Origin: Verrucomicrobiia bacterium
Lineage (GTDB): Bacteria > Verrucomicrobiota > Verrucomicrobiia > Limisphaerales > UBA11358
NCBI GenBank assembly: GCA_049692125.1
Contig: JBAVOO010000038.1
Coordinates: 5,588-69,587 of the forward strand
Length of the DNA stretch: 64,000 bases
Direction: 5' to 3'
Positions 1 to 64,000 of this stretch are shown in pieces. The notes beneath the pieces were generated by a model that had not been told where the DNA came from, did not search any database, and saw only the letters and a list, made by a program, of their open reading frames with translations. The translations under genes and the position numbers were made by a program. Position 1 is the first letter of the stretch. Each line of letters opens with the position of its first letter.

Positions 1-136
1 CCCCGGTCTGGGCGTCCTCGAAAAATATCCCGTAAAAATCGCCAGGCCGGAACAGTAACAGCGCGTCCTTGGGCGGTTCGCCTTTGCTGCGGCGATACTG
101 CGTCATCATGGGAGTCCGTTGGGCTTCGGCGGCCAT
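1..136 (-). CDS. mutS: DNA mismatch repair protein MutS, N-terminal end only (gene continues off the left edge)
   Basis: Hand translation of the minus strand from ATG at 136..134 gives [45 protein letters not shown]. This matches the conserved MutS N-terminus (TPMMxQY ... LLFxRxGDFYExFxxDA). It is absent from the ORF track because the window edge truncates it. Confidence 0.75.
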
Positions 137-347
137 CGGCGGAATATTATGCGGGAAATTTCGCCAGGTCGAAATGAAATTTCACGACTTCACCTTCCCA
201 CCGGCCGTCCAGTGCCCGCATCCGGCTCGCCGACAAATTGCCAACAATTCTGCTTTTCATTCCAGCCGAATCGGATACAAAAGCAGATGCTATGGACGAC
301 CAACGGCCAGGCATCATTAACAAACAGCGATCGAACTGGAGGACAGC

Positions 348-824
348 ATGACGGACACGATTTCCTTCAAACTCAACGACCAACCCGTCCGGTTGAAAGT
401 GGACGGCGACCGCCCGCTCCTGTGGGTGCTGCGGACGGACCTGGGGCTGACCGGTACCAAATACGGCTGCGGCGAAGGTCATTGCGGCTCCTGCACCGTC
501 CTGCTCAATCAGCGGGCGACCCGCTCCTGCCTGCTGAAGGTCAGGGACGTCAAAGACAAGGAGGTGGTCACCATCGAGGGCCTGGCTAGGGACGGAAAAC
601 TGCATCCGTTGCAAAAAGCCTTCATGGAGCACGACGGGATGCAATGCGGTTTTTGCACGCCGGGCATGATTCTCACCGGCGTCAGCCTGCTGAAGTTCAA
701 TCCGCAACCGACTGAACAGCAGATCAACCAGGGCCTGGAGCAGAATTTCTGCCGCTGCGGCGCCCAGATGCGCATCGTCCAGGCCATCCAGGCCGCCGCC
801 GCCGAAATGAAAGGTGCCCGATGA
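348..824 (+). CDS. (2Fe-2S)-binding small subunit of a two-component molybdenum hydroxylase (IorA / aldehyde oxidoreductase small-subunit family)
   Basis: 158 aa. Cys clusters CGEGHCGSCTV and CGFCTPGMI...CRCG are typical of XDH-family FeS subunits. ATGA start/stop overlap with the next gene. Confidence 0.9.
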   Translation: MTDTISFKLNDQPVRLKVDGDRPLLWVLRTDLGLTGTKYGCGEGHCGSCTVLLNQRATRSCLLKVRDVKDKEVVTIEGLARDGKLHPLQKAFMEHDGMQCGFCTPGMILTGVSLLKFNPQPTEQQINQGLEQNFCRCGAQMRIVQAIQAAAAEMKGAR

Positions 825-2995
825 ACACGAACGATTATCTGGTCGCCAATTTCAGGGACATTCACGGTTTCGAGGATTTTTACACCCAGAGCCGGCGGGA
901 ATTTTTCAAACGGACAGGCGGCGGCATTCTGGTTTTCATCACCCTGAACGATCTCCTGTTCGGCCAAGAGGAGGCCGGGCGGCCCCGCGGCGGCCGGCCC
1001 GGATTGCCCTCCGACTTCAACGCCTTCCTGCGCATCGACGAGGACGGTCGCGTCACCTGTTTGACCGGTAAAATCGAAATGGGCCAGGGACCGATCACTT
1101 CACTGCCCCAGATGCTGGCCGAGGAACTGGAAACACCACTCGACACCGTGGACATCATCATGGGCGACACTGATCTGTGTCCGTGGGACATGGGCACGTT
1201 CGGTTCGATGACGACTCGCATGTTCGGTCCGGCGCTCCAGGCGGCGGCGGCCGAGGCAAAAGTGGTCCTTTTGGAACTGGCGGCGGATTCACTCAAGGTT
1301 CCGCAAACACAGCTTGTCGCGAAGGACGGCGTCATCTTTGACCCGCAAAACCCCAAAAACCGGCTCACTTATGGACAACTGGCGAAGGGACAAAAAATCG
1401 AGCGGCATCTGCAGACCAAGCCAGCCTTGAAAGATCCCTCCCAGTACAAAATCGCGGGCAAACCGCTTACCCGCCGGGACGGGGAAGCCAAGGTGACAGG
1501 CAAGGCCCAGTACTCGGCCGACATTCGCGTGCCGGGCATGCTTTATGCCAAAATCCTGCGGCCGCCCGCGCACGGCGCCAAATTGAAGAACGTGGACACC
1601 GCACCCGCCAGGGAAATTGCCGGGGCGCAGGTCGTTCAAGACGGCGACCTGGTGGCGGTGTTGCATGAGTCGCCTGATGTGGCGGAGACCGCCCTGGGAA
1701 AAATCAAGGCCGAGTTCGATGTGCCGGAGGCGACCGTGGATGATAAAACAATTTTTGACCATCTGTTGAGCGTCGCGCCCGCGGCGAATGTTTTGAAGCA
1801 GGGGGGCGATCTGGACGAAGGCAAAAAGCTGGCCGCCAAAAAATTCGAGTCAACCTATCTCAACAGCTACGTCGCCCATTCGGCGATGGAAACCCACGCC
1901 GCCCTGGCGCAAATCGAGGGCGACAAAGCCACCGTCTGGGCTTCAACCCAGAACCCCTTTGGCGCCCGCGACCAGATTGCCCAGGCGATTGGGTTTCCCG
2001 CGGAAAAGGTCCGGGTCATCACCCCGTTCGTCGGCGGCGGGTTTGGCGGGAAAACCAACAACGCCGAGGCCGTGGAGGCCGCGCGCCTGGCCAAAGCCGC
2101 CGGCAAGCCGGTACAGGTCATGTGGACCCGCGAGGAGGAATTCTTCTTCGACACCTTCCGTCCCGCGGCCGTCGTCAAAATCAATTCCGGCGTGGAAGCT
2201 TCCGGCAAAATGGCCTTTTGGGATTACGACGTGTTTTTTGCCGGTGACCGGGGCGCCCAGCAATTTTATACCGTGCCGAATCACCGCACCGCCGCGCATG
2301 GTGGCGGCTGGGGCGGGACGAGGGGTTCGCATCCCTTTGCCACCGGCGCCTGGCGCGCGCCGGGCAACAACACCAACACGTTCGCCCGCGAATCGCAAAT
2401 TGACATCATGGCAGCCGGCGCGGGAATGGATCCGGTGGAATTCCGCCTGAACAACCTGGGCGACGCCCGGATGGTTCGCGTGCTCAAAGCCGCCGCGGAG
2501 CACTTCGGGTGGACGCCGGCGAAGGCCACCGGCAAGCGCGGTTACGGCGTGGCGTGCGGCATTGACGCCGGAACCTACGTGGCCGCCATCGCCGAGGTCG
2601 CCGTGAATGCTGCCAAGGGAACCGTGCAGGTCAAACGTGTCGTCTGCGCCCAGGACATGGGCGTCGTCATCAATCCCGAAGGCGCGAAGATCCAGATGGA
2701 AGGCTGCATCACGATGGGTCTGGGCTATGCACTTACGGAAGAGATGCATTTCAAGGGCGGCCGGGTCCTGGACACGAACTACGACACCTACGAAATCCCA
2801 CGGTTCTCCTGGGTGCCGAAAATTGAAACCGTGCTCATTGAGAACAATGAAACCGCGCCGCAGGGCGGCGGCGAACCGGCCATCATCCTGATGGGCGCGC
2901 TGATTGCCAATGCCATCCACGATGCCACCGGCGCCCGGCTGTTCCAGTTGCCCATGACGCCGGACCGGGTCAAGGCCGCGCTTCAGAAGGTCTGA
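821..2995 (+). CDS. Molybdopterin-binding large subunit (IorB / aldehyde dehydrogenase beta-subunit family), probably Tat-exported
   Basis: 724 aa. Twin-arginine motif SRREFFKRTGGG near the N-terminus. XDH-family Mo-domain blocks are present (e.g. PFVGGGFGGK). No FAD subunit is adjacent. Confidence 0.9.
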   Translation: MNTNDYLVANFRDIHGFEDFYTQSRREFFKRTGGGILVFITLNDLLFGQEEAGRPRGGRPGLPSDFNAFLRIDEDGRVTCLTGKIEMGQGPITSLPQMLAEELETPLDTVDIIMGDTDLCPWDMGTFGSMTTRMFGPALQAAAAEAKVVLLELAADSLKVPQTQLVAKDGVIFDPQNPKNRLTYGQLAKGQKIERHLQTKPALKDPSQYKIAGKPLTRRDGEAKVTGKAQYSADIRVPGMLYAKILRPPAHGAKLKNVDTAPAREIAGAQVVQDGDLVAVLHESPDVAETALGKIKAEFDVPEATVDDKTIFDHLLSVAPAANVLKQGGDLDEGKKLAAKKFESTYLNSYVAHSAMETHAALAQIEGDKATVWASTQNPFGARDQIAQAIGFPAEKVRVITPFVGGGFGGKTNNAEAVEAARLAKAAGKPVQVMWTREEEFFFDTFRPAAVVKINSGVEASGKMAFWDYDVFFAGDRGAQQFYTVPNHRTAAHGGGWGGTRGSHPFATGAWRAPGNNTNTFARESQIDIMAAGAGMDPVEFRLNNLGDARMVRVLKAAAEHFGWTPAKATGKRGYGVACGIDAGTYVAAIAEVAVNAAKGTVQVKRVVCAQDMGVVINPEGAKIQMEGCITMGLGYALTEEMHFKGGRVLDTNYDTYEIPRFSWVPKIETVLIENNETAPQGGGEPAIILMGALIANAIHDATGARLFQLPMTPDRVKAALQKV

Positions 2996-3159
2996 GTTAA
3001 AGCGGTTGATTTAATCCACCGCGGATCCGGTTTGACGTGAAGTTCGCGGCCTGGCAGGCGTGTTTCGTCCGTCCGGCCAACCCGTTTCGGCCAAAGGCGG
3101 TGTATTGAACACCGCCCGGGCAAATTAGCGCGGTGCGGCGGGCAAGTCCGGGGACTGTC

Positions 3160-3303
3160 CCCCGTAGCGCAGGTTTCCAAACCTGCTGTATCGCCGATTT
3201 CCAAATCGGCAGCGCACCGAAACTCCTGCGCCCATTGAGCCTTTCCAAGTTCGCGGATTTGGAAATCCGCGACACAGCCGACTTGGAAGTCGGCGCTACG
3301 GGG
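3160..3303. repeat. Family A multi-hairpin palindromic repeat (type copy)
   Basis: Bounded by CCCCGTAGCGC ... GCGCTACGGGG. It contains four short stem-loops: gcaggtttccaaacctgc, gccgatttccaaatcggc, cgcggatttggaaatccgcg, gccgacttggaagtcggc. Related copies lie at 16086, 16708, 21494 and 36277. Confidence 0.8.
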
Positions 3304-3386
3304 GGCAAACTGGTACAGCGGGGCGGTCATATGAAATTTTCGCTATCACCGGGGGTGTTTTCGAGTATCATGCACTCAGTCGTTTT

Positions 3387-6300
3387 ATGGCCGTCGCTTT
3401 ACAATTCATCCTGAACGGCCGGATCGTCAGGGTTGAAAATTGTTCTCCGAACACGACGCTGCTTGAATTCCTGCGTCGCGCCGGCCTGACCGGCGCGAAG
3501 GAAGGTTGCGCCGAGGGCGACTGCGGCGCGTGCGCGGTCGTCATGGTTGACCGTGACGTGCAAGGGCGGCCTTGTTATCGCGCCATCAACAGTTGCCTCG
3601 TGCCGCTCTGCCTGATGGCGGGGCGTGAAATCGTCAGCGTCGAAGGCGTCGCGTCCGGTCAAGGCCTTCATCCCGTGCAGCGGAAAATGGTCGAGTGCCA
3701 CGGGTCCCAATGCGGCTACTGCACGCCGGGGTTCATCATGTCGCTCTTTGAGGGTTATTACCGCGACGACATCCATCAGCACGACGAACTGGACGATCAA
3801 CTCAGCGGCAATCTATGCCGCTGCACCGGCTACCGCCCGATTCGCGACGCAGCCATTGAAGCGTTTTCACTTCGTAGGAGTCGAGGTAACGAGACTCAAA
3901 CTAAAAGCAAAAATGAATTGGAGACTCCTTACGTCGTCTCCTACGGTCAGGATATTTTCGCCAAACGGCTGAAAAAGGCCGGCACCGGGCCGGACGGTGT
4001 CGAGTACGAATTCGGAAATGAGAAATTCTTCCGGCCAACCTCGCTGGTCCGGCTTCTGATGTTGCTTCAGCAGTTTCCCGACGGGCAACTCATCGCCGGG
4101 GCGACGGAACTGGGCCTCGACATCACCAAGCGTTACAAGAAATTCCGGACGCTGATTTCCGTCGAAGCCGTTTCCGAGCTGAATGGCATCCAATCCACTG
4201 AAACCGAATGGCAGATCGGTGCGGCGGCGACGCTGACGCAGATCGAGGAAAAAATGGCGGCAGAATTTCCCGCGCTCGGCGACATGTTGCGCGTGTTCGG
4301 TTCGCGGCTGATTCGCAATCGCGCCACGATGGGCGGCAACCTCGTCACCGCTTCGCCCATTGGCGACAGCGCGCCCGTGCTGCTGGCGTTGGACTCGAAA
4401 GTGGTGCTTGTAGGACAGGCTTCCAGCCTGTCTCCATCTAAAACGGAAAAGTTAGAGACAGGCGCGACGCCTGTCCTCCAGGAGCGCATTTTGCCGATTG
4501 AGCAATTCTTCGTCGCCTACCGCAAAACCGCGCTTCAGCCCGGCGAGATCCTGAAAACCATCATTGTGCCGCGCGGGGTGCCAAAACCGGGACTGGCGCG
4601 TAAATGTTCGTGGTTCAAAGCGTCCAAACGGCGCGAGATGGACATCAGCACGGTGGCCGCCTGCTTCACGGTGGATCTGGACGAACAGAACGTCGTGCGT
4701 TATGCGCGTCTGGCCTACGGGGGCGTGGCGGCGATGCCCGCCCGCGCGAAGAAAACCGAGTCGGCACTGTCCGGCAAAGTCTGGAGCAACGAAACCATTG
4801 CCGGCGTGCTGCCCATTTTGCGGACGGAGTTCAACCCCATCTCCGATGTTCGCGGCTCGGCGGAGTATCGCCGCGGATTGATCACCGGCTTGCTGGAAAA
4901 GTTTTTTCACGATTCGGAGGGGCGAGTTACACGAGTCCTTGACTCAAATGGAATTGATTTGGGGCTCGCAGAGTTCGCCCCTCCGAAACAGTCAAACCGC
5001 CCTCCGCCGCACGAAAGCGGCCACAAGCACGCCACCGGCGAGGCAATCTACACGGATGATTTCGGCGCCCGAAAACAAATGCTCGAAGTCTGGCCGGTGT
5101 GTGCGCCTCATGCTCGCGCGAAAATCTTGAAGCGCGACGCTTCGGCGGCAAAGCAGATGCCGGGAGTCGCCGCGGTTTTGCTGGCGGAAGATGTGCCGGG
5201 GTTGAACGATGTCGGCGCCGTGCGGCGGGACGAAATCCTGCTGGCGGACAAGGAGGTTTTTTATCACGGCCAGATCATTGCGCTGGTTGTCGGCGAAACT
5301 CAGGAAGCCTGCCGCTCCGCCGCGGATAAAATAATTGTCGAATACGAACCGCTGCCGCCCCTTCTGAAAATCGAGGAGGCCATCGCGCACAATAGCTTTC
5401 ACACCGAGCCGAATTTCATCCGGCGCGGCGACGTTCAGGGGGCGTTAAAAAAATCTCCGCAGGTTCTTGATGGGGAATTTTACATGGCCGGGCAGGAACA
5501 TTTTTATCTGGAAATGCAGGCGGCCTGCGCGGAGCCGGGCGAGGATGGCTCGATGTTCGTGATGTCCTCGACGCAGCATCCGTCCGAGGTGCAGCACATC
5601 GTCGCACACCTGTTGCACGTGCCGGTGAATCACGTCGTCGTGCAAAGCCCCCGCATGGGCGGCGGCTTTGGCGGCAAGGAAACGCAGGCTGCCACCTTTG
5701 CCGCGCTGGCGGCGCTGGCGGCGGCGAAAACCAAACACCCCGTGCGCGTGCGCGTGAACCGCGATCTCGACATGATGATTACCGGCAAGCGTCATCCGTT
5801 TCTGGCGAAGTTCAAAGTGGGCTACAATTCCGACGGCGATTTGCTCGCGGCAAAAATCGAATTGATCTCCAACGGCGGCTGGTCCCTCGATTTGTCCGTG
5901 CCGGTGACGGACCGCGCGGTGTTTCATCTGGACAATGCGTATTTTATCCCGGCGGTTGAATTTTCCGGGCAGGTCGCCAAAACCAATCTGGCGTCGAACA
6001 CGGCATTTCGCGGGTTCGGCGGACCGCAAGGCATGCTGGTCATCGAGGAAATTATTGACCGCATTGCGCGGCGGCTCGGCAAAGCGCCGGAGCAAATCCG
6101 CGAGCGGAATCTGTATCGCGGCAATGGCGAAACGAACACGACGCATTACGGACAGGAAATCGAGGACAACCGCATCCAGCGCGTCTGGCACGAATTGAAG
6201 GACAGCACCGGGTTTGAAAAACGTCGGGGGGAAATTGCGAAATGGAATGCGGACCATCCGCATCGCAAGCGCGGACTGGCCATGACGCCGGTGAAATTCG

Positions 6301-7313
6301 GGATTTCGTTTACGATGACGCATTTGAACCAGGCGGGCGCGCTGGTTTTGATTTATCAGGACGGCACGGTGCAGGTGAACCACGGCGCGACGGAAATGGG
6401 CCAGGGGGTTCACACGAACATTGCCATGATTGCGGCCCGGGAGCTTGGAATTTCGTTGGACAACGTTCGCGTCATGCCGACGAGCACGGACAAGGTGCCG
6501 AACACTTCGGCGACAGCCGCGTCGTGCGGCACGGACCTGAACGGGATGGCGGTGAAAAATGCGTGCGAAGTTTTGCGGGCCCGGCTGGCGCCGGTGGCGG
6601 CCAAACTGCTATCCAACGCCAGCGGACGTGAAGTCACGCCGGACAAGGTCGTGTTTGCGGACAATTTTGTTTCCGCCGCTGATGTTGTTTCCGGTGCCGG
6701 ATCGGGAGAGATAAAACTCGCGTTCAAGGAAGTTGTGGTCCCCGCACACATGCAGCGCATCAGCCTGTCTTCCACTGGGTTTTATCGCACGCCGGAAATC
6801 CATTACGACCGCGCAAAGGGCAAGGGCAGACCGTTCCATTATTTCGCGGTCGGCGCGGCAGTCACAGAAGTCGAGGTGGACGGGTTCACGGGCATGACCA
6901 AAATTTTGCGCACGGATATTTTGCACGACGCGGGCGACTCGATTAATCCGGGTATCAATCTTGGCCAGATTGAAGGCGGCTTCGTGCAGGGCGCGGGCTG
7001 GCTGACGTGCGAGGAGTTGGTTTGGAACGACCAGGGCGTTTTGCTGACACACTCGCCGGACACCTACAAAATTCCCGCCGTTGGCGACCGGCCGCTGGAG
7101 TTCAACGTGCAATTCCTCAAGAACGCGACCCAACCCAACACGATTCACGGCAGCAAAGCCGTCGGTGAGCCGCCGTTGATGCTGGCGATTTCCGTGCGCG
7201 AGGCGATCCGCGATGCAGTGGCAGCGTTTGGCTCCGGCCAAGGCGAAATTGCGCTCGCCGTGCCGGCCACCGGTGAGGCGATTTGGATGGCGATTCAGAA
7301 ACAACGAAAATGA
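3387..7313 (+). CDS. xdh: Xanthine dehydrogenase, single polypeptide (2Fe-2S + FAD + molybdopterin domains; XdhA-XdhB fusion)
   Basis: 1308 aa. N-terminal CAEGDCGACAV and CGYCTPGFIMS...CRCTGY FeS motifs; FAD domain (ATMGGNLVTASPIGD); Mo domain (QSPRMGGGFGGKET, GATEMGQG, KAVGEPP). The ORF is continuous. Confidence 0.92.
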   Translation: MAVALQFILNGRIVRVENCSPNTTLLEFLRRAGLTGAKEGCAEGDCGACAVVMVDRDVQGRPCYRAINSCLVPLCLMAGREIVSVEGVASGQGLHPVQRKMVECHGSQCGYCTPGFIMSLFEGYYRDDIHQHDELDDQLSGNLCRCTGYRPIRDAAIEAFSLRRSRGNETQTKSKNELETPYVVSYGQDIFAKRLKKAGTGPDGVEYEFGNEKFFRPTSLVRLLMLLQQFPDGQLIAGATELGLDITKRYKKFRTLISVEAVSELNGIQSTETEWQIGAAATLTQIEEKMAAEFPALGDMLRVFGSRLIRNRATMGGNLVTASPIGDSAPVLLALDSKVVLVGQASSLSPSKTEKLETGATPVLQERILPIEQFFVAYRKTALQPGEILKTIIVPRGVPKPGLARKCSWFKASKRREMDISTVAACFTVDLDEQNVVRYARLAYGGVAAMPARAKKTESALSGKVWSNETIAGVLPILRTEFNPISDVRGSAEYRRGLITGLLEKFFHDSEGRVTRVLDSNGIDLGLAEFAPPKQSNRPPPHESGHKHATGEAIYTDDFGARKQMLEVWPVCAPHARAKILKRDASAAKQMPGVAAVLLAEDVPGLNDVGAVRRDEILLADKEVFYHGQIIALVVGETQEACRSAADKIIVEYEPLPPLLKIEEAIAHNSFHTEPNFIRRGDVQGALKKSPQVLDGEFYMAGQEHFYLEMQAACAEPGEDGSMFVMSSTQHPSEVQHIVAHLLHVPVNHVVVQSPRMGGGFGGKETQAATFAALAALAAAKTKHPVRVRVNRDLDMMITGKRHPFLAKFKVGYNSDGDLLAAKIELISNGGWSLDLSVPVTDRAVFHLDNAYFIPAVEFSGQVAKTNLASNTAFRGFGGPQGMLVIEEIIDRIARRLGKAPEQIRERNLYRGNGETNTTHYGQEIEDNRIQRVWHELKDSTGFEKRRGEIAKWNADHPHRKRGLAMTPVKFGISFTMTHLNQAGALVLIYQDGTVQVNHGATEMGQGVHTNIAMIAARELGISLDNVRVMPTSTDKVPNTSATAASCGTDLNGMAVKNACEVLRARLAPVAAKLLSNASGREVTPDKVVFADNFVSAADVVSGAGSGEIKLAFKEVVVPAHMQRISLSSTGFYRTPEIHYDRAKGKGRPFHYFAVGAAVTEVEVDGFTGMTKILRTDILHDAGDSINPGINLGQIEGGFVQGAGWLTCEELVWNDQGVLLTHSPDTYKIPAVGDRPLEFNVQFLKNATQPNTIHGSKAVGEPPLMLAISVREAIRDAVAAFGSGQGEIALAVPATGEAIWMAIQKQRK
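3874..3944. repeat. Family C palindromic repeat inside xdh (FeS/FAD interdomain region)
   Basis: Termini gtaggagtcgaggtaacgagactc ... gagactccttacgtcgtctcctac. A related copy in opposite orientation lies at 36346-36417. Encodes ...RRSRGNETQTKSKNELETPYVVSY.... Confidence 0.7.
4410..4479. repeat. Family A-like two-hairpin repeat inside the xdh FAD domain
   Basis: Sequence gtaggacaggcttccagcctgtc ... gacaggcgcgacgcctgtcctcc. The caggctttccagcctg-type hairpin resembles the one at 16091. Encodes ...VGQASSLSPSKTEKLETGATPVLQ.... Confidence 0.6.
4916..4984. repeat. Family B repeat (GGAGGGGCGAG ... TTCGCCCCTCC) forming the XdhA/XdhB linker
   Basis: 69 bp. The inverted termini and the internal ggctcgc(a/g)(g/a)g box are shared with the copies at 32665-32770 and 34544-34621. 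Confidence 0.7.
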
Positions 7314-7355
7314 TTTTGTTTTCGCGGTGATCCGTTAGTAACGTGCCAGTCAATT

Positions 7356-8633
7356 ATGAATAAAAGCTTGGCGCACGAACTCGTTTCCAAATTTGTCCAA
7401 AGCTACGATTCGACGGCCAAAGATAAGATTTGGCAGAAGCAAAGTGCTGATTTCAGAGAGTTCTGGTCACAGCGGGTGCTTGCGCCGGGAAAGGAAACAA
7501 TTTCCGATGTCGACTGCGACGCAATCATTCGCATTCTCGACTTTAATGGAAAGGGCAAACCAAAGGGCAGTGAGGTTGTTGCCAAAGTGATGGTTTCCCA
7601 AAACGTCTGGCGGAAACTTTTTAACATTCTTCACTCCGATAAAAAGCTCGCAAGTTTGGTGGATTCGATTTTCAAGGAGGCCAACATTGACCGTAAGGCT
7701 CAATTAATTGATGAGCTTTATGCCGAAAACGCAACCGGGAAAAATTGGCTCACTGGTGAAAGTGGAAATGTACTGAACGCGCTGCTCGCAGCGTATGACC
7801 CAGTTAAGAATTTGTCGGCAGTATCAATCAAGCACCGAAAAGCTCTCGTGGACTTTCTGGAGATAAAGTCGCCTTTTGATTGGACTTCGGCTTCGATTGG
7901 AAAGCGGATTTCACATAGTAATGAATCCATTCAAGAGGCCACTCGTGCTCTTGGTCTGACCGGTTCTGCGCGGACACTATACCGGTTTTTGTATTCGGAA
8001 CCGGTCTCGAATCTCTGGCAAGACACCATCAAGCGAGGAGGCAAACAAGTGATTGTCACTGTTCCTCAAAAAACCGACGCCGAAGAAATGCAACCGGCGA
8101 ACAAAGGCGAGATACGGGAATCGCTGCAAATACAAGCCATCCTAGCAGACATTGGATCAAAAATGGGATTTCAAATCTGGCTGCCTCCTTCAGACCGTGG
8201 CAGAGTGCTGACAAAATGGACACCGAAGCCGGGTATGCTGCTTGAAGAACTTCCGGTCACATTCAATCCGACCACAATGAGAACCATCGAACAGATTGAC
8301 GTGCTTTGGCTCAAAAGAGCAGAAATTGTCAGAGCGTTTGAGGTCGAACACACAACATCAATTTATTCTGGGATTCTCCGCATGGCGGACTTGCTGGCGA
8401 TGCAGCCCAATATCACAATTAAGTTGCACATCGTTGCTCCGGCTTCAAGGCGGGACAAAGTTTTCCAGGAAATTGGCCGGCCTGTTTTCGCCGCGCTGGG
8501 AGGACGTGCGCTGCCGGAAATTTGCACTTTTCTTTCATACGAAAGCCTGACGGATTTACACGAACAAAAACATCTGGAGCGTTTGTCGGACAAGGTGCTT
8601 GAGGATTACGAAGACAAATCACAGGAAGCGTAA
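7356..8633 (+). CDS. Hypothetical protein with a C-terminal PD-(D/E)xK-like nuclease signature; low-GC orphan
   Basis: 425 aa clean ORF. The C-terminal block QIDVLWLKRAEIVRAFEVEHTTSIYSGILRMADL looks like a restriction-endonuclease-fold core (D ... ExE). A hand count of the first 100 nt gives about 42% GC, clearly below the neighbours. Confidence 0.6.
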   Translation: MNKSLAHELVSKFVQSYDSTAKDKIWQKQSADFREFWSQRVLAPGKETISDVDCDAIIRILDFNGKGKPKGSEVVAKVMVSQNVWRKLFNILHSDKKLASLVDSIFKEANIDRKAQLIDELYAENATGKNWLTGESGNVLNALLAAYDPVKNLSAVSIKHRKALVDFLEIKSPFDWTSASIGKRISHSNESIQEATRALGLTGSARTLYRFLYSEPVSNLWQDTIKRGGKQVIVTVPQKTDAEEMQPANKGEIRESLQIQAILADIGSKMGFQIWLPPSDRGRVLTKWTPKPGMLLEELPVTFNPTTMRTIEQIDVLWLKRAEIVRAFEVEHTTSIYSGILRMADLLAMQPNITIKLHIVAPASRRDKVFQEIGRPVFAALGGRALPEICTFLSYESLTDLHEQKHLERLSDKVLEDYEDKSQEA

Positions 8634-8657
8634 CGCATTACCTGTTTTGCCCTACCA

Positions 8658-10058
8658 ATGCTCGAAAGATTTTTCAAGCTTTCGCAAAACCAAACCACGG
8701 CGCGCACGGAAATCCTCGCGGGTGTCACGACGTTCCTGACGATGGCGTACATCATCGTCGTGCAACCGGCGGTGTTGTCGGGCGCCATGTTCGGGGCGCC
8801 GACGGGCATGGACTTTGGCGCGGTAACCACGGCCACGTGTCTTGCCGCCGCGCTGGCCACGGCGCTCATGGCGTTGCTGGCGCGTTATCCCATCGCGCAG
8901 GCGCCGGGCATGGGCGAAAATTTCTTCTTTGTGTTTTCGGCCATCCCCGCCGCCGCCGCCGCCGGTTTCACCAACAGCTGGCAGGTGGCGCTGGGAACAG
9001 TTTTTGTATCGGGGATTTTATTTTTGATTCTGTCGCTCGCCGGTCTGCGCGAAATGATTTTCAACGCCGTCAGCCCCAGCCTGAAATGCGCGATAGCGGC
9101 GGGGATCGGCCTGTTCATTGCGTTCATCGGGCTGCAAAACGCCGGCGTCATCATCAAAGACCCCGGCTCGGCGGTGAAGTTGAACACGCACTTCGCCTCG
9201 CCCGACCTGATTGTGTTTTTCGCCTGCCTGCTGACCACGGCAGTGCTACACGCCCGCAAGGTCCGCGGTTCGATCCTGTGGGGCATCGTCGCGGCCACAG
9301 TGCTGGCGGTCGCACTCAAACTGGCCCTGCCGCCGTCCGGCTCTCCGCTGGTCGCCAATTCGATGCTGGTGAAACAATTTGTTTTTGCGAGGGCCGTCGT
9401 CGCCGTGCCGCCGTCGCTCGCGCCGACATTTTTCCAGATGGACATCCTGCACGCGCTGTCGCCGAAAATGTTGCCGTTCGTTTTTGTGTTTCTGTTCATG
9501 CTCACCTTCGACGCCATCGGCACGCTGATTGGCGTTTGCGAACAGGCCGGCTTCATGCGCGACAACAAGCTGCCGCGCGCGAAGCAGGCGATGGTGTCCG
9601 ATGCCGTGGGCACGGTGGCGGGCGCGGCGCTGGGCACCAGCACGGTGACGAGTTTTGTCGAAAGCGCGGCGGGCGTGGAACAGGGCGGACGCACAGGGCT
9701 GACCGGTCTGATCGTGGCCGCGCTATTTTTGCTGGCGCTGTTTTTCAGTCCGCTGATTGCCATGATCGGCAGCTATCCGCCCATCACCGCGCCCGCGCTC
9801 GTCATCGTCGGCGCCATGATGGCGCAAAATGCCGCCCGGATTGACTGGAAAGATTACACGGAATCCGTGCCCGCGTTCCTGGTGATGATTGGCATTCCGC
9901 TGTCATATTCGATTGCCGACGGCCTCGCGCTGGGTTTCATCAGCTACCCGATCATCAAACTTTTCACCGGACGCGGGCGCGAAGCGGGCTGGCTGACTTA
10001 CCTTCTCGCCATCGTGCTCGTGTTGTATTTCATTTTTGTGCGGAGCCGGATGGGCTGA
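8658..10058 (+). CDS. NCS2/AzgA-family purine permease (adenine/guanine/hypoxanthine)
   Basis: 466 aa. MLERFFKL...TTARTEILAGVTTFLTMAYIIVVQP and ...GTSTVTSFVESAAGVEQGGRTGLT... align closely with my recollection of E. coli GhxP/AdeP-type permeases. Confidence 0.92.
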   Translation: MLERFFKLSQNQTTARTEILAGVTTFLTMAYIIVVQPAVLSGAMFGAPTGMDFGAVTTATCLAAALATALMALLARYPIAQAPGMGENFFFVFSAIPAAAAAGFTNSWQVALGTVFVSGILFLILSLAGLREMIFNAVSPSLKCAIAAGIGLFIAFIGLQNAGVIIKDPGSAVKLNTHFASPDLIVFFACLLTTAVLHARKVRGSILWGIVAATVLAVALKLALPPSGSPLVANSMLVKQFVFARAVVAVPPSLAPTFFQMDILHALSPKMLPFVFVFLFMLTFDAIGTLIGVCEQAGFMRDNKLPRAKQAMVSDAVGTVAGAALGTSTVTSFVESAAGVEQGGRTGLTGLIVAALFLLALFFSPLIAMIGSYPPITAPALVIVGAMMAQNAARIDWKDYTESVPAFLVMIGIPLSYSIADGLALGFISYPIIKLFTGRGREAGWLTYLLAIVLVLYFIFVRSRMG

Positions 10059-10128
10059 GATTCATTGCGTTCGGCTTGCAAATCTGAAACGCGGCGTTAC
10101 GCTGATGTATGGAAGTGTGTTATCGGCC

Positions 10129-10386
10129 ATGACCATTAACATTCCAGATGAGATCGCAAACGAATTGGGAACGGCTGCGCGTGACGTGGAGCGCCACGTG
10201 GTGGAAGCGGTCGCGATCGAAGGCTACCGAAGTGGACGGTTTTCCATCGGCTTCATCGGGAGGATACTGGGCTTGAGTTTATGGGACGTGGAAAAATTTC
10301 TTGATCGGCACGGCGCGCGGCATCCTTACACCGCAGACATGCTGCGGGAAGACCGCAATTCGCTGGGCCGGTCTTCCACTCCATGA
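10129..10386 (+). CDS. UPF0175-family antitoxin-like protein
   Basis: MTINIPDEIANELG...VVEAVAIEGYRSGRFSIGFIGRILGLSLWDVEKFLDRHG fits UPF0175. Alternative starts exist at 10105 and 10036. It overlaps the next gene by 4 nt. Confidence 0.7.
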   Translation: MTINIPDEIANELGTAARDVERHVVEAVAIEGYRSGRFSIGFIGRILGLSLWDVEKFLDRHGARHPYTADMLREDRNSLGRSSTP

Positions 10387-10859
10387 TGCTCGTCGTTGCC
10401 GACACGAGTCCGGTGCGCTACCTCGTTTTAGTCGGAGCGATGGATTGCCTGCCCAAACTTTACGATGCGGTTGTGATTCCACCGGCAGTACGGGCGGAGC
10501 TGGCGCATCCGGCTGCGCCGGAAAAGGTTCGCGCTTGGATTTCAACTCCGCCGGCGTGGCTTTCAATAAAAACTCCCGCGAAAATCCAAACCGATTTGAA
10601 CTTGGGCCTCGGTGAACTGGAAGCCATCGCACTGGCAGCCGAACTTCACGCGGCGGCCTTGCTTCTGGATGATCGTCACGCGAGAGAAGTTGCAATAGCA
10701 CAAGGGTTGTGCGTGGCCGGAACGGTGGGTGTTTTGGAAAAAATGGCCGCTGCCGGTCTGATGGACCTGCGAGTCATCCTGGAGCGATTGCGCCAAACCA
10801 ATTTTCGGGGTGACGAGCGGCTTTTTATTGACGCGCTTGCGCGTTTCGAGAACAAATAA
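10383..10859 (+). CDS. DUF3368 / PIN-like nuclease (toxin partner of UPF0175)
   Basis: 158 aa. N-terminus MMLVVADTSPVRYLVLVG...LPKLY..VVIPPAV..EL is typical of DUF3368 PIN-fold proteins, which are usually paired with UPF0175. Confidence 0.75.
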   Translation: MMLVVADTSPVRYLVLVGAMDCLPKLYDAVVIPPAVRAELAHPAAPEKVRAWISTPPAWLSIKTPAKIQTDLNLGLGELEAIALAAELHAAALLLDDRHAREVAIAQGLCVAGTVGVLEKMAAAGLMDLRVILERLRQTNFRGDERLFIDALARFENK

Positions 10860-10862
10860 TTC

Positions 10863-12575
10863 ATGCGGAATATTCAACAAAAACTCGGCATTGCCCGGGG
10901 CGAACAGCCGGCGGAGCTGCTCTTCAAAAACGCCCGGCTCGTGAATGTCTTGAGCGGCGAGATTCATCCCGCAAACGTGGCGGTGGATGACGGACGGGTC
11001 ATCGGCATCGGCGATTACCGGGCGCGGCGGGTGATTGACCTGCACGGCTCGTATCTGGCGCCGAGTTTGATTGACGGGCATTTTCATGTCGAAAGCTCGA
11101 TGCTGACCGTGCCGGAATTCGCGCGGGCGGTCGTGCCGCATGGCACGGGCGCCGCGGTGATTGACCCGCATGAATACGCCAACGTGCTCGGGCTCGATGG
11201 CATCCGCTACGTTTTGGAGTCGTCAAAAAAACTGCCGCTGGATTTTTTCATCATGTTGCCGTCGTGCGTTCCAGCGACGCCGTTGGAGACGGCGGGCGCG
11301 CGAATCACGGCGGATGATTTGCGATTGATGATCGGCGACGAGCGCGTCGCGGGAGTGGGCGAGATGATGAATTTCCCCGGTGTTTTTCTCGGAGCCAAAA
11401 GCGAGCTGGCCAAGATTGACGCGGGCAAGGGCAAATGCGTGGACGGGCACGCGCCCGGCCTGCGCGGAAAAAATCTCAACGCCTATGTGCTGGCCGGCGT
11501 GCGCTCGGACCACGAATCCGTCGAGGTCGGGGAAGCGAAGGAAAAGCTGCGCCTCGGCATGCACGTTCTGTTGCGCGAAGGCAGCACGGAGCGGAATCTG
11601 GCGCACCTGCTGCCGCTCATCAATGCGCACAACGCGCAAAACTGCTCCTTCGCCACCGACGACAAGCTCGCCGGCGACCTGGTGAACGAAGGTCACATTG
11701 ACCATTGCGTGCGCAAGGCCATCCGGCTCGGCCTGCCGCCCATCAGCGCGCTGCAAATCGCCACCATCAACACCGCGCGGCATTACCGTCTGCAAAACCT
11801 CGGCGCCATCGCCCCGCGCTTCTGGGCGGACTTCATCGTGTTCGACGACCTGAAAAAGTTTTCCGTCCGCCAGGTTTACAAAAAGGGCGCGCTGGTTGCG
11901 GAAGACGGGCGTTATCTGGGCCGGACGCCGGCCAAAATCGGCCTGCCCCGCAGCACCATGAATATGCGCTATCAACCGGGCGACTTTCGCGTCCGGGCCG
12001 GTGGTGGAAAGAAAATCAAGGTCATCGAAATCGTACCGCAGCAGATTGTCACCCGGACCGCCATCGTCACGCCGAAAGTTGAAGGCAGTGAAGTTGTTGC
12101 CGATACGGGGCGCGACATTCTCAAGCTCGTCGTGGTGGAACGGCACCGCGCCACGGGCAACGTCGGCGTCGGCTTCGTGCGCGGTTTCAAGCTCAAGCGC
12201 GGTGCAATTGGCTCAACCGTCGCGCACGACGCGCACAACGTCGTCGTTGCCGGCACAAACGACGCGGATATGCTGTGCGCCCTCCAGCAACTGGAGCGGA
12301 TGCAGGGCGGGCAGGTCGCCGTGGCCAACGGCAAAATCAAAGCGGAGCTGCCTTTGCCCATCGCGGGATTGGTATCCGACCGGCCGTTGGCGGAAGTCAT
12401 CAAAGGCATTGGGGATTTGAACGTCGCGGCCCGCGCGCTGGGCTGTAAGTTGCCTGCGCCCTTCATGAGTCTCTCGTTCCTGAGCCTTTCGCCCATTCCC
12501 GAGTTGAAGCTCACCGATCAAGGGCTGATCGACGCGGTCAAAATGCAGCGCACAGAGCTTTGGGTAAAGGCTTGA
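10863..12575 (+). CDS. ade: Adenine deaminase
   Basis: 570 aa. LIDGHFHVESSML, DPHEYANV, GHAPGLRGKNLNAYVLAGVRSDHES and REGSTERNL match the E. coli Ade family. Confidence 0.92.
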   Translation: MRNIQQKLGIARGEQPAELLFKNARLVNVLSGEIHPANVAVDDGRVIGIGDYRARRVIDLHGSYLAPSLIDGHFHVESSMLTVPEFARAVVPHGTGAAVIDPHEYANVLGLDGIRYVLESSKKLPLDFFIMLPSCVPATPLETAGARITADDLRLMIGDERVAGVGEMMNFPGVFLGAKSELAKIDAGKGKCVDGHAPGLRGKNLNAYVLAGVRSDHESVEVGEAKEKLRLGMHVLLREGSTERNLAHLLPLINAHNAQNCSFATDDKLAGDLVNEGHIDHCVRKAIRLGLPPISALQIATINTARHYRLQNLGAIAPRFWADFIVFDDLKKFSVRQVYKKGALVAEDGRYLGRTPAKIGLPRSTMNMRYQPGDFRVRAGGGKKIKVIEIVPQQIVTRTAIVTPKVEGSEVVADTGRDILKLVVVERHRATGNVGVGFVRGFKLKRGAIGSTVAHDAHNVVVAGTNDADMLCALQQLERMQGGQVAVANGKIKAELPLPIAGLVSDRPLAEVIKGIGDLNVAARALGCKLPAPFMSLSFLSLSPIPELKLTDQGLIDAVKMQRTELWVKA

Positions 12576-12639
12576 GTGCAATTGCAACGCTCCCCTCTCC
12601 GCCAACGGAGTTGGGGGAGAGGACCGAGGAGAGGTGGAG

Positions 12640-12760
12640 TTTTGGACTGCGCCGGCAGAGCACAGCGGCGACGGCGCTTTCGTGCTTGGCGGGGGCGCAA
12701 ATATTCGAAAGGTTCACTCCCAAAGCGGTGTCGCGCTTCGCTTGCCACCGCACTCCAAAA
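12640..12760. repeat. Family E repeat (TTTTGGACTGCG ... GCACTCCAAAA)
   Basis: Intergenic. The inverted termini are related to the copy at 39386-39469 (gtcttggactgcggcag ... ctggcgcactccaagac). A smaller hairpin ctcccctctccgccaacggagttgggggagagg lies just upstream. Confidence 0.6.
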
Positions 12761-12794
12761 CCTGCCGGCAATTCGGACGGTTTGAAGAAAGAAC

Positions 12795-14312
12795 TCAGTC
12801 ACGCGATTCGACCTGTTGGTTGAACTCTTCAATCAACTGGTCGAAATACGCGACTTCGTCCTCGAACAACGCCCGCCAGTATTCCGGATTCCATTGTTCC
12901 GTCAGCTCGGCTGAAGTTTTCCCCTGCTGCTCGACCCAGGTGTAATACTTGAGATTGTGAATCGCCTTGCGCTCCGGATAGGTCAGTTCCTTGAAGTAAT
13001 CCACACTCTGGTGCGCGAGCGGGCCGGCAAAGTCAGCGACCGCGTCCTGCGCGCGATATGCGCCGCGCTCGTGCTTCAATTCCTCGACGCGCGAGCCGTA
13101 AAGCTCGGTGGAGTCGGTGAACACGGTGAAAATCACATCCCGCTCGGTCAGTTCGAAATGTTTTGCGGTCTTGATGGCGGCGAGCAGGTTGCAGATGCTG
13201 GAAATGCCGAGCAGCGGCAACGATTCCAACTCTTTCGCCTTCACCCCGAGCGAGGCGAGATGTTTCTGGCCGGCGGCTTCGTTGAACACGCGGAGAATTC
13301 TCATGCAATCCTCGTCGTCAATTGCGGCGACCGCGTCAGTGTTGCGGACGTTGTGAACCCACGGGACATGTTTGTCGCCGATGCCTTCGATGCGGTGATC
13401 ACCAAAGCCGTTCATCAGCAGAGTGGGGCACTGCAATGCTTCGGTCGCGACGATCTTCAGGGCGGGATGCTGCTTCTTCAGGTAATCGCCTGCCGCGATG
13501 GTGCCGGCGGAACCGGTTGCGGAAATGTAAGCCGCTGCGCGCAACGGAGCGCGGCGTTCACGCCGCTTCACCGTCCTAGCCGAAGCGGCGTAAACGCCGC
13601 GCTCCGACGCATTAAGTTTTTGAAAAACCTCGTCAATGGCCGGGCCGGTCACGTTGTAGTGAAAGATCGGATTACCGAATTCATCGAACTGGTTGAAGAT
13701 GACGTTCAGTGGGTCCTTTTTCAGTTCCCAACATTTGTCGTAAATCTCCTTCACGTTCGATTCGCAGCCAGGCGTGGCGATGATTTCCGCGCCAATCTTC
13801 TTCAGCCACTCGAAGCGTTCACGCGACATGCCCTGCGGCAGAATCGCGATGGCCGTGCAGTCCAGCACGGCACAGTCAAACGCGCCCCCGCGGCAAAAAT
13901 TTCCCGTGGACGGCCATGCGGCCTTGTGCTTCTCGGGATCGAACTCGCCGCTCACCAATCGCGGCACGAGGCAGCCAAACGCCGCGCCGACCTTGTGCGC
14001 GCCGGTCGGGAAATATTTTCCAACCAGCCCGATGACGCGCGCCTTGACGCCGGTGATGGCCGGCGGAATTTCCAGATAATTCACGCCGCCGTAGAAACCT
14101 GTCTTCATGTCGTTCTTCCAGGTGATGCGAAAAAGATTCACTGGATTCACGTCCCACAGCCCGACGCCTTTGAGCTTTCGCTTGATGGCGGGCGGGATGA
14201 GTTCCGGATTCCGCAGTTGCTTGAACGTGGGCAACACGATGCCGCGTTTGCGGCAGCGCGCCGCGGTTTTCCTGATGACCTCCGGATGCAGACGTTTTAT
14301 GATTTTGGACAT
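12795..14312 (-). CDS. Fold-type-II PLP-dependent enzyme (cysteine synthase / Trp-synthase-beta superfamily), 505 aa, function unknown
   Basis: PLP-lysine context FPTGAHKVGAAFG and Gly-rich loop ISATGSAGTIAAG. It is longer than classical CysK/CBS cores. First gene of the yge-like cluster. Confidence 0.85.
   Translation of the reverse strand: MSKIIKRLHPEVIRKTAARCRKRGIVLPTFKQLRNPELIPPAIKRKLKGVGLWDVNPVNLFRITWKNDMKTGFYGGVNYLEIPPAITGVKARVIGLVGKYFPTGAHKVGAAFGCLVPRLVSGEFDPEKHKAAWPSTGNFCRGGAFDCAVLDCTAIAILPQGMSRERFEWLKKIGAEIIATPGCESNVKEIYDKCWELKKDPLNVIFNQFDEFGNPIFHYNVTGPAIDEVFQKLNASERGVYAASARTVKRRERRAPLRAAAYISATGSAGTIAAGDYLKKQHPALKIVATEALQCPTLLMNGFGDHRIEGIGDKHVPWVHNVRNTDAVAAIDDEDCMRILRVFNEAAGQKHLASLGVKAKELESLPLLGISSICNLLAAIKTAKHFELTERDVIFTVFTDSTELYGSRVEELKHERGAYRAQDAVADFAGPLAHQSVDYFKELTYPERKAIHNLKYYTWVEQQGKTSAELTEQWNPEYWRALFEDEVAYFDQLIEEFNQQVESRD
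13546..13605. repeat. 60-bp near-perfect hairpin inserted in frame in the PLP-enzyme gene
   Basis: Arms ggagcgcggcgttcacgccgcttc and gaagcggcgtaaacgccgcgctcc (23/24 complementary) around a 12-nt loop. Encodes roughly ERGVYAASARTVKRRERRAP on the minus strand. Confidence 0.8.
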
Positions 14313-14392
14313 GGCTCGCGAATCTTACTAAGAAACGCGGCAAAAGGGAATTGAAGAAAAGCCCCGCGAGTTTGCCGAAAAGGGAATGAGAT

Positions 14393-14428
14393 TTGCCGAG
14401 CGCGGCCAGCGGCGATTTCACGCGCCAG
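14393..14428. repeat. Direct repeat copy 1 (duplicate of the ygeW 3' end)
   Basis: ttgccgagcgcggccagcggcgatttcacgcgccag versus 14923-14960 ttgcccagcgcggccagcggcgattttacccgcgccag. There are 34 identical positions, 2 mismatches and a 2-nt indel. Confidence 0.8.
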
Positions 14429-14513
14429 TCAGTTTGGGCTTGCCCTGAACCGGCAGACTGTTATATTTGATTAGAACAAAGGCAAACCTCAACCCGCCTC
14501 AAGGCGCATTGCT

Positions 14514-14900
14514 ATGAAACAAACATTCGGACGGTTTTTGAAAACGAAGCGGCTGGCGCTCGATTTGAGCCTGCGCGAGTTCGCGCGGAAGATCGGGATG
14601 CAGCCGTCCAACTACTGCAACATCGAGAGCGACGTCCTGCCGCCGCCGCCAGCCGAAGGGCTGGAGCGCATCGGCAAGGTGCTCGGCCTGAAAAAGGGCA
14701 CGCCGGATTACGCGAAGTTCCACGATCTATCGGCGCAGGGCCGGGACGAGATTCCGGCGGACGTGGAACGGATTGTGAAGGGGAACGAACTCCTGCCGGC
14801 GATGTTGCGCACGGTGGAGTATGAGAAGGTGACAAAGGAGCAGTTGCGCGGCATCATCGAGGACCTCAAAAGTGGGCGATACAAAAAGACCAGCCGTTAA
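14514..14900 (+). CDS. XRE-family helix-turn-helix transcriptional regulator
   Basis: 128 aa. FGRFLKTKRLALDLSLREFARKIGMQPSNYCNIESD is a classical Cro/C1-type HTH. Confidence 0.8.
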   Translation: MKQTFGRFLKTKRLALDLSLREFARKIGMQPSNYCNIESDVLPPPPAEGLERIGKVLGLKKGTPDYAKFHDLSAQGRDEIPADVERIVKGNELLPAMLRTVEYEKVTKEQLRGIIEDLKSGRYKKTSR

Positions 14901-14909
14901 AGTCAGGGA

Positions 14910-16076
14910 TTACTTGATCAACTTGCCCAGCGCGGCCAGCGGCGATTTTACCCGCGCCAGGAAAATCATCGCGGCAATCACGAATGGCTTGAAGCTCGCC
15001 TCGCGGTAGGTCGCGAGGCGGTGTTTCTCAAACACAGTCGCCGACACCTCGCCCTGCGCGCAGCTCACGCCCGAGATGTCCGCGGGCAGACAGTGCAGGT
15101 AGAGCGCCTTGCCGCCTTTGGTGAGTTTCATTTTCTTTTCGTCGCATTCCCAGTTCTTGAAGCGCGCATTGTTCGCGAGACATTCCTTCTCCAGCGCCTT
15201 CAGCCCGTCGAGGTAGCCCTGTTTTAACAAGGGTGTGCGTCTCTGCATCACCGCGTAAGGCGCCCACGATTTCGGATACACTACGTCCGCGTCGCGGAAC
15301 GCGTCCTCCATGTTCGACACCACTTCAAACTTGCCGCCGCACTTCGCCGCGTTTTTTTTCGCCAGTTCAACCACGTCCGGAATCAAACCGTAACCCTCCG
15401 GATGCGCCAGCGTCACGTTCATGCCGAACCGGGTCATCAAACCGATGATGCCCTGCGGCACGGACAGCGGTTTGCCGTAACTCGGCGAATACGCCCAGCT
15501 CATGGCAATCTTTTTGCCACGTAGATTTTCCAGCGAGCCAAAATGATTCTTCAGGTGGACCAGGTCCGCCATCGCCTGCGTCGGATGGTCAATGTCGCAT
15601 TGCAGGTTGATCACGTTGGGCCGCTGATGCAGCACGCCTTTCTCGAATCCCTCCTGCACCGCGGCGGAAAACTCGCGCATGTAACGGTTGCCCTCGCCGA
15701 GATACATGTCGTCGCGGATGCCGATGACCTCCGCCATGAAGGAAATCATGTTCGCCGTCTCGCGCACCGTCTCGCCATGGGCGATCTGGGATTTTTCCTC
15801 GTCCAGGTCCGCCAGGCCCAGGCCCAGCGAATTCGCCGCTGAAGCGAAGCTGAATCGCGTGCGCGTCGAGTTGTCGCGGAAGATGGAAATCGCCAGCCCG
15901 GTGTCAAAGACGCGGAAGGACTTGCCGGCCCGATGCATTTCGGAAAACAGCTCGGCCAGCGCTACCACGGCGCGGAGTTCGTCCTCGGACTTTTCCCGCG
16001 TCAGCAGGAAATCCTTGCCGTAGCTGTTGAATTTGAGCTTTTGCAGTTCAGCCAGTTGTTGTTTCCAGATCTTCAT
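14910..16076 (-). CDS. ygeW: YgeW-type (knotted) carbamoyltransferase
   Basis: Near-collinear with my recollection of E. coli YgeW: FRDNSTRTRFSF, KSQIAHGETVRETANMISF, NLQCDIDHPTQAMADL, WAYSPSYGKPLSVPQGIIGLMTRFGM, HCLPADISGVSC. The start is set at ATG 16076 (MKIWKQQ...). The ORF-track extension to 16154 runs into repeat A2. Confidence 0.92.
   Translation of the reverse strand: MKIWKQQLAELQKLKFNSYGKDFLLTREKSEDELRAVVALAELFSEMHRAGKSFRVFDTGLAISIFRDNSTRTRFSFASAANSLGLGLADLDEEKSQIAHGETVRETANMISFMAEVIGIRDDMYLGEGNRYMREFSAAVQEGFEKGVLHQRPNVINLQCDIDHPTQAMADLVHLKNHFGSLENLRGKKIAMSWAYSPSYGKPLSVPQGIIGLMTRFGMNVTLAHPEGYGLIPDVVELAKKNAAKCGGKFEVVSNMEDAFRDADVVYPKSWAPYAVMQRRTPLLKQGYLDGLKALEKECLANNARFKNWECDEKKMKLTKGGKALYLHCLPADISGVSCAQGEVSATVFEKHRLATYREASFKPFVIAAMIFLARVKSPLAALGKLIK
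14923..14960. repeat. Direct repeat copy 2 (inside the 3' end of ygeW)
   Basis: See 14393-14428. On the minus strand this copy encodes the native YgeW C-terminus ...ARVKSPLAALGKLIK. Confidence 0.8.
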
Positions 16077-16085
16077 GTATTTGAT

Positions 16086-16194
16086 GTGGCGCAGGCTTTC
16101 CAGCCTGCGGGTTCTGGGGACTTTCCAATCCCCAGTCTCTGGAACACGGGACAAGAATGTCCCGTGAACCCGCAGACAGGAATGTCTGCGCTAC
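16086..16194. repeat. Family A multi-hairpin repeat
   Basis: GTGGCGC ... GCGCTAC. Hairpins: gcaggctttccagcctgc, ggggactttccaatcccc, cgggacaagaatgtcccg, gcagacaggaatgtctgc. Confidence 0.8.
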
Positions 16195-16217
16195 CAGAGT
16201 GAGGTTCATGGAAAGGT

Positions 16218-17711
16218 TCATGGATTAGAGGACGCTTTTGCAGACACTTTGGTTCTTTCAGGTTTTGCCGCCGCGGCAATGGCATCAACGATCTGCTGGT
16301 AGCCAGTGCAGCGGCAGAGGTTTCCTGAGATTGCCGTTCGGATTTGTGTTTCGGTCGGATGTGGATTCAGATCCAGCAGTGCTTTTGCGCTCATCAGCAT
16401 TCCCGGGGTGCAGAATCCGCAGTGGACGGCATCGCAGTCCATGAAGGACTCCTGCAAAAGGTGGAGCTTGCCGCGCTGCATGAGTCCCTCCACGGTTAGA
16501 ACGTGTCGCCCGGCGATTTGTGGCGCGAGAACCAGACAGGAGTTCACCGGCTCGCCGTCGAGCAGCACCGTGCACGCCCCACACTCGCCAATCTCGCAAC
16601 CGCTTTTCGTGCCGGTAAAACCGAGCCGGTCACGCAGCAGATCGAGCAACGTCCAATGGGCGGGAATCGCAAGTGTATGGGAGCGCCCGTTGATGGTCGT
16701 GGTAATCGTAGCGCAGACTTCCAAGTCTGCCGTATTGCTGGTTTCTAAACCCGCGAGCCGTTCGACGTGCTCTGGCGTTGCCGATTTGGAAATCGGCGGT
16801 ACAGCAGACCTGGAAGTCTGCGGTACAGCAGGTTTGTCCCGCAAGGCGGGATGCGCTACTGCGGCTTGTTCCAACGCCCGGCGCACCAGCACGGCAATGA
16901 CGGGTTCCTTGTACTCCGACGACCAGCGCCTTCCGGCCTCTTTTATCATTTGCCCGGCAACTTTCTTTCCGGCGGCGGCGAACAGCTTCACCGCCGGCTT
17001 CTCGCCGACGAGCATCGCTTCGGCGTCCGTCACTCGCTTCCACACGGGGAAGACCGAGCCGGGAACGATGCGCGCATCACCGATTCTTCCATCGTCATTC
17101 ATTTGCAGAATGGCGGCAACACTCAGCCGGGAAGTCGAGAGTGCATTGCGGCGGCCGAGCTTGATGAATGCGCTTCGGGCGTTTGCCGGCAGCTTGGAGA
17201 AGCGGACAGCCGTCAGCAGTTCATCCGGTTTCGCCCTGGTTTGATAGGGTTTGAGGAACAGTTCCGCCAGATCCAGCTCGCGGCGCCCGGTCTTCGATTG
17301 CAGGGTCACGATTGCGCCCAGAGCGATCAGGGGCGGGACGGTGTCAGCGCACGTGGCGGCGTTCATGATGTTTCCGCCGATGGTTCCGCGATTTCTGATT
17401 TGCGGTGAACCGATGGTTGAAGCGGCTGAAACGAGGCACGGAGCAAACGTTCGCAATACGTTCGAACGCAGCAACTGGCTGTGCGTCGTAAGCGGCCGGA
17501 TGAGAATGCCGCCGTCGGATTCGATGATGCCGCCCAGTTCGTTCGCGCGGGAGGTGTCGAGAAGAACCTTGGGCGGCTTCGTTGATGGGTGCCGCAACTT
17601 GATCAATAAATCAGTTCCCCCGGCAAGGACAGAAGCATCGGGACCATGCTCGGAAAGGAGGCTGCACGCCTCAGCGATGGTCGCAACCGGGATGTAATCA
17701 AAAGGTTTCAA
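16218..17711 (-). CDS. Fused FAD-binding (CoxM/YgfM-like) and 2Fe-2S (CoxS-like) subunit of a molybdenum hydroxylase
   Basis: The N-terminal part (LKPFDYIPVATIAEA...LAGGTDLL...GTIGGNI) is a FAD subunit. The C-terminal part (INGRSHTL...GTKSGCEIGECGACTV...CGFCTPGM...CRCTGY) is a FeS subunit. The likely TTG start at 17711 overlaps the upstream TGA. The ORF-track start at 17837 lies inside the upstream gene. Confidence 0.85.
   Translation of the reverse strand: MKPFDYIPVATIAEACSLLSEHGPDASVLAGGTDLLIKLRHPSTKPPKVLLDTSRANELGGIIESDGGILIRPLTTHSQLLRSNVLRTFAPCLVSAASTIGSPQIRNRGTIGGNIMNAATCADTVPPLIALGAIVTLQSKTGRRELDLAELFLKPYQTRAKPDELLTAVRFSKLPANARSAFIKLGRRNALSTSRLSVAAILQMNDDGRIGDARIVPGSVFPVWKRVTDAEAMLVGEKPAVKLFAAAGKKVAGQMIKEAGRRWSSEYKEPVIAVLVRRALEQAAVAHPALRDKPAVPQTSRSAVPPISKSATPEHVERLAGLETSNTADLEVCATITTTINGRSHTLAIPAHWTLLDLLRDRLGFTGTKSGCEIGECGACTVLLDGEPVNSCLVLAPQIAGRHVLTVEGLMQRGKLHLLQESFMDCDAVHCGFCTPGMLMSAKALLDLNPHPTETQIRTAISGNLCRCTGYQQIVDAIAAAAKPERTKVSAKASSNP
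16708..16859. repeat. Family A multi-hairpin repeat forming the FAD/FeS linker
   Basis: GTAGCGC ... GCGCTAC. Hairpins: gcagacttccaagtctgc, gccgatttggaaatcggc, gcagacctggaagtctgc, cccgcaaggcggg. Encodes ...HPALRDKPAVPQTSRSAVPPISKSATPEHVERLAGLETSNTADLEVCAT.... Confidence 0.8.
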
Positions 17712-20068
17712 TGCGCACCTCGTCCCAGCTTGCACGAGTCGCCCGCCATCGGGTCCTTCTGGAGCGAGCCGCGCGCGCCTTTCCGCGACAGCTTGTGCCC
17801 CAGCAGCACGCGCTCCAGCGTGGCCGGGATCTCGCAAATGCGTTTGCCGGTCGCGTTGTAGATCGCGTTCACGATGGCCGGCGCAGCGATCTCATTGGTT
17901 GGCTCACCCACCGATTTCGCGCCGAATGGCCCCGCGGCGTCTTCGTTTTCGACGATAATGCCCCGGATCTTCGGAACGTCCAGCGCGGTCGGGATCAGGT
18001 ATTCGTCGAAGTTGAGCTGCTTGGGAACGGCGCCCTCAAAATCGAACTCCTCCAGCAACCCATAGCCGAGTCCCATCGCCACGCCGCCATAAAACTGCCC
18101 GAGCACCGTATTCCGGTTGATCGCTTTCCCAACGTCGTGGCAGGAAACAAAATTGACAACGTTGACCTTGCCGGTTTCGGTGTCCACTTCGACCTCCGCC
18201 ACATTCGCGCCATAGACAAAAGTGAAGTAGGCCTCACCAGTTCCTGCTTTTTCGTGCCAGGAGGCGGGCGGTGCCTTATGCCAGCCAAAGCCATACATCG
18301 GCTTGCCACGGCGGAAGCACTCGGCGGCGACCTCGGCAAACGACGCCATCCGTTTCCCGTTGCTTTTCCTGACGAGGTAATTGTCGGCAAATTCGCACTC
18401 TTGCTGATCAATTTTCAGCATGTTGGATGCAACTCCGAGCAGGGTCGCCCGGACGATTTCCGCCGCTTTCCTGGCCGCCGACCCGCCCATGATCGTTCCC
18501 CGCGAAGCCACGGTCGGTCCCGAGTCCGGTACCCGGCTGGTGTTCGTGTTCAGGAAGCGAATGCGATCCATGGAAACGCCGAGCACTTCGGCAGCGATTT
18601 GCGACATCTGAGTTTGTGCACCCTGTCCCATATCCGTAATGCCGGAGGAAACAATCACGCTGCCGTCAGTCTGCACCGAAACAATCGTCCCCGCGGCGTC
18701 CACACCTTCCGCGCCCAGCGACACGCCGCGGTAGCTGCACGCCAGTCCGATGCCGCGCTTCCGGGGAGCGTCCGCCGCCCGGCGATATTTCCTCCAATTC
18801 GGTTGAAAGTTCGCTGCCGCCGCGGCTTTCGTCAGCACTTCGCTTAAACTCACGTTGTGCGTGAGTCGTTGTCCGGTGGCTGTCACCGCCCCCGACTTGA
18901 AACCGTTCTGTAATCGAATCGCCAGCGGATCTTTTCCGACTTTCTCAGCCAGCTCGTCCATCATCGATTCGATGGCAAAATTCACCTGCGGTGAACCGAA
19001 GCCGCGCATGGCGCCGGTGTAGTTGTTGTTCGTGTAAACGGCGTACACATCGGTTTTCACGTTCTCGCAGCAGTATGGCCCCGTCGCCTGCACCACCGAC
19101 CGCCACGTGACGAACGGACTCATGGAAGCATACGCGCCGCCATCCGCGATGCACCGGACTTCCATGGCCGTAATCGAGCCGTCCTTTTTGGCACCCCACT
19201 TGTAGTAGAGAACATAGGGATGCCGTTTGTACGACTCGAGCATGGACTCCTCGCGGGAGTTGACCATCTTCACCGGTTGGCCGGTCGCGCGGGCCAACAG
19301 CGCGGCGCGGCAACACATCGCCGTCATGACTTCATCTTTTCCGCCGAACGAGCCCCCCAAGGTCGCCTGAATAATCTGAACCTGGTTGAGGTCGAGCTTG
19401 AGCGCGGCCGCAACGGAGCGCCGGCTGGAAAAAAGATTTTGAACGCTGCCGGTGACGATCACTCCGCCGTGCTCATCGGGTTCGGCCAGAACGGCCTCCG
19501 GCTCGAGGTACGAGTGCTCGACAAACTGCGTTTTGAACTTCCGCTCGATGAAGAAATCGGCCCGGGCGAATCCTTTCCCGATGTCTCCTTTGCGCACCTT
19601 GTGATGGACGAACGCGTTTTTGGCGCCGTGGATTCCCGGCGCATTCGCCTTCAGCGCTGCTTCGGGGTCGGAGACGATGGGAAGCGGCTGGTAGTCAACG
19701 TCAATGAGCGAGAGCGCTTGCTCGGCGATTTCTTTCGTGCGCGCCGCGACCAGGGCCACGCCGTCTCCGAGATAGCGGACTTTGTCCACCGCCAGGATTG
19801 CCTGGTTCTTCACCACAATTCCGAAGACCTTTTCGCCGGGAATATCGCGCGCCGTGAGAACCGCTTCGACCCCCGCCAGCCGTCCGGCTTTCGAGGTGTC
19901 GATCCGCAGGATACGCGCATGAGGATGCTTCGAGCGGAGCACTTTCCCGTAGAGTTGGTGGCCGACGGTGTAATCGGCAGCGAACTTTGCCCGTCCGGTC
20001 ACCTTTCCGATGGCATCGACCCGGCGCTCTCCCTTGCCGATGATCCTGGTTTTGCCCCGGCCCTTCAT
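17708..20068 (-). CDS. Molybdopterin-binding subunit of an XDH-family hydroxylase (XdhD/CoxL-like)
   Basis: 786 aa. RVDAIGKVTGRAKFAADY, GGSFGGKDE, TDMGQGAQT and KSVGEPT are hallmark blocks. Confidence 0.92.
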   Translation of the reverse strand: MKGRGKTRIIGKGERRVDAIGKVTGRAKFAADYTVGHQLYGKVLRSKHPHARILRIDTSKAGRLAGVEAVLTARDIPGEKVFGIVVKNQAILAVDKVRYLGDGVALVAARTKEIAEQALSLIDVDYQPLPIVSDPEAALKANAPGIHGAKNAFVHHKVRKGDIGKGFARADFFIERKFKTQFVEHSYLEPEAVLAEPDEHGGVIVTGSVQNLFSSRRSVAAALKLDLNQVQIIQATLGGSFGGKDEVMTAMCCRAALLARATGQPVKMVNSREESMLESYKRHPYVLYYKWGAKKDGSITAMEVRCIADGGAYASMSPFVTWRSVVQATGPYCCENVKTDVYAVYTNNNYTGAMRGFGSPQVNFAIESMMDELAEKVGKDPLAIRLQNGFKSGAVTATGQRLTHNVSLSEVLTKAAAAANFQPNWRKYRRAADAPRKRGIGLACSYRGVSLGAEGVDAAGTIVSVQTDGSVIVSSGITDMGQGAQTQMSQIAAEVLGVSMDRIRFLNTNTSRVPDSGPTVASRGTIMGGSAARKAAEIVRATLLGVASNMLKIDQQECEFADNYLVRKSNGKRMASFAEVAAECFRRGKPMYGFGWHKAPPASWHEKAGTGEAYFTFVYGANVAEVEVDTETGKVNVVNFVSCHDVGKAINRNTVLGQFYGGVAMGLGYGLLEEFDFEGAVPKQLNFDEYLIPTALDVPKIRGIIVENEDAAGPFGAKSVGEPTNEIAAPAIVNAIYNATGKRICEIPATLERVLLGHKLSRKGARGSLQKDPMAGDSCKLGRGAH

Positions 20069-20096
20069 GTCGCCGTCCTTGAGCCAGCTTTTTTGT

Positions 20097-20243
20097 CTAG
20101 TTTCGGCATAAGCACGCTCCGCCGGGCTGGTCGCCCTCGAGCAATTGGTTGTTGGAGACTACCACTTCACCGCGAACAAGAACATGTTTAAAATCCAGCG
20201 TGCGGCTCTGGTCGACCTTTCCGTTGCGAATCAGCACCTTCAT
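20097..20243 (-). pseudogene. 48-codon stub resembling the N-terminus of a cyclic amidohydrolase (hydantoinase/dihydropyrimidinase, HyuA-like)
   Basis: Hand translation gives MKVLIRNGKVDQSRTLDFKHVLVRGEVVVSNNQLLEGDQPGGACLCRN*. Compare E. coli HyuA MRVLIKNGTVVNADGQAKQDLLIESGIV (from memory). ATGA overlap with the stop of the thrC-like gene. Below the ORF-track length cutoff. Confidence 0.45.
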
Positions 20244-21466
20244 GGCCGGGCCGCAAGTGAATCGATTCCTGCCATCGTTGGCTCCACCGAGGCTGGCAGC
20301 GGGACGCCTTTCAGGGCGGCATCCACGTCCTTCAGGCCGTGCCCCGTGATCAGCAGAACGATTTGCTCCTTCCGCCCGAGCAACCGCAATTTTCGGAGTT
20401 TTTTCAACGCAGCAACAGTTGCGGACGCAGCCGGTTCCGCAAACACGCCCGTCCTGGCAGCCAACGTGCGCTGGCCATCGAGAATCTCGTCATCGCTCAC
20501 CGTGATGGAAAAGCCGCCGCTTTCAAGGACCGCCTGGCGCGCCAGGTGCGCGTTCGACGGAATGGAAACCGAAATGGAATCCGCAATCGTATCCGGGTGC
20601 GCGGCGTTTTCGTAAATGCCGGATTCAACATAGCGGTGGATGGCGTTCGATTTCTCGGCCTGCACGCAGACAAGCCGCGGCAGTCGCGAAATCAGCCCTG
20701 CCGCCTTCAAATCGCAAAACGCCTTGTGGACGCCGCTGATGATCACGCCGTCGCCGGTAGGGACAAGAATCGCGTCCGGCACGCGCCGGTTGTTTTGTTG
20801 CCAGATTTCCAAGCCGACGGTTTTCTTGCCTTCGATGGTGAGCGGATGATACGCGGTGTTGCGATTCAGCCCGCCGCGTTTGGCCGTGTATTCAAGAGAA
20901 AGGCGGAATGCGTCGTCATACGTGCCTTTCACCGGAACGACCGTCGCGCCGTAGAGAATCATCTGGACGAGTTTGGCCTTCGGTGCGTTCTCAGGAACGA
21001 AGATGAGCGCGCGTTTGCCGGCAGCCGCGCACACGGCCGCGAGCGCGCTGGCGGCGTTGCCGGTGGAGGCGGTGACGATGGTTTTCTCCTTTAGCCGGTT
21101 CGCCTCTGCCACAACAAGGAACGACGCCCGGTCCTTGAGCGACGCGCTGGGATTCAGCCCGTCGTTCTTGAGCCAGACGTCAGCGAAGCCGAGTTCGTTT
21201 CCGAGCGCAGCGGATTGGAAGAACGGCGTGTTGCCGACTGGAATGGGCGGAAAGAATTTCTCTTCCACCGCCGAGAACAGATTCCAGTCGGGCTTTAGCC
21301 GGTTGAACTTTTTCCGTATCGCGCCGTAATCAAACCGGGCCGACAGCACGCCCACAAGCGGGATACCCGGACGATATTGCTTCGCGCAGGCCGGGCAGAG
21401 GTATCGCACCTCATCCCGCGGATAACTTTTCCCGCAGGTGCTGCACTGGTAAAGGAATTTGGTCAT
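20240..21466 (-). CDS. Threonine-synthase-like PLP enzyme with an N-terminal zinc ribbon
   Basis: YQCSTCGKSYPRDEVRYLCPAC, then NPSASLKDRAS (PLP lysine) and a fold-type-II core. The start is set at ATG 21466 (MTKFLYQ). The ORF-track extension to 21535 reads into repeat A4. Confidence 0.85.
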   Translation of the reverse strand: MTKFLYQCSTCGKSYPRDEVRYLCPACAKQYRPGIPLVGVLSARFDYGAIRKKFNRLKPDWNLFSAVEEKFFPPIPVGNTPFFQSAALGNELGFADVWLKNDGLNPSASLKDRASFLVVAEANRLKEKTIVTASTGNAASALAAVCAAAGKRALIFVPENAPKAKLVQMILYGATVVPVKGTYDDAFRLSLEYTAKRGGLNRNTAYHPLTIEGKKTVGLEIWQQNNRRVPDAILVPTGDGVIISGVHKAFCDLKAAGLISRLPRLVCVQAEKSNAIHRYVESGIYENAAHPDTIADSISVSIPSNAHLARQAVLESGGFSITVSDDEILDGQRTLAARTGVFAEPAASATVAALKKLRKLRLLGRKEQIVLLITGHGLKDVDAALKGVPLPASVEPTMAGIDSLAARP

Positions 21467-21493
21467 ATTCGCAGGACAAACGTCGCGCCTGTC

Positions 21494-21611
21494 GTAGCGC
21501 AGACTTCCAAGTCTGCTGTATCGCGGGTTTCCCAACCCGCAGCCCGCACAACATCGAACGCCCCGCCGATTTGGAAATCGGCGATACAGCAGGTTGGGAA
21601 ACCTGCGCTAC
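21494..21611. repeat. Family A multi-hairpin repeat
   Basis: GTAGCGC ... GCGCTAC. Hairpins: gcagacttccaagtctgc, cgggtttcccaacccg, gccgatttggaaatcggc, gcaggttgggaaacctgc. Confidence 0.8.
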
Positions 21612-21669
21612 GAGCGATTCTATCCGCCGCTCGGGTGTTGATGGACACGCTTTTCATTCTTCCAGTTCG

Positions 21670-22926
21670 CTAAACCTTTCCATTCAGCCTTGCAACGAAT
21701 GCCGCATAAAACGCAACCGCACCACTCAGGTGTTCGACGGGGCACGCCTCGTTGGCCGCATGGGCATGGACTTCGTTGCCCGGACCGAGGCCGAGGCACG
21801 GAATTCCCTTCATGCCGGAAATCGCCACGCCGTTCGTGCTGAACGTCCACTTGTCCACGAACGGCTTTTTGCCGAGCACGCCAGCGTAAGCTGCGACAGC
21901 GCTCTTGAGATACGGAGATTTTTCATCCAGCGCCCAGGTCGGGTAGTATTTTTCCGTCGGATATACCTTGCCCGTGTAAGCTGCTTCTTCGTATTTCAGC
22001 ACGTAAACTTTCGCATCCGGATAACCGGCGCGCCTCGCGGCGTCCTGGACTTCCGCGATGGCGCTCGCCTTCGTCTCTCCGAACGTAAGCCGCCGGTCCA
22101 GGTGAATGCCCGCCCCGTCGGCGACTGCGCACTGCGATGGGGACGAGGATTTCACTTCCGAAATCGTGACCGTACCCTTGCCGAGGAACGGATCGCGCCT
22201 GAGCCGTTCGTTGAGTTTTTCAATTTCAAGCGCAATGCGGGCAATTTTGTAAATCGCGTTGTCGCCGCGCTCCGGCGCCGAACCGTGACAGCTCTTGCCC
22301 TTCACCTCGACGCGGATTTCCATGCGACCGCGATGGCCGCGGTAGATGTTCAGGTTGGTCGGCTCGGTGATGACGACGAGTTCGGGCTTGAGCTTTTCGA
22401 CGTTCAACAGGTATTGCCAACAAAGGCCGTCGCAATCCTCCTCCATGACCGTGCCGGTGAAATAAATCGTGAACTGATCGTTCAGGCCGAGTTCCTTGAT
22501 GATCCGGCCCGCGTGAATCATCGTGGCCACGCCGCCCTTTTGATCCACCGCGCCGCGCCCCCAAATTTTCCCGGCCTTCACGAACGGCTTGAACGGATCG
22601 AAATTCCACTGCGAACGGTCGCCGGGATAAACAATGTCCACGTGGCCGTCGAAGGCGATCACCCGTTTGCCCTTGCCGATGCGGCCGATGATGTTGCCCA
22701 AGCCGTCGATGCGGATGCCATCAAAGCCGATTTTCTGCATCTCCTTTTTGATGACGGCGATGACGTTCTTTTCCTTGGAGGAGAAGGATTGGGTGCGAAC
22801 CAGGTCACACAGAAACCGTGCGGTGTCTTTCTCCATCAGCTTGGCGCGTTTTCGGATCAGGTCGTAGGTGATTGGGGCGGTTGCTTGTTTTTTGGTTTTC
22901 ATTCTCATCGTTACATTCTTTTCCAT
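21670..22926 (-). CDS. ygeY: YgeY-type M20 family metallopeptidase/amidohydrolase
   Basis: EEDCDGLCWQYL, YRGHRGRMEIRVEVKGKSCHGSAPERGDNAI and DKWTFSTNGV match E. coli YgeY almost block for block. Alternative starts lie at M7/M9. Confidence 0.92.
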   Translation of the reverse strand: MEKNVTMRMKTKKQATAPITYDLIRKRAKLMEKDTARFLCDLVRTQSFSSKEKNVIAVIKKEMQKIGFDGIRIDGLGNIIGRIGKGKRVIAFDGHVDIVYPGDRSQWNFDPFKPFVKAGKIWGRGAVDQKGGVATMIHAGRIIKELGLNDQFTIYFTGTVMEEDCDGLCWQYLLNVEKLKPELVVITEPTNLNIYRGHRGRMEIRVEVKGKSCHGSAPERGDNAIYKIARIALEIEKLNERLRRDPFLGKGTVTISEVKSSSPSQCAVADGAGIHLDRRLTFGETKASAIAEVQDAARRAGYPDAKVYVLKYEEAAYTGKVYPTEKYYPTWALDEKSPYLKSAVAAYAGVLGKKPFVDKWTFSTNGVAISGMKGIPCLGLGPGNEVHAHAANEACPVEHLSGAVAFYAAFVARLNGKV

Positions 22927-24242
22927 AAATTTTTTGCCAGCTCGCGGGCGCGGGCGTTCACGCGCCCCTCGTCGAGGTTCAGCGCGAGCTTCCGGTTCTC
23001 CATCAACACGCAGCCGCCGACGATGGTCGTATCTGCTTCCGTCTGGGAAATGCCGAACACGAGATGGCCGAACACGTTTCCACGCTCAAGCGGTGTCGGC
23101 GGGTCGTAATCGAAAATCGCGATGTCTCCGGCAGCACCTGCACAAATCTCGCCGAAGCGCAGACCGAAGATACGCCCGGCAACCTTGGGATTGTTCGCGA
23201 ACAACGCGCTCGTTACTTCGGCGAATCCAACCGACGGATTCTCCGCGCGCAAATGCTGACCCCACAGCGCGACACGCAGCTCCTCGAGCATGTTTGTGGT
23301 CATCGCATCCGTGCCGAGGCCGACGAGCACGCCGCGCTTCGCCAGTCCGATGACGTTCGCCACGCCGACGGCGTTGTTCATGTTTGATTGCGGGTTGTGA
23401 ACGACCGCGGTCCGCGTCTCCGCCAGCAAATCCATTTCGCGCCGGTTGACGTGGATGCAGTGCGCCGCGATGGAGCGCGGGCCGAGGATTTCGAACTTCC
23501 TCAAGCGCTCGACCACGCGTTTGCCACCGTGCCGCAGCGCCCAGTCCTGATCGCTCTGCGCCTCGGCGACGTGGATGTGAAAGCCGGTGTGCAACTCGTG
23601 ACCGAGGGTTGCGGCCTTTTCCATCGTGGCGTCGGAAATCGTGAACGACGCGTGCAAGCCGAAAAGCGCTTTCACGCGGGAGTCATTCTGCCGCTGGCAT
23701 TGGCGGATGAACCGCACGTTCTCCGCCAACCCCTCCTTCGCGATTCGCGCGCCGTCGCGGTCGGACAGCTCGTAGCAGAGGCAGGCACGCAGGCCGGTTT
23801 CACGCACCGCCCGCTCAATCGCGCCCAGCGAGCCGGCCACCGCGCCCGGGCTGGCATGATGATCAATCAGAGTCGTCGTGCCGTGGCGGATTGAATCGAG
23901 CAGCGCGATCAGCGCACTGTAGTAGCAATCTTCCGTGGTCAGCGCGGAATCCAGCCGCCACCAGAGGTTTTTGAGCACTTCGTTGAAATCTTTCGCGGGC
24001 TTCGTTTTTGTTAACCCGCGCGCAAAGCTGCTGTAGAAATGTGTGTGCGCGTTGATGAATCCGGGCAGGACAACCTTGCCCGTCGCATCAATGCGTTTGC
24101 CGCGGAAATTTTTGACCGCCTTCTTCGGTGCGACCTTGGCCACCAGGCCGTTCTCGATGAGAACCGAATGGCCGCGCAGAACCTTGGAGGTTTTTCCCAA
24201 GGTCAGCACCGTTCCGTTTTCGATGAGCAGGGAATTGGACAT
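22911..24242 (-). CDS. ssnA: SsnA-type amidohydrolase (aminohydrolase superfamily)
   Basis: 443 aa. PGFINAHTHFYSSFARG, LKNLWWRLD, IDHHASP, VHNPQSNMNN and LGTDA fit the SsnA family. Confidence 0.9.
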   Translation of the reverse strand: MSNSLLIENGTVLTLGKTSKVLRGHSVLIENGLVAKVAPKKAVKNFRGKRIDATGKVVLPGFINAHTHFYSSFARGLTKTKPAKDFNEVLKNLWWRLDSALTTEDCYYSALIALLDSIRHGTTTLIDHHASPGAVAGSLGAIERAVRETGLRACLCYELSDRDGARIAKEGLAENVRFIRQCQRQNDSRVKALFGLHASFTISDATMEKAATLGHELHTGFHIHVAEAQSDQDWALRHGGKRVVERLRKFEILGPRSIAAHCIHVNRREMDLLAETRTAVVHNPQSNMNNAVGVANVIGLAKRGVLVGLGTDAMTTNMLEELRVALWGQHLRAENPSVGFAEVTSALFANNPKVAGRIFGLRFGEICAGAAGDIAIFDYDPPTPLERGNVFGHLVFGISQTEADTTIVGGCVLMENRKLALNLDEGRVNARARELAKNLWKRM

Positions 24243-24246
24243 GGGT

Positions 24247-26808
24247 TCAACCTTCGTTCAGCGCGGCCAGTTCCTGCGGCGTGCGGTCGCGCATCGAGAT
24301 GGCGCCGGCAAAACATTTCTGCGCGCAGAGCGAACAGCCGACGCAGTGACTGGGGTCAAACGTCGGGACGCCGCGGCGGTCAAGCACGATGGCCTGATAC
24401 GGACAGCGCGTGCAGTTGCCGCAATGCTGGCAAAGGGCGGCGATGACTTGCGGCAGTTGCTTCGTCGGCGACAACGCCCCAAAGTCGGTGATCGGATTCG
24501 GCAGCGCCGAGCCGATGAGTTCCTTGACCGAGCCGAAGCCGCGCTCCGCCATCAGATAACTGAGACCGGAGTGAAGTTCGTCCACGTAACCGAGGCCATA
24601 TTTCATCACGGCGGTGCAGAACTGGACGGTCTGTGCGCCGAGCGCGAGGAAGTTCGCGGCGTCCCGGTAGGTCATCGCGCCGCCGTTGCCCGAGACGGTG
24701 ATGCCCGTGCTGGAAACCTTGGCGAGGGTGAGATTGCTGATCGGCAAAACACCTCCGCCGGACATGCCAATGACCACGCCTTCCTCCCAGCGGCGGTTTT
24801 CCGCTTTGCGGAACGCGAGGGACGGAAAGCTGTTGGCGAGTGTGACACCGGCTTTTTTGCCCGGGTAACGCGCGAAGACTTCCTGAATCGCCTTGATGAT
24901 CGGTTGGATGGCGGTGACTGCGGCGGTGAGCTTGAACAGCTTCGGGTTGTCGTCGTCGCTCGCTTCCATGACCCAATCAACGATCTTCGCGGTCAGGGCG
25001 GCGTTTTGCGAAACAACGTCGCCATGCGTGCCATCGCCGCCTTGCGGACAGGAGAGGCTGTATTCGACCCCCATCGCGCCGGCGTTTTGCAGCTTGCGCG
25101 TGTTGGATTGCCAGACCGCCTTGTCCGCCTTGTCGCTGCCGGTGACCGGGCCGCCGGTCGAGGCGAGCGTCAGGTGATCAGGGAATTCCTTTACGAGCTT
25201 TTTGACTTCGCGACAGACACGGTCGAGCGGATGGCCGGAGACGTTGTCGCAATTGCCGTAGGTCGAGCGCGTGAGCTCGAACATGTAGCCGGCGGGAATG
25301 TGAATCGGCACGTTATCGAACGCGGTCTTCATCACACCACCGGACCAGCCGCGCTCGTAGGCCTTGCGCATCTGCCCGTAGCCATCCGAGTGCGGCGCAG
25401 CGGAGAGCAGGAACGGCGAGAGAATCCTGCGGCCAAAAAAATCGGCAGCGAGTGGCACAGGGCGCAGCGGCACGCCAGCCAGGATGACTCGGCTCTTCGC
25501 GCGATTCTTGAACTTCGGTCGCGCTTCGCCACGAATGAACGCATCGGCTTCTGCGGCGGCGTTCTTGCCGCTGGCGACGGACTCCACCACGGTCGCCGCG
25601 CCGAGCACCACGTCGCCGGCGTGGAAAATTCCCCTGGCTTTCGTGACCGGCAGTTTGGGACGGCTGCCGATGGCGGAAATTACGAGATCGAACTCACGAA
25701 AGACCGGCGATTCCCTTTTGCTGACGATGAAATTCTCCGGTCGCGACTTTTTGCCCGGTGGCAGCATCATGCGCGCAAGGCGGAGGCCGGTGACACGTTT
25801 GCCCCGGTGAACGACGGCCAGCGGCCTGGAGCAACTGGTGATCTCAACGCCGTGTTCGAGCAACATGTCGCGCTCATATTGTGTCAGCGGCATGTCCTGC
25901 TCCCGACGGCGATAAACCAATTCAACCGACGCAGCGCCGAGCCGCCTGGCTGTCGTCGCGCAATCCGCCGCCACCGCGCCGCCGCCGAGGACGGCGACCT
26001 TTTTGCCTTTGAGTTTGAGCTGCTTCTGGTTTTCCAGAAACATCTGCCACGACAGCGTGAGTTCCTCGCCGGGAAGGTTCAGCTTGATCGGTTCAGCCAG
26101 GCCGGCGCATACGATGACGGCATCAAAATTCTCACGGAGACTTTCCAGTGTGATCTTATTCCTGGCAGGGCCGCGCGGCCGCGCGGCCTGGCCGACCGGC
26201 AGGTCGGCCCTGCCATTTTCATTTGGAACGACAATTACCCCATGCTTGAATTCGACGTTACCAAGGCTTTTGAGAAACGCGATGTCCGCGCGAACCACCC
26301 GCTGGTCCAGCCGGAAGTCGGGGATGAGATTCATCGCCCCGCCGGCCCGTTTTTGCTGTTCGAAAATCGCCACCTTGTAGCCGGCTTGCAGGAGCACGCT
26401 CGCCGCGCCCAAACCCGCCGGTCCGGCGCCGATGATGGCGACAGTTTTCCCATTCGGTTCAGCGCGCCGGAATTTCGCCATCCCGGCCTCGCAGGCCTTT
26501 TTAATGACGGTCGCTTGAACAGCGGGAATCTCAATTGGCCGGTCAAAAGTGCGCCGCGAGCATGCTTTCATGCAGAAGTAATCCGGACAGACCACGCCGC
26601 AAACCCAGCCGAGGGGGTTCGCGCCCATGATCGTCGCGGCCGAGCGCCGGAAGTCTGATTTCTCCCCAACCCGCGCCGCCATGATAAAATCCGCGGGCGA
26701 ACAGTGGGCAGGGCAGGCTTCTTGACATGGCTTTTCCTCGCAGTAAATACACCGGTCCAGTTCCGCCCGGAATTGGGCGTCGGTGAGTGAGCCGTCATTC
26801 GTTTTCAT
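24247..26808 (-). CDS. YgfK-like oxidoreductase: GltD/PreT-like FAD/NAD(P) domain fused to a PreA/dihydropyrimidine-dehydrogenase-like TIM barrel with C-terminal 2x[4Fe-4S]
   Basis: N-terminal CIYCEEKPCQEACP; VAIIGAGPAGLGAA; central DHOD/DPD-like barrel; C-terminal CQHCGNCTRCPY...CVGCSLCAQKC. The start is set at ATG 26808 (MKTNDGS). Confidence 0.88.
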   Translation of the reverse strand: MKTNDGSLTDAQFRAELDRCIYCEEKPCQEACPAHCSPADFIMAARVGEKSDFRRSAATIMGANPLGWVCGVVCPDYFCMKACSRRTFDRPIEIPAVQATVIKKACEAGMAKFRRAEPNGKTVAIIGAGPAGLGAASVLLQAGYKVAIFEQQKRAGGAMNLIPDFRLDQRVVRADIAFLKSLGNVEFKHGVIVVPNENGRADLPVGQAARPRGPARNKITLESLRENFDAVIVCAGLAEPIKLNLPGEELTLSWQMFLENQKQLKLKGKKVAVLGGGAVAADCATTARRLGAASVELVYRRREQDMPLTQYERDMLLEHGVEITSCSRPLAVVHRGKRVTGLRLARMMLPPGKKSRPENFIVSKRESPVFREFDLVISAIGSRPKLPVTKARGIFHAGDVVLGAATVVESVASGKNAAAEADAFIRGEARPKFKNRAKSRVILAGVPLRPVPLAADFFGRRILSPFLLSAAPHSDGYGQMRKAYERGWSGGVMKTAFDNVPIHIPAGYMFELTRSTYGNCDNVSGHPLDRVCREVKKLVKEFPDHLTLASTGGPVTGSDKADKAVWQSNTRKLQNAGAMGVEYSLSCPQGGDGTHGDVVSQNAALTAKIVDWVMEASDDDNPKLFKLTAAVTAIQPIIKAIQEVFARYPGKKAGVTLANSFPSLAFRKAENRRWEEGVVIGMSGGGVLPISNLTLAKVSSTGITVSGNGGAMTYRDAANFLALGAQTVQFCTAVMKYGLGYVDELHSGLSYLMAERGFGSVKELIGSALPNPITDFGALSPTKQLPQVIAALCQHCGNCTRCPYQAIVLDRRGVPTFDPSHCVGCSLCAQKCFAGAISMRDRTPQELAALNEG
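26164..26214. repeat. 51-bp GC-rich double hairpin inserted in frame in the ygfK-like gene
   Basis: Sequence ggcagggccgcgcggccgcgcggcctggccgaccggcaggtcggccctgcc, with flanking GGCAGGG/CCCTGCC. Encodes ...GRADLPVGQAARPRGPA.... Confidence 0.6.
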
Positions 26809-27039
26809 AGCCCTGATGCTGATTAACCATTTTATCCTGACATCGCAAGAACATCCCACCCACACACTTATTGCCCTTTGCTTCACTTTTCTTGTCGGTG
26901 ATGGGCGGTTTGCCGTGCCTCAGCCCGATTCGCTCTTTCAACTGCCGTTTGGATGCGGCAAGAACGGTTCCGCTCTCCCGACCGGCAAATCGCCTGCTGC
27001 CGTTGCTCTGTGATTGACAGGACGCTTCCCGAATGATTA

Positions 27040-28260
27040 GTGGTTGGCATGCCGGTCACTTTCCACGATATCCAGGAGGCGGCAAACCGGATCGCCGGCC
27101 AGGTTATTCAATCGCCCTGCCCGCGTTCCATTCCGCTGTCCGAAGCCACGGGATTAAACGTCTATTGCAAGCTGGAATACCTGCAACGCACCGGCAGTTT
27201 CAAGGAACGCGGCGCCCGCAACGCGCTACTGACGCTCCCACCGAAACAGAAAAAACACGGCGTGATCGCCGCATCCGCGGGGAATCATGCCCTCGGCCTG
27301 TCTTATCACGGCCAGTTGCTCGGCATCCCGGTTACGGTCGTGATGCCCCGCTTTGCGCCGCTGACGAAAGTGGTGAATTGCCGGCGCTTGGGAGCCACGG
27401 TCGTGTTGCACGGTGCCGATCTTGCCGAAGCGCGCCTGCGCGCGGATGAAATCGCCGGCGAACAAAGCCTCCGGTACATCAACGGATACGACGATCCCGC
27501 CATCATCGCCGGGCAGGGAACCCTTGGCCTGGAGATTATCGCGCAGGTTCCGGACGTCGAGGCGGTGATTGTTCCCATCGGTGGCGCCGGCTTGGTTGCC
27601 GGGCTGGCACTTGCAGTGAAGACCCTCAAACCACGAGTGCGGATAATCGGAGTGGAACCCGAACGCGCCGCCAGCTTCACTGCGGCTCTGGCTGCCGGCC
27701 GGCCGGTGCCGGTTGAAATTCAACCCACGCTCGCAGACGGATTGGCGGTGCCACAGGTCGGCAAACACGCCTTCGCCATCGCCCGCAAACTCGTGGACAA
27801 AACCCTGCTCGTCGGCGAGCACGAGCTGGCGCTCGCCATATTGCGTCTCTTGGAACTTGAAAAGGCGGTGGTTGAAGGAGCCGGCGCGGCGCCGCTCGCG
27901 GCCTGTCTGGCCGGTCTGGTGCCGGAACTGAAAGGAAAAAATGTCGTGCTGCCATTGTGCGGCGGCAATATTGACACTCCCATTCTCGGCCGGATCCTGG
28001 AACGGGGCCTGGCCTCGGACGGGCGGCTTTGGCGCTTCACGGCAACGATCAGCGATCGTCCGGGCGGGCTGGCGCGCTTCGCCGGACTGCTCGCTGAAAC
28101 CGGCGCGAGCATTCTGGAAATTTCCCACGATCGCGCATTCTCCAGCGATGACATCACGACGGTAAGCGTGCATTGCGTCGTCGAAACCCGGGACGCCGCT
28201 CACATGGCCATCATCCGCAAACGCCTCAATCAGGAAGGGTTTCGGGTGTCGGCGCCATGA
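27040..28260 (+). CDS. Threonine ammonia-lyase-type PLP enzyme with a C-terminal ACT-like domain
   Basis: 406 aa. KLEYLQRTGSFKERGARN, GNHALG and GGAGL fit threonine/serine dehydratases. An alternative start lies at 27049. Confidence 0.88.
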   Translation: MVGMPVTFHDIQEAANRIAGQVIQSPCPRSIPLSEATGLNVYCKLEYLQRTGSFKERGARNALLTLPPKQKKHGVIAASAGNHALGLSYHGQLLGIPVTVVMPRFAPLTKVVNCRRLGATVVLHGADLAEARLRADEIAGEQSLRYINGYDDPAIIAGQGTLGLEIIAQVPDVEAVIVPIGGAGLVAGLALAVKTLKPRVRIIGVEPERAASFTAALAAGRPVPVEIQPTLADGLAVPQVGKHAFAIARKLVDKTLLVGEHELALAILRLLELEKAVVEGAGAAPLAACLAGLVPELKGKNVVLPLCGGNIDTPILGRILERGLASDGRLWRFTATISDRPGGLARFAGLLAETGASILEISHDRAFSSDDITTVSVHCVVETRDAAHMAIIRKRLNQEGFRVSAP

Positions 28261-28308
28261 ATTTTGCGTATGCTTAATGACGTTGGATAAGTTAAAGCTC
28301 GCGGTACC

Positions 28309-29247
28309 GTGAAAACACTCGTCATCGCCATCGGCGGCAACTCGCTCATCACGAATGCGCAACACATGAGCGTGCCTGACCAGTATGCCGCCGTGGTCAA
28401 AACCGCGTATCACATCACCGACCTGCTGGAACATCGCCATCGCATCGTCATCACTCACGGGAACGGACCGCAGGTTGGTTTCATTCTGCTCCGCAGTGAA
28501 CACTCGCGCGGCATCCTGCACCAGGTGCCCCTCGATTCCATTGTCGCCGATACCCAGGGCGCGCTCGGCTACCAGATTCAGCAGGCGCTGGAGAACGAGT
28601 TCCACCGCCGCGGCTTGAAGAAATCGGTGGTGACCGTGGTGACCCAGACGCTGGTGAACCGCGACGACACTGCCTTTGCCAGCCCAGCCAAACCCATCGG
28701 TGAATTTTACACGCGCGAACAGGCGGAGGACCGGATGCGGGTTGAGAAATGGACGATGATTGAGGACGCCGGCCGCGGCTGGCGGCGGGTTGTCGCTTCG
28801 CCCATCCCCATGCGCATTATCGAATCTGGAGTCGTCAGGCACCTGGTCAAGTACGGCTATGTCGTCATCGCGGCGGGCGGTGGCGGCATTCCCGTGGTGG
28901 CAGACGAAAATGACATTCTTAGCGGAGTTGCCGCCGTGATTGACAAAGACCTTGCCTCCGCTGTGCTGGCCAGGGAAATCGGCGCCGACATGTTGGTGAT
29001 TTCTACCGCCGTCGAGAAGGTCTGCCTGAACTTCGGCACCCCCGGGCAACGGGCGCTCGACTCGATGACCGTGGCCGAAGCCAGACGGTACATGGCCGAA
29101 GGTCATTTCAAACCGGGTTCGATGCTTCCCAAAATTGAAGCATGCCTCCAATTCGTCACGAACAGCGGTCATGAAGCTCTGATTACCTGCCCCGAAGCAC
29201 TCCCAGCCGCATTGGATGGCCACACCGGCACCCGCCTGGTCCCTTAG
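28309..29247 (+). CDS. arcC: Carbamate kinase
   Basis: 312 aa with a GTG start. LVIAIGGNSL, THGNGPQVG, GGGGIPV and VIDKDLASA are carbamate-kinase hallmarks. This is the YqeA position in the yge cluster. Confidence 0.92.
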   Translation: MKTLVIAIGGNSLITNAQHMSVPDQYAAVVKTAYHITDLLEHRHRIVITHGNGPQVGFILLRSEHSRGILHQVPLDSIVADTQGALGYQIQQALENEFHRRGLKKSVVTVVTQTLVNRDDTAFASPAKPIGEFYTREQAEDRMRVEKWTMIEDAGRGWRRVVASPIPMRIIESGVVRHLVKYGYVVIAAGGGGIPVVADENDILSGVAAVIDKDLASAVLAREIGADMLVISTAVEKVCLNFGTPGQRALDSMTVAEARRYMAEGHFKPGSMLPKIEACLQFVTNSGHEALITCPEALPAALDGHTGTRLVP

Positions 29248-29462
29248 CGCCGCAACTCAAATGGGTAATTATCCAAGCCATTGTCCCTGCAATCAACGGC
29301 GCAGGATACGCCGGCAAGTTCGCCTGGCCCGATAAGCCGGGAACGGCATTCGTGAAAGACCAACAGGAAATTGCTTTTCGCGCGCCCGCTTTTACTTGAC
29401 GCGGTGCGGGTAATATTCGATTAAACATTGAGCACCATAAACAAACCTCAACCAGAACAACC

Positions 29463-30854
29463 ATGGCACTCTCGACCGCTCTCTCCGGCAATTCCAACGA
29501 TGAAATCTTCGCGTCGGACGACCTGGCCAACCCGCTTCCGAAAAAGCATTTTCCCCGCCATGAGCGGGATCCCCGGCGCATATACCAGGCCGTCCGCGAC
29601 GAACTTCTCCTGGACGGCAACTCGCGCCAAAACCTGGCCACGTTCTGCCAGACCTGGATCGAACCGGAGGTTCACCATCTGCTGGATGATTGCGTTGATA
29701 AAAACATGATTGACAAGGATGAGTATCCCCAGACCGCCGAGATCGAGAACCGCTGTGTCCACATGCTGGCGAATCTTTGGAATTCCCCTGATCCCGTCGC
29801 TTCCATCGGCTGCTCAACCACCGGTTCGAGCGAAGCCGCGATGTTGGGCGGAATGGCCATGAAATGGCGCTGGCGCGAGAAGCGCCGGGCCGCGGGAAAA
29901 TCCGTGGAACGCCCGAATCTGATCTGCGGTCCGGTGCAGATTTGCTGGCATAAATTCGCCCGTTACTGGGACATCGAACTGCGCGAAATTCCGATGGAAC
30001 AGGACCGCCTGCTCATGAGTCCGGCGGAGGTGATTGCCCGCTGCGATGAAAATACCATCGGGGTCGTGCCCACGCTCGGGGTCACTTTCGACGGACGCTA
30101 CGAACCGGTCAAAGCGGTCTCCGCCGCCCTCGATCAATTCCAAAAGGAGTCGGGGCTAGACATTCCGATCCATGTGGACGGCGCCAGCGGCGGCTTTCTG
30201 GCGCCATTCTGCGCCGCCGATCTCGAATGGGATTTCCGCCTGCCCCGGGTGAAGTCCATCAACGCCTCGGGCCATAAATACGGACTCGCCCCGCTGGGAT
30301 GCGGGTGGGTGGTCTGGCGGGAGAAAAGCGATTTGCCGGCGGATCTGGTCTTCAACGTCAATTACCTCGGCGGCAACATGCCGACGTTTGCTTTGAACTT
30401 TTCGCGGCCGGGCGGACAGATCATCGCGCAATATTACAATTTTGTGCGGCTCGGCCGCGAGGGATACACCAAGGTTCACTCCGCCTGCTATCAGACTGCC
30501 CAGTTTCTGGCCAAAGAGATCGCGGCACTCGGTCCCTTTGATATGATCTTCAGCGGCAATCCTGCGGATGGCATTCCGGCTGTCTGCTGGACGATCTCGA
30601 AGGGTAAAAATCCAGGATACACCCTTTACGATCTCGCCGATCGGTTGTGTGTGCGGGGATGGCAGGTTCCCGCCTATTCCATGCCGGCAAACCGGGAAGA
30701 CCTGGTCGTCCAGCGGATTATCGTTCGCCTGGGGGTCAGCCGCGATCTGGCCGGCCTTTTGGTGGCCAACTTCAAGGCGGCCATTGAATACCTGACCAGG
30801 CATCCGGCCAGTGTGACCGCTGGCCAGCCGGACGGCACCGCTTTCCATCACTGA
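29463..30854 (+). CDS. gadB: Glutamate decarboxylase
   Basis: 463 aa. [29 protein letters not shown] and [22 protein letters not shown] (PLP lysine) match GadA/GadB. Confidence 0.93.
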
Positions 30855-30860
30855 TTCACC

Positions 30861-32105
30861 ATGAATCGCCAGTCGAGTCTTCGGCCCTGGTTGATCTGGA
30901 CGCTTTCCGCCCTCTTCGTGGTTTTTAACTACATTCAGCAGGTCGTTCCCAATATTATTGCCGTTGACCTGAGCCAGGCGTTCAAGGCAACTGAAAGCAC
31001 CCTGGGCAACATTGCGGCCTCCTATTTCTACGCTTATGCGATTCTTCAAATTCCCGTGGGGCTGGTCGTTGATCGCTACGGCACACGCCGGCCGCTGGTG
31101 ATTGCCATTCTGGCGGCTGGCCTTGGCACGCTCGCGTTCTCCCGGGCGCAAGGTTCGGGGACTGCACAGCTTGCCCGCTTGGTCATGGGCGCAAGCTCAG
31201 CCTTCTCATTTATCGGCTGCTTGAAGCTGGTGCAGGAATGGTTTCCTCCCGCCCGATTTTCCACCCTGGCCGGGATGACCAATACCGCCGGAATGGTTGG
31301 AGCCGCCAGCGGCGCACCGGTGGCCGTTTTGGTAAATGTGATCGGCTGGCGTGCGGCGGTGGCTTGGATGGGAGGAGCAGAACTGATTCTGGCGGTTCTG
31401 GTTTTTGCGGTGGTTCGCGATCGAACGGAGGCCGTCAGCCATCCTGCGCCCGAGACTCAATCCGGGGGAATGTTTGGCCTGCTGGCCAATCGTCAGGTGT
31501 GGATCAATGCCGTGTATGCCACCAGCATCAGCCTCGTGTTTGTGGCCTTTGGCGGTCTTTGGGGCGAGTGCTATATCCGGAAGGTTTATGATTTGAGCGC
31601 GGTTGCCGCCGCCGGCATCGGGTCGCTGCTGTTCCTGGGCGGCATTGCCGGCAGCCTGTTCTTCGGTTGGTATTCCGATTATCTGGGGCGGCGAAAAACT
31701 CCGATGGTGCTGGCCGGAGTCGGGGCTTTGGCCACCATGGCTGGCTTGCTTTACCTGCCAGGGATCCCGCTGACCGGATTCAAGCTGGGGCTGTTCCTGG
31801 TGGGATTTTTTAGCAGCGCCAACATTATTTCTTACGCCGTTGCCCGTGATCTCTATCCCAAGCTGGCCGGGTTTTCGATCGGTTTCTTGAGCACTTGTTA
31901 TTTTGCCGGCAGCGCGGCGTCCCAGCCCCTGGTCGGGATGTTGCTGGAGCATGGTAACCCCGGCAGCCAAAGGGTTGCGGGGCTTGCCTCCTTGACGGCC
32001 GGCGACTATCGCCATGCCTTGTCTCCCCTCGTGGGCTTCATGCTGGTGGGATTGATTGCATCGTTGCTGGTCAAGGAAACCATGAGCGGCACGGCGCGCC
32101 GATGA
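30861..32105 (+). CDS. MFS transporter
   Basis: 414 aa with about 12 predicted hydrophobic helices. The loop motif VDRYGTRRP is MFS-like. Confidence 0.85.
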   Translation: MNRQSSLRPWLIWTLSALFVVFNYIQQVVPNIIAVDLSQAFKATESTLGNIAASYFYAYAILQIPVGLVVDRYGTRRPLVIAILAAGLGTLAFSRAQGSGTAQLARLVMGASSAFSFIGCLKLVQEWFPPARFSTLAGMTNTAGMVGAASGAPVAVLVNVIGWRAAVAWMGGAELILAVLVFAVVRDRTEAVSHPAPETQSGGMFGLLANRQVWINAVYATSISLVFVAFGGLWGECYIRKVYDLSAVAAAGIGSLLFLGGIAGSLFFGWYSDYLGRRKTPMVLAGVGALATMAGLLYLPGIPLTGFKLGLFLVGFFSSANIISYAVARDLYPKLAGFSIGFLSTCYFAGSAASQPLVGMLLEHGNPGSQRVAGLASLTAGDYRHALSPLVGFMLVGLIASLLVKETMSGTARR

Positions 32106-32288
32106 AACGAAAATATTGGTGGTTGGTGCCTGCCCCAAGACACCCCGCGCGACCGAACTGCGCCATGCTGCACTCCGCCCGGCTTGCCGCTCCATTCCGG
32201 CAGCCAAGTTTCGTCGCTCCGCAAAACTAAATGGCGGACCAACAACAGGTTCATTGACGCGGTGACATCTCCGGCCTACGTTCCGGCC

Positions 32289-32900
32289 ATGTGCGCGCGT
32301 TACACCCTCACGCTCGAACAGGCCAGACTGGTCATCGCCGGACTGGTCCACATCTTCGCCTTTGCGCCGCGCTACAACATCGGTCCCGCCCAGCGCGTGC
32401 CGGTAATTTTGGACACCGCCGAGGGCGTCAAGGCCGTGGAAATGCGCTGGGGCATCCCGTCCGCGTGGTCAAAGACGCTCCACATCAACGCGCAGGCCGA
32501 GAACATCCACCAGACCACCACCTTCAAACCGCTGCCGGGCCAGCGCTGCCTGGCGCCGATGGACGGCTTTTACGAATGGAAACCGGACAAGTCGCCCGTC
32601 CGATTCGTCCGCCGCCGGCGGGAACTCTTTTGCGTGGCTGGCCTGTGGGCGGATGATCCGTACCGGTGGGGCGAGGCTCCTGACGAGCCGCCCAAGGATG
32701 GTGGCCGCAAAGAACGGCTCGCGGGGATCAGCCTTCGCCAGGCTGCGGCGCGACAGGCGCTCGCCCCACCGAAACGGATGGAACGGCACGTTCCTTTGTG
32801 CTGCTTACCACCGCCGCCAATCTCATCATTCGGCGGCAAACGCACTTGGAGAACATCTGATCACATTTTACTGGTGGAAACTTGTGCCATTAAGCGGTGA
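32289..32900 (+). pseudogene. SOS-response-associated peptidase (SRAP/YedK family), apparently disrupted by a repeat insertion
   Basis: N-terminus MCARYTL...PRYNIGP...MRWG...NAQAENI...DGFYEW...FCVAGLW is classical SRAP. After the repeat at 32665-32770, the conserved SFVLLTTAAN block is found only in a different frame and no clear HxRMP motif is found. Confidence 0.55.
32665..32770. repeat. Family B repeat (GGTGGGGCGAG ... CTCGCCCCACC) inside the SRAP gene
   Basis: 106 bp with perfect 11-bp inverted termini. Same family as 34544-34621 and 4916-4984. Confidence 0.75.
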
Positions 32901-32939
32901 GGGAAGTTTGCTGGAAAACTATTTGAACATGGACGGAAC

Positions 32940-34022
32940 ATGCGTTTGGGGACATGTATTGCACTGTGGCTGTTGATAATCGCGCTAAAGGTTTGCGCGG
33001 ATGAAAAATTGCCGGTGCTCAAGGTGGGTAACGATGTGTTCAGCAACGTGACCGTCGTCGCCGTTACGCCCACGGACATTTACTTCACTTACCCCGGCGG
33101 GATGGCCAATGCCAAATTGAAGAAGCTCGACCCGGAGTGGCAAAAGCATTTTAACTACAACACGACCAACGCGCTGGCGGTGGAGAAAAAACAAACTGAG
33201 GCCAACGCCAAATACCATGCCCATCTCGGCAGTCACCCGGCACTGCCTCCGTCCAACGAAGACCGTCCCGCGCCGGCGAACGTCGACGCGCGCGCGACCG
33301 ATTCGACTTCGCCGCGTGTGCTTTTCATCGGCAACAGCTACACCAGCGTCAACAACCTCCCGCAGATTTTCCATGATGTTGCCGCCAGCGCGGGCCACGC
33401 GCCGTCCGAAATCAAGGCCGTCACCCCTGGCGGGGTGACATTGTATCAACACCTCAATTCTCCCGGCACGTTGAAGCTCATTGACGAAGGAAATTGGGAC
33501 ATTGTCATCCTACAGGCGCAAAGTCAGGAAGCCGCCATGTCCGAGCAATTCGAGAACATGCGCTACTATTTTCTCAAGGGTGCAGCCGGCCTTTACGACC
33601 GCATCAAGGCCGGCAGCCCGCGCGCCAAAATCATCCTCTACCAGACCTGGGCGCGTCACGCCGATTACTGGGATGACCTCAAAGCCGACAGAAGCATCGG
33701 CAACAATCCCACTGACATGCAGGCGCGCATCCGCAAATGGCATCAAAACGCCGCTGCGCAGAAAAACGACTTTATCATCGCGCCCGTCGGTGATGCGTGG
33801 GAACTGAATTACAAAAATCCGAACGCCATCCGCCTTCATGCGCACGACAATTCGCACCCTGCCTTCAACGGCTCGTACCTTGCGGCACTCGTGATTTACG
33901 GTGCCATCTATCATCATCCGCTGAACCTGAACGTCTCCTATCACGGCGATCTCAACTCCGCCGAGACGCTTTATCTTCAGACCATCGCAACGCAGACCAT
34001 GCACATAAATTTTTTGCCGTGA
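32940..34022 (+). CDS. Secreted SGNH/GDSL-like hydrolase family protein
   Basis: Signal-peptide-like N-terminus. FIGNSYT (block I-like) and HDNSHP (block V-like DxxH). Confidence 0.65.
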   Translation: MRLGTCIALWLLIIALKVCADEKLPVLKVGNDVFSNVTVVAVTPTDIYFTYPGGMANAKLKKLDPEWQKHFNYNTTNALAVEKKQTEANAKYHAHLGSHPALPPSNEDRPAPANVDARATDSTSPRVLFIGNSYTSVNNLPQIFHDVAASAGHAPSEIKAVTPGGVTLYQHLNSPGTLKLIDEGNWDIVILQAQSQEAAMSEQFENMRYYFLKGAAGLYDRIKAGSPRAKIILYQTWARHADYWDDLKADRSIGNNPTDMQARIRKWHQNAAAQKNDFIIAPVGDAWELNYKNPNAIRLHAHDNSHPAFNGSYLAALVIYGAIYHHPLNLNVSYHGDLNSAETLYLQTIATQTMHINFLP

Positions 34023-34273
34023 CCGAACATTCTCCATCCATCCGGCATTTTCCACCAGTGGTTGCCCGGAATGAAATCGTTGTGGTCGTTCACATACATT
34101 TGCCACGCGAGCTGCAACTGTTTCAAGTTGCCCAGACACTGGATACCCACAGCCCTGGTTTTGGCTCGGGAAAGAACCGGAAGCAGCAGCGCCGCAAGAA
34201 TGGCGCTGATGGCCATGACCACCAGCAATTCCATCAGGGTGAAGGCGCAGTCTTTTGGCCGCACTTTGTCCAT
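33977..34273 (-). CDS. Prepilin-type N-terminal cleavage/methylation domain protein, short (possibly truncated)
   Basis: AFTLMELLVVMAISAILAALLLP followed by the start of a DUF1559-like region. It is only 98 aa and its 3' end overlaps the convergent gene. Confidence 0.45.
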   Translation of the reverse strand: MDKVRPKDCAFTLMELLVVMAISAILAALLLPVLSRAKTRAVGIQCLGNLKQLQLAWQMYVNDHNDFIPGNHWWKMPDGWRMFGHGKKFMCMVCVAMV

Positions 34274-34413
34274 GCGACTCCATCGTATGTCAATAACAAT
34301 GACTTGTGAAGCGAATCAGGGAAATCCGGGTTGCAAACGGCATTGGCGCACTCGAAAGGGCGGTCTTAAACTTTTTCCAGACCTGTCTCCTCGTTCTGCC
34401 TGTCGCTTTCCAA

Positions 34414-34443
34414 TTTCAGCGTTTCAGCTTTCAGGATTTCAGC
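34414..34443. repeat. Degenerate tandem heptamer (N)TTTCAGC x4
   Basis: tttcagc g tttcagc tttcagg a tttcagc, read directly from the sequence. Confidence 0.5.
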
Positions 34444-34543
34444 TTTTCCCGCCCCACGCCCCATTCCTTTTCCCAATCATCCAGCGGCGTATCCCGACTT
34501 GGTTCAGATAGTGGGTCAGTTTGAACCTGGATTGGTGGGGCGA

Positions 34544-34621
34544 GACTCCCGGCGGGCCGATTTTGGCAATAAATCCCATCAACCCCGGCTCGCGAGGACG
34601 CTCGCCCCACCAAATTGACCC
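34544..34621. repeat. Family B repeat (intergenic copy)
   Basis: Sequence ggtggggcgagactcc ... ggctcgcgaggacgctcgccccacc. Confidence 0.75.
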
Positions 34622-34688
34622 ACTACCTTGGTTCATGCTTCGTTGCCATTCGCGCGGAATCGTCTAAATTTGCCGCGAGCAAAACTTT

Positions 34689-35612
34689 ATGACGCGCTTC
34701 TACGAACAACTCGTCGCGGCATTGGCGGAAAACCGGCCGTTCGCGCTGGCGCTGATTTCCGGCACGAAAGGCTCCAGCCCGCAGCGCATCGGCGCCAAGG
34801 CGCTGTTTTTCCCCGACGGAAAAATCGTCGGCACACTCGGCGGCGGCTGTCTCGAAGCCGAAGTCCACGCCCGCGCCAAAAAAGCCCTGAAGTCCGGCCA
34901 GCCCACAACGTTCGAGATGGTGCTTGATCACAATTTCGGCTGGGACGACGGGTTGATTTGCGGCGGCAGCGTGAGCGGCCTGATTTTGCCGCGCGCGGCG
35001 GAAGCGGCGGCACTCTGGCAAAAACTCGCCGCCGTCACCAAACCGGTTTGCTGGGGCGTGAAAAAAGATTTTTCCATCGCACCGGTGGAATGCGGCGGCG
35101 ACGAATGGTTTTACCAGGAAACGGTTTCGCCGCCGACGGCGCTGTGGATTGCCGGTTCCGGCCATGTCGCGCAGGCCGTCGCGCCGCTGGCCTTGCAATT
35201 GGATTTCGCCGTGACGGTTTTTGATGACCGGCCGGAACTGGCGAACCACCGGATTTTTCCGCCCGCCACGCAACTGCAAGTCGGCGGCTGGCATGAACTC
35301 TTGAAAGTGCCGTTGCCGAAATCGCCCACGTTCGGACTCATCGTCACGCGCGGCCACCAGCATGACGCGTTGGTACTGTCGGAGTGGATTCATCTTCCGT
35401 TTGTTTTTCTCGGCATGATTGGCAGCCGCCGCAAGGCGCGCATCATGCGCGAGCAGTTTTTGAAACAAAACATCGCGTCGGCCGAGCAGTTCGACCGGCT
35501 CGCCTGTCCGGTGGGCCTGGAAATCCAGGCCGTGGGCACGCACGAAATCGCCGTGAGCGTGATGGCCCAGTTCATTCAAAAACGCGCAGAATATGTTAAC
35601 CGTGACAAGTGA
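34689..35612 (+). CDS. xdhC: XdhC/CoxI-family molybdenum-hydroxylase maturation chaperone
   Basis: 307 aa. GSSPQRIGAKALF..DG...GTLGGGCLEAEV and IAGSGHVAQA...VTRGHQHD...GMIGSRRK fit the XdhC architecture. Confidence 0.9.
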   Translation: MTRFYEQLVAALAENRPFALALISGTKGSSPQRIGAKALFFPDGKIVGTLGGGCLEAEVHARAKKALKSGQPTTFEMVLDHNFGWDDGLICGGSVSGLILPRAAEAAALWQKLAAVTKPVCWGVKKDFSIAPVECGGDEWFYQETVSPPTALWIAGSGHVAQAVAPLALQLDFAVTVFDDRPELANHRIFPPATQLQVGGWHELLKVPLPKSPTFGLIVTRGHQHDALVLSEWIHLPFVFLGMIGSRRKARIMREQFLKQNIASAEQFDRLACPVGLEIQAVGTHEIAVSVMAQFIQKRAEYVNRDK

Positions 35613-35657
35613 CGAGTGACACGTGACAGGATTTCGTGTCACCTGTCACCTGTCACA
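35602..35657. repeat. Long imperfect hairpin built from GTGAC(A/C) heptad-like repeats, spanning the xdhC stop to the mocA start
   Basis: Left arm gtgacaagtgacgagtgacacg and right arm gtgtcacctgtcacctgtcac, with about 18/21 pairing. The mocA ATG (35657) follows immediately. Confidence 0.6.
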
Positions 35658-36280
35658 TGCCACCGATTAAGGATCAAACGGTATTGGGCGTGGTCATCCT
35701 TGGCGCGGGCGCGTCGTCGCGGATGGGCCGGCCCAAGCTGCTGCTGCCCTGGCGCGACACCACCATCATCGGCCATTTGCTCAAACAATGGCGCGACCTC
35801 GGCGCGGCGCAAATTGGCATCGTCCTGCGTCCACCAGACGCGCCGCTGGCTGCCGAACTGGACCGGCTGGGTTTTCCGCACGCTGACCGCATTGAAAACC
35901 CGCAACCGGAGCGCGGCATGTTCAGCTCGATTCTCTGTGCAGCAAGCTGGCCCGGCTGGAAGGATGAAATCGCCACCTGGGCCATCGTACTGGGCGACCA
36001 GCCGCATTTGCGTATGGAAATGCTGCGCCAACTGCTGGAATTTCATGGCGCGAACGCCGACGCGGTCTGCCAGCTCGAATTTGACGGGCACGCGCGGCAT
36101 CCGGTTTTGCTGCCGCGCCGGGCATTCAAGGCGCTGAAAGTGTCCCAGGCCGAAACGTTGAAGGATTTTTTGAAACGAACTTCCGTCCGCTGCCTCCGCT
36201 GTTCCGTGGATGAACCCGGTCTGGCGCTGGATCTGGATACGCCGGAGGATTACCAACGGGCAAAGGGTGCCGGCTTGTAG
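35657..36280 (+). CDS. mocA: Molybdenum cofactor cytidylyltransferase (MobA-like NTP transferase, MocA family)
   Basis: VVILGAGASSRMGRPKLLLPW, VLGDQP, GHPVLL-like block and LDLDTPEDY fit MocA/YgfJ. The TAG stop lies inside repeat A5. Confidence 0.85.
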   Translation: MPPIKDQTVLGVVILGAGASSRMGRPKLLLPWRDTTIIGHLLKQWRDLGAAQIGIVLRPPDAPLAAELDRLGFPHADRIENPQPERGMFSSILCAASWPGWKDEIATWAIVLGDQPHLRMEMLRQLLEFHGANADAVCQLEFDGHARHPVLLPRRAFKALKVSQAETLKDFLKRTSVRCLRCSVDEPGLALDLDTPEDYQRAKGAGL

Positions 36281-36329
36281 CGCAGGTTTCCAAACCTGCT
36301 GTATTGCCGACTTACAAGTCGGCAAGGCG
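36277..36329. repeat. Family A repeat, half copy
   Basis: Sequence gtagcgcaggtttccaaacctgctgtattgccgacttacaagtcggc. No matching GCGCTAC end is seen. Confidence 0.75.
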
Positions 36330-36345
36330 TTAGGAGCCTGAGATT

Positions 36346-36417
36346 GTAGGAGCCGACGTGAGGAGGCTCTGACTGAAACCCCGAATTGGAAATGAGTCTC
36401 GTTACCTCGTCTCCTAC
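36346..36417. repeat. Family C palindromic repeat (intergenic copy)
   Basis: Termini gtaggagccgacgtgaggaggctc ... gagtctcgttacctcgtctcctac. The right arm's reverse complement differs by 1 nt from the left arm of the 3874 copy. Confidence 0.7.
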
Positions 36418-36432
36418 AAAAAATGACAACGG

Positions 36433-36558
36433 ATGGTACCCGTCTGTGCGCGGGCGCTCGTCCTCGAATGGGCGGCATTGCATCGCGCGGAACTACGGCA
36501 GGCTTGGGAACTGGCCAGTCGCAATCAAGAGCCTTCCAAAATCGCACCGTTGGAGTAA
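36433..36558 (+). pseudogene. C-terminal remnant of a DUF4160-family gene
   Basis: Hand translation gives MVPVCARALVLEWAALHRAELRQAWELASRNQEPSKIAPLE*, which resembles a DUF4160 C-terminus (...EWA..H..EL...W). The expected roughly 50 N-terminal codons are replaced by the repeats at 36277-36417. Confidence 0.45.
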
Positions 36559-36567
36559 TATAAGGCC

Positions 36568-36864
36568 ATGATTCGGATCATTTCTGCCGAACCGCTGCCA
36601 CAATGCCGGTTGAAAGTCACCTTCAATGACGGCGTGAGCGGGATTTTCCCCGTTGAACCCGAACGGCGCGGCGGCGTGTTTCTGAAATTGCTTGATGCAA
36701 AAATTTTCAATGCCGTGACCGTCAATCCCGATTTCGGCTGCGTGGAATGGCCCGGGGGCGTTGACCTTTGCCCGGACACGATGCATCAGGCCATGACCGG
36801 TGCGGCAGCGGAAGCAGAACTCCATTCGCCAATGGCTTTGCGCGAAGAAAAGAAAAAACCGTAG
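36568..36864 (+). CDS. DUF2442 domain protein
   Basis: MIRIISAEPLPQCRLKVTFNDGVSGIFPVEP...FNAVTVNPDFGCVEWPGGVDLCPD fits DUF2442, the usual partner of DUF4160. Confidence 0.75.
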   Translation: MIRIISAEPLPQCRLKVTFNDGVSGIFPVEPERRGGVFLKLLDAKIFNAVTVNPDFGCVEWPGGVDLCPDTMHQAMTGAAAEAELHSPMALREEKKKP

Positions 36865-37013
36865 CTGCCGTCGTGGCGGCGTCTCGGCAGAGCGGCGCAA
36901 ACTGTGACGGGAATTCAAATGGCGGCTTTCTCCCGAAAGCCGCTACGCCGAAGGCGGACTTGTCGCGCCGAAATCGGATGAAGGCGGACGGGGCGCAGCC
37001 GCAAACGGGACGT

Positions 37014-37064
37014 GTAGTGTCGGCGCTGTGCGCCGATACGTTCGAGCCACAGGCTCGACGCTAC
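37014..37064. repeat. Family A-like degenerate copy
   Basis: gtagtg tcggcgctgtgcgccga tacgt tcgagccacaggctcga cgctac. Confidence 0.4.
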
Positions 37065-37172
37065 ATCCGCATTCCGAATTCCGCAGGGGCAACGGACTCT
37101 TTTCCTGAATCCATTTTGGGAGGACGATTGGGGCAAGGAGCGTTTGAATTGATGCAGCCGGAAGATGAGACC

Positions 37173-37572
37173 ATGAGCGACTTTCTCAAATGTGATTGTC
37201 CACACTGCGGACAGCCTATCGAATACCCGGCGGAAGGCGTGGGCCAGACCGTTCCGTGTCCGACTTGTGAAAATCCTTTTGTGTTGTTGCCCTCAAATCC
37301 ACCAACATCACTCGCGCCGGACAGCGACGCGATTTCCCCTGTGATGGCCGTGCGCAAGCACCTTGGGCGTGAACGTCATCGGCATCGTGTCGGCCAAGCT
37401 GGATGCATCGGTGGCGCGGGCGGCGAGTGGGCAGTTGCCGGAGAATGTCAATTACGCGGTAAAGAGTAGTTTTCTGTTGAGCTTCCTCGAATCCGTGCCG
37501 GAAGTTTCCGTCAAGCTGAAAGAACCCATCACGGCTGACCGGAAGTTTGAGGACGTGGTGAAATCGGCATAA
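37173..37572 (+). pseudogene. Frameshifted remnant: zinc-ribbon N-terminus plus the C-terminal tail of a trypsin-like (S1C-type) peptidase
   Basis: MSDFLKCDCPHCGQPIEYPAEGVGQTVPCPTCENPF lies in one frame. From about 37363 a second frame reads GVNVIGIVSAKL...LPENVNYAVKSSFLLSFL, which looks like the end of a serine-protease domain. The catalytic core is absent. Confidence 0.35.
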
Positions 37573-37757
37573 GACGCTGCCGTCCTTGTCCTCGTTTATT
37601 GAATAAGGAAACCAAGAACCCAAGAAGGCGGAAGCGAAGCCAGTTCATGGTTTCATGGATTCCTTATTGAATCCAAAGACGGCGCGCACGGAGTGACGCG
37701 CCCTACCTTCGTGTAGTTCGTGTGTTTCGTGGTTAATGAATTCCTTGTTCTGATCTT

Positions 37758-38732
37758 TCATCCGCCGATGGCGGTCATCGGGCGGCAGGGCTGGTATTGA
37801 TTGCGGAACTGGTGTTCCAGCGGTTTCACTCGCAGCGCGGTTTCCAGCAATTCCCGCAATGCGCCATCGCTGGCGCCGCTCCGCAACGCCGCGCGAAGAT
37901 CCACTTCGACATGGTTGCCGAGACAGGGACGCACCTTGCCGTCGGCGGTCAGCCGCATCTTGTTGCAGTTGTCGCAGAAATGCTCGTTCGTCAGCGCGCC
38001 GACGAAGCCAACCATGGCGCCGGTTTGTTTCAGCCGGAAATACTTCGCCGGCCCGTGGCCGAGACGGCACTCCGGCTGCGGAATCAATTCATCGTGCCGG
38101 GACAGGAATTGCATCACCTCGCCGCAGGGCAGGAAATTTTTCTCCGTCAAAACCTCGGTCGTCGTCAGCGGCATCAATTCGATGAGTCGCAGCGGCAGGC
38201 CGTGTTCCGCGGCGAACCGGACCAGCGGCCAGATTTCCGCCTCGTTCACGCCGCGCATGAGCACACAGTTCAGTTTCACGCGTTCAAAACCAGCGTCCAC
38301 CGCCGCGCGGATGCCGGCCAGCACGCGCGCCACGTCGCCGCCGGTGATGCGGTGGTAAATCGCCGGGTCCAGCGCGTCGAGGCTCACGTTCACCGTGCGC
38401 AAGCCGGCATCGCGCAAGGCTTTCGTGAGCGCGGCCAGCTTCATTCCGTTGGTGGAAAGCCCGATGCATTCCACGCCGGGAATTGCCGACATGGCGCGGA
38501 CGATTTCCGGCACGTCGCCGCGCACGAGCGGTTCGCCGCCGGTCAGCCGGAATTTGCGGAAGCCCAGCCCCGCCGCCACGCGCACGACGCGGACGATTTC
38601 CTCCGCCGTCAGATGGTCGGACTGGCGTTCCCAGCCCTTGTAACCCTCCGGCATGCAGTAGAGACAACGCTCGTTGCACCGGTCGGTGACCGAGATGCGC
38701 AGGTAATCAATTTTTCGTCCAAACGGATCCAT
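37758..38732 (-). CDS. moaA: GTP 3',8-cyclase MoaA (radical SAM)
   Basis: YLRISVTDRCNERCLYCMP; C-terminal CDNCNKMRLTADGKVRPCL. Confidence 0.93.
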   Translation of the reverse strand: MDPFGRKIDYLRISVTDRCNERCLYCMPEGYKGWERQSDHLTAEEIVRVVRVAAGLGFRKFRLTGGEPLVRGDVPEIVRAMSAIPGVECIGLSTNGMKLAALTKALRDAGLRTVNVSLDALDPAIYHRITGGDVARVLAGIRAAVDAGFERVKLNCVLMRGVNEAEIWPLVRFAAEHGLPLRLIELMPLTTTEVLTEKNFLPCGEVMQFLSRHDELIPQPECRLGHGPAKYFRLKQTGAMVGFVGALTNEHFCDNCNKMRLTADGKVRPCLGNHVEVDLRAALRSGASDGALRELLETALRVKPLEHQFRNQYQPCRPMTAIGG

Positions 38733-38770
38733 GCAAATTCATTTTAAACCACGAAACACACGAAAAAATT

Positions 38771-38836
38771 GGAACGCCGAGCACCGTCTCGGCTCGATTC
38801 CAATGATTTTCGTGCCGAGGCAGTGCTCGGCGCTCC
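38771..38836. repeat. Family D repeat (GGAACGCCGAGCACCG ... GTGCTCGGCGCTCC), intergenic copy
   Basis: Nearly identical core to 41225-41296. It is flanked by cacgaaacacacgaa / ttcgtgtttttcgtgg inverted motifs. Confidence 0.75.
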
Positions 38837-38871
38837 GTTCAGTTGCCTTCGTGTTTTTCGTGGTTTCCATT

Positions 38872-39360
38872 TTATTTCTCGTGCGGATCTTCGCCGCGCA
38901 AATGCGCCAGCCCTTCGCGGATGGCCGGCGCGAGAATTTCCAGGCACTCGCGCACTGCCGACGGCCTGCCCGGCAGATTCACAATCAAACACGCGCCGCG
39001 CGTCCCGGCCACGGCGCGCGACAGGATGGCCGTCTTCACCCGCGTCAGCGATTGCATCCGCATTGCCTCGCCGAAACCCGGCAGCTCTTTTTCCAGCACG
39101 GCACTGGTCGCCTCCGGCGTCACATCGCGCGCGGAAATTCCCGTGCCTCCCGTCGTCACCACCATATCACATTTTTGCACGTCGGCGAGCTTTCTCAATG
39201 CCGCCGAAATCAATTCCACCTCATCCGGCACGATAAGCGACTCGAATTTCACGGCGTCGCCGAGAAATTCGCGCAACACGTTCTCAATCTCCGGCCCGCT
39301 GCGGTCGGCGTAAACGCCCGCCGAGGCGCGGTCGCTGACGGTGAGGCGGCCGATTTTCAT
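38872..39360 (-). CDS. mog: Molybdopterin adenylyltransferase MogA
   Basis: VSDRASAGVYADRSGP, TTGGTGISARDVTPEA and PGFGEAMR match E. coli MogA. Confidence 0.88.
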   Translation of the reverse strand: MKIGRLTVSDRASAGVYADRSGPEIENVLREFLGDAVKFESLIVPDEVELISAALRKLADVQKCDMVVTTGGTGISARDVTPEATSAVLEKELPGFGEAMRMQSLTRVKTAILSRAVAGTRGACLIVNLPGRPSAVRECLEILAPAIREGLAHLRGEDPHEK

Positions 39361-39385
39361 GATTGTTCTCGACGCGCGCGATAGC

Positions 39386-39469
39386 GTCTTGGACTGCGGC
39401 AGCCCTCTGCCGCTTTGGAATCACCAGTCCGCGCGCAAAAAGCGCCAGAGGGCTGGCGCACTCCAAGAC
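39386..39469. repeat. Family E repeat (intergenic copy)
   Basis: Sequence gtcttggactgcggcagccctctg ... cagagggctggcgcactccaagac. Confidence 0.65.
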
Positions 39470-39489
39470 CTGGCGGAAGCACGAGCGAT

Positions 39490-39948
39490 TCACTCCAAGT
39501 CATGTTTCTCCTTTGTAACCACGTGTACATTTTCAATCCGCATGGTTTTGTCCACCGCCTTGCACATGTCGTATAGCGCCAGCGCGGCCACGGTCACGCC
39601 TGTCAACGCCTCCATCTCCACACCCGTCTGCGCGCAGGTCTCGGCGATGCAGATAATCTCAATTGCCACCCGTCCAACGCGAAAACTCACCTCGACATGA
39701 TCCAGCCCCAGCGGATGACAAAGCGGAATCAGCTCCGCCGTTCGTTTGGCGGCCTGGATGCCGGCGATTTGCGCCACGGTCAGCACGTCGCCCTTCGGCA
39801 AGACATTCTTTTTGAGGGCGTGAATGGTGGCTGGCGCACAAACCAGCCTGCCCTCAGCCACAGCGCGACGGCGCTGCACCGGCTTGTGGCCGACGTTGAC
39901 CATGCGCGCGCCGCCGTCGGCGTCGAGATGTGAAAATGTCTTTTTCAT
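39490..39948 (-). CDS. moaC: Cyclic pyranopterin monophosphate synthase MoaC
   Basis: MVNVGHKP...KGDVLTVAQIAGIQAAKRTAELIPLCHPL...GVEMEALT. Confidence 0.92.
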   Translation of the reverse strand: MKKTFSHLDADGGARMVNVGHKPVQRRRAVAEGRLVCAPATIHALKKNVLPKGDVLTVAQIAGIQAAKRTAELIPLCHPLGLDHVEVSFRVGRVAIEIICIAETCAQTGVEMEALTGVTVAALALYDMCKAVDKTMRIENVHVVTKEKHDLE

Positions 39949-40016
39949 TCAATTTAGGCGGTTCAGCAGCACCGCCCTGCCAACAAGGGTAGGGCGGCGC
40001 TGCCGCGCGGCCTGAT

Positions 40017-41675
40017 TTATCCGCCGCCAAGCATAGCCGTCACTGGCAAAAAATCCACCCCGGCGAATTTTTCGATTACACCCTGGTTGGCCGGCACGCG
40101 GACCAGCGCATTCGCCGCCGCCAGGCAGGTGATGTCGCCGGAACTCGCCCAGGCCAGCGGGCGCAGGCGCGGCGCGGCATCATTCCATTCCCATCGGGCC
40201 GGCCAGAGCGTATCGCGCGGGCAGGGTTTGTCGTCGAGTTTTTCAGCAAGCTGCCCGCGCAGAAATTCCGGTGGTACACCGCCGGTCAGACCCGCCAGCG
40301 CCGTGGCGACGGCAAAATGGAAACAGACGAAATGCGAGAGCGGGTTGCCCGGCAGCCCGAAGGCCACGCGCGGGCCGTTCACGCCGAAGATCAGCGGCCG
40401 GCCGGGGCGCAGGTCAATCTGGCTGAATACGATTTCAAAGCCGAGCCGCTCAAATAACGCACGGGTAAAATCGGTTTCGCCCACGCTGGCGCCGCCGGAA
40501 ACCAGCAGCACGTCGGCGTTGCCGATAGCCGATAGCCGATAGCCGATAGCCGATTTTGCCCCCTCGAAATCCTCCGGCAAATGGGTTTGCTCCAGGTCGC
40601 ATGGAAAACTCTGGAGCAGGGCGCGGATGAGGATGGAATTGCTGTTGCGAATCTGGCCCGGTTTCGGCGTTCGGTCCGGCGGCACGATTTCATCACCGGT
40701 CGTAAAATGAACGACGCGCAATCGCGGGCTGACGGACGGATTGACATTTCCCGTCGTTGCCAGGATTGCCAGCGCACCGGCATTCAGTTTTGTTCCCGTG
40801 GACACAAGCGGCTGGCCTTGCCGCACCTCCTCGCCGCGCCGCCGGACGTTTGTCGAAATCTCCTGGCGCAAGAGACGGAGTTTGTCGCCGTCGCGTTCGA
40901 CGTATTCCTGCATCACCACGCGCAGGTTGTCGCACGGCAGCGCCGCGCCGGTCGCCACGCGCACGGCTTCGCCAGGTTTGAGCGGGCGCGGTTTCCAGTC
41001 GGCAGCATGAATCGTGTCCACGACGGAAAAAGTTTTCGACTCATCATCGGCGAGGATCGCATAACCGTCGCGCGTCGAGCGGTCCACCGGCGGCAAATCT
41101 TCCGGCGCGCAAACCGTTTCGCGCAGGACGCGCCCCAGCGCCTCGGCCAACGGCGTGCGTACGGCGGGCAACGGTTGGCAACGGGAGCGGATTTCTACAA
41201 TTGCTTCGTCCAGAGAGAGCGGTTGGAGCGCCGAGCACCGGCTCGGCGTGGTTCCAATGATATTTTGATTCGTGCCGAGGCGGTGCTCGGCGTTCCGGGC
41301 GCTTCGTTTCCAAATCGGCACGTCCTGCTTGAGGCGGTCCATGAATTCAGCCAGCAACGCAATGGCCTCGCCGCGATGCGGCGACGCCACGCCGACGTAA
41401 ATGGCCGTTTCGCCGGCGGGAATGACGCCGACGCGATGAATCACCCTGGCCGCCCGGCAGGGATGGCGCGCGGAAATGTCCTGCAGCAGCCGTCGGATTT
41501 CGCGCCCGGCCATTTCGGGATAGGCTTCGTATTCGAGGGCGCGGATGGCCTGGCCGTTTTCCTCACCACGAACCACCCCGCGAAATTCAAGCCACGCGCC
41601 GGCCGTGCCGGGTTGCCCTGGCGGTGAAATATTTTCCGCGATGGGCTGGTCGGTGAATTGGATTTCGATTTCCAT
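40017..41675 (-). CDS. MoaE-MoeA fusion (molybdopterin synthase catalytic subunit + molybdopterin molybdotransferase)
   Basis: Residues 1 to about 135 are MoaE (EYEAYPEMA...HRVGVIPAGE...SPHRGEAI...DVPIWK). From LSLDEAIV...AEALGRVLRE...STRDGYA onward it is MoeA. Single uninterrupted ORF of 552 aa. Confidence 0.9.
   Translation of the reverse strand: MEIEIQFTDQPIAENISPPGQPGTAGAWLEFRGVVRGEENGQAIRALEYEAYPEMAGREIRRLLQDISARHPCRAARVIHRVGVIPAGETAIYVGVASPHRGEAIALLAEFMDRLKQDVPIWKRSARNAEHRLGTNQNIIGTTPSRCSALQPLSLDEAIVEIRSRCQPLPAVRTPLAEALGRVLRETVCAPEDLPPVDRSTRDGYAILADDESKTFSVVDTIHAADWKPRPLKPGEAVRVATGAALPCDNLRVVMQEYVERDGDKLRLLRQEISTNVRRRGEEVRQGQPLVSTGTKLNAGALAILATTGNVNPSVSPRLRVVHFTTGDEIVPPDRTPKPGQIRNSNSILIRALLQSFPCDLEQTHLPEDFEGAKSAIGYRLSAIGNADVLLVSGGASVGETDFTRALFERLGFEIVFSQIDLRPGRPLIFGVNGPRVAFGLPGNPLSHFVCFHFAVATALAGLTGGVPPEFLRGQLAEKLDDKPCPRDTLWPARWEWNDAAPRLRPLAWASSGDITCLAAANALVRVPANQGVIEKFAGVDFLPVTAMLGGG
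40521..40554. repeat. Tandem heptanucleotide GCCGATA x4.8 inside the MoeA-coding part
   Basis: gccgata gccgata gccgata gccgata gccgat, read directly. Encodes ...SAIGYRLSAIG... on the minus strand. Confidence 0.85.
41225..41296. repeat. Family D repeat forming the MoaE/MoeA linker
   Basis: 72 bp, ggagcgccgagcaccggctcggc ... gccgaggcggtgctcggcgttcc. Encodes ...RNAEHRLGTNQNIIGTTPSRCSAL.... Confidence 0.75.
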
Positions 41676-41687
41676 GTGACAAATGGT

Positions 41688-41927
41688 TCAGCCGCCGGAC
41701 ACCGGCGGAATGAGTGCAACCTCGTCGCTATCGGCAAAAATGGCGTCGGGGGCGGCGTACTCCCAATTCCGCGCCAGCCGGACATTCGGGCGATGTGCGG
41801 CCAGTGCCGGAAAACGCTGCAATAACTCGGTCCAGAGCTGCGGGGCATTGAGCGGCGACGCGGCTGCGAGTTCCACGGCATCGCAGCGGGTGGCATCCTT
41901 GAGTTGGGCAAAAAAGAGAACACGCAT
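41688..41927 (-). CDS. moaD: Molybdopterin synthase sulfur-carrier subunit MoaD
   Basis: About 79 aa, ThiS/MoaD-like, ending in ...IPPVSGG. ATG at 41927; the ORF-track TTG at 41942 is less likely. Confidence 0.85.
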   Translation of the reverse strand: MRVLFFAQLKDATRCDAVELAAASPLNAPQLWTELLQRFPALAAHRPNVRLARNWEYAAPDAIFADSDEVALIPPVSGG

Positions 41928-41938
41928 GGCCGGAGAAT

Positions 41939-42700
41939 TCAAGCAGTGGCTTCAATCAACAATTTTCCGCCGGCAAAAATCAGCACGCCCGCCAGCACCC
42001 GGCTGAAGGTGACGCTGCTCCAGCGCCGCGCGCCGAAGTGCGTGCCGAGCAGCGCGCCGATGACGGCCGGCAGCGTGAGCCAGAGCAGCGGCCCGGCGTG
42101 CGTGATTTTTTCCCAGCCCGTGCCGGCGAGTCCGGCGATGGAGTTGAGCACGATGAACCCGGCCGCGATGCCGCCGGTGGTTTTCGGTTTCACCCAGCGG
42201 AACAGATACAGCAGCGGACTTAAAAAAACGCCGCCGCCAATGCCGGTCAGTCCCGCCAGGAATCCCAGCACGGCGCCGATGAGCAGCGCCAGCGGCAGGA
42301 AAAACTCATGCAGCACCACGTCGTCGGTCTGCCAGCGCGAACGCAGGAGCAGGACAAGTCCCGCCGCCGTCAGCACCGCGCCAAGGATGATTTTATAGAC
42401 CTGCGGACTGACGTGGACCCGGCTGCCCAGCCACGCGCACGGCACCGAGACGACCGCGAACGACAGCAGCACGCGCCAGTCGAAATGTCCCGCCCAGCCA
42501 AACCGCCACCACGCGATGCCGGCGACCAGAACATTGGCAATCAACACCGCCACGCGCGCGGACACGGGTGCGACTCCAACCAGCGCCAGTGCGGCGAGAT
42601 AACCCGTTGCGCCGCCGTGGCCGACTGACGAATAAAAAAACGCCACCGCAAAGACGGCGGCGAGCAAGATGGTCCAATTAAATGTCGTCAGGTCGTGCAT
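41939..42700 (-). CDS. TauE/SafE (TSUP, DUF81) family anion permease
   Basis: 253 aa, about 8 TM segments. SSVGHGGATGY and GIGGGVFLSPLL are duplicated TSUP motifs. Confidence 0.88.
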   Translation of the reverse strand: MHDLTTFNWTILLAAVFAVAFFYSSVGHGGATGYLAALALVGVAPVSARVAVLIANVLVAGIAWWRFGWAGHFDWRVLLSFAVVSVPCAWLGSRVHVSPQVYKIILGAVLTAAGLVLLLRSRWQTDDVVLHEFFLPLALLIGAVLGFLAGLTGIGGGVFLSPLLYLFRWVKPKTTGGIAAGFIVLNSIAGLAGTGWEKITHAGPLLWLTLPAVIGALLGTHFGARRWSSVTFSRVLAGVLIFAGGKLLIEATA

Positions 42701-42736
42701 GATGATTTTGAATTATTGATTTTTCACCGTGCCAGT

Positions 42737-43678
42737 TCAACGGGAAAGCCGGTAGAAACGCTGCGGCTGGTTTGTTGTGGTGGTGTCGTCAAACTGAATC
42801 GTTCCTGCGCTGTCGGCTGTCGCCATTCCAATTGTCTGCCAGTTGGTCGTTGTCAAATCGGAACTGGCCTGCACCTGGTATTGCAAGTTCGTTCCGCCGA
42901 TGCCGGTCAAATGGAAAAGGCCATTTGTAAAATAACCGGAAAGAATTTCAAGCGGCACCGTGTTGAGTGTGGCGGTGACATGAATCAGCGGCTCGTTGCC
43001 GCGTCCGTAGCTGTAAGAATTGAACAAGTATGCAATCTGGCCGTCTGCCGCATAGAAAAGAAACGTCACGTCGCCGCCGCCCGACACGTCGGCCACGAGG
43101 TTTGTATTGAGCGGCAACGCGTAAGTGACCGGCACGTTGTTACCGGGCGGCACATAGGTGTTTGTGCAAAGGATTTCGTGCGCGCCGGACAGCAAGCCGG
43201 GAAGTGAATCGTAGGTGACTCCATCCGTTGTGGGCAGGTTCGGCGTTCCGGTTCCTTCCACCCAATCATCATTGGACAGCCATTCGATGACAAAATTACC
43301 ACCGTTGATCACGGGGAAGATCGCATTATTTGGCTGCACATTGCTCGTGCCATAGTTGCTGGTCAATTCGAGCGAAATGTTCGTGATTGTCCAGTTGCCC
43401 GCACCGTAGTTTGTGTTGAACAGGGCAACGGCATTCGAGAGGTTGAATTTGATGACGCTCTGGAATTCACCTTTCACCGACGCGGCCGGAGCGACGACCA
43501 GTGTGCCCGCTCCTCCAAAGTTTAACCCCGTCAAGTCGGCTCCTTCCGGGTTGTTCGGCGAACCGGTGGCAAGAAACGCGTCGGCGTAATCAGTGCCGAT
43601 ATAAGTGACCTGCGCCTTTGAGATCGAACCAAGGCACAGCAGCGTGATGGCAAAAACGATTGCTGGGCGGCGGCTCAT
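42737..43678 (-). CDS. Secreted protein, paralog of the next gene, with a C-terminal beta-sandwich-like tail (...RFYRLSR)
   Basis: Signal peptide. Long blocks are shared with 43675-44448 (DAFL..GSP...GAGTL.VAPA.S.KGEF.SVI.FN...YGAGNWTIT...QPNNAIF...W..EGTG). Confidence 0.7.
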   Translation of the reverse strand: MSRRPAIVFAITLLCLGSISKAQVTYIGTDYADAFLATGSPNNPEGADLTGLNFGGAGTLVVAPAASVKGEFQSVIKFNLSNAVALFNTNYGAGNWTITNISLELTSNYGTSNVQPNNAIFPVINGGNFVIEWLSNDDWVEGTGTPNLPTTDGVTYDSLPGLLSGAHEILCTNTYVPPGNNVPVTYALPLNTNLVADVSGGGDVTFLFYAADGQIAYLFNSYSYGRGNEPLIHVTATLNTVPLEILSGYFTNGLFHLTGIGGTNLQYQVQASSDLTTTNWQTIGMATADSAGTIQFDDTTTTNQPQRFYRLSR

Positions 43679-44448
43679 CTTTTTCTTTTCTGCCTGCGTG
43701 AAAATAGAAACCCGCCGAGCGATGCGGCCAGCAATGCTGCCGCGTTCGGTTCTGGAACCGGGGCTGCCGTGACCGTCAGTTCGGGGTGATTGGATGCAAA
43801 CTCTCTGGAATTGAACAGGTAACTGACCTGATTGTCTGCCGCGTAAAAATAAAGCGAAACGGCTCCTCCGGCAGCGGCGTCGGACACGAGGTTGGCGTCG
43901 AGTGACAGTGAATAATTGGCGTAAACGTTGTTGCCCGGAGGGGTGTAGGTATAAGTGCCCAGCGAGTCATAGCCGGGCGAGAGCAAGCTGGGGATTGAAT
44001 TGAAGCTCACGGCTCCGTTGGCCGCGCCGTTGCCGCCGCCCGTGCCCTCCACCCAACTGTCATTCGCCAGCCAATCAATGCCAAAGCTGCCAGCGTTGAT
44101 GGTGTTGAAGATGGCGTTGTTGGGTTGCGCGCCTTGGGTGCCGAAGTTGCTGGCCAGCGATAACGTCAAACCGGTGATGGTCCAATTTCCTGCGCCGTAG
44201 GTCGTGTTGAACTGGCTGACCGCACTGGCGGTGTTAAACATGATCACGCTGTCAAATTCGCCTTTGGCTGAAGATGCCGGAGCTATGGCGAGAGTGCCGG
44301 CACTGCCGAAATTCAGGGTGGGCGAAGCGCCCGAGAGAAACGCGTCGGCGGTGGTGGTATTGATGGTGAATGACGTGTCCGCCTTGCCGGCGAAGGGGAA
44401 GGCGAGAATTATGCCGCAGGTTGCGGCGATCAATGATTTATGTTTCAT
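43675..44448 (-). CDS. PEP-CTERM-anchored secreted protein (paralog of 42737-43678)
   Basis: Signal peptide. C-terminal VPEPNAAALLAASLGGFLFSRRQKRKR is a PEP-CTERM sorting signal. ATGA overlap with the downstream paralog. Confidence 0.8.
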   Translation of the reverse strand: MKHKSLIAATCGIILAFPFAGKADTSFTINTTTADAFLSGASPTLNFGSAGTLAIAPASSAKGEFDSVIMFNTASAVSQFNTTYGAGNWTITGLTLSLASNFGTQGAQPNNAIFNTINAGSFGIDWLANDSWVEGTGGGNGAANGAVSFNSIPSLLSPGYDSLGTYTYTPPGNNVYANYSLSLDANLVSDAAAGGAVSLYFYAADNQVSYLFNSREFASNHPELTVTAAPVPEPNAAALLAASLGGFLFSRRQKRKR

Positions 44449-44479
44449 GGTGTTTGATTTTGTTGTTGGTTTTAGGGTT

Positions 44480-45328
44480 TCATTCGTGAAGGGTTGCTAT
44501 CGGGAAAAAGAGCGGCCCCGGCCCATTGGTCTGGCAGCCAAATTCGAGCAGAAAATTCTGCACCTGGTCGGAAAGCAGGAAGTCGGACAACGCCCGTGCT
44601 CCGGCGTAATTGGCCTGCGGGAACTTCTTGGGATTGGTTTCCATGACGATGAACGGACGCCGCATGACCGGGTCGCCTTTGACCAGAATTCCCATCCCCT
44701 CCGCAGGCATCCTGCCCGTCTGTGCCGGAATGTAACCGACCACCACGTAGGCGTTGTTGGTGCGCGCAAATTGCAGGATGTTCCACTTGGAAATCGTGTC
44801 GTCCTTGAGAACCCAATCGCCTTTGGGTTCGGTGTCCGCGAGCCGCCACAAGGTATGCACCAGTTCGCGGCTGCCGATGCCTTGAAAATCCACGAAGCGC
44901 GCCTTGGCCTCGGCGATTTTGCGAAGCGCGGCAGCGCCGTTGGTCATGCCCCGGATATGTGCCGGGTCGTCCGGCGGGCCGACAATGCATAATTCATTGC
45001 GGGTCCACGGCCGCATATTGACGCCAAATCCGTCGGCGGCGAGATCGGTGGTGATGTCGCCCGAATGCATCGTGAGCAAATCCACTTTTCCCGCGCGCAT
45101 GGCGGCATCCAGGATGGGCCGCGGGCCGGTCGCCACGACTTCAACCCGATAACCGGTTTGCGCCTCAAACATTCTGGCAATCTCCGGCCACAAACCGGTC
45201 ATGGTCATGCCGCCGATAACCGCACAGCGAACGACATGATTATCAGCCGCCGGTTCAACCTTGCGGCGGCATGAAGCTGCGAGCAGCAAAGAAAATAAAG
45301 CGAAGCAAATCAGGTTTTTATTTTTCAC
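44480..45328 (-). CDS. TupA-like periplasmic oxyanion (tungstate/molybdate-type) binding protein
   Basis: Lipoprotein-like N-terminus. NELCIVGPPDDPAHIRG and RRPFIVMETNPKKFPQANYAGARALSDFLLS parallel TupA blocks as I recall them (NDFVIVGP..DPAGI.G; NPY.VI.VNP.K.P.VN). The TupA TTTS anion motif is replaced by GGMTMTG. Confidence 0.7.
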   Translation of the reverse strand: MKNKNLICFALFSLLLAASCRRKVEPAADNHVVRCAVIGGMTMTGLWPEIARMFEAQTGYRVEVVATGPRPILDAAMRAGKVDLLTMHSGDITTDLAADGFGVNMRPWTRNELCIVGPPDDPAHIRGMTNGAAALRKIAEAKARFVDFQGIGSRELVHTLWRLADTEPKGDWVLKDDTISKWNILQFARTNNAYVVVGYIPAQTGRMPAEGMGILVKGDPVMRRPFIVMETNPKKFPQANYAGARALSDFLLSDQVQNFLLEFGCQTNGPGPLFFPIATLHE

Positions 45329-45346
45329 AGGCGGTTTCTCTTTTCA

Positions 45347-46066
45347 TCAATAATTGTGGGCCGAGGCATCGCTGGCCGTGCCGGTGAGCCAGCGCACATC
45401 GGCAAGCCCCGGATCACCCACACCGCAGCCCACATACGAACCGGCAAAGGATTGCACCTGACCGGCAAGGAACAGCAAATTAATCCGGGCGGCATGGCGC
45501 GCGACGATGCTGTAAGGCTGGGCTGATGGATACGTTGAAGCGTAAGGGCCGGGAGCATCAGCCATCGCAACGACGCACGCCGGCAGCATCACATCACTGA
45601 ACTTTGTGGCCAGCGGCAGGTTCCACGGCGAAAGATTCATGTTCATTCCATAGGGCAAAAAATAAGTTCCGCCGGGATCATTGGCGGTCGGGCAAATGAA
45701 AATGGATTGGGTGTGGGCGGCGGGTTTCACATTGTTCGTGACCATTATTTGAAAAGCAAGGAGGCCAAAATACACGGGCAATGCGTTGAACCAATCATCG
45801 GGCCGGTTGATCTGAGCAAGCACTTGCACGCCTTGACCGCGCCTCGGCAGATAATCATTGTTGTCGTCGGCATACATCCCGTAAGCCAGTCCCCACTGAC
45901 ACAGGTTGCCAACACACTGGGTGGAACCCGCCTTTTCCCTGGCTTTCGCCAACGCCGGCAAAAGCATTGCGGCAAGAATGGCGATGATGGCGATGACCGC
46001 CAGCAGTTCGATGAGCGTGAACGCACGTCGGCGGGCAACTGGTTTTGGGACACACTTGTTTTTCAC
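45347..46066 (-). CDS. Prepilin-type N-terminal cleavage/methylation domain protein (DUF1559/H-X9-DG-like)
   Basis: [32 protein letters not shown]... is typical of the large PVC-clade family. Confidence 0.8.
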
Positions 46067-46087
46067 CCGGCGCGAATTACACCAGAT

Positions 46088-46113
46088 GCGTTATATTTTG
46101 TCAAATATAACGC
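46088..46113. promoter_or_regulatory. Candidate ModE operator: perfect inverted repeat GCGTTATAT-N8-ATATAACGC
   Basis: 9-bp perfect arms, AT-rich TATAT-type half sites. It lies between the modE-like gene and the first gene of the downstream Mo-related operon. Confidence 0.6.
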
Positions 46114-46145
46114 TTTGATTGTGCCTGGGGCAGGCCGGGGCAAGG

Positions 46146-46517
46146 TTATGACTTGAGGTGCGACTGCATTTTGTTCCAGGTCGCCCTTGTTGCCTTTGCG
46201 GCCTTTGCCTCCATTTGCCGGTAAAGCGCTAGCATTCGGCGTCCCGATTCCGTCAATTTGGCGCCGCCGCCGCCTTCACCGCCGTGCGCGGCGAGGACGA
46301 GCGGTTGCTTGAAGCAGCGGTTCATCGTCTGGACGAGCGACCACGCGCGCATGTAGGACATGTCCATCCGTTTTGCCGCCTGGTTGATGGAGCCGGTCTG
46401 CCCGATCAGTGCGAGCAACTCCGCCTTGCCGGGCCCCAGCGCGATGTCGCCGCCACAAACAAGGCGGAAGCGGGGTTGCACCGAACGGGTGCGGATTGAT
46501 TTTGCTTTTTTCCTCAT
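46146..46517 (-). CDS. ModE N-terminal-domain-type winged-helix regulator (no Mop domains)
   Basis: ALGPGKAELLALIGQTGSINQAAKRMDMSYMRAWSLVQTMN...GGGGAKLTESGRRML matches the ModE DNA-binding domain. It is only about 123 aa from ATG 46517. Confidence 0.75.
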   Translation of the reverse strand: MRKKAKSIRTRSVQPRFRLVCGGDIALGPGKAELLALIGQTGSINQAAKRMDMSYMRAWSLVQTMNRCFKQPLVLAAHGGEGGGGAKLTESGRRMLALYRQMEAKAAKATRATWNKMQSHLKS

Positions 46518-46907
46518 GGGCAACGCCGGCAAATTAGAACGGCCATAAATTCCCCGGTTTGCGTCGCGATTGCAAGAATTCAAATGCCGGCAGCTTTTGA
46601 CTGCCGGAACGAACCATTTTCACCTGCATTTGTTGAAACTTTCCCGGAAATAAATGTTGTGGCATCGGTCGCCATTGGCTGGCCGCGATTAAATATTATA
46701 AAAAACAAAACTTGGAGGCGTCAGTTTGCCCCCATTGGGTAAAAGCGCGCCACCTCATCATCCACCTCCACTGCTACGACGAGTCAACCCCTGATCTTCA
46801 AATAACAGATGGGATCAAATCGCGCCCCTTATCCAAGGGAGAAGGTCAGGATGAGGGCGGGCCAAAAATCCATCTTTTTAGTTTTATCTCCATTTCCTAA
46901 ATTCGCG

Positions 46908-48020
46908 TCATGTCCTCTCCATTGCGGCAGTATATGCGCCACGGCGCGCGGCGCGGTTGCATTGGGCACGATGAAGCAGAGCTTGCTGTGCCGCTTTCAC
47001 GTTGGCCTCCTTGCCCTGCCAAATCTCCAAAGCCGGTTGCTGGATGGCGCGGGCAAACGAAAACGCCAGTGCCCAAGGCAATTTCGACTTGAATCGAAGA
47101 TTCATGGTATTCAAACGGGCCGAGGCCAGTTCAGCGGATTGGCCGCCGGACAAAAATGCAATCCCCGGAACCGCCGCGGGGACGGTTCGCCATAGACTCT
47201 TCACCGTGATGTTGGCCACCTCGTCCACATCTTCCATCTCTTCCGGCTGGCGGTCGGTCAATCGCACTTGAAACTGTTGTTCACCGATGGCCGCTTCTTC
47301 CACTTCTTGATGCGGGGGACAGGTGAAGCCCGGCAGCACCATGTTGGGTTTGAGAATCATGCCTTCCAGCATCACGCGCTGTGAATTCAGTTGGTTGAAA
47401 ACGGTTCGCAGGACTTCCTCCGTCACCGCGCGGCACCGCTCCAGGGTATGGTCGCCGTCCATGAGCACTTCCGGCTCGACAACGGGAACCATGCCGGCTT
47501 CCTGGCACAACGCGGCGTAGCGCGCCAGCGCGTGCGCGTTGGCCTCGATGCAACTGCGGCTGGGAATGCCAACCCCGATGGCAATCACCGCGCGCCACTT
47601 GGCAAAACGCGCGCCCATCTGAAAATATTCCTTGAGGCGTTCACGCAATCCGTCCAGACCTTCGGTGATTTTTTCGCCGGGATGAGCCGCCAGGTCCTTG
47701 GCTCCGGTATCTACTTTGATGCCGGGAATGATTCCCGCATCGGTTAGGACTTTGAGAAACGGTGTGCCGTCCTTCTTCTGCTGTCGAATCGTTTCGTCGT
47801 AAAGAATCGCGCCACTGATGCACTCGCCGAGACTGGGTGTGGTCACGATTAACTCCCGATACGCGCGCCGGGCCTCCACCGTTTGCGGGATGTCCAGCTT
47901 CGCGAAGCGTTTGTTGCAGGTGGGATTGCTTTCATCCATCGCCAACAATCCCTTGTCGTCGGCGACCAGCGCCCTCACGTTGTCTATCAACGTTTGCGTG
48001 ATCATTTCGGATTGCTCCAT
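46908..48020 (-). CDS. fba: Class I fructose-bisphosphate aldolase
   Basis: [22 protein letters not shown] (Schiff-base Lys region) and FLSGGQS. An alternative ATG at 48005 would give an ATGA overlap with the xfp stop. Confidence 0.9.
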
Positions 48021-50371
48021 TTCCAGTTGCGGATTTCCGGCAGGTCCTCGCCGTTTTTATCAATGTATTGCTTGTGTTCGATCAGCTTGTCCTTGAGTTG
48101 CTGCTTCAAGTAGATGCCCTTGTCGCCGGTCTGCGGCAGGCGATCAATCGTGTCCATCACGAGGTGGAAGCGGTCCAGTTCGTTCAGCACCGTCATGTCG
48201 AAGGGCGTGGTGATGGTGCCCTCTTCCTTGTAGCCGCGGACGTGAATGTTGTCGTGGTTGGTGCGGCGGTAAGTCAGCCGGTGGATCAACCACGGGTAAG
48301 CATGGTAGGCGAAGATGACCGGCTTGTCCCTGGTGAAGAGCTCGTCGAAATCCATGTCGCTCAATCCGTGCGGGTGCTCGGTTGGCGGCTCCAGCTTCAT
48401 GAGGTCAACGACGTTGACCACCCGGATTTTCAGGTCGGGCAGATGTTCGCGCATGATGGATACGGCAGCCAGCGTCTCCAACGTGGGCACGTCGCCACAA
48501 CAGGCCATGACCACGTCGGGCGCAGCGCCCTGGTCGTTGCTGGCCCATTGCCAGATGCCGATGCCTTCGGTGCAATGCTTGACGGCGGCGTCCATCGTCA
48601 GCCACTGCGGCGCCGGGTGTTTGCCCGCGATCACGACGTTGACGTAATGGCGGCTGCGCAGGCAGTGGTCCATCACCGACAGCAGGCAGTTCGCATCCGG
48701 CGGCAGGTAAACCCGCACAATCTCGGCCTTCTTGTTCACGACATGGTCAATGAAACCGGGATCCTGGTGGGTGAAACCGTTGTGGTCCTGGCGCCAGACA
48801 TGCGAAGCCAGCAGGTAGTTTAACGAGGCGATCTTCCGCCGCCACGGCAGGTGCGCCGTGACCTTCAGCCACTTGGCATGCTGGTTGAACATCGAATCCA
48901 CAATGTGGATGAACGCCTCGTAGCAATTGAAGAGGCCATGCCGCCCGGTGAGCAGATAACCTTCCAACCAGCCTTCGGATTGATGTTCGCTCAACATTTC
49001 CATCACGCGCCCGGCGGGCGCGAGAAATTCGTCGTTCGGCACGGTCGCGGCATCCCATTGGCGTTTGGTCACTTCAAACAGCGCCTCCAAACCGTTGGAG
49101 AGCGTCTCGTCCGGGCCGAAGACGCGGAAATTCCGCTGCTCACTGTTCAACTTCGCCACATCGCGCAGGAAAGGCCCGAGCACATGCGTGTCGCCGATGC
49201 CGCGTATCCCCGGCGTGGGCACGGCTTCCGCGTAGTCGCGGAAATCCGGCATCCGAAGGTCGCGGAGCAGCATGCCGCCGTTGGCGTGGGGATTTGCACC
49301 CATGCGTCGTTTTCCTTTGGGCGCAAGCTCGGCCAGTTCCGGTTTCAATCGGCCTTGCTCATCGAAAAGTTCCTCTGGCCGGTAGCTCCTCAGCCAGTCT
49401 TCCAACAACTTGAGGTGTTCGGGATGGGTGGCCGGGTCGGAGAGCGGCACCTGGTGCGCCCGGAAGGTGCCTTCAACCTGCAGGCCATCAACGACTTTCG
49501 GCCCCGTCCAGCCCTTGGGTGAATTGAGGACGATCATCGGCCAGCGCGGACGCGTGAGATCACCGTGGGCGCGGGCCTTCTCCTGGATTTTTTTTATCTG
49601 CTCCACCGCGGTGTCAAGCGCGGTGGCCATGGCTTCATGCATCAGCACTGGCTCGTGACCCTCGACGAAGATGGGCGTCCATCCGTAGCCGCGGAGCAAC
49701 TGTTCCAATTCCTCGCGGGTGATGCGGGCGAGGACGGTCGGGTTGGAAATCTTGTAACCGTTCAAGTGCAGGATCGGCAGCACTGCGCCGTCGGTGGCCG
49801 GATTGAGAAACTTGTTGGAATGCCACGCCGTGGCCAGCGGTCCGGTTTCCGCCTCACCGTCGCCAACGACGCAGGCGACGACGAGATCAGGATTGTCGAA
49901 CACTGCCCCGAACGAATGGCTGAGCGAATAGCCCAGCTCGCCACCCTCATGGATCGAGCCCGGGCACTCCGGCGATGCGTGGCTGGGAATACCTCCGGGA
50001 AACGAAAACTGGATAAAGAGCTTCCGCAGCCCGGCCTCATCCTGGCTGATGTTGGGATAGATCTCACTATAAGTGCCCTCGAGGTAAGTGTTGCCCACGA
50101 CGGCCGGGCCGCCATGCCCGGGGCCGGAGACGTAAATCATGTTCAGGTCGTATTTCTTGATGACCCGGTTCAGATGCACGTAGATGAAGTTCTGTCCAGG
50201 CGTCGTGCCCCAGTGTCCCAGCAGCATGTGCTTCACGTCCGCGAGCGTGAGCGGCCGCTTCAACAGCGGATTGTCGTAAAGATAAATCTGGCCGACCGAC
50301 AGATAGTTGGCGGCGCGCCAGTAGGCATCCATCTGGTGGAGCAGTTCCGGCGTGAGTGTATTGGTTTTCAT
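48002..50371 (-). CDS. xfp: Xylulose-5-phosphate/fructose-6-phosphate phosphoketolase
   Basis: 789 aa. [37 protein letters not shown] and GDGEAETGP are phosphoketolase signatures. Confidence 0.95.
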
Positions 50372-50374
50372 GAT

Positions 50375-51583
50375 TCAATCCTTTTTGTTCACCGCGCCGG
50401 CTCCGAGAATGCGACATACCGAGCGCGCAATCATCAGTTCTTCGTCCGTGCGAATCACGCGAGCCGTGACCCGGCTGGCGTCCGTGGAAATCACCCCCGC
50501 AGTCTCCGCATTGCGTGACTCATTCAGTTCAATGCCGAGGAAGCCCAGTCCATCACAGATGCGTGCGCGGACGAGCGGCGCATTTTCGCCGATGCCTCCG
50601 GCGAAGACGAGCGTGTCCAGTCCGCCGAGCGCGGCGGCAAAGGAGCCGATCCACTTTTTCGCCTGATAACAAAACAGCGCCACGGCTTCCGCCGCCCGAA
50701 CGTCAGCGGCTTCCCGCGTGAGCAGGTCGCGCATGTCGGAGCTGGTTTCCGAAACGCCGAGCAGTCCCGACTTGTGGTTCACCATTTCGTAAAATTGTTT
50801 GGTGGTCATCTGCTCGGTTCTTGCCAGATACGGCGCCAGGCCGGGATCCAGATCGCCGGAGCGGGTGCTCATCACCAATCCCGCCGTCGGCGTGAAGCCC
50901 ATGCTGGTGTCGATGCTTTTGCCGTCGCGAACGGCAGCCAGACTCGCGCCGTTGCCGAGATGCGCAAGAATCACGCGGCCAGTCGTTGTTGCCGGGTCGC
51001 CAAGCCGCGCGAGCTCTTCCATCAGATAAGCATAGGACAAACCATGGAAACCGTAGCGTTGAATTCCCTTGGCGTCGAAGCGTCGCGGAATCGGAAAGAG
51101 CTTGGCCACGCGCGGCATGGTTTGGTGAAACGCCGTGTCGAAACAGGCCACCTGGGGCAGTTTCGGATGACGCCGGCGGAACGCCTCAATCAGTTCGATC
51201 TCGCGGGGCAGATGATCCGGGTCGTATGGCCTGATACGATGCAGTTCATCCAACAAGTCCTGGGTGACAATCTCAGGCTCGGTGTGTTTCATCCCATGGA
51301 CCACGCGGTGTCCGACAGCCCGGACCGATTCGAAACCATTCTGTTTTTCCAGCCAATCAATCAAGGAATTCGCTGCCGATTTGTGGTCGGCGGCGGCGAG
51401 GCTGAGGCTCCCCTGCCCTTTCCCGGTCGGGTCATTGAAGGTCAGATTTGTCCCGCTCAGTCCGATGCGGTCAACCTTTCCATAAAGCCCTCGCTTCAGC
51501 GGTTCGCCAACTTGATAGAGCGCGAACTTGATGCTCGACGAGCCGCCGTTGATGGTCAGGATGTGTGGGTTAGCGGGTTTCAT
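50375..51583 (-). CDS. ackA: Acetate kinase
   Basis: ILTINGGSSSIKFALY, VGHRVVHG, AHLGNGAS and FAGGIGEN. Confidence 0.95.
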   Translation of the reverse strand: MKPANPHILTINGGSSSIKFALYQVGEPLKRGLYGKVDRIGLSGTNLTFNDPTGKGQGSLSLAAADHKSAANSLIDWLEKQNGFESVRAVGHRVVHGMKHTEPEIVTQDLLDELHRIRPYDPDHLPREIELIEAFRRRHPKLPQVACFDTAFHQTMPRVAKLFPIPRRFDAKGIQRYGFHGLSYAYLMEELARLGDPATTTGRVILAHLGNGASLAAVRDGKSIDTSMGFTPTAGLVMSTRSGDLDPGLAPYLARTEQMTTKQFYEMVNHKSGLLGVSETSSDMRDLLTREAADVRAAEAVALFCYQAKKWIGSFAAALGGLDTLVFAGGIGENAPLVRARICDGLGFLGIELNESRNAETAGVISTDASRVTARVIRTDEELMIARSVCRILGAGAVNKKD

Positions 51584-52217
51584 GGATGACTCCTTCGTTA
51601 TTCTGCAATCCCAACGAAGCCAGTTTAGCGCACGTGGACCTGTAATCCGTGTGCAGAATGCTTCGAATCCCCAAACCTTCCGCGACCTGGACGAACATCG
51701 GGGTGTTTTCGATATAGACTACCTGCCGGGTTGGCGTCTGGGCGATGTCCAGCGCAAGCCGATAGATGTCCGCGTCGGGCTTGCGGACGTGGACGAAGCA
51801 GGAGGAAATAAAAGAATCCACAAACCCGTCCAGTTTGAACTTGCGAGTCCGATACGCATTCAGTTCGCGCCCTTCGTTGCTGACCACGGCGATCTTCAAT
51901 CCATGCTTTGCCTTGAGTTTGCGAACCAACTCGATCATCTGCGGATAAGGCTTGGACTGCGCAAACATGAAGCGCCGGAACTCCGCGCGGGTGAACGGTC
52001 GCTTTTGGTGGAAGACCACCCGACCCAAATATTCTTGCAGCGTGAGCTTACCCTCTTCGTAGGTGTCGAAGGTCAGGTGATGCCGATCCTCCATCTCGGC
52101 CCAGTCGAGCTTGAAATAATTCGCCGTCCGTTTCCGGGCATGATGATCCCACCCGTCGGTGAGCAGGACACCGCCAATGTCCAGGAACAATGTTGTGATC
52201 GGGATTGCTCTTTTCAT
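51570..52217 (-). CDS. HAD-superfamily hydrolase
   Basis: LFLDIGGVLLT (DxG variant of motif I), VSNEG and a C-terminal D-containing motif. 215 aa. Confidence 0.75.
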   Translation of the reverse strand: MKRAIPITTLFLDIGGVLLTDGWDHHARKRTANYFKLDWAEMEDRHHLTFDTYEEGKLTLQEYLGRVVFHQKRPFTRAEFRRFMFAQSKPYPQMIELVRKLKAKHGLKIAVVSNEGRELNAYRTRKFKLDGFVDSFISSCFVHVRKPDADIYRLALDIAQTPTRQVVYIENTPMFVQVAEGLGIRSILHTDYRSTCAKLASLGLQNNEGVIHETR

Positions 52218-52471
52218 GTGGCCGGTGGTTGGGAAGTCTGGAGAATCGGCTTCGTCATGGCCTGGTACATCATTTCCTCGCTGAGGAATGGTGAACCATG
52301 GAGTTCGTACCCGGCGTTTAATTTTTCGTTCACTTTCCGCGCCAGTTCGTCATGGGTTGCGGCATCGGCGTGAAAAGGCACCGCGATGATCATGTATTCG
52401 ATAAGAGTTTTCATGTTATCCGAGATGTAGTCACGCAATTCGCGTTGTGGTGTGTTTATCATCGTTGCCAT
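52214..52471 (-). CDS. Small conserved hypothetical protein (DUF1737-like)
   Basis: 85 aa. The block ELARKVNEKLNAGYELHGSPF resembles DUF1737. It has coupled overlaps with both neighbours. Confidence 0.5.
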   Translation of the reverse strand: MATMINTPQRELRDYISDNMKTLIEYMIIAVPFHADAATHDELARKVNEKLNAGYELHGSPFLSEEMMYQAMTKPILQTSQPPAT

Positions 52472-55005
52472 AAGATTCGTGGATCTTCCAGAGGAATTGC
52501 TACTCCGTCGTAGTGCGGTATCACTCGCGCCGTATAGTCAGTTGGTGGCCGCGCCGCAGACACTGCCGCGCTGTAAAGATAACCGCGCGACTCGCCACCA
52601 AGTTCGCGAGCGCGTTTCATTTCTTGCCGCACCGGAACGCCGCCGTTGACTCCGTCGGCGTAAAGCTCCACCCGCACGACCTTCGGGTCAAGGTCTTTGA
52701 AATAGACTTGGACCTCAAATACATGCTGGTCACCTTTGGTCTCCACTTTTAATTCGCCGAAGCGCAGCGCAGCCCATTTCTGTTCCAGACTGTGCCGCCA
52801 ATCCACCATTTGCCTGCCGACTGCGCCTTTGTTGGCAATGCGTGAAAGATAGGCAGTAGCCGCCGGGAGATAGTGTTGCTCAGTGTATTCGCACACGGCG
52901 CGGTTGGCGGAGAAGCGCGGGGTCAACCGCGCCATGCTTTCACGCATTCGCGCGACCCAGGCCGTGGGAATGCCTTTCTCGTTGCGGTTATAGAAATCGG
53001 GGATCACCTCGCGTTCGAGCCGTTCGTAGAGCGCCTCGGCTTCCGCCGCGTCCCAAGCCGGATCGTCGCCGTGTTCCTGACCGTCACCGAGTGCCCAGCC
53101 CACTTCCGGCGTGTAGGCTTCCGCCCACCAGCCGTCCAATTCCGAAAGATTGATGCCGCCGTTGACCAGCACCTTCATGCCGCTCGTGCCACAGGCCTCC
53201 CACGGTCGCCGGGGCGTGTTGATCCAGACATCCACGCCCTGCACCAGGCGTTCGGTCAAGTGCATGTCGTAGTCGGTGAGGAAAACCGCATGAGGACGAA
53301 CCTCCGGTCGGCGAATGAACTGTATCCATTTCTGAATCAGGGCTTGTCCCGCCAAATCCGCCGGATGGGCCTTGCCCGCAATGATGAGTTGCACCGGGCG
53401 CTGCGGATTGGATAACAAACGCAGCAGTCGCTCCGGGTCGTGCAGCAGCAGATTTGGTCGCTTATAGGTCGCGAAGCGCCGCGCAAAGCCCAGTGTCAAT
53501 GCGTTGGGATCAAACAGATGTTTCGCCTCCTCAACTGTCCCGGACGATGCGCCGGCGGCAGCATAGTGCCAAGCCAGACGCTCGCGGGCGTATTCAACCA
53601 GAGACTTGCTGGTGGCGATGCGAAATTGCCAAAGGCTGTCGTCGGAGACGCGGCGAATGTCCTGCTCCAAGGCTTCCGTCTTTCCCAGCCAGCGGTCTTT
53701 GCCACAGGCCTTGGTCCAAAAATCATCGGCTGCTGCCGAGTCCCACGTCGGCATGTGGATTCCGTTGGTCACATGGCCGACGGGCACTTCGTTCGCTGGC
53801 CAATTGGGAAAAAGAGGCTCAAAAAGATGCCGGCTGACTTGACCATGCAAGCGACTCACGCCATTCACCGAACCGCTGCCGCGGATGGCCAGATAGGCCA
53901 TGTTGAAACTCTCCGACGCGTCGTTCGGATTCTGGCGGCCCAAGGCCAGCAAATCATGGAGGGTGATGCCGAGCTTTTGCGTGGCATAACGACCGAGGTA
54001 TTGTTCGATGAGCGCCGGAGTGAAACGGTCAAACCCGGCGGCCACCGCCGTGTGCGTGGTAAAGAGATTCCCCGCCCGCGTGGCGGCCAGCGCCACTTCA
54101 AAAGGCTGCGCGTTCTCCTGCATGAAACTGCGGGCGCGCTCCAACACGGCAAAGGCCGCATGACCTTCATTCAAGTGACAGACTTCCGGTTTGATGCCCA
54201 GTGCGGCGAGCAGCCGCCAGCCGCCAATCCCAAGCAGCAGTTCCTGCAAGAGGCGCAACTCCGGTCCGCCGCCATACAACTCGCTGGTAATCCCGCGATG
54301 CGCGGGAAAGTTCGCCGCGTCATTGCTGTCCAGCAGGTAAAGTTTCACCCGACCGACCTGGACCTGCCAGGCGCGCAGCCAGACCGAGTATCCGGGTGCG
54401 GCGATCTCCAACCGCAACCATTCGCCGTTCGCCTGGCGTAAAGGCGTGATTGGCAACTGTCCGGGGTCGTTATATGGGTAAAGAGCTTGTTGCGCTCCGT
54501 CCTTGTCAATCACCTGGCGAAAATAGCCTTGTTGGTAGAGCAGCCCCACGCCGACCACCGGCACGCCCAAGTCGCTGGCGGCTTTGAGCTGATCGCCGGC
54601 CACATTGCCGAGACCGCCAGAGTAAATGGGCAGTGCTTCGCTCAACATATATTCCATGCTGAAATAGGCCACACACTTCAAGGGCGACTGCGGATGATTT
54701 TTTTGAAACCACGCGGGCGTTTCCGCCGCCTGATGCTTGGCTCGCAGCAGGTCATCAATGTTCTTGCGAAAGGCAGGATCGGCCAGCACACGCTGGAGTT
54801 TGTCCTTCGAGACAGTCTGCAGGACCACCCAGGGGTTTTGAGTGAACTCCCACAGCGCAGGATCAAGCTGCCGCCACACTTCGTCGGCGCAATGATTCCA
54901 CGACCAGCGCATATCCAGCGCCAGCTCTGCCAGAGAATCGAAGCCTTCAACATCCGTAGTTAATTGACAATAGATCGGCTTTCTGACAGATATTTGTTTA
55001 TTCAT
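52459..55005 (-). CDS. glgP: Alpha-glucan (glycogen/maltodextrin) phosphorylase, GlgP family
   Basis: 848 aa. LALDMRWSWNH, AYFSMEY...IYSGGLGNVAGD, FTTHT, TYKR and GTSGMK (PLP lysine). Confidence 0.92.
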   Translation of the reverse strand: MNKQISVRKPIYCQLTTDVEGFDSLAELALDMRWSWNHCADEVWRQLDPALWEFTQNPWVVLQTVSKDKLQRVLADPAFRKNIDDLLRAKHQAAETPAWFQKNHPQSPLKCVAYFSMEYMLSEALPIYSGGLGNVAGDQLKAASDLGVPVVGVGLLYQQGYFRQVIDKDGAQQALYPYNDPGQLPITPLRQANGEWLRLEIAAPGYSVWLRAWQVQVGRVKLYLLDSNDAANFPAHRGITSELYGGGPELRLLQELLLGIGGWRLLAALGIKPEVCHLNEGHAAFAVLERARSFMQENAQPFEVALAATRAGNLFTTHTAVAAGFDRFTPALIEQYLGRYATQKLGITLHDLLALGRQNPNDASESFNMAYLAIRGSGSVNGVSRLHGQVSRHLFEPLFPNWPANEVPVGHVTNGIHMPTWDSAAADDFWTKACGKDRWLGKTEALEQDIRRVSDDSLWQFRIATSKSLVEYARERLAWHYAAAGASSGTVEEAKHLFDPNALTLGFARRFATYKRPNLLLHDPERLLRLLSNPQRPVQLIIAGKAHPADLAGQALIQKWIQFIRRPEVRPHAVFLTDYDMHLTERLVQGVDVWINTPRRPWEACGTSGMKVLVNGGINLSELDGWWAEAYTPEVGWALGDGQEHGDDPAWDAAEAEALYERLEREVIPDFYNRNEKGIPTAWVARMRESMARLTPRFSANRAVCEYTEQHYLPAATAYLSRIANKGAVGRQMVDWRHSLEQKWAALRFGELKVETKGDQHVFEVQVYFKDLDPKVVRVELYADGVNGGVPVRQEMKRARELGGESRGYLYSAAVSAARPPTDYTARVIPHYDGVAIPLEDPRILWQR

Positions 55006-56696
55006 AGCTTTTTCTTTCGTTTTGGCTTGGACGGAATCCCCGGCTTCGGTCGTGACACCGCCAAAGCAGCATTGATGATTGTCTGGGCTTCCGCCAGGAT
55101 GCGGTGCAGATGCTCCTCCCCTTGGAAGCTCTCGGCGTAAATTTTATAGATGTCCTCGGTGCCGGACGGACGTGCCGCGAACCAGCCGCTTTCGGCAATT
55201 ACTTTCAATCCACCGATGGGCGCATCGTTGCCCGGCGCATGGGTTAGGATGGTCTTGATTTTTTCGCCCGCCAACCCGGTGGGCTTGACCTGCTGCGGTG
55301 AAAGTTTCGCCAGCCGCTCCTTTTGCTCCGGGGTGGCTGGGGCATCAACACGGTCATAGACAGGCTCACCCAACTCGTGCCTGAATCCGCGGTAAATCTC
55401 GCCGGGATCATGGTCCGTCCGCGCGGTGATCTCTGCAGTGAGCAAACATGGAATGAATCCGTCCTTGTCCGTTGTCCAGACGGTGCCATCCAGACGAAGG
55501 AAAACCGAACCGGCGCTTTCCTCGCCGCCAAATCCCAGCGAGCCATTGAGCAAGCCATCCACGAACCACTTGAAACCAACCGGCACCTCGAAGAGCTTCC
55601 GGCCCAGTTTGGCGGTGATCCGGTCAATCATCTGGCTGCTCACGATCGTTTTCCCGACCGCCGTCGATTGGGACCACTTTGGCCGGTTCTGAAAAAGAAA
55701 GAAAATTGCCGCACAAAGGTCGTGATTAGGCGGCAGCAATCCGTCGCCTTTGGTGACAATCCCATGCCGGTCGTGGTCGGTATCGCAGGCGAATGAGAGA
55801 TCAAAACGATCCTTCATTCCGATCAGCCGTTGCATCGCATAGGGCGAGGACGGGTCCATCCGAATCTGGCCATCCCAATCCACCGTCATGAACCGAAAGG
55901 TGGGATCAACCGTCTCGTCAACCACCGTCAGGTTCAAACCATGGCGCTCCGCGATCCGCGCCCAGTAATGAACGCCGGCACCGCCCAGCGGATCAACGCC
56001 CAGATGGATTTTCGCGCTGCGAATGACGTCCAAGTCGATGACATTGCCGAGGTCGTTGACGTAGGCGGTAAGATAGTCATGCCGATGCGTTGTCGAGGCG
56101 CGCAGGGCCTGCTCGTGGGAAATTCGTTTCACCCCTTCGAGCCGGGCTTCGAGCAGCGCATTCGCCTTTGCCTCAATCCAACTGGTAACGATGTTGTCCG
56201 CCGGCCCGCCATTCGGCGGGTTGTATTTGAAGCCACCGTCATGCGGCGGATTGTGTGAGGGCGTGATGACAATCCCGTCGGCCAGTCCCTTTTTGCGCCC
56301 GCGATTGTAAGTCAGAATCGCATGGGAAATCACCGGGGTCGGCGTGTATTCGTCCCCTTCGGCGAGCATCACCTCGACCCCGTTGGCCGCCAGCACCTCA
56401 AGCGCGGTGGCGCAGGCCGGAACGGAAAGCGCATGGGTGTCGATGCCGAGATACAGCGGGCCGGAGATATTTTGCTGCTTGCGATACAGGCAAATCGCCT
56501 GGGTGATCGCGAGGATGTGCCATTCGTTGAAAGCCAGCTTGAACGACGAGCCGCGATGTCCTGAGGTGCCAAACGTCACTCGCTGTTCCAGCACGGAAGG
56601 ATCTGGAACCTCGGTGTAGTAGGCCATGATGAGCCGCGGCACATCGACCAGTATTCCGGGTGGCGCCGGTTTTCCGGCCAGGGGACTTATTTTCAT
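55002..56696 (-). CDS. pgm: Phosphoglucomutase (alpha-D-glucose phosphate-specific)
   Basis: FGTSGHRG, ITPSHNPP, DTDHDR and GGEESAG match Pgm. ATGA overlaps on both sides. Confidence 0.93.
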   Translation of the reverse strand: MKISPLAGKPAPPGILVDVPRLIMAYYTEVPDPSVLEQRVTFGTSGHRGSSFKLAFNEWHILAITQAICLYRKQQNISGPLYLGIDTHALSVPACATALEVLAANGVEVMLAEGDEYTPTPVISHAILTYNRGRKKGLADGIVITPSHNPPHDGGFKYNPPNGGPADNIVTSWIEAKANALLEARLEGVKRISHEQALRASTTHRHDYLTAYVNDLGNVIDLDVIRSAKIHLGVDPLGGAGVHYWARIAERHGLNLTVVDETVDPTFRFMTVDWDGQIRMDPSSPYAMQRLIGMKDRFDLSFACDTDHDRHGIVTKGDGLLPPNHDLCAAIFFLFQNRPKWSQSTAVGKTIVSSQMIDRITAKLGRKLFEVPVGFKWFVDGLLNGSLGFGGEESAGSVFLRLDGTVWTTDKDGFIPCLLTAEITARTDHDPGEIYRGFRHELGEPVYDRVDAPATPEQKERLAKLSPQQVKPTGLAGEKIKTILTHAPGNDAPIGGLKVIAESGWFAARPSGTEDIYKIYAESFQGEEHLHRILAEAQTIINAALAVSRPKPGIPSKPKRKKKL

Positions 56697-57253
56697 GACG
56701 TTTTCTTTGGTGGTTTGCTTTCGAGTTCCGCCACTTTCGCCAGACGGCGACGAAAACGCTCCGCGCCGGTGAATTTCGCGGCGAGAAATGTCTGCACCAA
56801 TTCCCAGGCAAGGGCGTGACCGACCACGAGGCCGCCAAAACAGATCAAGTTCAAATTGTCATCCTCGACGCCTTGATGCGCCGAAAAGTTTTCGTGAATC
56901 AAGCAGGCCCGAACCCCCGCCACTTTGTTCGCGCAGACCGATGCTCCAACCCCGCTTCCGCAGATGCCCACGCCGCGCTCCACCATCCCGGCGGCGACCG
57001 CGCGCGCCAGCGGCACGATAAAATCCGGATAGTCATCGTCCTCTTTCGGCCGGCCATCGCCGAAGTCAACCACTTCATGACCGGCTTCGCGCAATTTCCC
57101 GGCCAGATATTCCTTCAACTCGTAACCACCGTGGTCGGCGGCGATGCCGATGCGTTTCGGTGTCTTAGGCAAGAGGGTCAAGGTATCAGCCTCGTGTGTG
57201 TTCGCATTTTCAATGGTTACGCAAAAAGTTCCTTCAGTTGGATTAAGAATCAT
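56693..57253 (-). CDS. rpiB: Ribose-5-phosphate isomerase B (RpiB/LacAB family)
   Basis: IGIAADHGGYELKEYL, GICGSGVGASVCANK and CFGG. The start is set at ATG 57253; the ORF-track start is 57301. Confidence 0.85.
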   Translation of the reverse strand: MILNPTEGTFCVTIENANTHEADTLTLLPKTPKRIGIAADHGGYELKEYLAGKLREAGHEVVDFGDGRPKEDDDYPDFIVPLARAVAAGMVERGVGICGSGVGASVCANKVAGVRACLIHENFSAHQGVEDDNLNLICFGGLVVGHALAWELVQTFLAAKFTGAERFRRRLAKVAELESKPPKKTS

Positions 57254-57254
57254 T

Positions 57255-58223
57255 TCAGCCTGATTGTTTGCCAGAACTTGATTCCAAACGTGGCTTCGCA
57301 TTTTTGGCGGCGGTCATGGCGCGATAGGTCACGGGCACCTGCCACTCGGCGTAATTCGGACTGAAGGTTTTCATGGCGCTGATGATTTGCTGGCGGAAAG
57401 TTGTTTCAATCAAATTCCCCTGTCCCGGCCAGATCTTGAAATGGACACGGACAAAATCCCAGCCGCCACCCGGCGCCGTTTCCACCGGGCCAATGACCGG
57501 CTCGCTCAAAATGATTGCGCCGAATTGAGCCCACATGCCCCTGGCGGTGTTCCCGATGGCCTGGACGGCCTTGTCCCGGTCCGCGCCCGCCGGAATCTGG
57601 ATGTCCGCATATGCAAACACCCCGCCGTGCGGAAACCGGCTGACGTTGGCAATGGTGCGGTTGGGAATGAACACAATCTGGTTGTAAAAATTGCGGAGCG
57701 TGGTGAAACGCAGGCCGATTTCCTCCACCCGGCCCATGACGACGACGGTGCCTGCAATCTCCACCATGTCACCCACGTCCATCGTGTCCGAAAAAATCAG
57801 CGTGAGGCTGATGACCACGTCCTGCACCAGTCCTTGCGAGCCGAAGCTGATGGCCAGCGCGATGATGGACGCGCTCGCCAGATAACCCGTCAGGTTCACC
57901 CCCAATTCCTCCAGCACCAGTCCCATCGCAAAAAAATACATGACGAACGTCACGCCGTTGGCGACCAGCTGGATAAGCGTGATGAATTTCGGCTGTTGCG
58001 TGACGAAATCGAGCGGGCTTTTCTGCGCGTGGCTTTTGTGGATGAGCCATTCGCTGATGTGCCGGATGGCCTTGACCGTCAGATGCACCAGCACGGCCAG
58101 GGCCACGATGAGCACCAGCCGCGTTCCGGTGGACGACTCGTGGCCGGAGAAATAGGCGTAAAGGCGGCCCATCACCGTTGTATCCGGCAGAGCCGACAAT
58201 AAAACTGGAGACCGATTTGTCAT
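57255..58223 (-). CDS. Mechanosensitive ion channel (MscS family)
   Basis: TM helices followed by GDMVEIAGTVVVMGRVEEIGLRFTTLRNFYNQIVFIPN, the MscS beta-domain signature. ATG at 58223. Confidence 0.85.
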   Translation of the reverse strand: MTNRSPVLLSALPDTTVMGRLYAYFSGHESSTGTRLVLIVALAVLVHLTVKAIRHISEWLIHKSHAQKSPLDFVTQQPKFITLIQLVANGVTFVMYFFAMGLVLEELGVNLTGYLASASIIALAISFGSQGLVQDVVISLTLIFSDTMDVGDMVEIAGTVVVMGRVEEIGLRFTTLRNFYNQIVFIPNRTIANVSRFPHGGVFAYADIQIPAGADRDKAVQAIGNTARGMWAQFGAIILSEPVIGPVETAPGGGWDFVRVHFKIWPGQGNLIETTFRQQIISAMKTFSPNYAEWQVPVTYRAMTAAKNAKPRLESSSGKQSG

Positions 58224-58313
58224 GTTTATCAGCAACCGCGCTTAACTTGCGGCAGAAAACCGGCACCGCGCGGGAATATGCGATTGTGCGGGACTTATCC
58301 CTTCACTTTCTTG

Positions 58314-59051
58314 TTATTTCTGGCCGCTCTCTTTGATCTGTACACCCAACTTTCGCTGAAGTGCCGTTACGACCACCTCTGCTGCCGCCTCGACGCTGAG
58401 CGCGGCTGTGTTGATGATCAAGTCGTGGCTCAAAGGGTCAGTCACATCGTGGCCAAAATGGCGACGGACCGACTTTACCCGCTCACGATCAATTCTTTCG
58501 ACTTCAACCCGGGCGGCCTTCAGACTCAAGCGCGCTTTGTCGGCGATCCGCCGGATGCGCACCTCAATCGGCGCAACCATCCGCACACTCAAACCGAACT
58601 GACCGGGTAAAATAAACCGTGCGGCGTGGCCGACAATGACCACGTCCCCCTGATGACCAAGCGTGAGCACCACTTGCTTCAAATAGACCAGGTAGCCTGA
58701 TGTGCCGATCTCCTGGAGATTCAGCAATTGGCCAATAATGTCCTGGATCGTTGCCTGATCACGCTCATCCAAACTCTCGATTAATTGGCGGCGAATGTGA
58801 GCCTTTTTTGCGATTTCATCCACGATTTCGTTGTCGAAAACCTGCCAGCCCAATCGTCTTCCGACCACTTGGGCAACGGCGTTCCCGCCAGCGCCCTTCT
58901 CGCGAGAAATGATCAAGTAGGGTCCATAGAACAGGTCGCCCTCCTTGCCCCGCCCGGGTCGCCGCTCACGATTTTCCAGGCGATTTTCCAGGAGTTCGTT
59001 GGCTTGAAAAACGGCGATTTGCCTTTTGATATACTCTTCAACGTCAATCAT
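58314..59051 (-). CDS. Cytidylate-kinase-like family protein
   Basis: YLIISREKGAGGNAVAQVVGRRLGWQVFDNEIV fits the cytidylate_kin2 family. The start is set at ATG 59051. The ORF-track N-terminal extension to 59426 overlaps another gene remnant. Confidence 0.7.
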   Translation of the reverse strand: MIDVEEYIKRQIAVFQANELLENRLENRERRPGRGKEGDLFYGPYLIISREKGAGGNAVAQVVGRRLGWQVFDNEIVDEIAKKAHIRRQLIESLDERDQATIQDIIGQLLNLQEIGTSGYLVYLKQVVLTLGHQGDVVIVGHAARFILPGQFGLSVRMVAPIEVRIRRIADKARLSLKAARVEVERIDRERVKSVRRHFGHDVTDPLSHDLIINTAALSVEAAAEVVVTALQRKLGVQIKESGQK

Positions 59052-59215
59052 AACAATTCTTGGAATTCTTAATTTCCGTCTGAAGCTATTATATCCGGCC
59101 GGGCGCTCAATCCAACATTTATTCCCGTGCGTTTTGGCTCTTACTTTTTTAGGCAGGACAATTATGCCGCCTCGATGGAGTACAATGATTCCGCTTTTCT
59201 GGTTGAGCGTGGTGC

Positions 59216-59461
59216 TCAAGGAATGGCCGCTGTCGTTCCCTGCGAAACATCCCAGCCGCCACCCAGCGCTTTGATCAACTGGACGCTCGCCGTCATCTGT
59301 TCCATCCGGAGGTTCATCGCCGTCCGCTGATTGGTCAACAGAGCGGTTTGCGCGGCGATCACATCGAGGTAACTGTCCAGGCTGGATTGGTATCCACGCA
59401 ATAAAATATTCCGCCGCGAACGCCACGATGAGTTAAGCGGTAACGTGTTTTCATAATTCTT
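59216..59461 (-). pseudogene. 3' fragment of an RND-efflux outer-membrane factor (NodT/TolC family)
   Basis: The tail ...LRGYQSSLDSYLDVIAAQTALLTNQRT...VQLIKALGGGW is the conserved OMF C-terminus. The open frame starts right after an in-frame TGA at 59464-59462, so more than 350 N-terminal codons are missing. Confidence 0.5.
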
Positions 59462-59630
59462 TCACGAAACCGCGAGGATAAATAAAACCGCTTCCGAAGA
59501 GGTAGCGTGCAATCAGCGAGTAAGCGCCGAGTAACGCCAAGTTCTTACGGAGTAACCAAAATGGTGTCCGTTTTGGTGTCCGTTACCCACTATCACCTGC
59601 GTAATCCGTTGCTGCACCGACAGTTAGGAG

Positions 59631-59706
<76 letters not shown>

Positions 59707-59800
59707 TAAATTATTGCAAACATTGGATATTTTTCGCTTTTGAAAATCTTATATTTTCGTGTTGCATCCTGTCGTTGCATCCCGTATATTGTTCTCTGCT

Positions 59801-61072
59801 ATGATAACACTATCCGAAACGATAACGGCAGGCGCACAAAGCCCGGTTACGAAACGCACGCCCCGTTCAACCAAGAAATCAATCTGGTGGAAGCGAGGCG
59901 AACATCTAGTCCAGCATACGCCAACGGGGACATTTTATTGCCGGTTGAAGTTCAAAGGCAAGACGATTCGTGCCAGCCTTAATACGGATGTTTTCACCAC
60001 GGCGCGGCTTCGCTTGCCGGACAAGCTCAAAGTTCTACGCAAACCAAAGGCAGAAACCGGCACGTTCGGGGATGGACGGCTCAAATACGAGGCGGAAACG
60101 CGCAACGGTTACACGTCAAAGAAAAACCGATTCGTGAAACTCGCGCCTTTGAGCATCGCCTACCGCTTGCGCTGTCTCGAATGTCTCCGGCGTTCTCTGG
60201 TCGAAACGCTGATTCATCCGGGCAAAACGTGGAAGTCATTGAGCGAACAAACCCGGCACGATGCGTTCGCCAAACTGGACGCGATGAACGCCCGCGCCTT
60301 CACCCAAGAACATTGTGGGGCTTGGCAATCTCGTTTCTCGGATTACGCGCCGTCAGTCTTTAACAACACCGTGAACACGTTTCGCCGCGTTCTCGAATTG
60401 GCCGGATTGCCACATGATGACAACCCGGCTTTCAAAATCGGGCGCAGAGACATTCTCGAAAAACCGATTCGGCTTCCGCGTCCCGAACAGTTTGACCGCA
60501 TATTGGAATTGATTGAAACCAGTGGCGCGGCACAGGCCAAAGATTGCGCCAACCTTGCCCGCTTTTTGGCTTATACCGGGGCAAGAATATCCGAAGCCAA
60601 GCAAGCTGTTTGGGGTGACGTGAACTGGCAGGAAAACACGCTCACCATTCACAGCGTAAAGGTTCGCGGAGCACATGACGGAAGCGTAACCCGCACGTTG
60701 CCGATGAATCCAGCCTTGCGCCAACATTTGGAACAGTTGAGCCAAGGCAAACAACCGGAGCCATCCGACCATATTTGCTCCGTGTTTGAATGTCAAAAGT
60801 CACTGGACAGGGCTTGCCGGTTGGCAGGCTGCAAGCGACTGGTTCATCACGATCTGAGACACTACTTTGTGACCAAGTGCCTGCAAGCCGGGGTTGGCGT
60901 GTTCACGCTGGCAAAGTGGATTGGACACCGGGACAACGGCAAATTGTTGTTAAAGGTTTATGCTCACCTGCAAGCGGAGCACTCACAACAACAAGCCAAC
61001 TTGGTTCAATTCGGGGCGACCCCGTTGCCGGAAAACGTCCCGCAGTTGCCAGCGGCTACAACCGCGAATTAA
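59801..61072 (+). CDS. Tyrosine-type site-specific integrase
   Basis: C-terminal catalytic region ...ARISEA...HHDLRHYFVTKCLQAGV...LAKWIGHRD...LLKVYAHL (R..HxxR..H..Y). ATG at 59801. Confidence 0.85.
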   Translation: MITLSETITAGAQSPVTKRTPRSTKKSIWWKRGEHLVQHTPTGTFYCRLKFKGKTIRASLNTDVFTTARLRLPDKLKVLRKPKAETGTFGDGRLKYEAETRNGYTSKKNRFVKLAPLSIAYRLRCLECLRRSLVETLIHPGKTWKSLSEQTRHDAFAKLDAMNARAFTQEHCGAWQSRFSDYAPSVFNNTVNTFRRVLELAGLPHDDNPAFKIGRRDILEKPIRLPRPEQFDRILELIETSGAAQAKDCANLARFLAYTGARISEAKQAVWGDVNWQENTLTIHSVKVRGAHDGSVTRTLPMNPALRQHLEQLSQGKQPEPSDHICSVFECQKSLDRACRLAGCKRLVHHDLRHYFVTKCLQAGVGVFTLAKWIGHRDNGKLLLKVYAHLQAEHSQQQANLVQFGATPLPENVPQLPAATTAN

Positions 61073-61228
61073 CCCCATATTTAGCATAGCGGACACCCTA
61101 AACAAACGCGCCACTCCCAAACGTGGCGTGATTTTTTGCACTGGGAACATACGAAATTGCAAAAAAAGTTCATCCGCTTCGCCTGACAGCCTTGCTCATT
61201 TTGCCGCGCGTTGCTACGCTCCGCACAG

Positions 61229-61416
61229 ATGCCAGCAACTTTCGAGGATGCTTTCGAGCGGGTGAAAGAATTGGCCGCAACTTTCAAGGCCAACGAGAAA
61301 TTTTATGTTTCGCAGCAGTATGCGCCGCGTTGGATCGCCAGATTGACGCGCTGGTGTATGAGCTTTACGGCCTTACCACCGAAGAAATTAAAATAGTTGA
61401 AGGGCTAGCCGCATGA
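61229..61416 (+). pseudogene. Deletion remnant of a type IIG/Eco57I-like restriction-modification (methyltransferase) gene
   Basis: N-terminal-like MPATFEDAFERVKELAATFKANEKFYVSQQY lies in one frame. C-terminal-like ALDRQIDALVYELYGLTTEEIKIVEG lies in another frame. Nothing lies between them. Confidence 0.45.
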
Positions 61417-62312
61417 AATTCGATTCGAGTATGATTTACGTTTTGCTGGCAGCTTTCGCGCCGATGATTGGTTTGATTGTAGTAATCATTTTTGATCGCG
61501 CATGGCGCAAAAAAAACGAAAAGCCTCCGCAAACGGAAAAACTTTTGCGTCCGCCCAGTCATTCGCTTTCGCTCCGCCTCGACAAAACCATTGACGCAGT
61601 AATGGACAATATAATTGCTGCGTGCAGTCTTTCGGCCTTTGCGGGAGCGTGTTTTGCAGCGTTTCATTCCTTGATCGTCGCCAAAGCTCCGGCTTCTTGG
61701 CTGTCAACTTGCCTTTTTATTCTCGCAGCATTCACAATTTTAAGCGCATGGGCAGCGATCAAGGCGTTTCGCGGTTTTAAGGAAGCGCAAAACATTCGTC
61801 TTGGCATTAGCGGCGAGCGGGCCGTGGCAGAGGCATTGAACGAAGCGGCGGACTCCGGCTTTCGTGCGTTCCACGATCTGCAAACCGATAAAGTTGGAAA
61901 CATTGACCATGTGGCCGTTGGCACACGTGGAGTTTTCCTGATTGAAACCAAAGCCCGGCGCAAGCGCGGCGGTAAAACTGGACAGGCAGCGCATGAAGTT
62001 CTTTACGATGGCGAAGCGTTGCAATTTCCTTTTTTCAGGGATGGCGAGCCAATTGAGCAGGCTAAACGCAACGCCGCATGGCTTTCCAATTATTTGCGGA
62101 ATAAAACCGGGGAGCCGGTGGAAGTTTTTCCGCTGGTGGTTTTGCCGGGCTGGTTTGTGAAAATATCCACCAAAGGGATTTTTCGGGTAAATGTAATGAG
62201 CGCGAATTATTTGCCGGGGTTTTTACAGCGTCAGGGCGAAAAAATTGCACCGGCACAAGCGCGGAGAATCATCACGGCACTGGATGAAAAATGCCGAGAC
62301 GTGGAATTTTAA
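61413..62312 (+). CDS. Membrane-anchored NERD-domain (nuclease-related) protein
   Basis: N-terminal TM helices, then GERAVAEALNEAADSGFRAFHDLQTDKVGNIDHVAVGTRGVFLIETKA, a NERD signature. Confidence 0.75.
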   Translation: MKFDSSMIYVLLAAFAPMIGLIVVIIFDRAWRKKNEKPPQTEKLLRPPSHSLSLRLDKTIDAVMDNIIAACSLSAFAGACFAAFHSLIVAKAPASWLSTCLFILAAFTILSAWAAIKAFRGFKEAQNIRLGISGERAVAEALNEAADSGFRAFHDLQTDKVGNIDHVAVGTRGVFLIETKARRKRGGKTGQAAHEVLYDGEALQFPFFRDGEPIEQAKRNAAWLSNYLRNKTGEPVEVFPLVVLPGWFVKISTKGIFRVNVMSANYLPGFLQRQGEKIAPAQARRIITALDEKCRDVEF

Positions 62313-62669
62313 TGAATTTATAACCGTCCAAACAGGCGGAAACGACCATCTTCCACCTGAAATCTGCGTCGTTAAGGGGAATTATGGCCGTCTTGTTAAG
62401 CCTTGCCGCGCCGGTTTTTTTCATCTAATAACTGACCGTTCGGTAAAAAATTATGTAAAAACAAAAAACTAAAACTTTAGCGCAGCTTTGGCTGCGGTCT
62501 CACTGAAAAACCGCGAACTTTTTTGTCGAGAGACCGACCTAGCGCGCGCCCAACCGGGGCGCGGCTTGGCGTATCTCTCGACGGGCGCTTCGCGGTGCCT
62601 TCAGTGGGGTGCGTTAGGTTCGCGCCCTTTGTGTTCCGTAGCGGAGTTGTGCTGAAAAAAGCACAAACC

Positions 62670-63080
62670 ATGAAAAAAATAATTGCACTCTCGCTTGTCT
62701 TTATTTCGGTAATTATCAGTGGTTGTAAGCCAAATACGCAGCCCATAGACACGCACCCAGCAAACCTTGTTGGAAAATGGAAAGCGGAGTTCACAACGAA
62801 AATCACTCCATTAATGGCTTCAGAAAGAGAAGCGAATGTCACAATCGGAATAACTACAGAAACGAATGGCTCGGCTAACTTTGAGGAAATAGAAGTAGCG
62901 CATAATCTCACTCCTCAAACTGAAACCATATCAGGGTCTTGGAAGCAGACAGGTGATTATCTGATCATTGAGAAATCCAATGGCGGGTTTGTTGCGTTCC
63001 GCATCTCTACTCAATCTACAAACCAATTAACAGTTTTTGCCCGAACGGGAAAGACGATTCAATTCAATCGAATTCCTTAA
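62670..63080 (+). CDS. Small lipoprotein, function unknown
   Basis: MKKIIALSLVFISVIISGC lipobox. 136 aa, lower GC. Confidence 0.6.
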   Translation: MKKIIALSLVFISVIISGCKPNTQPIDTHPANLVGKWKAEFTTKITPLMASEREANVTIGITTETNGSANFEEIEVAHNLTPQTETISGSWKQTGDYLIIEKSNGGFVAFRISTQSTNQLTVFARTGKTIQFNRIP

Positions 63081-63129
63081 ATTATTTGGAAAACCTAATA
63101 GCAGGCCGAGGCTGGAAAGGAATTTCTTT

Positions 63130-64000
63130 ATGAAATTAAAAAAACTGCCGCTTGCCGCATTTGCTTTTTGCGGTTTCTTCAATGCCGTTAATCCCGTCTT
63201 CGCTCAAAACTGGATTGGCACAAGTGCGCCCGGTAAAGGTTGGGTTTCCGTCGCCTGTTCTGCTGATGGAACGAAATTGGTGGCGGTGCCTGACGGTGAC
63301 TTTATTTACACCTCGACTAATTCGGGAGCAACGTGGACGGCGGCGATCACTGCGCCAAACGCCAATTGGCAAGCGGTAGCCTCATCCACGAACGGAAGTA
63401 AATTAGTGGCGGTGGTCTATTCCGGTTTGATTTACACTTCAACCAATTCGGGAGCAACGTGGACGGCGGCCACTGCGCCAAGCACAAATTGGCAAGCAGT
63501 AGCCTCTTCGGCAGACGGAAATAATTTAGTAGCTGCGGTGAGTGGCGGATTGATTTACGTCTCGAACGATTCAGGAACAACTTGGGCAGCAACCAGTGCG
63601 ACCAGCACGAATTGGGCCTCTATCGCCTCGTCAGCGGATGGAACAATGATAATGGCAGCGGTGCATGACGGTTTGATTTACAACTCGACTGATTCAGGGG
63701 CAACTTGGGCAGCAACCAGTGCGCCGAGCGACGGTTGGACTTCCATCGCCTCTTCTGCTGATGGAACCAAACTGATAGCAGCAGCATGGCAATCTGGATA
63801 TGGCGACAATCTGGTTTACACTTCAGCCGATTCGGGAACAACTTGGACAGCAACGAGTCTCGGCAGTGGTGTATGGTCTTCTGTTGCTTCTTCAGCGGAT
63901 GGAACAAAATTGGTGGCAGTATTAGGTGGACTTTATAATTTCGGCGGTCCGATCTTTGCCTCGACAAATTCGGGAGCAACTTGGGTTTTGACCGGTCCGA
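63130..64000 (+). CDS. Secreted BNR/Asp-box repeat beta-propeller protein (partial; runs off the right edge)
   Basis: Hand translation shows a signal peptide MKLKKLPLAAFAFCGFFNAVNPVFAQ. It is followed by at least 7 units of about 40 aa of the type W.S.A.SADG.KL.A....G.IY.S.(N/D)SG.TW (Asp-box SxDxGxTW). Confidence 0.75.
   Translation, partial: MKLKKLPLAAFAFCGFFNAVNPVFAQNWIGTSAPGKGWVSVACSADGTKLVAVPDGDFIYTSTNSGATWTAAITAPNANWQAVASSTNGSKLVAVVYSGLIYTSTNSGATWTAATAPSTNWQAVASSADGNNLVAAVSGGLIYVSNDSGTTWAATSATSTNWASIASSADGTMIMAAVHDGLIYNSTDSGATWAATSAPSDGWTSIASSADGTKLIAAAWQSGYGDNLVYTSADSGTTWTATSLGSGVWSSVASSADGTKLVAVLGGLYNFGGPIFASTNSGATWVLTGP

Follow-up and report, generated by a model that had tools for sequence, protein, structure and literature searches.

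Through which transporter does molybdenum (Mo) enter a bacterium whose Moco biosynthesis operon contains a TauE/SafE permease and no ABC transporter? Prokaryotic Mo/W uptake is covered in reviews up to 2026 by ModABC, WtpABC and TupABC only, and Mo-using bacteria without a known transporter account for 278 genomes (PMC6147048). The question is raised by a 64-kb stretch of DNA (here called the window) from a Limisphaerales (Verrucomicrobiota) bacterium, in which a preliminary description proposed that a TupA-like binding protein feeds a TSUP (TauE/SafE) permease. We consider it probable, at roughly 65%, that this locus is a Mo acquisition and Moco biosynthesis operon behind an E. coli-type ModE operator and that its TSUP protein is an inner-membrane molybdate importer, whose substrate and direction we infer from sequence comparisons. 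The host organism uses Mo, as an XDH-family enzyme is encoded at positions 348-2995, with XdhC and a MocA-like gene nearby.

Organization and regulation of the operon

Behind a gene for a ModE-type regulator and an operator, the window encodes a prepilin-like protein, a solute-binding protein (SBP), two DNRLRE paralogs and the TauE/TSUP permease, followed by moaD, moaE-moeA, moaC, mog and moaA. All genes of the minus-strand string described earlier, from the prepilin-type gene to moaE-moeA, were recovered in place. The intergenic gaps along this string are 18, 31, -4, 36, 11 and 12 nt, and the range of 11 to 36 nt given previously therefore holds (36 nt on the TSUP side, then 11 and 12 nt). 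The moaD gene (41688-41927, minus strand; TIGR01682, 68 bits against a cutoff of 66) starts 11 nt past the TSUP stop codon and is followed on the same strand by a moaE-moeA fusion (40017-41675) with the Pfam domains MoaE, MoeA_N, MoCF_biosynth and MoeA_C. The remainder of the operon (37758-39948, minus strand) comprises moaC (39490-39948), a mog/moaB-type gene (38872-39360) and moaA (37758-38732). A six-frame translation of the 64-kb window did not reveal any ABC ATPase signature together with a Walker A motif, and the sole LSGGQ sequence lies within a class I aldolase. The earlier statement that modB/modC and tupB/tupC are missing from the window is in agreement with this search, which returned no ABC permease or ATPase.

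The modE-like gene (46146-46517, minus strand) encodes 123 amino acids according to gene finders, and the longest open reading frame reaches position 46583, giving a protein of 123 to 145 amino acids. Its product scores 88 bits (E 3e-25) against the TIGR00637 ModE_repress domain, short of the 98.5 cutoff, and also matches HTH_1. This N-terminal ModE_repress/HTH domain is the only match, and a Mop/TOBE molybdate-binding domain is absent from the protein. In contrast to the E. coli ModE system, the window regulator is thus a DNA-binding domain only, rather than a full-length ModE with di-Mop domains. ModE proteins of this reduced type are known in Desulfovibrio (PMC545781). Related loci retain the gene ahead of the operon.

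The candidate ModE operator (46088-46113, unstranded) is a perfect 11+11 palindrome, GCGTTATATTT-GACA-AAATATAACGC, centered on the hexamer TTGACA. The modE-like gene and the prepilin gene flank this site, of which the 64 kb contain a single copy. Its core (46089-46112), CGTTATATT-TGACAA-AATATAACG, fits the E. coli ModE consensus CGNTATATA-N6-TATATANCG (PMC545781) at 16 of the 18 specified positions, and the site lies upstream of the putative Mo transport gene, as expected for an E. coli-type ModE regulon. For comparison, we assembled approximately 120 related Limisphaerales loci (among them 81 SBP seeded, 28 TSUP seeded and 5 ModB seeded) from soil and peat Verrucomicrobia. A nearly invariant palindrome is present in 16 of the 28 TSUP-seeded and 39 of the 81 SBP-seeded loci, which, together with the match to the E. 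coli type, bears out the operator noted in the preliminary description. In all arrangements the site precedes the first gene of the operon, which is the prepilin gene where the prepilin-SBP-DNRLRE cassette is present and the TSUP gene, approximately 60 nt downstream, where the cassette is absent. The operon would accordingly belong to a ModE-box regulon that may respond to Mo.

Exchange of TSUP and modABC upstream of moaD

The position directly upstream of moaD is occupied by TSUP in 13 and by modABC in 23 of the 81 SBP-seeded loci, and by both in none. TSUP fills the same position in all 28 TSUP-seeded loci, while modABC directly precedes moaD-moaE/moeA-moaC-mog in 5 of 5 ModB-seeded loci. 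Neither a ModA, ModB or ModC match nor an ABC ATPase signature was found within 10 kb on either side in any of the 28 TSUP-seeded loci. The alternative occupant is a canonical transporter; at locus L039, ModA, ModB and ModC each score over an NCBIfam (TIGRFAM) equivalog cutoff. The position is a transporter slot that holds either canonical modABC or the 253-amino-acid TSUP, never both, and the earlier suggestion that TSUP stands in place of a Mo/W ABC transporter is upheld by the presence of modABC in the same slot of related genomes.

A direct comparison is provided by contigs L042 and L049, whose identity is 98.2% across the 4172 bp before the slot and 99.5% across the 2544 bp after it. The segment from the DNR2 stop codon to the moaD ATG holds modABC (2560 bp) in one contig and TSUP (805 bp) in the other, and this exact exchange is the sole difference between two contigs with flanks 98 to 99.5% identical. 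A like swap was observed between L099 and L104 at 82 to 85% identity. Such natural replacement in near-identical strains constitutes a ready-made genetic experiment.

Redundancy among oxyanion routes is common in bacteria (PMC6147048), and TSUP could be an auxiliary or low-affinity molybdate route, with a canonical Mo/W ABC transporter elsewhere in the genome doing the main work. We regard this as unlikely. Every modABC locus recovered from the clade places modABC in the moa operon slot that TSUP otherwise occupies, and the TSUP and ModB match lists have no large contig in common, although this low-power comparison is a weak test.

The TSUP protein

The TSUP gene (41939-42700, minus strand) encodes a 253-amino-acid protein that matches PF01925 (TC 2.A.102) over model positions 1 to 237 of 237 with 111.2 bits (cutoff, 32.6), in line with the TauE/SafE assignment made previously. 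In the AlphaFold2 (AF2) model (pLDDT 80.5, pTM 0.81), four long helices make up each of two repeats, and in both a Gly-rich motif (GHGG, residues 27 to 30; GIGGG, residues 153 to 157) is followed by a short broken helix. This corresponds to the 4+4 repeat of approximately eight transmembrane helices typical of the family and is concordant with hydropathy, while a BLAST comparison of one half against the other did not detect an internal repeat. TSUP proteins of the moaD-upstream slot share 76 to 97% identity, which points to strong constraint.

Elsewhere, the TSUP family is tied to sulfur anions. Members of this family are annotated as sulfite exporters, and sulfate-uptake members have been described, including a TauE protein in Pseudomonas (PMC11535334) and the TSUP protein "CysZ," the sulfate importer of Corynebacterium glutamicum (PMC5840216). 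C. glutamicum CysZ and P. fluorescens TK06_RS10770 share both the family and the import of a tetrahedral oxyanion with the proposed role of the window TSUP, and their roles were deduced from operon context plus complementation. However, they stand in sulfate assimilation contexts, whereas the window TSUP stands in a context of ModE, modABC and Moco genes.

A sulfur anion (sulfate, sulfite or thiosulfate) as the TSUP substrate, with the gene either a passenger of the Moco operon or a source of sulfur for MoaD thiocarboxylation, would agree with the family annotation and with most relatives at 44 to 53% identity, which occur in contexts free of Mo genes. We nevertheless consider this very unlikely, since TSUP is precisely swapped with modABC in otherwise near-identical operons and is the first gene past the ModE operator in loci without the cassette. 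Moreover, the sulfur of Moco is supplied by cysteine desulfurase and sulfurtransferase systems, and no dedicated anion carrier is needed. At least two moa genes lie beside TSUP in 24 of the 28 TSUP-seeded genome loci. Among more distant proteins, one relative (46 to 47% identical to the window TSUP) is encoded by the final gene of a nif cluster with nifB and nifEN among its members, and five others (44 to 53% identity) have no Mo genes nearby. The link to Mo is therefore established only for the tight clade of the slot and the single nif case.

In the molybdate importer reading, TSUP would be a secondary carrier that fulfills the function of ModABC while depending on neither ATP nor a binding protein, transporting molybdate and possibly also tungstate. 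It shares its place in the operon, operator type and Moco linkage with ModABC under ModE control as in E. coli, and presumably also substrate and direction. Unlike ModABC, it is a single protein of the secondary-carrier type, without an ATPase, an ABC permease or a dedicated ModA. Involvement of the family in Mo transport has a precedent in OsDISMO1, a TauE-family Mo transporter of rice reported in 2025 (PMC12227400), likened here to the window TSUP by family alone. OsDISMO1 differs in being eukaryotic and in distributing Mo within the plant, in a direction that is not settled. In the literature searched, we found neither a bacterial counterpart of OsDISMO1 nor a description of a TSUP-type bacterial molybdate importer.

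If the molybdate importer reading is true, a new uptake route via a secondary carrier of a widespread family would be added, and the plant TauE-type Mo transporter would gain a counterpart in bacteria. Such an importer could account for part of the Mo-using bacteria that lack a known transporter, and the scoring of Mo acquisition in genomes and metagenomes would change, as these proteins are now annotated "sulfite exporter."

The accessory envelope cassette

Four genes on the minus strand separate the operator from TSUP in the window. The first encodes a prepilin-type (pseudopilin-like) envelope protein (45347-46066), with N_methyl (30 bits) and TIGR02532 matches both over cutoff, and the second encodes the SBP (44480-45328). 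The third product (43675-44448) is a DNRLRE/CBM96-like secreted protein (NF033679 DNRLRE, 35 bits against a cutoff of 34; CBM96, 26.5 against 26) with a PEP-CTERM anchor (TIGR02595, 22 bits against 16). Its paralog (42737-43678), 54% identical to it over 217 amino acids (E 5e-74), has a distinct C-terminal domain of approximately 80 amino acids without PEP-CTERM, and profile searches returned no family match of its own. The start of the paralog gene overlaps the upstream gene by the 4 nt ATGA, so the earlier account of two paralogous secreted proteins, one of them anchored, is accurate in each of these details.

The cassette is missing beside TSUP in 19 to 20 of the 28 genome loci, precedes modABC (with its own ModA) in 23 loci and stands alone in 11; away from TSUP, it is sometimes preceded by its own ModE box. 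Within it, the prepilin gene lies directly upstream of the SBP gene in 70 of the 81 SBP-seeded loci. Comparison of these loci indicates that the four genes form a separate accessory cassette within the same ModE-box regulon that can accompany either transporter or occur alone. The co-occurrence of the SBP/TSUP pair near Moco genes, put forward earlier as a check, was thus found for TSUP and the moa genes, but a constant pairing of SBP with TSUP was not.

The SBP matches SBP_bac_11 (E 9e-13) and is probably a lipoprotein, with Cys20 of a lipobox-like LLAASC sequence retained in 90% or more of the family. Among solved structures, its best homologues are those of TupA, 3LR1, 3MUQ, 3KN3 and 5MY5 (sequence E values of 9e-24 to 5e-13), and the closest structures by fold are likewise TupA, as judged from a low-confidence model (pLDDT 63). 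TupA (3LR1, 5MY5), a class II periplasmic binding protein, is thus the closest homologue by both sequence and fold, and "TupA-like" is appropriate at the family level. However, identity with TupA is rejected: the SBP scores 50.1 bits against the TupA equivalog NF041772 (cutoff, 400) and lacks the ligand site. The oxyanion site of TupA is lined by a TTTS motif, Arg118, Thr124 and Asp170 (PMC5517513), a set that the SBP does not retain. TTTS is replaced by V37-I38-G39-G40, of which I38, G39 and G40 are invariant in the SBP family; the SRG segment that carries Arg118 is either deleted or replaced; and TDRGT with Asp170 has become VVG. The only ligand-site residue kept is His59, as H88. Furthermore, the SBP has a prepilin-like gene as its neighbor and no tupB/tupC partner in the window, the sole adjacent ABC system in related loci being modABC with its own ModA. 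The SBP is a sister of TupA that has diverged and has a remodeled binding cleft.

Capture of molybdate or tungstate by the SBP and delivery to TSUP, as in the binding-protein-dependent TRAP and TTT secondary transporters, was the model of the preliminary description. In its favor, a single operon with a ModE box contains both SBP and TSUP in the window, as in about a third of TSUP loci, and the closest solved relatives of the SBP bind tungstate. Stand-alone cassettes also exist, so that one could be encoded elsewhere in genomes whose TSUP has no cassette beside it. Nevertheless, delivery to TSUP is quite unlikely given the distribution of the cassette, which is absent beside most TSUP genes and present ahead of complete modABC systems, and the loss of the TupA ligand residues. 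At L030, the genes ahead of TSUP are a prepilin gene and a DNRLRE gene, and the SBP that would separate the two is missing. In contrast to TRAP and TTT systems, the SBP is not homologous to DctP or TctC, and its linkage to TSUP is inconsistent. A dedicated partnership of the SBP with TSUP is not supported, the constant neighbor of the SBP being the prepilin gene and not a membrane permease.

The cassette most likely works outside the inner membrane, for example in envelope capture or concentration of Mo species. A speculative and, taken as a whole, rather doubtful extension of the molybdate importer reading is that TSUP replaces ModABC while a ModE-regulated envelope module scavenges Mo other than free MoO4(2-). 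Such a module would consist of the pseudopilin-like protein, the retooled TupA-family lipoprotein and the PEP-CTERM/DNRLRE surface proteins. In acidic peat, for instance, it might collect protonated molybdic acid or Mo in organic complexes, and it would pass Mo to whichever inner-membrane transporter is present.

Of the earlier label "DUF1559/prepilin-type" for the first cassette protein, the prepilin part stands, while the DUF1559 (SBP_bac_10) match is below threshold (15.4 bits against 23.3, over 34 residues); the L039 ortholog likewise has only a "faint" DUF1559 match. The cassette ties a member of the huge uncharacterized PVC prepilin-type expansion to a defined nutrient regulon, and the function of this member is therefore testable.

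Organization of the molybdenum cofactor operon

The window derives from a metagenome-assembled genome of a Limisphaerales (Verrucomicrobiota) bacterium, and GCA_052140025.1 is among the assemblies in which this locus occurs. Between approximately 46.6 and 37.7 kb, the minus strand carries a gene string without interruption. It begins with a gene for a modE-like regulator (46146-46517; the longest open reading frame extends to 46583) and continues with genes encoding a prepilin-type protein (45347-46066), a TupA-like solute-binding protein (SBP; 44480-45328), a DNRLRE/CBM96-like protein with PEP-CTERM (43675-44448), a second DNRLRE protein paralogous to the preceding one (42737-43678), and a TauE/SafE permease (TSUP; 41939-42700) matching PF01925. 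These are followed by moaD (41688-41927), a moaE-moeA fusion (40017-41675), moaC (39490-39948), a mog-type gene (38872-39360), and moaA (37758-38732). The intergenic gaps from the prepilin gene to moaE-moeA measure 18, 31, −4 (an ATGA overlap), 36, 11, and 12 nt, and a scan for terminators and promoters inside the string yielded nothing beyond shuffled expectation. Likewise, a search at Rfam gathering thresholds detected no molybdenum cofactor (Moco) riboswitch in the window, and a six-frame motif scan found no ABC ATPase in the whole 64 kb. The gene string of the preliminary description was recovered with all genes in place. Its DUF1559 label for the prepilin-type gene proved looser than stated, as the DUF1559 match is sub-threshold; little on DUF1559 was found in the literature searched.

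The DNRLRE pair shares 54% identity over 217 residues (E 5e-74). The second paralog, which is without PEP-CTERM, has a separate C-terminal domain of approximately 80 aa (42737-42990, …NWQTIG…RFYRLSR) that returned no family match and possibly provides another means of sorting or anchoring.

Exchange of TSUP and modABC upstream of moaD

Searching with the window TSUP identified 28 Limisphaerales genome loci, each of which was examined over ±10 kb. The TSUP proteins in these loci are 76 to 97% identical, at least two moa genes lie beside TSUP in 24 of the 28, and the usual order is TSUP-moaD-moaE/moeA-moaC-mog-moaA. The TSUP-type operon is present, among others, in the MFD metagenome-assembled genomes represented by L013, L019, and L036. 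No ModA, ModB, or ModC match and no ABC ATPase signature was present within ±10 kb of TSUP in any of the 28 loci. In a locus (L039) recovered through its SBP homologue and situated on a 4.64-Mb contig, the same operon carries modA-modB-modC exactly in the place of TSUP, and each of the three products scores above an NCBIfam (TIGRFAM) equivalog cutoff. In each of four further loci, found with ModB, modABC immediately precedes moaD-moaE/moeA-moaC-mog.

The position directly upstream of moaD was then scored in 81 SBP-seeded loci, comprising L039 and 80 metagenome loci. It holds TSUP in 13, modABC in 23, and both in none; 11 loci have neither transporter and carry the cassette alone (prepilin-type gene, SBP, and one or two DNRLRE genes), and in 34 the contig ends too early for the content to be decided. 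Two contigs (L042 and L049) resolve the exchange to its boundaries. Their flanks are 98.2% identical over 4,172 bp on the left and 99.5% over 2,544 bp on the right, and homology breaks just past the second DNRLRE stop codon and restarts at the moaD ATG; between these breakpoints, one contig carries modABC (2,560 bp) and the other TSUP (805 bp). The same exchange was observed between L099 and L104, with flank identities of 82 to 85%. TSUP and modABC have thus undergone non-orthologous displacement in place. A low-power comparison of the TSUP and ModB match lists found no large contig common to both, and three size coincidences among short contigs (1,071, 1,369, and 2,815 bp) are close to what chance would give.

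This displacement is the main reason for thinking that TSUP would do the job of ModABC. The earlier proposal that TSUP takes the place of a molybdenum ABC transporter was borne out insofar as related operons carry modABC in the same position, and the comparative evidence makes such a substitution a well-supported prediction. That TSUP itself imports molybdate is the reading we favor, with a probability of roughly 0.65.

Comparative surveys of prokaryotic Mo/W uptake include only ModABC, WtpABC, and TupABC, and count 278 Mo-using bacteria without a known transporter (PMC6147048; PMC13144720). Members of the TauE/TSUP family have been described as sulfate importers in Pseudomonas fluorescens (PMC11535334) and, according to a citation in PMC5840216, in Corynebacterium glutamicum. 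Furthermore, OsDISMO1, a rice Mo transporter reported in 2025, belongs to this family (PMC12227400). The transporter family and the operon logic are known; what would be new is the functional assignment, as the literature searched, with most subscription journals outside it, contained no report tying a bacterial TauE/TSUP/DUF81 protein to molybdate.

Structure and relatives of TSUP

TSUP matches PF01925 end to end. Its AF2 model (pLDDT, 80.5; pTM, 0.81) comprises two repeats of four long helices, each with a short broken helix following a Gly-rich motif (GHGG at residues 27 to 30 and GIGGG at residues 153 to 157). No solved homologue was found by sequence search, and a fold search gave no match at an E value of ≤0.001; BacA/UppP, the best geometric match (TM, 0.55; E, 0.07), was not taken as meaningful.

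In a library clustered at 50% identity, the TSUP clade forms one cluster, whose representative is 79% identical to TSUP, while the next relatives beyond the clade share at most 53% identity; at an E value of ≤1e-30, the TSUP search matched 316 cluster representatives. Six of these more distant relatives (44 to 53% identity) had readable gene context. One of them, 46 to 47% identical to the window TSUP, closes a nif cluster (L125, positions 1-9658, and L126) in which a nifB-like gene, four Oxidored_nitro genes (nifD/K/E/N-like), two P-II genes, and a 2Fe-2S thioredoxin-like gene are found; this TSUP gene comes after the nifDK, nifEN, and nifB homologues and shares 4 nt with the gene before it. 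The nif cluster provides this part of the family with a second Mo-demanding context, independent of the first. As the contexts of the other five were uninformative or held nothing Mo-related, the link to Mo cannot be extended to the wider TSUP family.

A predicted ModE-type operator

A perfect palindrome, GCGTTATATTT-GACA-AAATATAACGC, is located at 46088-46113 between the modE-like and prepilin genes and occurs only once in the window. It agrees with the E. coli ModE consensus, CGNTATATA-N6-TATATANCG (as quoted in PMC545781), at 16 of 18 specified positions and has a TTGACA hexamer at its center. The palindrome recurs, mostly letter for letter, in 16 of the 28 TSUP-seeded genome loci and 39 of the 81 SBP-seeded loci, and wherever it is present it lies ahead of the operon's first gene. 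The match to the consensus and this conserved placement make a ModE-type operator a well-supported prediction. The 123-aa modE-like regulator consists of a DNA-binding domain only, with no match to a Mop/TOBE domain. One 20.8-kb locus (L092) contains four ModE-type boxes (at 3774, 9221, 11777, and 18409).

The solute-binding protein and its envelope cassette

The closest solved relatives of SBP by sequence are four TupA structures (E, 9e-24 to 5e-13), and a Foldseek search with a low-confidence AF2 model (pLDDT, 63) also placed TupA structures first, with ModA next. The oxyanion site of TupA is formed by Thr9-11, Ser12, His59, Arg118, Thr124, and Asp170 (PMC5517513). In SBP, VIGG replaces the TTTS motif, the SRG segment with Arg118 is absent, and VVG replaces TDRGT with Asp170, leaving His59 (as H88) the sole site residue kept. 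The TupA-like label holds at the family level but not at that of the equivalog, for which SBP scores 50 bits against a cutoff of 400. Judging from its residues, the SBP cleft is conserved and re-tooled rather than decayed, because the residues that replace those of TupA show no or almost no variation within the subfamily. Conservation of Cys20 in a lipobox-like LLAASC motif, in at least 90% of members, suggests that SBP is a lipoprotein.

SBP had been proposed to feed TSUP. This was not supported by the wider distribution of the cassette, which is absent beside TSUP in 19 to 20 of the 28 genome loci, where the operator lies approximately 60 nt upstream of TSUP, and which precedes modABC, complete with its own ModA, in 23 loci. 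Four of the 11 stand-alone cassettes have a ModE box ahead of the prepilin gene. DNRLRE gene order differs among loci, and one locus (L030) has prepilin and DNRLRE genes ahead of TSUP without SBP; the sole constant is a prepilin gene directly 5′ of SBP (70 of 81 loci). SBP and TSUP are therefore not specific partners. Given the stand-alone copies, it is conceivable that the two cooperate functionally in a looser way.

A ModE-type palindrome precedes the prepilin-SBP(-DNRLRE) cassette in 13 loci (L066, L067, L070, L072, L076-L079, L083, L088, L090, L096, and L119) with no modE, TSUP, or modABC adjoining, some of these contigs being too short to show a transporter, which suggests that the cassette is in itself part of the Mo regulon. 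This regulon suggests some form of Mo as the SBP ligand. The ModE-box envelope cassette is uncharacterized and merits separate study. In L074 (1-2284), a fragment of a second TSUP (42% identical) directly precedes a ModE box, prepilin gene, and SBP, and may be another TSUP-plus-cassette arrangement. Upstream of modA in L122 (1355-1819) and L123 (2879-3304), a DNRLRE paralog is reduced to its C-terminal part, which looks like a decayed cassette remnant.

Molybdenum use and genomic surroundings

The plus strand of the window encodes a xanthine dehydrogenase (XDH)-family molybdoenzyme (a 2Fe-2S subunit and a 724-aa Mo subunit; 348-2995) as well as XdhC and an NTP_transf_3 (MocA/MobA-like) protein (34689-36280), from which it follows that the organism needs molybdenum. 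At least some of the Moco made here therefore probably serves XDH-family enzymes in the form of a dinucleotide cofactor. Beside xdhC, a gene of unknown family (360 aa) shares its end with an overlapping prepilin-type (N_methyl) gene of 98 aa (32940-34273); the latter is a further member of the prepilin-type expansion close to Mo-related genes. Directly upstream of the Mo locus, the minus strand (46908-51583) encodes a class I fructose-bisphosphate aldolase, a phosphoketolase (XFP), and an acetate kinase, followed by a HAD hydrolase and a glycogen phosphorylase, in the same order as in the closest relatives.
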